DNA from: a virus
Lineage: Duplodnaviria > Caudoviricetes
DNA: 31,404 bases
IMG/VR virus record: IMGVR_UViG_3300025528_000275
Span: 1 to 31,404 of that record
Strand: one strand, 5' to 3'
Shown: in pieces, positions 1 to 31,404 of the stretch
Layout of the letters: the number at the start of each line of letters is the position of its first letter
Position numbering within the stretch: the first letter of the stretch is position 1
Notes under the pieces: generated by a model
Databases searched by the model: none
What the model saw: only the letters and a program-made list of their open reading frames with translations
Told to the model about the DNA's origin: nothing
Program-made: the position numbers and the translations under genes

Positions 1-353
1 CCGCCGGCGTCGTCAAACCCGCCGTCGCCGCTGTCGCCGAGGGTGTCAGGGTCGGGCATGATCGGCTCCCATCCTGCGGGCAGGCCGCCGCCGCTGTCCC
101 ACACCTCGCCGCGCACGAACACACCCTGCCGGTGCAGCACGAGCCCGGCGGGCGCCCGGCCGTGCACGATCGCGTTGGTGACGAGCTCAGAGACGACCAA
201 CAGCAGGTCGTCCCGCGCCTCCCCCGTGATCCCCCATTTGTCCAGCACCGCGGCCGCGAAGTCACGCGCCGCGGCCGGCTGCCCCCGATCGCCGCTGGTG
301 ATGTCCAGGGTCGCCGTGTCCGATCCGGCGCCCCGCTGCTGTCCTGTGGTCAT
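1..353 (-). CDS. RsbW-like HATPase_c ATP-binding protein (anti-sigma-factor type), truncated at window edge
   Basis: Manual translation from ATG 353: MTTGQQRG...ARDFAAAVLDKWGI...DLLLVVSELVTNAIVHG...GEVWDSGGG; N-box ELVTNA and DxGxG box; GAGG RBS upstream. Not in ORF track because it has no stop in the window. Confidence 0.85.
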   Translation of the reverse strand, partial: MTTGQQRGAGSDTATLDITSGDRGQPAAARDFAAAVLDKWGITGEARDDLLLVVSELVTNAIVHGRAPAGLVLHRQGVFVRGEVWDSGGGLPAGWEPIMPDPDTLGDSGDGGFDDAG

Positions 354-453
354 AGGTGCCTCGGGGATGGAAAGGCCGCGGCAGCGAGGCAAGGACATCA
401 CGGAAGGGAAACGCGATGAGAAGCGGCAAGCGACGCTGCCGCGGCCGGCCTAG

Positions 454-837
454 TTACGCCCTGACGGGGAACAGTCTCAAGATCTCGTCCACGATCTGCT
501 CAGGGTCGGCGTTGAGCGGACGAGCGATCGGAAGCCCACCTGGCGGGCGCCAGGTGATCTTCTCGGCTACCCAGATTTCCGGCGCGATATAAGCCTGTTT
601 CGGGTCGGTCCGCATTTTGGGGGTGATCGCCGCCACCTCGGGCGGGATGTTCGGGCTCAGGCTCTCATTCGGGCTCAAAATCCGCATATCGGCGTACAGC
701 CCGCGCCGAACCAGCGCCTTGTACAGGGCGAACGCCGCGGTGGCCTGCGGTGACAATTCCCGCGGCGGTAAATGGGGTGGTGGACACCCCTGCGCCGGGG
801 ACACGTATCCCGGGTGGTGGTGGTGTGCTTGCCGCAT
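454..837 (-). CDS. Hypothetical protein (start uncertain)
   Basis: ORF 454..858; ATG at 837; C-terminal part has globular composition (ALYKALVRRGLYAD...PEQIVDEILRLF); same strand as both neighbours. Confidence 0.55.
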   Translation of the reverse strand: MRQAHHHHPGYVSPAQGCPPPHLPPRELSPQATAAFALYKALVRRGLYADMRILSPNESLSPNIPPEVAAITPKMRTDPKQAYIAPEIWVAEKITWRPPGGLPIARPLNADPEQIVDEILRLFPVRA

Positions 838-867
838 GTGCGTCACCGTAGCAAGCACACCACCACC
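816..867. repeat. 17-bp perfect inverted repeat (GGTGGTGGTGTGCTTGC / GCAAGCACACCACCACC), 18-nt loop
   Basis: Arms 816-832 and 851-867 pair perfectly; extendable to 810-870 with a 3-nt bulge. Confidence 0.85.
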
Positions 868-947
868 CGGTCATTGGCAGTTTCGGCCGCGGCCCGCCCC
901 AGGTGACAATGAGCGTAATCACCCAAGGTGACAGGGCGGGGTGATTT

Positions 948-2138
948 CTAGTTGAGGCTCGCCCTCCCCGCGTTCAGCCGCTCCGAAAGCCACCGCATCG
1001 GCGGGGTGTAGGTGCGGCGCGTGGCGGTGATCCGGGCGAGCGCGTCGTGCGCCCACTGCTGGTTCTCCAGCCATTCGCCGGCCTCCTCGGCGATGGTCCA
1101 CATCCGCGCGGCGGCCTCCTCGGCGCGGCCGAGCATCGCCAGGGCGTGCACCATGTCCAGGTCGTGGCGGCGCCGGGACGCGGCCCGCGGGTACAGCAGG
1201 TCGTTCCGCGGGATCGTCCGCGCGATGGACAGCGCCGTGTCCGGCTTGTCCTGGAGCACCGCGGTCTCGGCGCGGATCATCGCCACCGTCCACGGCCCGT
1301 AAGTGCGTGTCGTGGCCGGGTCCGGGGGGATCTCCCTGCCGAGGTAGGTGGCGACGGCGTTAGCGAGGTTGAGCGCGTCCTCCGCCTCACCGGGCCGGTT
1401 GTCCCGCAGGGCGGATTCGCTGACCCGCAGCAGCAGCCGGCCCCACACCGCAAGTTCGCGCACCCCGGCGCGGGACAGGCGCGGCTCGATGTCGTCGGCC
1501 CACCTGACGGCGAGCGTGCTCGCCTCGTTCAGCTTGCCCTGCCGCAGGTAGGACCAGATCAGCGTATCGACGGCGTTGGCCGCGTCCTGCGGGTTCACCG
1601 CCGAGTCGATCGCGACCTGTAGGGCGGCCTCCCCCAGGTCGAACCGGCGGGTTTGGATCAGCGCGTAGCCGGCGATGCCGTACACGCGGGAGCGGAGTTC
1701 GCGGGCGGCACCGTTGAGCTGGTCGACGTCCCGGATCAGCCCGGGGAGGATGCGCGCCATCTCCGCGTACCGGTTGTCCGCAAGCAGCGGTTTGAGCGAG
1801 TCATGTACGGCCGCGACGCTGTCGAGCGTGGGCGGCTCGTCCGGCTCGTCGTAGGTGCCGGCCAGGGCGTGGGCCGTCGCCTCCCACACCTCGGGGCGGA
1901 CGGTCCACGTGGGCTCGCCGGAGCGGCCGGCGCCGATCAGCTTGGTGGTGTGGATCCTCAGGGCCTCCGCTATCTTCCGGACGGTTTCCATGCGGGGGTT
2001 CAACTGGCCCTGCTCGATCTTGCGGATCGTGCTGACCGACACGTTTGCCCGCTGGGCGAGTTCTTCTTGCGTGAAACCTCTGGTTTTGCGCCAGTGAGCC
2101 AGGTTCGCGGCCAGGTCGGCGACTACCTTTTCGACCAC
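948..2138 (-). CDS. XRE-family HTH transcriptional regulator with helical (TPR-like) C-terminal domain
   Basis: N-terminal LAHWRKTRGFTQEELAQRANVSVSTIRKIEQG is a classic HTH_XRE; ~400-aa actinomycete XRE architecture; GGGAGG RBS before GTG 2138. Confidence 0.92.
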   Translation of the reverse strand: MVEKVVADLAANLAHWRKTRGFTQEELAQRANVSVSTIRKIEQGQLNPRMETVRKIAEALRIHTTKLIGAGRSGEPTWTVRPEVWEATAHALAGTYDEPDEPPTLDSVAAVHDSLKPLLADNRYAEMARILPGLIRDVDQLNGAARELRSRVYGIAGYALIQTRRFDLGEAALQVAIDSAVNPQDAANAVDTLIWSYLRQGKLNEASTLAVRWADDIEPRLSRAGVRELAVWGRLLLRVSESALRDNRPGEAEDALNLANAVATYLGREIPPDPATTRTYGPWTVAMIRAETAVLQDKPDTALSIARTIPRNDLLYPRAASRRRHDLDMVHALAMLGRAEEAAARMWTIAEEAGEWLENQQWAHDALARITATRRTYTPPMRWLSERLNAGRASLN

Positions 2139-2177
2139 CTTTCGCCTCCCGGGGGTTTTCTACTGCGGGGGTCGGTT

Positions 2178-2234
2178 TCTATGGGGAGCGTACCCACGGG
2201 GTGTCAAGGCCACGCGAGGCTTTTTCACGCGAGG
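2178..2234 (-). promoter_or_regulatory. Candidate promoter/operator in the divergent XRE-RHH intergenic region
   Basis: TTGACA on minus strand at 2202-2207 with only a weak -10; CACGCGAGG direct repeat at 2211-2219 and 2226-2234. Confidence 0.35.
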
Positions 2235-2306
2235 GTTTGTTACGTTCAGGACACGCCGGGGCGGCGGGAGTGGATCGGGTAATACGTGTTACCTATCATG
2301 TGCGTC

Positions 2307-2597
2307 ATGAGCGTACGCCGTCGCCGCCCAGGACGCGGCCACACCCAGGCCAAACGACCGGGGCCGCCCAAGCTGTGGGGTGAGCCTACGGTCCAGGTGT
2401 CCTGCAAATGGCCGGAAGGGCTCAAGGACCACCTGGAGAACCTCGCCTATTCGGACGGCAGGTCGGTGAGCGCGCTCACCGTACTCGCCGTGGCCCAGAC
2501 GTACGGTTACCCGTTGCCCCGCAACCCGTACGAGGACACTGACGACACCACCGCAGAGCAGCTCACCTTGAAGGTTGAGGAGGGTGCCGCCGCGTAA
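2307..2597 (+). CDS. Ribbon-helix-helix (CopG/Arc-like) DNA-binding protein
   Basis: VQVSCKWPEGLKDHLENLAYSDGRSVSALTVLAVAQ fits the RHH strand-helix-helix pattern; directly upstream of rep. Start could be 2286, 2298 or 2307. Confidence 0.7.
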   Translation: MSVRRRRPGRGHTQAKRPGPPKLWGEPTVQVSCKWPEGLKDHLENLAYSDGRSVSALTVLAVAQTYGYPLPRNPYEDTDDTTAEQLTLKVEEGAAA

Positions 2598-2809
2598 CCC
2601 GAACGTGCCGCCGCCCCCGCACCGGGCGGCAAAACCCCTAGAAATGCCTAGGGTCCCCGCGCTGGATTGAGTTGGCAAGCACACCCTGCGCGAGGACCCT
2701 GTAGGAGCCCGGCCCGGCGCCGCTGTTGCGTTTGCCCCGCTGGCGGTGCCGGACCGGCCTGAGCCATACGGGAGCCATCATACGTCACCGGTCCCCGGCG
2801 GGACCAGTC

Positions 2810-3838
2810 ATGCCCTATAAGCCCGGTTTTTCGGGCTTGCCCTCGTTCGGGTCCCGCCGCATTCAAGTCCTTTCCGCCGTCCCCGAGGGTGCGCGCCGCG
2901 CACCGGGACAGGCCGCATGGGTCCGCGCCGTGCAGGCCCACCCCGCCACCGCGGCCCTGCGCGCCGACGCGCACGACCACCTCATGGCCGTCGTGTGGGT
3001 GCTCGCCCGGCACGCGTGCTGGACCCACCTGACCACGCGGCCGACGTGGGCGCGAGTTTGCGCCCTCACCGGCCTGTCCCGCGCCACCGTCGCCCGCTGG
3101 ATCGCGTGGCTACGCCGCGCCGGCCTGCTCGGCGTCGTGGAGCCCGGGTCGACCCCCCGCTTCCGCGGCCGTCTCGACACGGACGGGGGGAACCGCGCCG
3201 CCGAATACGTCCTCACCATCCCCGCCGTGGCGGACGCGGGTGGGCGTGTGGGCGGATCTGAGACCCCAACCCCGGAACCCCCCAAGGAGGGTTCCAATCG
3301 CCCCGCACGCGCGCGTACGCGGCGCGAACCCCCGCCCACCGCTCGGAACGGGCAGGGCACGTGGTGGCCGATGCACGTAACGCCGGGCAGCAAGAGGGAG
3401 GCCCTACAGGCCGCGGGGGCGCTGCGGGGGGTGTCGCTCGAGCTTCGCCGTCTGTCGGCGCGGCACGTCCGCTCGCTGGTGCGGCCGCTTTTCGCCGCCG
3501 GGTGGACCCCGGCCGACGTGCTCTACGCCATCGACCACCGCCCCGACGGCACGCCGTGGCCCTACGCGGGCACGGCGCGGCACGTCCCCGGGTGGGTGCG
3601 GTTCCGGCTCGCGCCGTGGTGGGTGGGGGATCGGCCCGCCCTGTCGCGGTCGCAGATGCTCGCGGCCGCGGCCGAGCGGGTGCGTGCGGAGCAGCGGGAG
3701 CGTGCCGCCGAGCGTGCTCGTCTCGAGGCGCGGCGCGCGGCCGATCCCGCGCGGCACGCGGCCGCGGCGCGGGCGTTGCTCGCGGCCGCCTCACGGTCTG
3801 CGGCCCGGGTGATCGCCGCGCGGCGGGGGGCGGCGTGA
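2810..3838 (+). CDS. HTH replication initiation protein resembling actinobacterial plasmid Rep (pMSC262/pLR7-like)
   Basis: TTRPTWARVCALTGLSRATVARWIAWLRRAGLLGVVEPGST...GNRAAEYVL (wHTH) and LSARHVRSLVRPLFAAGWTPADVLYAIDHRPDG...GWVRFRLAPW; start ATG 2810 preferred over TTG 2726. Confidence 0.75.
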   Translation: MPYKPGFSGLPSFGSRRIQVLSAVPEGARRAPGQAAWVRAVQAHPATAALRADAHDHLMAVVWVLARHACWTHLTTRPTWARVCALTGLSRATVARWIAWLRRAGLLGVVEPGSTPRFRGRLDTDGGNRAAEYVLTIPAVADAGGRVGGSETPTPEPPKEGSNRPARARTRREPPPTARNGQGTWWPMHVTPGSKREALQAAGALRGVSLELRRLSARHVRSLVRPLFAAGWTPADVLYAIDHRPDGTPWPYAGTARHVPGWVRFRLAPWWVGDRPALSRSQMLAAAAERVRAEQRERAAERARLEARRAADPARHAAAARALLAAASRSAARVIAARRGAA

Positions 3839-3843
3839 CGGGC

Positions 3844-4041
3844 TCAGCCTCGGCGGCGCGTGCGAGGCGGCCGGGCGGGGCCGGCGGCCGTGTCGTCCGC
3901 GGTGTACAGGTAGCGGAAGAACCGGTCGCCGCCGCCGCGGGGAGGCCGGTCGCCCGAGTCGCTGACGATGTCGAACAGGGTGGCCAGACGCTCCACCGCG
4001 GCCGCGTTCTCTTCGCGGGTGCCGTACAACCTGATCTGCAC
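3844..4041 (-). CDS. Small hypothetical protein (65 aa)
   Basis: GGGAGGG RBS before GTG 4041; MQIRLYGTREENAAAVERLATLFDIV has a strand-helix-strand pattern like small proteins of actinomycete mobile elements. Confidence 0.7.
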   Translation of the reverse strand: MQIRLYGTREENAAAVERLATLFDIVSDSGDRPPRGGGDRFFRYLYTADDTAAGPARPPRTRRRG

Positions 4042-4190
4042 CGATGCCCTCCCGTGGGGTGTCCGCCTGGTGTGTGGGCAGGGTATCGGCGGCTGGGCCG
4101 GGGTGTGTCGCCGGTTGATCCGGCCTGCCCGAAACCACGTATTTCGGTTCGGGTAGCGTCCTGTTTACGGGCATCAGGAATGGCGGTGGC

Positions 4191-4865
4191 GTGGTGGAGC
4201 CGATCGATGCTCTCCGGGTGCTGACCAGGCTGTACGCGACCGGGGTGGACCGTGAGGTGTGGGAGAGCGACGGCGTTGTCATGCCCATGCATGAGCTGCT
4301 GGACGCCCTGTTTGCCGACCATGACCCGCCCGCGATAGCGGTCCGGGCGGCGCTCGCTCTGCGGCCGATCCTGGACCTTGAGGCGATCCGCGCCGACACC
4401 GCGATCGTGTTCCTGGCGCGGCAGGCCGGTATCCCGTGGGGGCGGGTCGGCGCGACGGTGGGTGTGTCCAAGCAGGCCGCGCAGCAGTCATACGTCAGGC
4501 GGTCGGCGATCCGGCAAGAGGTGGTGCCGCCGCCGGACGCGCCGGACCGTGCGTGGCTGTGCGAGAGGAGCCGGTGGGAGCACCTGCGGAACGCGGTGTG
4601 GGTGATCCTGTGGCACACGCGGGACCTGCGCACCCTGTCCGCCGAGGTGGCCAAGGCGGTGTACTGGCTGCGTCTGGCCGACCTGAACGGTGACGAGCAA
4701 CAGGTGCTGGACCGTGCCCGGGACCTGGTGGCGGCTGTGCGCGCCTACGAGGAGCGGGCCGGCCGCCCGCTCGATGATGTGCTGTCGCCGACGTCGCTCA
4801 ACGGGATCAGGCGGCTGATGCGCCTGGTGGAGTCGGCTGATCGCGCCCGTGGGCAGGGGGGTTGA
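4191..4865 (+). CDS. HTH-containing hypothetical protein
   Basis: ARQAGIPWGRVGATVGVSKQAAQQSY matches the common actinobacterial HTH motif ARxxGxSWxxIGxxLGVSKQAAQQRY. Confidence 0.75.
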   Translation: MVEPIDALRVLTRLYATGVDREVWESDGVVMPMHELLDALFADHDPPAIAVRAALALRPILDLEAIRADTAIVFLARQAGIPWGRVGATVGVSKQAAQQSYVRRSAIRQEVVPPPDAPDRAWLCERSRWEHLRNAVWVILWHTRDLRTLSAEVAKAVYWLRLADLNGDEQQVLDRARDLVAAVRAYEERAGRPLDDVLSPTSLNGIRRLMRLVESADRARGQGG

Positions 4866-4931
4866 GCGTGGCGAGACGTTAGCCGCGCGGCGTGCTGTAG
4901 TGCCCTGGCCTGATCAGCCGACTCGCCAGGG

Positions 4932-4950
4932 TGAAACAGCGATGTATACT
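4932..4950 (+). promoter_or_regulatory. Conserved operator/promoter box, copy 1 (TGAAACAGCGATGTATACT)
   Basis: 18/19 identical to 7955-7973; ends in TATACT (-10-like); intergenic, upstream of ATG 5006. Confidence 0.7.
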
Positions 4951-5005
4951 TATTGGCGTAAGTGTTGGTGTGTGCGGACCCACACCATCCACGCCTGGAG
5001 ACACC

Positions 5006-5206
5006 ATGCCCATCGATCTGACCGTGCCTCTCGACGACGACACCGCCACGGCCGTCTACGCCTACGTGCTCACCACCCCGCACGGCTCGTGCGCCGGGTG
5101 GACACACGACTGCCGTGACCCCCGGATCGTGTGCGCCTGCGGCGCCACCATCCCCATGTCCGGCACCCTGCCCGTGCCCGGCACCTTGCCCTTCGTCATC
5201 CTCTGA
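5006..5206 (+). CDS. Small Cys/His-containing hypothetical protein (66 aa)
   Basis: GGAG RBS 4997-5000, ATG 5006; HGSC...HDC...CACG. Confidence 0.65.
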   Translation: MPIDLTVPLDDDTATAVYAYVLTTPHGSCAGWTHDCRDPRIVCACGATIPMSGTLPVPGTLPFVIL

Positions 5207-5214
5207 GAGGCCTC

Positions 5215-5754
5215 ATGAACATCGCCGCTATCGCGGCGCGCGCCGCGCACCTTGACCGCGTCTACGAATTCGCCCGAATCATCGTCGACGCCGGATACCT
5301 CGATGCCCCGCCCTGGAAGCGCCGCCTGATCATGGAGGAAGCGTGCGTGAGGGTGGGCGTTTGCCGGCGGACCGCCGAGCGGTACCGCTCCTACCTCACC
5401 CGGCACGGCTTCCAGGTGGACGTTCCCAGTGTCCCGCTCACCGTGCCGCTGCGGCCGCTCGTCCTGCACCGGGCGACCCGCACGGTGGCGGAGTACGCCG
5501 AGCGTGATGATCGCGTCCGTTCCCCCGTCTGCGTCACCGTCCGCAGGCACACCACGCCCACCGGGAAACCCGACGTCGCGTACACCGCGGTGGTGTCCCT
5601 GCCGAGCGTGAACTGCCGGGACCTGGTGTTCACCCGCCACTACCGTCCGCGGGACTGGGCGTGGCCTCCCCGCCCAAAGGCGCTCGCCCGGCACGTCAAC
5701 GCCGCGGTGAAAACCCACCTGGCGAAGGATCACGATGGCACCCCGTGCGCCTGA
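5215..5754 (+). CDS. Hypothetical protein, possible N-terminal HTH
   Basis: GAGG RBS, ATG 5215; EEACVRVGVCRRTAERYRSYL is HTH-like; high GC3. Confidence 0.65.
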   Translation: MNIAAIAARAAHLDRVYEFARIIVDAGYLDAPPWKRRLIMEEACVRVGVCRRTAERYRSYLTRHGFQVDVPSVPLTVPLRPLVLHRATRTVAEYAERDDRVRSPVCVTVRRHTTPTGKPDVAYTAVVSLPSVNCRDLVFTRHYRPRDWAWPPRPKALARHVNAAVKTHLAKDHDGTPCA

Positions 5755-6208
5755 GGCCGAGGAGCTCGCCCGCGAGGAGCGCGCGGGTGAGCTCCTCACC
5801 CTCGCCGCCCGCCTCGCCTGCACCGTCCGCGACGACGGCGCGGACGCCGCGGCCGCGCTCCTGGCAGGGCTTGACCGGCGCGCCCTGGTCGAACTCGCGG
5901 TCGTCATGGCCGCCCTGATCCCGGACGACCGCACATTCCCCGAACTGCTTGCCTGGCTCGGAACCGGTTGGGTGCCGGACGCCGGCACGCTCCCCGCGCA
6001 ACTGCTGCCGTTCGCCACCGGCAAGTACCGGCGCACAGCGGTCTACCTCCGCAGGTGCGGCACCTGGGCCGCCTACAAGCGGCACCGCCGCGCCGGGGAA
6101 CCGGTCGACGAGGAATGCGCCCGCGCCGCGGCCGCGTACGCCCGCGCCCAGTACGCCCGCCGCCAAGCCAGGAAACTCGCCCAAACCTCCCCGGAGGAGA
6201 ACCCGTGA
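5735..6208 (+). CDS. Hypothetical phage protein with C-terminal CGTxAAYxRHxRxGE motif
   Basis: AAGGA RBS; RRCGTWAAYKRHRRAGEPVDEECARA resembles a motif recurrent in actinophage proteins; stop overlaps next start (GTGA). Confidence 0.75.
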   Translation: MAPRAPEAEELAREERAGELLTLAARLACTVRDDGADAAAALLAGLDRRALVELAVVMAALIPDDRTFPELLAWLGTGWVPDAGTLPAQLLPFATGKYRRTAVYLRRCGTWAAYKRHRRAGEPVDEECARAAAAYARAQYARRQARKLAQTSPEENP

Positions 6209-6906
6209 CCGGCAACAGCCCGTACGCCACCGCCGACCCCGGATACCGGCACCTGATCCCCAATCCCCCGTTCGCCCTGCCCGGCCCGGGCGACCTGTAC
6301 CTGACCTGGTGCGGCCGCGCGGCGGTCGCACCCGACACCCCCCGGACGGCCACCCCCGGCCAGGCCGACGCCGAGGGGGTGTGCCCGGAGTGCGCGGCCG
6401 CGTTCCGCTCCGGGACCATGCCCCGCACCGGCGTCGGCGCGGCCTGCGAGTACTGCACCGCCCCGGCCGAGCACGGCGGGATCTGCATGACCTGCCGGGT
6501 CGAGCTGCACAACCAGTGGCGGCAAAACCCGCTCTCCCACCCCGCCCTGCCGGGCGTGCTCGACCTGCTGCGGTCGCGCAGCGCCAAAGGGGTGCGCACC
6601 TACGGGCGGCCGCTGGCCACGCACAACGGCCGTGACGCGCTCGAAGACCTGCGGGAGGAGCTCGCCGACGCCCTCATGTACGTCGAGCAGCTCTACCGCG
6701 AGCGGGCCGACCTTGAATGCCGGGACGCGCCGCCGTGCGGCGACTGCAAGAAGCGCGGCGCGGTGGAGATCGTGACCCTCCTGCCGAAGACGAGCGAGTA
6801 CGTGCGCAGCGACACGCTGCTGTGCCGCACCTGCTCCGACCGGTACACCCCGGGCGAGGGCCACGAGGTGCGCCGGTTCCGGATCGGCCGCGAGGTGATC
6901 AGGTAA
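6205..6906 (+). CDS. Zn-finger protein with central all-alpha NTP-pyrophosphatase (MazG-like) segment
   Basis: GGAGGAG RBS, GTG 6205; RSAKGVRTYGRPLATHNGRDALEDLREELADALMY has EExxD; five CxxC pairs (CPEC, CEYC, CMTC, CGDC, CRTC). Confidence 0.7.
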   Translation: MTGNSPYATADPGYRHLIPNPPFALPGPGDLYLTWCGRAAVAPDTPRTATPGQADAEGVCPECAAAFRSGTMPRTGVGAACEYCTAPAEHGGICMTCRVELHNQWRQNPLSHPALPGVLDLLRSRSAKGVRTYGRPLATHNGRDALEDLREELADALMYVEQLYRERADLECRDAPPCGDCKKRGAVEIVTLLPKTSEYVRSDTLLCRTCSDRYTPGEGHEVRRFRIGREVIR

Positions 6907-6989
6907 CCCCTCCCCCCTCCCGTAGGTGCGCCAGGCGGCGGGTCATGCCGCCTGGCGCACCCGGTACACGACTCTGGAAGGAGCAGCAC

Positions 6990-7928
6990 GTGAGCACGAC
7001 CACGGCGGCGGACACGCCGCTGCACACCCTCACCATCCCCGGCACGCCCGGCGGGGGCGCATGGTGCGACGCGGTCGAGGTGGCCGGGCGGGCATCGCTC
7101 GCCGCCGGAACCATCGGCCGGTTCACCGCGCGCCGCCCACCCGCCCGCGGCCCGCTGGTGGTCGAGATGACCTTCACCCTCCCCCGCCCCGCGTCCGCGC
7201 CGCGGCGGCGCACCCACCCCGACCGGCGGCCGGCCCTGACCGGTCTTGCGGCCCAGGCCGCGGCCGCGCTCACCAGCGCCGGCCTGTGGGAGCGTGAGGG
7301 CCAGGTGATCGAGCAGCGCACCCGCAAGCTGTACGTGGGTGACCCGGGCGCGCTCGACGAGCCCGGCACGGTCATCCGCGTGTGGGCCGCCGGCGACGCC
7401 CCGGACACCTCGGCGCAGAGTCTTCTCGAGGCGGTACGGCGGCGCAGCGCACCCGCCCGCCCGGCCACCGCCCGGCGGGCGCGGAGTCCGCGCCGGCCGC
7501 GTGCCGTGCCGCTCGGCGGGCCGCCCGCCCACACCAAGGCGATCAAGAACGAGTCCGGGGAGGTGGAGGGGTGGGAGATCCTGTTGCCGCCGCTCCGCCT
7601 GATCAACGCCAACCAGCAGCGTGGTCACTCGATCAGGTTCGCCGGGCCGGGCAGGGCGATCCGGGAGGCCGCCGCGCTGCTCGCGCGGAAGATCCCGCCG
7701 ATGAGCCGCGCCCAGGTGTTCGGTGTGTACTTCCCGCCGGATCGGCGGCGCCGTGACCCGTCCAACTGGGCGCCGTCGTTCAAGGCCGCCCTTGACGGGG
7801 TGGTTGTCGCGGGGGTGCTCCCCGACGACGACCACCGGCACGTGGTCGGGCCGGACGCCCGGCTTGGGGACACCCTGATGCCCGGCGGTAGGATCGCGCT
7901 CCGGCTCTACCCCCTGCCGGCCGAGTAG
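6990..7928 (+). CDS. Tandem RusA-like endonuclease (degenerate N-terminal copy plus apparently intact C-terminal copy)
   Basis: AAGGAG RBS, GTG 6990; domain 1 GPLVVEMTFTLPRP...AGLWEREGQVIEQRTRKLY; domain 2 RRRDPSNWAPSFKAALDG...GVLPDDD. Confidence 0.8.
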   Translation: MSTTTAADTPLHTLTIPGTPGGGAWCDAVEVAGRASLAAGTIGRFTARRPPARGPLVVEMTFTLPRPASAPRRRTHPDRRPALTGLAAQAAAALTSAGLWEREGQVIEQRTRKLYVGDPGALDEPGTVIRVWAAGDAPDTSAQSLLEAVRRRSAPARPATARRARSPRRPRAVPLGGPPAHTKAIKNESGEVEGWEILLPPLRLINANQQRGHSIRFAGPGRAIREAAALLARKIPPMSRAQVFGVYFPPDRRRRDPSNWAPSFKAALDGVVVAGVLPDDDHRHVVGPDARLGDTLMPGGRIALRLYPLPAE

Positions 7929-7954
7929 GCCGGCGCGCCCAGCCTCCCCCACAC

Positions 7955-7973
7955 TGATACAGCGATGTATACT
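7955..7973 (+). promoter_or_regulatory. Conserved operator/promoter box, copy 2 (TGATACAGCGATGTATACT)
   Basis: Palindromic core ATACA-GCGA-TGTAT; upstream of GGGAGG RBS and ATG 8009. Confidence 0.7.
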
Positions 7974-8008
7974 GATCGTTGTTAATCGTGTGTGAGGGAG
8001 GCTGAACC

Positions 8009-8893
8009 ATGACCACCCCCATGAGCACGCCGCCGCCCGCCGACGCGCCACCGCAGGAGCTCAGGCCGATCGTGTCCAAAGCGGCCGCGCTGCACCAGCG
8101 TCTCGGCGAGCTGGAGACGGCGCAGAAAAAACCCATCCAGATCCGGGCACTGGCGGCGCTCGTGCTGTACGAGTACTACGAGTACCCCATCGCGGAGATC
8201 TGCCGGGAGATGGGCACGAGCCGGAACACCTGGGACCGGAACATCTACCCCCACGCGCCGGTGGACCCGGCGATGCTGCCGGACTGGGACAAGGACGAGG
8301 CGCTGGAGCGTCTCCGCGGCGCGGTCGCCGAACGTGAACGGCTCCTCGCCGAGGAGGTCCGCGCCGCGGAGGAGCGGGACGAGGCGATCCGCACCCTGGC
8401 CAGGTCCGCGTCCACCTGGCAGGTGTCCACATGGACTGGGATATCCCAGCGGCAGATCCACACGATCGCGAACACCGAGCCGCTCGACGGGCGGTGGGTG
8501 ACGCTCTGGGAGGCCGCCGGGCTGCTCGGTGTCACGGTCGGAAGAATCTGGGACGCCCGCAACTCCGACCGGAAACGCGGCCGTCCCCTGCCCGAGATCC
8601 TCAGATACCGGGGCCGGATCCCAATGATGGACCGCGAGCAGCTCATCCACTGGTGGGAGGGCCACCTCCACCACTGGCTGCAATCCATGCACGAGGTGGC
8701 CGAGCATATCGGCCGCGCCACCGGCCAGCAGCCGACCTATGACCAGGTGGCGAACTGGTTGCGCGCCATGCGCCGCACCGGCCGTGACAGCCGCGTCAGG
8801 ATGGTGCGGGACGGCCGGGCCATCCTGTTCGAGCCGGAAAGCACGCTCCGGGCGTGGCTTGAGGACCATCCGAAGGCTCGCGCCCGCAGGTGA
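8009..8893 (+). CDS. Multi-HTH DNA-binding protein
   Basis: HTH-like segments PIAEICREMGTSRNTW, STWQVSTWTGISQRQIHTI, VTLWEAAGLLGVTVGRIW, SMHEVAEHIG...TYDQVANW; strong RBS. Confidence 0.8.
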   Translation: MTTPMSTPPPADAPPQELRPIVSKAAALHQRLGELETAQKKPIQIRALAALVLYEYYEYPIAEICREMGTSRNTWDRNIYPHAPVDPAMLPDWDKDEALERLRGAVAERERLLAEEVRAAEERDEAIRTLARSASTWQVSTWTGISQRQIHTIANTEPLDGRWVTLWEAAGLLGVTVGRIWDARNSDRKRGRPLPEILRYRGRIPMMDREQLIHWWEGHLHHWLQSMHEVAEHIGRATGQQPTYDQVANWLRAMRRTGRDSRVRMVRDGRAILFEPESTLRAWLEDHPKARARR

Positions 8894-9005
8894 GAATCCC
8901 GCCGATGCTGTCGGCCACGCCGTCTACCCTCGGATCAAGCGCCTTGCCTTCGACGCGGGGCGCGCTACCGACCAGAGCAGCACCACGCCGCTCCGGCCCC
9001 GGGTG

Positions 9006-9032
9006 GACGTAAACCGCCCGGGGCCGCAGCAT
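9006..9032 (+). promoter_or_regulatory. Late-promoter-like element GACGTAA-N14-CAGCAT
   Basis: One-mismatch copy of GACGTTA with the same 14-nt spacing to a YAnnnT hexamer; 7 nt upstream of ATG 9040. Confidence 0.55.
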
Positions 9033-9039
9033 GCCGGGC

Positions 9040-9183
9040 ATGATCGCCTGCAACACCGTCGTCACCTGCCCCCACTGCGACATGGTCGTCACGCTCGGCG
9101 TGGTGAACGCCGAGCAGGTGGAGCGGGCGCTCACCCTTCACCTCCGGTACGGCTGTACCTCCGCGCTCCTGCCCGTCGTCTAG
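9040..9183 (+). CDS. Small C2HC zinc-finger-like protein (47 aa; 50 aa if start 9031)
   Basis: Manual translation MIACNTVVTCPHCDMVVTLGVVNAEQVERALTLHLRYGCTSALLPVV*; high GC3; ends 9 nt before terL start. Below the ORF track length cutoff. Confidence 0.65.
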   Translation: MIACNTVVTCPHCDMVVTLGVVNAEQVERALTLHLRYGCTSALLPVV

Positions 9184-9192
9184 GGGTGGCCT

Positions 9193-12096
9193 GTGGGTGT
9201 GCTCGCCGTACCGGCCGTGCCGCCGTCGGTGCCGCCGCCCGGCGCCGACCGGCGGAGCATCCTCGCCAAACGCATGTTCGAGGATCTGATGGCGATCCCG
9301 CCGGAGGAACGCCGGCTGCTGCTTGAGGAGCTTCCCGACCGGGAGCTTCGCGAGGTTCTGGCCGCGGCGAACCGTGTCGCGGGGACGACGTACGCGGTGT
9401 GGCAGGACGACCCGGTCGGGTTCTCCGAGCAGGTTCTCGGGTCGGTGGTGTGGTCGATCCCGCGCCGGTTCATGATGGCGCTCACCCGGCACAAGAAGGT
9501 CGCCGTCCCATCCTGCTTCGGCTCCTCCAAGTGTTTGCCACATAGTGAACCTATGCAACTTGCGGATGGTTCTCTGGTAACCGCTGGAGAGCTGGTCGCA
9601 AGGCGGGAATTCCACGTCCTCGGATGGCAGGAAGACGGCACGCAGACGGTCCGCCGTGCCCGAGCCGAGTGGAACCAGATCGAACCTGTCTACCGGCTCA
9701 CCTCCGAAAGCGGGCGCACGATCGTGCGTAACGGCCGCCACCCGCTGTGGGCGGCGCGGGCCGTACGCAAGAGCCGCCCGATCCGCGCCGACGGCACCTA
9801 CAGCACCGGCCTTGTCCCCGAGAACATCGGCTGGAAGCCGATCGCCGAACTCGACCCCGCCCATGACCTGGTGCTGGTGCCCGAAGCGGTCCACACCGTG
9901 GGCGACGGCTGGATGCGCCACGAAGAGGCCGTCTTACTCGGCTACCTGCTCGGCGACGGCGGCACCACGCAGGGCATCCGCTTCGCCCAGATGCCCGGCC
10001 CCGCCTTGGACGAGTTCATCCGCTGCGCGGAAGCCCTGGGTGCCCGCGCCGTCATCCTGGACCCCAAGAAGCCAGGGCAGAAGCACGTCGAGGTCATGGT
10101 GCGCACCAACGGCGACACCAAGACGAACCCGGTTCTCGACCTGGCCCGCCGGTGGGGCATCTACGGCTGCAAGGCCACCGAGAAGCGCGTGCCAGCCGAG
10201 GTGTTCCGCATGCACCCGAGCGTGATCGCGACCATCGCGGGCCGCCTGTTCTCCTGCGACGGCTACGTGCACGTTCGCACCGAGCGCAGGCAGAAGGACC
10301 GCAAGCGGGCGATCAACGAGGCGCACCTGTCCATCACCCTCACGAACGAAGGGCTGATCAGGGACTTCCAGCGGCTCATGCTGCGGCTCGGCATCCCCGG
10401 CACCGTGCGCCCGGTCAAGGGCAACTGGCAGGGCAAGCAATTCACCGCCTGGCAGTGGGTGGTCACCACTGCGAAGGAAATCCTGCGGTTCGCCGAGCTG
10501 ATCGACGCCCCGGCCAAGAACGACAAGATCCGGCTCGCCGCCGAGGTCGCCTCACGGCGCAAGTTCTCCTGGCAGTGGCAGTACCGCGACGCGCCGCCCG
10601 GGTACCGGTGGGAGCGCATCAAGAGCATCGAGGAGCTGCCGCCCACGCAGACCGTCGCCATCGAGGTCGACGTCGACCACACGTGGGTCGACCTCTTCGT
10701 GGAGCACAACACCTACTCGTGCGGGCAGATCGTGCTGTGGCATTCGCTGGTGTTCCCGGTGGGTACCGCGGTGACCGTCACCCTCGCCCCCCTGTGGCGG
10801 CAGGTCGTCCGGCAGCTGTGGCGTGAGGTCCGCGCCGCGCACTCCCGCGCCGGCCTCCCCGGCGTCATCGACATGGCCCAGTACAAGCTTCCCGACGCCC
10901 GCGGGATGGACACCGTCGTCGCCTACGGCATCGCCGCGGCGCCGTGGAACGAGGTCGCGGTCCAGGGCATCCACGCCAACAAGCTGTTGCTCGTGGTGGA
11001 GGAGGCCGGTGGTATCGCCCACACCATCGGCAACAACTTGGCGGGTCTGCTCGTCGGCGACGCGAGGATGATCGCGATCGGGAACCCGCCCACCGACGAG
11101 GTGGGCACGTGGTTCGAGAAGCTGTGCAACGACCCCTCGGTGTGCACGATCCCGATCAGCGCGTACGACACGCCGAACCTGACCGGGGAGCCGCTTGGGG
11201 AGTGCCAGGCGTGCCCCGGCGGCGGGCACACCCCGGCCAAGCACATGGTGGACGCCGAGTGGATCGAATCCACCATCCGCACCCACGGCCCGGACTCCAA
11301 CTACGTGCGCGCCAAGGTGCACGCGCGTTTCCCGAAGGGGTCGCCGAACGCGGTCATCCCCGCCGACTGGGTGGAGCTCGCCCGCGGCCAGGACGAGCCC
11401 GCCGGCGGGGTCCGGTTGTGCGACCTGGGGCTCGAGGATGAAACCGCCGAGTGGCGGGTCCAGCGTGGGGCGTGGGTCCGGCTGGGGGTGGACGTCGCGT
11501 CCGATGGCGGGGATGAGCTCGTCGTCGGCCGGTGCGTGGGTGATCTGCTCACTGTTGAGCACGTCTCATCCGGGCCGGAACTCGCGAACGCCGTGGACGT
11601 GGCGGGTATCGTGCTTCGGGAGATCCGCCGCGCCGAGGCCCTGCGGCAGGCGCTCGGCACCGCGGCGCCCGTGCGGGTCAAGGTGGACTCCATCGGTGTC
11701 GGCTGGGGTGTCGCGTCGCTTCTGTCCCGGTGGGGAAGTGAGGGGGTGCACGGCGCGGAAATCGTCGCCGTGGATGTCGCCGAGCGGCCCGGCCGTGACC
11801 CGGACGAGGCCACCCTCAGGCCCGCCAATCAGCGGGCGGAAATGTGGCTCGCCGGCCGCTCGCTGATCCAGCCGGGGCGGGACGGCCGTACCGGTGTCCG
11901 GTTGCGGATCGACGACTTGACCGCGGCCCAGCTCTCAAGCCCGAAATTGACGACGGACAGTAAGGGTGACAGCAGGGTGGAGCGTAAAGCGGACATGAAA
12001 AAGCGGGGGGTGTCCAGCCCTGACCGGGCCGAAGGTCTGCTGCTCGCCCCCTATGAACCGGCCGTTGACGGTACCGTGCGCCTACTGGTCGGATAG
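9193..12096 (+). CDS. terL: Terminase large subunit containing an intein (967 aa precursor, 574 aa spliced)
   Basis: Walker A VAVPSCFGSSK/T, Walker B LLVVEEA, motif III IGNP, RNase H-like nuclease LGVDVASDGGDE and SPDRAE. Confidence 0.93.
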   Translation: MGVLAVPAVPPSVPPPGADRRSILAKRMFEDLMAIPPEERRLLLEELPDRELREVLAAANRVAGTTYAVWQDDPVGFSEQVLGSVVWSIPRRFMMALTRHKKVAVPSCFGSSKCLPHSEPMQLADGSLVTAGELVARREFHVLGWQEDGTQTVRRARAEWNQIEPVYRLTSESGRTIVRNGRHPLWAARAVRKSRPIRADGTYSTGLVPENIGWKPIAELDPAHDLVLVPEAVHTVGDGWMRHEEAVLLGYLLGDGGTTQGIRFAQMPGPALDEFIRCAEALGARAVILDPKKPGQKHVEVMVRTNGDTKTNPVLDLARRWGIYGCKATEKRVPAEVFRMHPSVIATIAGRLFSCDGYVHVRTERRQKDRKRAINEAHLSITLTNEGLIRDFQRLMLRLGIPGTVRPVKGNWQGKQFTAWQWVVTTAKEILRFAELIDAPAKNDKIRLAAEVASRRKFSWQWQYRDAPPGYRWERIKSIEELPPTQTVAIEVDVDHTWVDLFVEHNTYSCGQIVLWHSLVFPVGTAVTVTLAPLWRQVVRQLWREVRAAHSRAGLPGVIDMAQYKLPDARGMDTVVAYGIAAAPWNEVAVQGIHANKLLLVVEEAGGIAHTIGNNLAGLLVGDARMIAIGNPPTDEVGTWFEKLCNDPSVCTIPISAYDTPNLTGEPLGECQACPGGGHTPAKHMVDAEWIESTIRTHGPDSNYVRAKVHARFPKGSPNAVIPADWVELARGQDEPAGGVRLCDLGLEDETAEWRVQRGAWVRLGVDVASDGGDELVVGRCVGDLLTVEHVSSGPELANAVDVAGIVLREIRRAEALRQALGTAAPVRVKVDSIGVGWGVASLLSRWGSEGVHGAEIVAVDVAERPGRDPDEATLRPANQRAEMWLAGRSLIQPGRDGRTGVRLRIDDLTAAQLSSPKLTTDSKGDSRVERKADMKKRGVSSPDRAEGLLLAPYEPAVDGTVRLLVG
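9532..10710 (+). mobile_element. Intein with LAGLIDADG homing endonuclease (393 aa)
   Basis: Starts CLPHSEPMQLADG, block B NGRHPLW, LAGLIDADG helices LLGYLLGDGG and IAGRLFSCDG, ends VEHN followed by +1 Thr; removal restores GSSKT. Confidence 0.95.
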
Positions 12097-12345
12097 GTTT
12101 ACACACGTAGCCGGATTGTTACGAACGAATACTTGCGGGTCGCGCAAAAAGACACGCCCGTGCCGTCCTTTACCGGCGATGTGACGCCTGTGTACCTTTG
12201 CCCATAAGTCACCCCTCTCGGGTGGGTGTGCTTCCCCTAACGTCAACCCGCCGGGCATGCGCGCCCGCGCACGTCAACTACAGGTTGACCCTTCCCCAAC
12301 GAGGACCACTCACCCCGGGGGAAACCCGACAGAGGGAGAACTCAT

Positions 12346-12774
12346 ATGAAGAACCAGGCGGGAGAGCATGATTTCCGAGTCGCCGTGTCGCTCCCCGTCC
12401 CCCTTGATGTGGTGCGCCCCATCCTGGCATGCGGGTTCATCACGATCCCCCACGACCTTCAGGGCATCCCGGATTACGTCGAGGGCATGCCGCTCCCCGT
12501 GCTGGACGTGTACTGCGAAAAGTGCCGTGTCAGCTACGAGGACGCGATCCTCTACCACCCCATATGTCCGGCCGACAACCCCACCACGCGCACACACCTG
12601 CGCGGCGGCCGCCGTGAACGCGCCCCCCGAATCCGTCCCGCACCTGGCACCACCGCCGCCGAGGTCGCGGCGCGGCAGCAGCACCAGCATGCGCTCCGGA
12701 CCGGAGCACGCCTCACCCTCCAGCGCGAGGACGTCGCCGGCATGCAGCGGTCCCGCATACAGGGCCTCGTGTAG
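12346..12774 (+). CDS. Hypothetical protein with CxxC...C...H motif
   Basis: AGGGAG RBS; DVYCEKCRVSYED...PICP...HLRGG; sits between terL and portal. Confidence 0.7.
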   Translation: MKNQAGEHDFRVAVSLPVPLDVVRPILACGFITIPHDLQGIPDYVEGMPLPVLDVYCEKCRVSYEDAILYHPICPADNPTTRTHLRGGRRERAPRIRPAPGTTAAEVAARQQHQHALRTGARLTLQREDVAGMQRSRIQGLV

Positions 12775-12809
12775 CGTCCTGCCGCCCCTCCCCCCCACAG
12801 GTGCGGCGA

Positions 12810-12836
12810 GACGTTAGCCTCTGATCCACCTACCGT
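12810..12836 (+). promoter_or_regulatory. Late-promoter-like element GACGTTA-N14-TACCGT
   Basis: Upstream of membrane-protein and portal genes; GGCGAGACGTTAGCC (12805-12819) is identical to 4870-4884. Confidence 0.65.
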
Positions 12837-12881
12837 GCCCCGTGCCGCGGCCAACCCACGGCCGGGCACGGGGGGTCAGAG

Positions 12882-13082
12882 GTGTACACACAGCAGCAGC
12901 GAAACGTCATCAGCCCGCGCGTGGTGCGGGAGATCATCGGCCTGGCCCTGATGATCCTCGGGGCCGCCGCCACCGTCGTCTCCGTGGCCGTCTGGTGGCA
13001 CCCGATGGCCGGGCTGTTCCTGGCCGGCGTCTACCTGCTCGGCGCCGGATGGTTCCTCGCGTCGGCCACCATCGGCGAGTAG
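12882..13082 (+). CDS. Small two-TM membrane protein
   Basis: Hydrophobic runs IIGLALMILGAAATVVSVAVWW and AGLFLAGVYLLGAGWFLA; immediately before portal. Confidence 0.75.
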   Translation: MYTQQQRNVISPRVVREIIGLALMILGAAATVVSVAVWWHPMAGLFLAGVYLLGAGWFLASATIGE

Positions 13083-13098
13083 CAGGGGGGTTGGACAG

Positions 13099-15513
13099 GT
13101 GGCGCGACGCATACTCCTGCCTGCCCTCCGCGGCCTGGAAACCAAGAACCTCGGCTACGGCTTCGAGCATCCCGCGGCCTGGTTCAACCAGATGACCGCC
13201 GCGGCACGGCGGGCCTGGCCGATCGACCGCGCCGTGGCCGAAGGCATCGAACGCACCGTGTGGGTGTTCAAGGCGGTCAACTCGATCTCCTCGCACGCCG
13301 CCCGGCAACCTGTGCAGGTGCTCGACGGCGACGGCGAACCCGTCGACGGCCACCCGCTCGCCGAACTGCTGAACACCGGCAAGGTCAACCCTCTGGAGAC
13401 CGCCCGCCAGTTCCGTAAACGCCTGTCCGCCCAAATCCTGCTGTCACCGTTCGGCGCGTTCGTGGAGGTCACACGGAACCGGCGCGGCGTGCCCGTGCGG
13501 CTCGACCTGCTGCCGCCGGGCCGTACCCGGCCCGTGCCGGCGGCGACCGGCGCAAACCTTTTGTCCCACTTCGAGACGATCACCCCGACCGGCACCCGTG
13601 TCCCGATCGACCCCGAAAACGTGCTCTGGTTCCGTGACCCGCACCCCACCGACCCGTTCCGCGGGATCACCCCGATGGAAGCCGCCGGCATGTCGGTGGA
13701 CCTGGACTACCTGTCCAAGCTCTACAACGTGATCTTCCTGCGGAACGACGGCCGCCCGTCCACCGTCGTCGGGGTGGAGGGCAGGCTCTCCCCGGACGAG
13801 GCCGAGCGTATCCAGCGCGCCTTCGGGCAGGGTCCGCTCGAGTCCGGCAAGGTGTACGTGGTCAACGGGAAGATCTCGTTGCAGGACCTCGGCGCACGCC
13901 CCCGCGACATGTCCTACAGCGAGATGTCCGCCCGCGCCAAAGAGGAAGTGCTCGCCGCGTTCGGCGTGGGCGAGACCGTGCTCGGCAACGCCTCAGGCAG
14001 GACGTTCGACAACGCCGACGCAGAGCTGTTCCAGTTCTGGTCGATCACGATGGTCGCCCACATGGACATCATCGCCACCGGGTTCGAGCCCCTGCTCGAG
14101 CCTGGGGAGACGCTGTGGCACGACACCAGCGACATCGAGGTGCTGCGCCGCGCCGAGGAGGCCCGCCGCCGCGAGGCCCGCGAGGAGGTCGCCGCCGGCC
14201 TGCTCAGCATCGACGAGTACCGGCAGATCGCCGGGCACGAGCCGATCGACAACCCGCACACCCGCGCGCTGTGGATGACCCAGGGCAAGTCGCCGATCCC
14301 CACCCGGGAAGAGGACGCAGTGCCGCTCGGTGTGGCGTTGCCGACCGACGACACCGCCGCACCCGGCGAGCCGCCCGCCGAGCCGCCCGCCGAGCAGCCC
14401 GAAGGGGAGGGTGTGCCGGGCGTGGTCGAATCCCCCGCGGACGGCACCAGCGACGGCGCCACACCCGAGCCGGACACGTTCGACCCGTCCGACCAGGCCA
14501 CCCGGGACGCCTTCACCGTGCTCCAGGGCGTCATCGACGAGACGTTCCAGACCAAGGCCATCGACCCGGCCGACCCTGAGGCCCAGGCCGAGGAGGATCT
14601 GCGGGAGCAGCTTGCCGCGCTGACCAGGCGGCTTGTGGAGCGCACCGCGGCCCGCCTCAACTCGCCCAAAACCCGCAAGGGCACCAGGCATTTCGAGCCG
14701 GAACCCGCCTACGAGGTGGACACCCGCGTCGGTGACGCCCCGCTGGACGCCGAGCGGATCGCCGACGCCGAGCAGTGGCGGCAGGAGGCCGAGGACACCC
14801 TCGGCCCGCTCGTCGCCGCGGCCGCGGCCGCCGCGATCCTCGCTCTCGGCATCCCCGGCCTCCCCGGCCTCCCCGGCATGCCGGGGATCCCCGGGGTTTC
14901 GCTGCCGCGCACGGCGGGCAGGCTCGCCGCGGCAGCGCTCCGCCCCCGCCGCACCACCACACCCGCCGCGCCGGGGGTGGCGCCCGCCGCGCCGCCCGGC
15001 GGGGACGACAACAGCCCGGACGCCGTCGCCGCACGCATCCGGCAGGCCGCGGCCGAGGCCGCGCACCACGCCACCAGGTGGCTCGCCGACCAGTTCGCCC
15101 AGGCCGCCGCGAAACTCGGCGAGCTCATCGCGGCCGGCGACCGGGACGGCCGCACCGTCGCCGAGATCACCGCCACCCTGCGCTCCCAAACCCCCACCCT
15201 GGAGCGGTGGGCCGAGCATGTCGCGAACCGCATCACCGTTCACACGGTGCACGCCGTGCAGGTCGCCGCGGCCCGGATTCTGGTGGCCGCGGGCGGCATG
15301 GCGACCGCGGTGTGGACCACCATGCTCGACGACCGGGTACGGCCCACGCACGCGGCCGCGCACGGGCAGGCCCGCCCCGCCGGGGAGAAATTCCAGGTAG
15401 GTAAGGCGAGACTGCGGTGGCCGCGAGACATCGAAGGACCGCCCGAAGAGGTGATCAACTGCCGCTGCCGGCTCAGGTGGATGATCTCCCCGCCCTGGTC
15501 GTCTGCGGCGTGA
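13099..15513 (+). CDS. HK97-family portal protein fused to C-terminal MuF-like (Mu gpF/SPP1 gp7) domain
   Basis: Portal motifs VFKAVNSIS, HPLAELLN...NP, FRGITPM, AFGV...LG, LSIDEYRQIAGHEP; MuF tail WTTMLDDRVRPTH...GEKFQVG...LRWPRD...EVINCRC. Confidence 0.9.
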   Translation: MARRILLPALRGLETKNLGYGFEHPAAWFNQMTAAARRAWPIDRAVAEGIERTVWVFKAVNSISSHAARQPVQVLDGDGEPVDGHPLAELLNTGKVNPLETARQFRKRLSAQILLSPFGAFVEVTRNRRGVPVRLDLLPPGRTRPVPAATGANLLSHFETITPTGTRVPIDPENVLWFRDPHPTDPFRGITPMEAAGMSVDLDYLSKLYNVIFLRNDGRPSTVVGVEGRLSPDEAERIQRAFGQGPLESGKVYVVNGKISLQDLGARPRDMSYSEMSARAKEEVLAAFGVGETVLGNASGRTFDNADAELFQFWSITMVAHMDIIATGFEPLLEPGETLWHDTSDIEVLRRAEEARRREAREEVAAGLLSIDEYRQIAGHEPIDNPHTRALWMTQGKSPIPTREEDAVPLGVALPTDDTAAPGEPPAEPPAEQPEGEGVPGVVESPADGTSDGATPEPDTFDPSDQATRDAFTVLQGVIDETFQTKAIDPADPEAQAEEDLREQLAALTRRLVERTAARLNSPKTRKGTRHFEPEPAYEVDTRVGDAPLDAERIADAEQWRQEAEDTLGPLVAAAAAAAILALGIPGLPGLPGMPGIPGVSLPRTAGRLAAAALRPRRTTTPAAPGVAPAAPPGGDDNSPDAVAARIRQAAAEAAHHATRWLADQFAQAAAKLGELIAAGDRDGRTVAEITATLRSQTPTLERWAEHVANRITVHTVHAVQVAAARILVAAGGMATAVWTTMLDDRVRPTHAAAHGQARPAGEKFQVGKARLRWPRDIEGPPEEVINCRCRLRWMISPPWSSAA

Positions 15514-15538
15514 CGTTAACCCGAAGGCTTGGCACCCT
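15512..15538 (+). promoter_or_regulatory. Late-promoter-like element GACGTTA-N14-CACCCT
   Basis: Overlaps the portal stop codon, upstream of probable TTG 15583 of the giant gene. Confidence 0.6.
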
Positions 15539-15582
15539 GCACCCCGCACCATCGGCCATCAACTCGATCCGCGGGGGCAGGG

Positions 15583-18500
15583 TTGAGCGAGCAGACCGGT
15601 ACCTGGGAGACCAAGGCATCCGTCCGCGGCGCGGTGCGCACCGCGTCAAGGATCGTCGGCCGCGGCAAATGGGACCCGGACCTTCACCCACGGGACCGCA
15701 AGGGCAGGTTCATCGAGACCGGCGCCCGGGTGAAGGTGCCGGGCGGCCGTACCGGCACCGTCGTCCGCAACACGGGGCACGGCTACATGGAGGTCCGGCT
15801 GGATGACGGGAAGGTGCACCGCATCCACCGGAACTATCTGGAGGTGCAGCGCCGCCCGGACGGTACCCGCCCGCACGGCCAGGCCGCCGTACGGAACCGG
15901 TCCGCCCAGCCCAAGCCCATGCCCGTCGAGGCGCCGTCCCCGGACGCCACCGAGTACCGGCCGAAAGGCCGCGACTCGCGTGTCCCGGTCGGCGAGCTCA
16001 CCCAGGGACAGCCGGTTCTGATTTTCGGCCGGAACCGCAACGGTGACCGGGTCGCCCGGGTCGGCCTGGTGTCCAGCGTGCGGCAGCGGAACAACGGCGA
16101 CTACGTGGTGGACCTCGGCGACGTCGGCGAGGTGTACACCGACGAAGACGGGGTGGCGCGGCCGCTCGACTCCGACCGGCTTCGCCGCCTGATCGACGCC
16201 ACCCGCTCCGGTGATGACGCCGAGGCCCAGCGGATCGCTCAGGAGATCCAGGCCGAGATCCTGGCCGAGGACGACGACGAGTTCGACCGTCTCGACACCC
16301 CCGGCACCGGCGCGGCGGGCGGCCGCCAGGCCGGGGACACGCCGCGGCAGCAGGAGCGCCCCCAGACGGCCAGGCCGGGCGACCTGTCCCCCGGTGACCG
16401 GGTGGAGTTCCAGGTCCGGGTCAACGAGGGGAACGCGGCCCGGTTCGCCGGTGAGGGCGCGGTCAACCCGCCGCGTCCCGGCCAGACCGTGACCGTCCGC
16501 GGCGTGGTCGACCATGTGCAGGACGACATGCTCGGCATGCAGGCGGTGCGTCTGCGTGGCGGCGCCCAGTGGCAGTCGGCCGGCGGCGGCGGACCCCTGG
16601 ACGAGGGGGCGCTGGATTGGCCGCTGGACACAGACCACGAGGTGACCAAGCTGGGCCGTGCCGAGCCGCGGCGTCGCCGCGGCGGCGGCGGTGACGCGGC
16701 GGCGGCCGCCCCGGCGACGCAGGGGGCGTTGTTCTACGACCGGGGTGAGGACGAGTCGGGCACCCCGGACATGTTCACCGCTCTCGAACGGGAGGAACAG
16801 GCCCAGGCCCCGGCCGCGCCGTCCGGCCGCGGCGACGAGCGGACCCCCAGCGCACCGGAGGCCCCGGCCACGCCGGCCCGCGGCGGCGAAGTGACGGTGG
16901 ATGAGGCGATGGACGCCGTGCGCCGCGCCTACTTCGAGATGAGGCCCCAGCCCCGACCTGCCGGGGACTATGCGCCAGTTTCGCTGGTGGAACTGCGTAA
17001 CCGGCTGTCCGACATTCCGCGGGAGACGCTGGACCAGGCCCTTGCCCGGCTGAACCTCGAACCCGACATCTTCCTGTGGCCCGAGTCGAATCAGAAGATC
17101 CTCACCCGTGAGGACCGTGCCGCGGCGATCCGTCTCGGCAACCAAGACCTGCACTGGATCCAGATGGAGGCGAGCGCCCGCCGGGCGGACACGCCCGCCC
17201 CCGGCCGCGGCGACGAGCGGACCCCCAGCGCACCGGAGGCCCCGGCCACGCCGGCTGCGGACACCCCCGACGCTCGCCGCACCTCCCCGGACACGCCCGA
17301 CACCCAGAGGGTTCCGGATGCCGGGGACGACATGGACCCCCAGCCTGGCATCCTCTCCGACGAGGACACCGCCCGCCTTCGGGAAGCGCTGGACGCCTAC
17401 CGGGCCGCGCTCGCCGGGGACGACCCTGCCGCGGTGGCCGACACCCGTGACGCGGTCAGGAACCTCACCCTGGACATCTCCCGCCGCGCACCCGCAGGCG
17501 ACCAGGGGCGGCGCGTACGCGAGGAGACCGACCGGATCAACGAGGCCGCCCGCGGCCGGTTCCTGGAGTGGGACGAGGCGCACTCTGGGGCGCTGAACGC
17601 CCACCTATCGCAGCGTGCCGAGCGGGCGGCGGCCGCCGCCGGCCTGTCCGAGGATGCCCGCCGGGCCGCGGAGAACGGCGACATGGACCGCGCCCGGCAG
17701 CTCATCGAGCAGGGCCGCCGCGCCTACCCGGATCTGCTGGACTGGGACAGCGTCGAGCGGGATGCCCGCTCCCGGTACGTCGACCTCGACGAGATCGAGT
17801 CCACCGACGACGGCAATCCGCCGTCCCCGCCCGGCATGACCGCGGCACGGCGCGCCGAACTGGTCGCGGCGATCGAGCGGGAGGCCGGCGGCTACGAGTT
17901 CACCGGCGAGCCGGGCCGGTACGTGGCCGAGATGATGGACGCCAACCGCGAGGAGTGGGACTGGATCAACGCCTACATTCAGGCCCACCCCGAGGTGCTG
18001 ACGTGGAACCCCGCCGAGCGGGACCGGCGGCGCCGCGCCCGTGAGCTGCGCGAGCAGCGCACCCGGGAGCTGCTCAACCAGGCGTTCGAGCGGTTCCAGG
18101 CCGGGGAGATCGACGAGGCCGAGCGGATGGTCGACGAGGCCGAGCGGCGCGCGCCCGGCATCGTGCCCTATGACCAGATCCGCGCCCAGATCGCCGCCCG
18201 CCGCGCCGAACTCGGCGCTCCGGAGACGCGAACCCCGGACACCCCGGACGCTCCGGAGACGCGAACCCCGGACACCCCGGACGCTCCGGAGACGCGAACC
18301 CCGGACACCCCGGACGCTCCGGAGGCTGGGCGGGATGTGCTGGACCAGGAACGGGCCGAACGTGAACCCGGCCGGGTCGATGAGAACGAGGCCCTCGCCC
18401 GCCGCCTGCTCCCCCAGGTCGAACAACTGATCGACAGGGGTGATTTCGACGCCGCCCGGGCGCTCCTCGACGAGGTCGACCGGATGGCGCCCGGACTGGA

Positions 18501-21500
18501 CGAGATCGAGGAGCTGTCCAACCGGATCGTGCAGCGCCGCGAGGAGGCCGAGCGGGAACGCGGCATCATCGCCCGGCTCCCCGACCCTGAGGTGGCGACC
18601 AGCCAGCAGATACGCGACGGGTTCGACCTGATCGGCATGTCGAACACCGGTGTTGCCGCCGAGCGTCTGCACAGCGTGCTCGACCAGATGCCGGACTTCC
18701 GGCGGGTTGGGCGGCTCGAGCAGGAGCGGATCCGTGACCAGTTCGGCGAGGTGTTCAACCTGCTCCGGCAGGAGATCGAAAGCGTCGACGGCCGGGAGCA
18801 GCGGCGGTGGGCGCTGCGGGCGTTGAACCGGCTGGAGGAGCTCGCCGGTATCAAGGGCGTCAACCACGTCGGCCAGTACGAGAGCGACTTCCGGAACTAC
18901 CTCCGCGAGCGGTCCGACGATGAGCTGATCGAGCAGATCCGCTCGATGATGGAGGGCCACCCCGATTTCCCGATGGTGAAGCTGGAGCTGGCGCGGCGCG
19001 GCTACAACGAGGTCGGCGAGCCCGCCGCCGGCTCCCGGCACGGGCTGAACAACCCGGTGGAGGCCACCCCGGACATGAACGGCGCCCGGGTGCGCGCCGT
19101 CATCGACGGCGGCGAGATCCTCGAGGGAACGCTCGAGGTGACCCGCGGGGAGTCCGGGCCGGCGTACTACATGCTGCGGGACCGGGACAACCATCCGCGG
19201 CTGCTGGGCAATTCCGACGACGACCGGGTGTGGGTGGAGCGGCTGGACACCGCGCAGACCGGTGGCGAGACACCCACCCCGGACACCGCGGACACCGCGG
19301 CGGATGCGCCTGGGCCGCGGGCGACCCAGCGGCGGGATCGGGCGGACGGCGACTCCACCGAGCGGAGGGTGGCGGCCGACGAGATCCGGCCGGGTGACCG
19401 GATCACCTTCTACCGGCGGGAAGGCGGGGTGCGCGGCGGCCCGACCGCGCGCCGCATGGTCTACCGTGAGTCGATCCGCTGGACCGGCACGGTCCCCGAC
19501 GACTACCGGCCGGGGCGGCCGGTACGGCTGGTCGACGTTGTCGAGGTGGAGGAGGGGCATCCGCCGCGGGCGGTGCTCGACCCGCCGGCGATCCGCCTCC
19601 CCGACAGGGTGGATCGGCTGGGTGATGATGAGGCCCGCCGTTCCGCCGAGGAAGGCCGGCGGATGCGGGAGGAGGCCATACGGAACCGTGAGGAGCTCCG
19701 GGCCGCGATGGAGGCGCAGCGGCGGGCGCTCCTGGTGGAAGTCGGCGGCGAGGGGCTCGCACAGGCCGCCGACCGGTTCCAGGCCAACCGTGAGGTGCCG
19801 CTACAGGACCCGCGTGATCTGGAAGCCGACTGGTATGCGGTCGATTCGATGCTGGCAGATGCGCTCGCCGGCGACCTCGAGCGTGAACGGCGCTACCAGC
19901 TCGAAAACCTCCGCACCGAGTATGCGACCTCGCTGTTTTACGCCGGTGGCGACCACCGCCGGGCGTTGCGGGACGGCGAGGTAGGCCGGAGGGTTGCGGC
20001 CGACCTGGCCGGGCCGCGCATGGACGAGGTGCTGGGGTCGGCCAGTGACGCCGACCTGGCGGCCGCGATCCGGTACGCCGAGCGGCAGGCCCGCCGCGCC
20101 GAGGCCGACGGCGACCACGACGAGGCCCGCACGTGGCGGGAGGCGGCCGAGCAGGCTCGGCAGACCATCGCCGACCGGTCGTTCCGGCACCTGGCCGAGC
20201 AGCCCGAGCCGCAGGCGACACGCGAGCCGGGTTCGGTGCGCGAGCCGGACCAGGTGTCCACCCCGGTCGCGTCTCCGGAGCAGCGGGAGGCCGCCCTGTC
20301 CGCGGTCGAGGGTGCCGCGGGCCTGGCCGCGCACGGCCCGGAGCGGTTGCCCGACCCTGAGCCGGGCGTCGACAACGACCCGGTGATCTCCCAGCTTCCG
20401 GACACCTACGACATCGCCGAGCATCTGCTTCCCAGGGCGATCGCCAAGCTGGAGGCGGCCAACCGGCGTGCCGAGCGGCTGGGCATCCCCGAACGGTTCA
20501 CCTGGGAGATCACCCGGTACGAGGCCGAGTGGGAAGAGGACGACGACGAGAGCGGGGTGCGCCGCCACTTCACCCAGCCGCGTGTCCGGCTGCGGCTGAA
20601 CCGGCCGGTGGTGCGCCGCAACGGGTGGACGTTCGTCGGCACGTTGACGTGGAGCAATGACGCCGGCCTTGTGACCCGTCTGGTGCCGGGCGAGTCGCTC
20701 AAGCGGCGCCCGGACCGGCGGTGGTGTGACCACTGCCAGACCGAGCGGGACCGCCGCGATACGTTCATCGTGCGGCACGAGGACGGCACCGAGCTTCAGG
20801 TCGGGAGCGACTGCCTCGAGGCGTTCACGGGTGTCAGCCCGTCCGGGCTGTGGATGCTCGGGTTCTCCCCGAACCTGACCGACGACAACCTTCTGTCGGC
20901 GGGTGAGGACGCGCTCGGGGACAGCACCCGGCAGACCGTGCGTGCCGCGGACGTGCTCGCCGTGGCCACCGCGGTCGTCAACCGGCACGGGTGGGTGTCG
21001 CGGGCCGCGGCCGAGGAGCGGGGCGGCCGCTCCACCGCCGAGCTCATCCGCCAGGCCCTGTTCCCGGGCGGGCACGGCGAGCCGGAAGAGGTCAAAAAGT
21101 GGCGGAGCGAGATCCACGAGCTTGCCGCGCGGATGCGTGACGACGTCGCCGAGATCCAGGCGTTCGCGGCGAACTACCCGGGGGACGACGAGTTCTCCAC
21201 CAACCTGCGCACCCTGGCGCAGTCGGAGTGGATCGACCGGCGGAACATCGGTGTGCTCGCCTACGCGGTCGCGGCCAAGATGCGGCACGACGAGGAAGTT
21301 GCGCGGGCGGCGGCCGTCCCCGGTGAGAGCCCGTACGTGGGCCGGCCGGGTGAGCGGATCAGGGACGTCGAGGCGCGGATCGTCGGCAAGCAGTACATCA
21401 GCGGCCGCGAGTGGGGCAGTAGCGAGCTGGTCACGCTGGTGACCCCCAAGGGGCAGGTCATCAAGTGGTTCAAGTCCGGTGGCCTGGGCAGCGAGTTCCG

Positions 21501-24500
21501 GATCGGTGACACGGTGCTGCTGTCCGGCACGGTGGACAAGCACAGCGAGTTCCGGGGTGTGCCGGAGACGATGGTCAAGCGGGCCAAGCTCACCCGGGTT
21601 TCGCGGGTGGGCCGGCCGGGTGACCTTGACCGGCCTGAGCCGACCCCGCCGGGGTGGCTGGCTGTCGGTGACCGGCTGGAGCACCGCAGCGGCCGGTTCG
21701 GCACGATCGAGGACATCAACCGGCGGCACGGCGCGGACGCCGACCGGGTGATCTACGACATCACGCTTCGGGACGACGACACCGGTGAGCTCGTCACGAT
21801 CTCGGTCTCCAGCCAGGATTCGGCGTACCGGGTGGCGCAGGCCCCGCACACCCCGCTCGAGCACGCCGAGGAGGTCGGCTCCGGCCTGATCGGCGAGGGT
21901 GACCGGCTGTGGGTGAACGTGGACGGCAAGGGCCGCGCCGAGGTCACCGTGCAGCGGTTCCTAAAGGACAAGGAGCTCGAGCTCGGCACCACCCCGGACG
22001 ATGAGTCCGTGCGGCCTGGTCTGCGGCGCCGCTACCGCGACGACATCTATGACGACAACGGTGACCCGATCCTGCCGCGGCGCCTGACTCAGTACCGGGT
22101 GGCCGAGGTCAAGGACGACCAGGGCCGCACCTACCTGGTCGGCCTGCCCGGCCACGAGCGGGTGGTGCGGGTGCTGCCGCCCCCGCCGCCGCCGAAGCGG
22201 ACCACCCCGCGCGACGTGGAGGAGGCGGCGCGCGAGCGGGCCGAGAGGCGTGTCCGGGACTTCGCGCCCGCACCCCTGAAGTCCGGGTACATGGGTGATT
22301 TCTACGCCTCCAGCTTCGCGGTGGGCGACACGATCCGCCACAAGGTGCAGCGGGACGACGGCAGCGTGCACGCCGAGACCGTCACCGGCACGATCGTCGA
22401 GATCCGCGGCAACGAGATGACGTTGCGGGACGCGGACGGTCGGCTGCACAGGGCTTGGGTGCACACCGTCAAGGGCGACGACGTGATCAGCCTGACCGAT
22501 CGGCCGCCGGTTGAGGAGGTCACCCCGGGCAAGGTCCGCGACGGTGACCGGCTGTGGGTGAACATCGGCGGCGGCATGGTCAAGGCCACCGTCACCGGCA
22601 AGCGCCGCCCCGAACGAAACGAGAGGCTCCGCGACCAGCAGCTTAATGAGGTGTCGGCAGCGCCGAGCGACACCGTGATCCAGGTCCGCACCGACGACGG
22701 GGAGACCGGCGAGTTTCTGGTGCAGCGCGGGATTCCGGTCTACCGGGTGATCGACCCCGACCGGATCGCCGCCGCGTGGAACGCCCAGCCGGTTGATCTG
22801 GACATGCTTGCCGCGCGGGCGGAGGCGTTGGAGGCGTTCCGCCGCGAGCGCGGCCTTACCCCGGAGGCGTTGGAGCGGGTGGAGCAGGCGGCGTTGGATG
22901 AGGCGCTGCGGCGGGTGGAGCAGTACGGCGACATCGCGCGGGTGACCGTGTCGTCCGAGCCGCTCGGGTTCCAGATCGTGCCGCACCGCAAACCGTCTCG
23001 GGTGCCGCGCGGTCTGGACACGAAGATCCCGCTGCTGCGGCCGGACGGCCGCACCTGGGACGGGGAGGAACTCCCCTCCTCCACCCCCGCGGCCGCGGCC
23101 CCGGACGCGCCGGGCACGCCGGACGTCCCGCGCGCCCCGGAGGTGCCGGGCACGCCGGAGGCGGCGGGCACGCTGGAGGCCCCGCGCGCCCCAGAGGTGC
23201 CGGGCACGCCGGAGGCCCCGGCCACGCCGGAGGCGGCGGGGGCGGCCCTGCCGGCCCGGCCCGCAGGCCCCGACCCGGCGGCCAAGCCGTACACGTTCCG
23301 CCGCAACCCGGCCGGCGGCTACAACGTCCACACGGACGGGCAGGACCGGCCGATCGGCCGCGTGTGGCGGGACGGCGCCTACTGGTATTGGGAGCACGGC
23401 GACGGCACCACCTCCACCGGTGAGCGCACCCGGGACCGTGCGGCCGCCGCCCTGCGGAACTACCACGACAGCCTCGACGCCGAGCACGGCACCCCCGAGC
23501 AGGTGCCCGCGGCCACGCTCGCCGAGGGCGACCGGATCGACACCCCAAACGGGGTCGAGGTCGTGCAGTCGGTGCAGACCGTCGAGGGGGTGACGTTCAC
23601 CACCAGCCGGGACGAGCACGACCGGGTCACCATCCGCGCCCACACCGAGGGGGCGGCGGTGACCCGCCGCCGCGGCGGCGCCAAGCCCGCCCAGGTGAGC
23701 GAGCCGTACGCGCGGGACGTGCAGCCCGGCCAGTGGCTCATCGTCGACGGCCGGCCCATGCAGGTCACCGCGGTCGACGACGTGGACGACCGGCGGGTCT
23801 TCCACGTGGCCGGTGAGGGCGGTGCCACCACCGTCGAGTTCGGGCGGGACACGCGGGTCACGGTGGCCACCAACCTGCGGCCGCGCCGTACCCGCCGCCG
23901 CGCCGCCCCCCCACCCACCGAGGTCGAAGGGGTGCGGCTGGAGCCGATCCCGGAGGGGACGGCGTCGGCGCGGGTCCGTCTGCGGTCCGACATCCGCAAG
24001 CGGGTCCTCGGGCTGGGGATCGAGCGGGACGAGACCGCCAGCGAGCAGGCGCGGCAGGCCGCGGCCCGGCTGCGCGCCTCCCAGCCGATGACCGCCGAGC
24101 AGATGCAGGCGCTCGCCGCCCACCTGCGCGGCATGGCCGGTGACGAGGGCAGGCCGGCGGTGCAGCGGCGAGCCCTGCACCGCGCCTCCCAGTGGGTTGA
24201 GGCCGCCTACGCCGGCCTGGCCGGGTACCCGGCGCCGCCGCACGACCCGGGCCGCGACACCCTCCAGCGGGTTTCGGCGGGCAACCTGACCAGCGGGGAT
24301 GTGATCGCCCTGCCCGACCGGGACGGCCGGGTGGAGTTCGTGCGCGTGGTGGAGACCCGCCAGTACCGCGGGTTCCCGCTCGTGTCCGCCCGTATCGAGC
24401 GGAACGACGGCACCCGTGAGGAGCGGATCCTCTCGGCGCGCGCGGACGTGTGGCTGGCGCCGGACCTGCCCGAGGACCAGGAAGTGCGGCCGGCGGACGC

Positions 24501-27369
24501 CGGGGAGCTGGTGAGCGAACACATTCCGCTGTCGCGGCTGGAGGTGGGTGACGCGGTCGAGTACCCGGTGCGGGACGGGGACGTGGTGCACCGGTACGGC
24601 CGGGTCGCGGAGATCACCCGCCTGTCCGGGCCGTGGGACCCGGAGGACACCTACCTGGTGCGGCTTGAGGTGGTGGACGGGGAGACCGGGTTCCCGGTCG
24701 CCTCGGACGCGGTCACCATGACCTCCCGCGGGTGGCCGTCGATCATCCGCACCGAGCGTGGCGAGCTGTCCCGGAACCAGCCGTGGGACGCGGTGCTGGA
24801 TGATTCCGGCGGTGACGGGCCGATCGAGCACGGCCAGATCGGGCGGGGTGACCGGATCACCGTCACCCCGGTTGCCGGGGAGCCGGTGGCCGGCACGGTG
24901 GAGAACGTCACCCCGGTCATGGAGGGTGACCGGCGGGTCGGGTCTTTGGTGACGATCCGCACCTACAACGACACCGTGCAGGCGGTTCCGATCCTCGACG
25001 GCGACGACACGGCGATCACCCGTCAGGCGCGCGCCGACGACAACGTGCGGGCGAGCATCGACCGGCAGATGCGGCGGCGCGCCCTCGAGGAGCGGCGCCG
25101 CCGGGTGGCCGCGGCGATCGCCGACGCCGAGAGCCGGCTGTACCGGGACGCGTCGGCGCGGATCATGGCGGAGCTGTCCACCAGGCCCGTGTACGGCCCC
25201 GGCGAGGCTCCCCGCGGCGGCGACGATGAGGGGATGCGGGTGTGGGCCACCGCGCCCGACATGGTGGAGCAGGCGTGGCGGGATCTCGACCCCGGCCCGG
25301 TCGCCGAGCAGATCGCCGACGCGTTCGGGGTGACCGGGCAGCAGCGGGAGGCCCTGATCGAGCGGGTGCGGCCGCTGGTGGCGCAGGTGCAGGAGCGGGC
25401 GATGGACAACATGGTCGCGTCGATCATGGATGTCGAGCCGCTGCCGGGTGAGACCTACGACCGGGCGCTTCGCCGCATGATCGAGCAGCTCCAAAACGAC
25501 CCGCCGATTAACTTCGCGGTCATCGGCCGGGACCTGGGGGCCTACGACCTGGACCCGGTCGAGGCGGCCGGCGACCTGCCGGACATCCCCCGCCCCGAGG
25601 GTGGGAGCATCGCCGACCGGATCGCCGCCTACCGGCGTGCCCTGCCGGAAGACCTGGCCAACTTCGGGCACAAGCAGGTCAACCGGCCCGTCTTCCGGGA
25701 GCTGGACCTGGACCAGCTTTCGGAGCGGTACGCGCCGGAGATGGACACCATCACCGCGTGGGTGCCGGACACCGCGCCGGACGGTGGGCCGGGCGAGCAC
25801 GCCATGCGGCACCTTGCGATCGTCAAGGCCGCGGGTGCCGAGATCGACACGGAGTTCACCCGGCGGCTGGAGACGGACGAGGCGTACCGGAAGGCGGCCG
25901 ACGAGCTGGAGAAGGCCCGCGACGCTGTGCGGCAGGCGGAGCAGACCTACGTCAACCGGCGCTCCACCGGCCGGTGGGCCGACCGGCGGCGTATCCGGGA
26001 GGCGCGGCAGCGTGAGGAGCAGGCCAAGCAGACGCTCATCGCGGCGCGGCGGCGGGTGTTCGTCGAGATGATGTCGGAGGTGCGGTCCCTCGGCGGTGTC
26101 GAGCTGGACTACCGGCGCAGCGACGGCACCCCGATCGGGGATGACGCCCGGCCGATGATGGACGAGGTGCACCGGCTGTACCCGTCCGACTGGCTCGCGG
26201 CCCTGGCCGAGCGCGGCCCGATCACCATCCGTTTCGGGGAGCGCGGCGCCTACGACCCCGACAGCCACAGCATCGTGTTCGCCTCACCGGACGAGCACGA
26301 GCATCGCCGCACGATGGCGCACGAGCTCGCGCACGCGATGGAGCACACCATCCCCGGCCTGCGGGAGGCCCAGGAAGCGTACCTGTGGGAGCGCACAGCC
26401 CGCGGCGAGATCGGGGAGCGGGAGCGGCCCGACATGGCGCCGATCGACGGCAACCCCGACCAGGTCGGCTACCCGGACGCTTTCCCGCAGGAGTACAGCG
26501 GCCGGGTCTACCCGTCCGGGAACCGTGAGGTGCTCGCCACCGCGATGGAAGACCTCATGACCGGTGGTGACTACCTGGATGACGACTACCGGAGGTGGCT
26601 GCTGGGCACGCTCGCGCTGATCGGCACCGACCGGAACGGGCCGGCCCGTGACCCGCTCGCCGGGGTGAACCTCAACAGCCTGTCGGTCGCCGACCTTCAG
26701 GACCTGCTGTCGAACCTGGAGTACGGCTCGGCGGCGTGGCAGAAGGTGATGGCCGAGCTCAGGCAGCGGGACCACGACAACGACCCGCTGGCCGGGGTCG
26801 ATCTTGACCGGCTCTCGCTGGAGGAACTGGCCGACCTGATGGGTGAGGTGGACGACCCCTACAGCCTGGCCAGGATCAACGAGGCGCTGGACCGGCGGGA
26901 GCGGCTGGACCGTGAGGAGGAGGAGCGGTACGCGCGGGCCGAGCAGCTCGTGGCCGCGGGGACGCACACCTGGGCCGAGGCGTGGGCGGAGGTGTACGGC
27001 CTGTCGGCGGAGCAGGTGGAGCGTGAGGAGCGGCTCGCCCAGCTCGGCATGCTGGGCGGCCGGCGGCCGGGCGAGACCCTCGACCAGTACGTCACCCGGC
27101 AGTATGACGAGTGGCTGGAGGCGCGCTGGCTGGCCGCGGAGGCCGCGACCAACGGGTACATGCTCAACCGGGAGGGCCGGGCGCGCGGCATCGACCCGCG
27201 TACGCTGTTCTACGGCTCGTGGGACCGGGTCAAGAAGTACGGCAGCCAGGAGCTGTTGAACTGGTTTGAGGCGAACGGGTGGATGAACAAGACCGAGTTC
27301 CGCGCGCAGATGCTCCAGCGTGAGCGTGACGTGCGGGCGGCGAAGCGGTCGAAGGAGGCGAGGCGATGA
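15583..27369 (+). CDS. Giant (~3,930 aa) multidomain 'polyvalent'-type phage protein with zincin metallopeptidase motif
   Basis: Uninterrupted 11.8-kb ORF with high GC3; N-terminal WDPDLHPRDRKGRF; many xxGDxV beta modules; CDHC...QVGSDC plus OB-fold-like segment; HELAH...EVLA. Start TTG 15583 (GGGGG RBS) preferred to 15529. Confidence 0.88.
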   Translation: MSEQTGTWETKASVRGAVRTASRIVGRGKWDPDLHPRDRKGRFIETGARVKVPGGRTGTVVRNTGHGYMEVRLDDGKVHRIHRNYLEVQRRPDGTRPHGQAAVRNRSAQPKPMPVEAPSPDATEYRPKGRDSRVPVGELTQGQPVLIFGRNRNGDRVARVGLVSSVRQRNNGDYVVDLGDVGEVYTDEDGVARPLDSDRLRRLIDATRSGDDAEAQRIAQEIQAEILAEDDDEFDRLDTPGTGAAGGRQAGDTPRQQERPQTARPGDLSPGDRVEFQVRVNEGNAARFAGEGAVNPPRPGQTVTVRGVVDHVQDDMLGMQAVRLRGGAQWQSAGGGGPLDEGALDWPLDTDHEVTKLGRAEPRRRRGGGGDAAAAAPATQGALFYDRGEDESGTPDMFTALEREEQAQAPAAPSGRGDERTPSAPEAPATPARGGEVTVDEAMDAVRRAYFEMRPQPRPAGDYAPVSLVELRNRLSDIPRETLDQALARLNLEPDIFLWPESNQKILTREDRAAAIRLGNQDLHWIQMEASARRADTPAPGRGDERTPSAPEAPATPAADTPDARRTSPDTPDTQRVPDAGDDMDPQPGILSDEDTARLREALDAYRAALAGDDPAAVADTRDAVRNLTLDISRRAPAGDQGRRVREETDRINEAARGRFLEWDEAHSGALNAHLSQRAERAAAAAGLSEDARRAAENGDMDRARQLIEQGRRAYPDLLDWDSVERDARSRYVDLDEIESTDDGNPPSPPGMTAARRAELVAAIEREAGGYEFTGEPGRYVAEMMDANREEWDWINAYIQAHPEVLTWNPAERDRRRRARELREQRTRELLNQAFERFQAGEIDEAERMVDEAERRAPGIVPYDQIRAQIAARRAELGAPETRTPDTPDAPETRTPDTPDAPETRTPDTPDAPEAGRDVLDQERAEREPGRVDENEALARRLLPQVEQLIDRGDFDAARALLDEVDRMAPGLDEIEELSNRIVQRREEAERERGIIARLPDPEVATSQQIRDGFDLIGMSNTGVAAERLHSVLDQMPDFRRVGRLEQERIRDQFGEVFNLLRQEIESVDGREQRRWALRALNRLEELAGIKGVNHVGQYESDFRNYLRERSDDELIEQIRSMMEGHPDFPMVKLELARRGYNEVGEPAAGSRHGLNNPVEATPDMNGARVRAVIDGGEILEGTLEVTRGESGPAYYMLRDRDNHPRLLGNSDDDRVWVERLDTAQTGGETPTPDTADTAADAPGPRATQRRDRADGDSTERRVAADEIRPGDRITFYRREGGVRGGPTARRMVYRESIRWTGTVPDDYRPGRPVRLVDVVEVEEGHPPRAVLDPPAIRLPDRVDRLGDDEARRSAEEGRRMREEAIRNREELRAAMEAQRRALLVEVGGEGLAQAADRFQANREVPLQDPRDLEADWYAVDSMLADALAGDLERERRYQLENLRTEYATSLFYAGGDHRRALRDGEVGRRVAADLAGPRMDEVLGSASDADLAAAIRYAERQARRAEADGDHDEARTWREAAEQARQTIADRSFRHLAEQPEPQATREPGSVREPDQVSTPVASPEQREAALSAVEGAAGLAAHGPERLPDPEPGVDNDPVISQLPDTYDIAEHLLPRAIAKLEAANRRAERLGIPERFTWEITRYEAEWEEDDDESGVRRHFTQPRVRLRLNRPVVRRNGWTFVGTLTWSNDAGLVTRLVPGESLKRRPDRRWCDHCQTERDRRDTFIVRHEDGTELQVGSDCLEAFTGVSPSGLWMLGFSPNLTDDNLLSAGEDALGDSTRQTVRAADVLAVATAVVNRHGWVSRAAAEERGGRSTAELIRQALFPGGHGEPEEVKKWRSEIHELAARMRDDVAEIQAFAANYPGDDEFSTNLRTLAQSEWIDRRNIGVLAYAVAAKMRHDEEVARAAAVPGESPYVGRPGERIRDVEARIVGKQYISGREWGSSELVTLVTPKGQVIKWFKSGGLGSEFRIGDTVLLSGTVDKHSEFRGVPETMVKRAKLTRVSRVGRPGDLDRPEPTPPGWLAVGDRLEHRSGRFGTIEDINRRHGADADRVIYDITLRDDDTGELVTISVSSQDSAYRVAQAPHTPLEHAEEVGSGLIGEGDRLWVNVDGKGRAEVTVQRFLKDKELELGTTPDDESVRPGLRRRYRDDIYDDNGDPILPRRLTQYRVAEVKDDQGRTYLVGLPGHERVVRVLPPPPPPKRTTPRDVEEAARERAERRVRDFAPAPLKSGYMGDFYASSFAVGDTIRHKVQRDDGSVHAETVTGTIVEIRGNEMTLRDADGRLHRAWVHTVKGDDVISLTDRPPVEEVTPGKVRDGDRLWVNIGGGMVKATVTGKRRPERNERLRDQQLNEVSAAPSDTVIQVRTDDGETGEFLVQRGIPVYRVIDPDRIAAAWNAQPVDLDMLAARAEALEAFRRERGLTPEALERVEQAALDEALRRVEQYGDIARVTVSSEPLGFQIVPHRKPSRVPRGLDTKIPLLRPDGRTWDGEELPSSTPAAAAPDAPGTPDVPRAPEVPGTPEAAGTLEAPRAPEVPGTPEAPATPEAAGAALPARPAGPDPAAKPYTFRRNPAGGYNVHTDGQDRPIGRVWRDGAYWYWEHGDGTTSTGERTRDRAAAALRNYHDSLDAEHGTPEQVPAATLAEGDRIDTPNGVEVVQSVQTVEGVTFTTSRDEHDRVTIRAHTEGAAVTRRRGGAKPAQVSEPYARDVQPGQWLIVDGRPMQVTAVDDVDDRRVFHVAGEGGATTVEFGRDTRVTVATNLRPRRTRRRAAPPPTEVEGVRLEPIPEGTASARVRLRSDIRKRVLGLGIERDETASEQARQAAARLRASQPMTAEQMQALAAHLRGMAGDEGRPAVQRRALHRASQWVEAAYAGLAGYPAPPHDPGRDTLQRVSAGNLTSGDVIALPDRDGRVEFVRVVETRQYRGFPLVSARIERNDGTREERILSARADVWLAPDLPEDQEVRPADAGELVSEHIPLSRLEVGDAVEYPVRDGDVVHRYGRVAEITRLSGPWDPEDTYLVRLEVVDGETGFPVASDAVTMTSRGWPSIIRTERGELSRNQPWDAVLDDSGGDGPIEHGQIGRGDRITVTPVAGEPVAGTVENVTPVMEGDRRVGSLVTIRTYNDTVQAVPILDGDDTAITRQARADDNVRASIDRQMRRRALEERRRRVAAAIADAESRLYRDASARIMAELSTRPVYGPGEAPRGGDDEGMRVWATAPDMVEQAWRDLDPGPVAEQIADAFGVTGQQREALIERVRPLVAQVQERAMDNMVASIMDVEPLPGETYDRALRRMIEQLQNDPPINFAVIGRDLGAYDLDPVEAAGDLPDIPRPEGGSIADRIAAYRRALPEDLANFGHKQVNRPVFRELDLDQLSERYAPEMDTITAWVPDTAPDGGPGEHAMRHLAIVKAAGAEIDTEFTRRLETDEAYRKAADELEKARDAVRQAEQTYVNRRSTGRWADRRRIREARQREEQAKQTLIAARRRVFVEMMSEVRSLGGVELDYRRSDGTPIGDDARPMMDEVHRLYPSDWLAALAERGPITIRFGERGAYDPDSHSIVFASPDEHEHRRTMAHELAHAMEHTIPGLREAQEAYLWERTARGEIGERERPDMAPIDGNPDQVGYPDAFPQEYSGRVYPSGNREVLATAMEDLMTGGDYLDDDYRRWLLGTLALIGTDRNGPARDPLAGVNLNSLSVADLQDLLSNLEYGSAAWQKVMAELRQRDHDNDPLAGVDLDRLSLEELADLMGEVDDPYSLARINEALDRRERLDREEEERYARAEQLVAAGTHTWAEAWAEVYGLSAEQVEREERLAQLGMLGGRRPGETLDQYVTRQYDEWLEARWLAAEAATNGYMLNREGRARGIDPRTLFYGSWDRVKKYGSQELLNWFEANGWMNKTEFRAQMLQRERDVRAAKRSKEARR
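16823..17255 (+). repeat. 55-bp perfect direct repeat (16823-16877 and 17201-17255)
   Basis: CCGGCCGCGGCGACGAGCGGACCCCCAGCGCACCGGAGGCCCCGGCCACGCCGGC twice, offset 378 nt (126 codons). Confidence 0.9.
18217..18324 (+). repeat. 33-bp coding tandem repeat, 3 copies plus partial (APETRTPDTPD)
   Basis: GCTCCGGAGACGCGAACCCCGGACACCCCGGAC x3, then GCTCCGGAG. Confidence 0.92.
23101..23240 (+). repeat. Degenerate Pro/Glu linker repeat (PRAPEVPGTPEA x2, 9-bp periodicity)
   Basis: Translation PDAPGTPDVPRAPEVPGTPEAAGTLEAPRAPEVPGTPEAPATPEAAG. Confidence 0.75.
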
Positions 27370-27626
27370 TGGCGCGGCGCGCTGGCGGCGGGAAAAAGAC
27401 GGCCACGGCCACGGCCGCGGCAGCGGCCGCGGCCGCGGGTTCGGGCGGGCAGGTGACCGCGTTGCAGGTCCGCACGGCCCGCCGGCTCGGCCGGCTGCAC
27501 GCCCAGATCGGGCGGCCGATCACCGCCTGCCCGTACAAGCCGGGTAAGGACGGTGCGCCGACACCGCTGATGGAGGCGTACGTGCACGGGTACAGGCAGG
27601 TCAAGCCGGGCGGGCGGGTGCGGTGA
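27366..27626 (+). CDS. Rmf/CrpP-like small protein
   Basis: GRLHAQIGRPITACPY...EAYVHGY resembles the Rmf pattern GxxAxxxG...CPY...WxxGW; ATGA overlap with giant gene stop; AAGGAGG RBS. Confidence 0.6.
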   Translation: MMARRAGGGKKTATATAAAAAAAAGSGGQVTALQVRTARRLGRLHAQIGRPITACPYKPGKDGAPTPLMEAYVHGYRQVKPGGRVR

Positions 27627-27886
27627 TGGCCGGGTACATCGTCACCGGGTATGTGGACGGGGTCGCCTACACCGCCACGGTGGGTGGCGGTCCGTGGCCG
27701 AACGCCAAGGCGTCCGCGGGGGTGCTGTCCGGGCCGCCGCGGGTGGTCAACCTGGTTGCGGCGCGCGCCGGGGAGACCATCCGCAGGCCCCACCAGCCTC
27801 CGGTCACGGTGGATCTGGACGACCCGGATGCGGTTCTGGCGGCGTTGCGGGCGTGGACGCGGGTGTCCGAGGTGCAGCGGAGGTGA
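27626..27886 (+). CDS. Hypothetical protein (86 aa)
   Basis: TGATG overlap with upstream gene; globular composition (YIVTGYVDGVAYTATV...DLDDPDAVLAALRAWT). Confidence 0.7.
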   Translation: MAGYIVTGYVDGVAYTATVGGGPWPNAKASAGVLSGPPRVVNLVAARAGETIRRPHQPPVTVDLDDPDAVLAALRAWTRVSEVQRR

Positions 27887-27954
27887 CCTAAACCCCCTCT
27901 TCGGGGATCATCGCCGGCCGGTACAGCGGTGGTCTTTCCGAGGGGGTGGTCGTT

Positions 27955-28002
27955 GTGTGCGGTGGTTTCTGCGTCGGCTGCGGCGGCTGCATCGGCGGCT
28001 GA
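27955..28002 (+). CDS. Putative 15-aa Cys/Gly-rich peptide MCGGFCVGCGGCIGG
   Basis: GAGGGGG 27940-27946, GTG 27955 (alternative GTG 27946), TGA 28000-28002; 12 of 14 internal codons end in C; followed by a hairpin. Confidence 0.45.
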   Translation: MCGGFCVGCGGCIGG

Positions 28003-28020
28003 CCTAGGCCGGCAGGGGCG

Positions 28021-28055
28021 GGGGCGGCCCGGTTCCGGGCCGCCCCTGCTTGTGT
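28021..28055 (+). terminator. GC-rich hairpin, probable intrinsic terminator
   Basis: GGGGCGGCCCGG-TT-CCGGGCCGCCCC (28021-28046) followed by TGCTTGTGT. Confidence 0.65.
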
Positions 28056-28074
28056 CCGCGCCGTGCTCCGAAGG

Positions 28075-28101
28075 GACGTTAGGGGGGGTTTGCGGCATCC
28101 T
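28075..28101 (+). promoter_or_regulatory. Late-promoter-like element GACGTTA-N14-CATCCT
   Basis: Between hairpin and GGGAGG RBS / ATG 28142. Confidence 0.65.
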
Positions 28102-28141
28102 CCCCGCCCTGAACCATAACGGTGTCCGGGGAGGTCGGGGG

Positions 28142-29848
28142 ATGCCCGGATTGGCGACGCTGGAGTACAAGGCGATCAGCACGGCCGCGCCACGGCCCGA
28201 CGTGGGCACGTCGGTCGGCGAAGAGGGTGTGGTCGAGGCGCTGGTCGCGGTCACCGGTGTGCCGGACAACGTCGGGGACGTGATCGTCCCGGGTGCCTTC
28301 AGGGAGACGCTCGCCGTGCGCAAGCCCAAGGGGGTGTTTTCGCACGACACCACGACGTGGGTGGCGCGCACCGAGGTCGTCGAGGAGCTGATGCCGGGCG
28401 ACCCCAGGTTGCCGAAGACGACGAAGGACGGCCGGCCGTGGCCGCGGCAGGCCGGGGCGCTGTACGTCAAGGCCCGGTTCAACCTGCGCAGTGATGACGG
28501 GCGTAACGCCTACGAAAACGTCCGGTTCTTCTCCGAGACCGACGAGTGCGAGTGGAGCATCGGGTACAAGGTGCCGAAGGGTGGGGCGCGGCGCGGCCCT
28601 GATGGGTTGCGGTACATCCACCGGCTGGACCTGTACGAGTACAGCCCGGTTTTGTTCGGCGCCGCCTCGCAGTCGATGACGCTGAGCGTCAAAGCCGGGG
28701 TTCCGGGGGTGGCCGACACCCCCTCGGATCGGGCGGCGGTGCGGCGGCTCAAGCGGTGGTATGTGCGCGGTGGTGGCGCGGCACGCATCCGCTGGGGGCA
28801 GCCGGGCGACTTCATGCGGTGTGTCCGTATCGCCTCCAAGCACATGTCCCCCGAGCGGGCGCGCGGGTTCTGCAACCTGAGGCATCAGGAGGCGTTGGGG
28901 GTGCCGCCGGGCAAGGAGCACAAGACCAGGTTCGTGGACGATGAGGACCTGGGGAATCTGCTGAAGAAGGCCGACCCCGACACCAGCGGTGGTGGTGGGG
29001 GGACGTTGCGGTTCGCCGGGCGTGTCCGCAAGCGGATCAAGACGCGGCCGGGTGAGCGGCCGTGGGGTCTGCTCCCCTCCCCCGGTGATGCCGCGGCGGC
29101 GGATGGTGAGCTCGACGAGCCGGACGAGGCCACGGCCGCGGGCGCGGGCGCGGGCGCGGCCGGGGACACGCCGGACGTGCCGGGCGCGCCGGATGTGCCG
29201 GATGGCGTGGCCGGGGACGAGCCCGACGCCGGCGTCGGCGACGGCGACGAGGATGAGGACGAGGACGAGGCGGCGGGCATGGAGACCAAACGGGATGCCC
29301 GTATCGAGCTGCTGCGCGCCGCCGGCGTCGACATCCCCCTGTCCCTGGAGGAGATCCTCGCCCGGATCGGCCGTGCCGTGGAGAAGTACTTCGGCGCGCA
29401 CGACATCCCGGTCAGGGTGGAGGCCACCTACCCGGACACGGTGCTGGTGTCCACCTACTCGTGCGACTGCACCGTCTACCAGGTGCCGTACGAGATGGAC
29501 GACGCCGGGAATGTCACGCTCGGCCGGCCCATCCTCGTCACCCCCGGCGACGGCCCCGGCGTGGACCGGCAGGACGTGGGGCGGGAGATCGGCGAGGTGG
29601 TCGCCGAACTGGAGGAGATGCTGGAGTCCAAGGCGGCCGGGCACGTGATCGGGCAGCGCACCGCCCGCAAACTGCGGTCCGCGGTGGAGACGCTGGTGTC
29701 GCTGCTGCGTGAGGCCGGGATCGAGATCGGCGGTGTCGAAACCCCGCCGTGGGTCGACCGGAACAAGCAGGTCGACCCGTTGCCGCCGGAACCCCCGGTG
29801 ATCCCTGACTCGACCTCGGTTTCGGCGCTCCCCGTCGAAATGCGGTGA
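28142..29848 (+). CDS. HK97-family prohead protease with long C-terminal extensions (568 aa)
   Basis: DNVGDVIVPGAF, FSHD (His), EWSIGY (Ser), LDLYEYSPVLFGA (Glu); GGGAGG RBS before ATG 28142. Confidence 0.92.
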   Translation: MPGLATLEYKAISTAAPRPDVGTSVGEEGVVEALVAVTGVPDNVGDVIVPGAFRETLAVRKPKGVFSHDTTTWVARTEVVEELMPGDPRLPKTTKDGRPWPRQAGALYVKARFNLRSDDGRNAYENVRFFSETDECEWSIGYKVPKGGARRGPDGLRYIHRLDLYEYSPVLFGAASQSMTLSVKAGVPGVADTPSDRAAVRRLKRWYVRGGGAARIRWGQPGDFMRCVRIASKHMSPERARGFCNLRHQEALGVPPGKEHKTRFVDDEDLGNLLKKADPDTSGGGGGTLRFAGRVRKRIKTRPGERPWGLLPSPGDAAAADGELDEPDEATAAGAGAGAAGDTPDVPGAPDVPDGVAGDEPDAGVGDGDEDEDEDEAAGMETKRDARIELLRAAGVDIPLSLEEILARIGRAVEKYFGAHDIPVRVEATYPDTVLVSTYSCDCTVYQVPYEMDDAGNVTLGRPILVTPGDGPGVDRQDVGREIGEVVAELEEMLESKAAGHVIGQRTARKLRSAVETLVSLLREAGIEIGGVETPPWVDRNKQVDPLPPEPPVIPDSTSVSALPVEMR

Positions 29849-29920
29849 CAAACCTGGTCGGAAACACCTGTGAAATGCCGTGAACCCCACCCGCGTCAAC
29901 CCGTCTGACCTGCGGAAACG

Positions 29921-29947
29921 GACGTTAAGGCGGGTTTTCGCTAGCAA
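29921..29947 (+). promoter_or_regulatory. Late-promoter-like element GACGTTA-N14-TAGCAA
   Basis: Intergenic, upstream of capsid gene; hexamer lacks the final T. Confidence 0.5.
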
Positions 29948-30043
29948 CCCTGGATAGTCCAGGCGTCCCGGTGCTGACCGGGCGACGGATCGCGAACAAG
30001 GCAAATCCGGAACACCAGTCAGCAAACCGGGGGGGTTGCTGAG

Positions 30044-31390
30044 ATGAGCGCGAGCGCGTCGCGTGCACGCCTGCGCGAACTCCAGCAGGCGCTCGAGACC
30101 AAGACCGCGGCGATCAACGACTTCGCGTCCAAGCGTCTGCGGGACGAGACCGGCCGCGGCCACTTCGTGGTCTCCAAGGAGGACCACGCCGAGTACCTCA
30201 AGCTGATCAACGAGGCCAACGAGATCAAGGGCCTGATCGACGCGGAGAAGAAGGCGCTCGGCCTGTACGAGTACCTCGACCAGCCGGAGCGTGACCCGGT
30301 GGCGGGGGTGATCGCCGCCCAGCAGGCCCGCGGCATGCAGTACAAGAGCCTGTCGCAGGCTTTCATCGAGTCCGAGGCGTATCAGGCGATGAAGGCCGCC
30401 GGCTTCCGGGGGGACGTCCGCGGCGTCGCCGAATTCAACCAGGGTCTTTACTCTTTCGAGACCAAGGACATTTTCACGATGTCCGCGGGCACGCATACCA
30501 CCCCCGCGTTCGGTCACGGCCAGGACGTGGGTATCTCCGAGCGGCAGCGGCGCACTAACCGGGTGCGGGACCTGTTCCCCGCCGAATCCACGACCGCGAA
30601 CATTCTCTACGGTATCCGCCAGACCGGGTTCACCAATAACGCGGCGGTGACGCCGGAGCGCACCGCGCAGAACGGCGGCCCGGCGACGGGCGGCCCGACC
30701 GACGTTTTCGGCAGGCTGCCGCAGTCGGCTTTCCAGTTCACGCCGTACACCGCGCCGATCGTGGAGATCGGCCACTACGTGCTCGTCCACAAGAACACCC
30801 TCGCGGACGAGAACCGGCTCCGCGGGATTATCGAGCGTGACCTCATCGACGGTGTGAAGCTCTCCGAGGATTACGAAATCCTTTTCGGTGACGGTGTCGG
30901 CGAGAATATGCTCGGCCTGACGCAGACGCCGGGTATCCAGCTTTACACCGGTCTTCCGACCGATAAAAAGACGGCGCAGATCCGCCGTGCGATGACGAAG
31001 GCGATTCTCGCCTACTACGAGCCGAACGGGGTGGTTCTTCACCCGCTCGATTTCGAGGATATCGAGCTGGAGGAGGACAAGACCGGCGCCTACCGGGTCG
31101 CCGTGAGCGTGGCGATCGGCGCGGAGAAGCGGGTGTGGCGGCTCAACGTGGTCGACACGCCGGCGATGCTGGAGGGTAAGTTCCTCATCGGCTCGTGGGG
31201 CTACGGCGCCAAGCTGTACGACCGCGAGCAGGTCACCGTTCAGGTGTCCACGGAGCACGCCACCGGTTTCACCGACGGCTACGTCACGATCAAGGCGAGC
31301 GAGCGTGTCGGCCTGGCGGTGGACCGGCCCGAGAGCTTCGTGTACGGCACGTTCACGCCGTACGACGAGAACGGCGGCGGCGGCGCGTGA
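30044..31390 (+). CDS. HK97-fold major capsid protein with N-terminal coiled-coil (delta) domain
   Basis: RVRDLF, EDYEILFGDGVG, VVLHPLDFEDIEL, ERVGLAVDRPESFVYG; helical N-terminus; directly after prohead protease. Confidence 0.93.
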   Translation: MSASASRARLRELQQALETKTAAINDFASKRLRDETGRGHFVVSKEDHAEYLKLINEANEIKGLIDAEKKALGLYEYLDQPERDPVAGVIAAQQARGMQYKSLSQAFIESEAYQAMKAAGFRGDVRGVAEFNQGLYSFETKDIFTMSAGTHTTPAFGHGQDVGISERQRRTNRVRDLFPAESTTANILYGIRQTGFTNNAAVTPERTAQNGGPATGGPTDVFGRLPQSAFQFTPYTAPIVEIGHYVLVHKNTLADENRLRGIIERDLIDGVKLSEDYEILFGDGVGENMLGLTQTPGIQLYTGLPTDKKTAQIRRAMTKAILAYYEPNGVVLHPLDFEDIELEEDKTGAYRVAVSVAIGAEKRVWRLNVVDTPAMLEGKFLIGSWGYGAKLYDREQVTVQVSTEHATGFTDGYVTIKASERVGLAVDRPESFVYGTFTPYDENGGGGA

Positions 31391-31404
31391 CCGTGACCGG
31401 CGGG

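Follow-up and report, generated by a model that had tools for sequence, protein, structure and literature searches.

The Giant Gene and Its Neighbours

In the window analysed here, a single virus record with a length of 31,404 bases, the plus-strand frame 15583-27369 runs for 3,928 amino acids (aa) without a stop. This giant gene lies between a portal-MuF fusion upstream (13099-15513, +; PF04860 and PF04233) and the genes of an S78 prohead protease (28142-29848, +) and an HK97-type major capsid protein (30044-31390, +) downstream, all assigned by Pfam. An earlier note, made from the letters alone, had proposed both the open reading frame (ORF) and this slot, and both stand. GC3 per 200-codon block stays at 0.86-0.95 along the full length of the giant, as in the neighbouring real genes, which rules out an artefact ORF, and its TTG start is consistent with those of its relatives in sequence comparison. 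Two small genes on the same strand, at 27366-27626 and 27623-27886, are coupled to it by 4-nt overlaps, in line with the coupled small genes of the note.

Pfam returned no match for the whole giant, and sequence searches of the PDB gave nothing significant for its C-terminus, its cargo, the whole protein, the C-terminal domain (CTD), the N-terminal barrel or a wHTH-like part. Neither NPPY/F nor Walker A motifs appeared in a motif scan, in agreement with the earlier statement that no helicase or methylase motif was recognised, and an IgA-binding NCBIfam match turned out to be an artefact of Pro-rich sequence. A tape measure or tail protein, the match that the earlier note had named as speaking against its reading, was looked for and rejected: the giant has no tail-module position or family match, and the related phage Gilgamesh has a separate tape measure gene.

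A conserved DNA motif, which is a putative late promoter, precedes the giant (15512-15538, +), and a motif scan placed a second copy before the protease gene (28075-28101, +). These two matches compare with 0.04 expected; as the pattern was built from the giant's own upstream region, only the protease copy counts as independent. A scan of 12 relative loci recovered the motif before the giant in 10, and it stands before the protease in loci L054-L057; the shared promoter of the earlier note survives as a DNA motif with a putative promoter role. Its 7-base core occurs five times on the plus strand of the window (2.4 expected), the five including sites before the portal region (12810), before the capsid gene (29921) and at 4875. 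Elsewhere in the window, the terminase large subunit (9193-12096) bears a LAGLIDADG intein (about aa 114-500), which is also found in L054 and L056 and is missing from several relatives. Between terminase and portal, a 142-aa Cys-containing gene with no library match (12346-12774) is conserved in 9 of the 15 genome loci described below.

A Family with Conserved Ends

With the N-terminal 98 aa of the giant as query, 11 other proteins of 2,801-6,259 aa were recovered among 36 candidates, together with 40 IMG/VR loci, and an alignment search yielded 15 genome loci in Microtetraspora, Nonomuraea, Planomonospora, Actinomadura and a Nocardioides MAG. The closest relative is a Microtetraspora MAG locus (53% over aa 2633-3927), for which reason a Streptosporangiales host is likely. 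In the survey of neighbourhoods that the earlier note had advised, the giant has a portal on its upstream side and a protease on its downstream side in 10 of the 15 genome loci, the other five being ended by a contig or locus boundary, without the giant, or different. The slot is likewise occupied in the cultured Streptomyces phage Gilgamesh by gp48 (QFG13240.1, 4,624 aa, hypothetical), which resembles the window giant in its leader and HPR-barrel (41% over 78 aa), its peptidase-like domain and its CTD, with an 87-aa-like gp49 and an Rmf-like gp51 nearby. It differs in that HExxH is lost, the CTD is internal and doubled, the middle is another one and PHROG 2319 is lacking.

Two stretches are conserved among relatives, aa 1-240 and aa 2633-3928, the latter 1,300 aa at 30-53% identity in Streptosporangiales relatives, whereas aa 1501-2600 were matched in no locus. 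By sequence comparison, then, these are giants of 2,800-6,300 aa in the portal-MuF/protease slot of Streptosporangiales and Streptomyces phages and prophages, with conserved ends and a swappable middle. The middle holds a DarB-like methylase-SNF2 module, identified from Pfam SNF2, helicase and Eco57I matches in the relatives, in 26 of the 40 IMG/VR loci (a lower bound, these loci ending 10 kb past the start) and in 5 of the 15 genome loci; it is absent from Gilgamesh. Of the 56 related loci taken together, 31 carry the adenine methylase-SWI2/SNF2 dyad; P0004 has NVPF where NPPF would be expected. The window giant has no such dyad, and a DarB-type methylase-helicase identity was rejected for it. 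Among single members, P0003 (3,881 aa) has, besides the DarB-like module, an HPR-barrel in its interior (aa 2870) and ends in a zeta-toxin domain (E 1.3e-23), and one Planomonospora genome harbours two such prophages (L057, L058), the giant of one with the module and that of the other without it.

The N-Terminal Leader and Barrel Module

The giant starts with a leader ending in E-x-K/A (15583-15618, +), in which K11 and A12 are invariant in alignment A2, followed by a motif, HPR..GRF, and a small SH3/KOW-like beta-barrel (15670-15858, +). The motif had been read as HPRD..GRF in the earlier note and was recovered in the motif survey; together with the relatives it points to a predicted head-targeting module. 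PDB matches of the barrel to KOW, Tudor and SH3 barrels are weak (E 0.07-0.3). An acidic-x-Lys or E-x-K stands ahead of HPR..GR[FW] in 61 of 67 occurrences, the remaining six being smaller extra genes. As regards the neighbouring proteins, motif scanning counts two E/Q-x-K sites in the portal-MuF fusion, four (all E-x-K) in the protease, three in the capsid protein, none in the terminase and one, that of the leader, in the giant. HK97 processing cleaves after lysine, and by this analogy and the conservation of the leader its E-x-K is a predicted prohead-protease site; a literature search for an E-x-K cleavage rule found no confirming paper.

Smaller genes between giant and protease in L058, L060-L063 and L065 start with the same or a related N-terminal module. 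Their tails are either GNAT-like, with a PF00583 match that stays below cut-off (E 0.002), or resemble ADP-ribosyltransferases, the latter by eye only. Of the extra genes at L058:21229-26583, L060:14817-18128, L061, L062 and L065:19054-20533, some are followed by genes of 49-87 aa, and from sequence this group looks like head-loaded effector-immunity cassettes.

The Variable Middle and Its Cargo

An optional domain of ~95 aa (16885-17178, +), wHTH-like according to the earlier note, has homologues in P0002, P0010, L053 and L061, and no match was obtained for it in phage or PDB sequence searches. Further on, a variable helical region (17350-19032, +) is present in 0-2 loci; the TPR-like helices of the earlier note find an echo in TPR_14 (E 1.5e-4), which is below cut-off. 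The zinc block fared better, since a full-length PHROG 2319 protein was matched at 20404-21594 (+; aa 1608-2004, E 1.5e-58), and the C/H/C/C residues of this cargo, a predicted Zn site, are invariant in 12 of 12 alignment rows. The cargo model (pLDDT 79) begins with an alpha/beta part, contains the C/H/C/C site and a helical part, and closes with a C-terminal domain of five strands. This last domain is what the earlier note had labelled OB, a label that no library search bore out; binding of Zn and nucleic acid is predicted. Elsewhere PHROG 2319 is a stand-alone gene of ~400 aa in 58 phage records; it occurs in none of the other giants examined, and in the ESM Atlas the cargo matches viral clusters without names at 0.97. 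A second cargo fusion was considered in L067 and rejected, as the OB-like match there belongs to a different frame that lies ahead of the large ORF.

Four barrel-like repeats come next (21643-22782, +), which are member-specific by a leave-one-out test and locus comparison, then a Pro/Glu-rich linker found by repeat scan (23008-23289, +), and then the conserved chassis of five barrel-like repeats and helical segments (23479-26076, +), delimited by the relatives and the same test. The barrel repeats of the earlier note stand in part: 11 of 14 hand-picked candidates outscore at least 199 of 200 shuffles, in a test that is biased by their having been chosen by motif. Its Pro-rich linkers are real as three exact repeat sets, and these are not at every domain junction.

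Such an array of about 11-14 small barrels and Pro-rich linkers would also suit an outer capsid decoration or adhesin, whose barrels on their stalks would bind the cell wall or mycelium while the zincin degraded a surface protein. IPT/TIG-domain genes do lie in the same interval of relatives, where L054-L057 and L060-L062 have them after the 87-aa-like gene and ahead of the protease (PF01833 E 5.5e-16 in L060), and not in the window. On the other hand, the same chassis carries DNA-acting cargo, the leader motif is held in common with portal, protease and capsid, and no match to adhesin or bacterial SH3 families was found; a place on the outside of the capsid is hence very improbable.

The Zincin-Like Domain and the 87-aa Gene

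Beyond the chassis we find a zincin-like metallopeptidase domain (26077-26631, +) with HExxH at 26320-26334 (aa 3580-3584) and E3649 as third ligand, all of them invariant in 12 of 12 aligned Streptosporangiales-type members, as expected for the HExxH peptidase of the earlier note. The AlphaFold model of aa 3270-3928 (mean pLDDT 83), in which a three-strand sheet precedes the HExxH helix, is rich in long helices and bears out the helical C-terminal domain that had been proposed. A Foldseek search with this 659-aa model gave no PDB match at E<=0.001, its rows being dominated by long helices, and in Pfam the zincin domain has only a weak DUF6782 match (E 0.0075).

The 87-aa gene (27623-27886, +) stands after the metallopeptidase domain in relatives, as revealed by an HMM of the loci. 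In 36 IMG/VR loci the ORF ends at the peptidase domain, and an 87-aa-like gene comes next in 33 of them, a similar-sized gene being present in the other three (E 0.003 in L103; broken by the contig end in L101); the same order holds in L067. The gene has no library match and no tblastn match in cultured phages, and its profile does detect Gilgamesh gp49. HExxH is lost in 32 of the 36 IMG/VR relatives, with the peptidase fold and the 87-aa gene retained, and the distances of the gene do not track the peptidase (partial r 0.25) better than the CTD (0.52). An enzyme-inhibitor pair made up of zincin and 87-aa protein therefore appears unlikely: because the gene outlives HExxH and does not preferentially track the peptidase, its product is more likely to bind the domain or serve as a structural partner than to confer immunity.

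This retention, the conservation of the C-terminal 1,300 aa and the long helices of the model would fit as well an inner-head structural or ejection protein, with ends that organise DNA or form an entry conduit, small genes that encode assembly chaperones and a cargo that is a mere passenger. Such a protein should hardly vary so much in length as this family does or so commonly carry enzymatic cargo (methylase-SNF2, zeta toxin). Moreover, the hydrophobicity of the giant peaks at only 0.9, that is, it has no transmembrane segment, and the CTD and the Rmf-like gene are both absent in some records. A purely structural role is thus rather improbable, and injection of a multi-effector remains the preferred reading.

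The C-Terminal Domain and the Rmf-Like Gene

The helical CTD at the tip of the giant (26917-27366, +), a candidate toxin, is common to MuF-like proteins of cluster K and G mycobacteriophages and of SV1. The C-terminus of phrog_1752 matches it at aa 3746-3918 (E 6.6e-14), and the domain has matches in 249 records of cultured phages, of which 214 are Mycobacterium phages. The matching proteins, annotated as MuF-like or as capsid maturation protease, include Amelie gp6 (E 8.6e-27) and Hammy gp9 (E 2.6e-28). In IMG/VR it was detected by profile scan and not by single-sequence scan, and in the ESM Atlas it reached 0.81 only. Its alignment has invariant G, S and W and no recognisable catalytic motif, and among Streptosporangiales members the domain is retained, not swapped.

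The small gene that follows (27366-27626, +) is Rmf/CrpP-fold-like and may encode the corresponding immunity protein. Its NF041887 match (E 2.6e-5) reaches 23.6 bits and falls below the curated cut-off of 40; a profile made from its Rmf-like relatives matches SV1 gp5 (E 6.5e-19), and SV1 gp5 passes that cut-off. An Rmf-like gene is next after the CTD in all 12 genome loci with sequence for both, as well as in 20 of 21 IMG/VR loci by HMM and in the 21st by eye, none of these IMG/VR loci showing the 87-aa gene. The same holds for five of seven cultured phages inspected (SV1, Amelie, Hammy, Sneeze and Mwe-JY05), while Wheelbite gp17 and Warren gp54 have a CTD without an adjoining Rmf-like gene. 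In Mwe-JY05 (L073:4248-10363) the CTD protein and the Rmf-like gene are followed by a large gene, and the CTD protein and the large gene have in common another short motif after 'VELA', perhaps a second address.

In 33 of the 36 peptidase-terminal records, many of the 33 being incomplete, the CTD lies inside the giant in 23 and is absent in 10; an Rmf-like gene, about 1 kb past the giant, accompanies 22 of the 23 and none of the 10. The Fisher p of 1e-7 for this table is inflated because the joint absence represents only two changes on the tree, and its use as a set of independent samples was rejected. L114 has a CTD without a local Rmf-like gene, and unrelated genes are inserted there (L114:3240-4500) after the 87-aa-like gene, where the Rmf-like gene would be expected. 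A whole-record Rmf search, insensitive and noisy, gave weak partial matches in 4 of the 10 CTD-negative records and missed some locally seen genes. Rmf-like and CTD distances correlate (r 0.95, partial 0.82), a result that joint inheritance of adjacent DNA alone can explain, and a complex prediction for the two proteins scored 0.00 against a mark of 0.32, with controls not folded, which speaks neither for nor against the pair.

In published screens, M. smegmatis could not be transformed with Amelie gp6 or with Waterfoul gp8, and Hammy gp9 was given a toxicity score of 3; Hammy gene 10 is absent from the toxic list. A stop at codon 2 rescues Waterfoul 8 incompletely, which its authors ascribe to truncated products and which would be compatible with a C-terminal toxin. 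The toxicity is that of whole 850-aa proteins, not mapped to the CTD, and capsid and tape-measure proteins are also reported as toxic on overexpression, so that toxicity does not necessarily mean an effector, a point in favour of the structural role discussed above. Altogether, a toxin-immunity pair of CTD and Rmf-like protein is predicted from sequence at somewhat less than even odds. If true, it would explain the extreme toxicity of cluster K gp6, gp8 and gp9 and what phage 'ribosome modulation factor' genes are for. It also bears on the failure to clone the cluster K 'MuF-like' gene by itself in M. smegmatis and on the function of the Rmf-like gene behind it. For these cluster K genes, the names 'capsid maturation protease' and 'ribosome modulation factor' may be wrong.

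Warren gp54 (Microbacterium phage, L072:2390-2743) is a stand-alone CTD of 117 aa outside the head module, and 18 of 33 related records are proviruses. Both observations would agree with an unpackaged toxin-antitoxin or anti-superinfection protein that acts in the lysogen or the late-infected cell, and anti-superinfection roles of polyvalent proteins are allowed by Iyer et al. (PMC5512222). The fixed head-module position of the giant, the motif in common with the protease gene and the conserved leader argue against such a protein, for which there is little chance, and agree with packaging of the giant.

Comparison with Known Systems

The giant is best read, from its sequence, as a phage polyvalent protein, probably head-packaged. 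As described by Iyer et al. 2017 (PMC5512222), these proteins, with P1 DarB as type member, are very large and multi-domain, are encoded among virion genes and bear a zincin HExxH..E. P1 DarB itself is a head protein that shields DNA in cis, according to the same source. In this line, the giant unites disparate domains in one polypeptide (PHROG 2319, zincin, CTD and barrels, with predicted activities), is encoded among late/virion genes and has a zincin hub, as seen in HExxH, the downstream E and the three-strand sheet of the model. The methylase-SWI2/SNF2 dyad links it to polyvalent proteins through its relatives, which carry the dyad, whereas the window giant does not. It differs further in lacking a Pfam LPD; a leader/HPR-barrel module is peculiar to it, and two small genes accompany it as partners. 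The main text of PMC5512222 mentions neither SH3 nor RMF.

MuF polymorphic toxins (Jamet et al. 2017, PMC5576092) are similarly found next to the portal and end in a candidate toxin or metallopeptidase, after which come ORFs shorter than 150 aa; a small ORF is also found downstream of the C-terminal domain of the giant. The giant nonetheless has no MuF domain, since PF04233 occurs only in the portal fusion upstream, and its tip is conserved, not polymorphic, the middle being what varies. A strict MuF toxin was accordingly rejected, and with it the idea of the giant itself as a MuF protein. The CTD of the giant is common to cluster G and K proteins; PMC5576092 lists the MuF4 of the cluster-G-type phage Angel as having an extension without a predicted domain. 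The cluster K/G 'MuF-like minor capsid / capsid maturation protease' (PHROG 1752, with Amelie gp6, Hammy gp9 and Waterfoul gp8) has a homologous CTD and then an Rmf-like gene, a neighbour checked for Amelie, Hammy and Sneeze, the homology of Waterfoul being taken from PMC11797047. These proteins differ from the giant in their length of about 850 aa, their N-terminal carrier and the lack of zincin or barrels.

A functional likeness only exists with the T4 internal proteins and Alt, whose sequences, protease family and cleavage residue are unrelated to those of the giant. In T4, cargo reaches the prohead by means of a short leader, which the head protease then cuts off, and Alt is described as packaged in the head. 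No description of the giant family or of the CTD/Rmf-like pair was found in a literature search whose coverage includes few subscription journals, and virion proteomics was found neither for the family nor for the cluster K MuF-like proteins.

A Proposed Model for Head Loading and Delivery

The reading that we favour, with a probability of roughly two in three, is that of a modular giant with conserved ends and a swappable middle, which would be loaded into the prohead and injected to aid phage establishment, its predicted CTD toxin being neutralised by the Rmf/CrpP-like protein. That the giant is packaged inside the head is probable, and its nature as an injected multi-effector slightly less so. 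The multi-effector had been proposed in the earlier note and is supported by position, the conserved E-x-K leader, the late-type motif and, above all, the DarB-like relatives in the same chassis; the unrecognised architecture of that note is, however, not unique, the giant being one cargo variant of the Gilgamesh gp48 family. Documented in the sequences are the gene and its position, the N-terminal module, the variable cargo, the intact HExxH..E and the two linkages between a domain and a small gene.

According to this model, the giant would be co-expressed late with the protease through the shared upstream motif. The HPR..GRF/barrel module would recruit it to the prohead, where the S78 protease may cut the leader at E-x-K, as in portal, protease and capsid. 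The giant could then be cut into units by the protease, the built-in zincin or both; cutting is proposed because a chain of 3,928 aa can exit through the portal only in pieces or unfolded. Once delivered, the cargo would act on incoming DNA or the host, by methylation against restriction in DarB-type relatives and possibly by Zn/OB-type nucleic-acid binding in the window giant. Finally, the CTD would exert its toxicity, held off in the producing cell by the Rmf-like protein.

An unannotated giant gene is now tied to a family with a cultured member, Gilgamesh, which is open to direct tests of packaging and processing. As a protein the giant is of a kind to be expected, in a chassis that had not been described. 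What it adds is a candidate address, E-x-K plus HPR..GRF-barrel, that is short, seems portable and may serve to bring proteins into phage heads, and a toxin-immunity candidate that reaches well-studied mycobacteriophages. The pairs of a domain and a small gene, CTD with Rmf-like gene and HExxH domain with 87-aa gene, are new here. More tentatively, and at less than even odds, all this could amount to an undescribed head-delivery system of actinomycete phages, in which the portable address brings giant and small effectors into HK97-type heads, together with a new CTD/Rmf-CrpP toxin-immunity family.

A last observation concerns the protease gene. The prohead proteases of several relatives (L053:26126-27829, L054-L056, L060-L062) bear a 2H phosphoesterase (PF13563 E 7e-13 in L053, with Acb1 at only E 0.097), and the window protease bears instead a PHROG 6439 domain, which suggests that the protease is a second swappable cargo slot.
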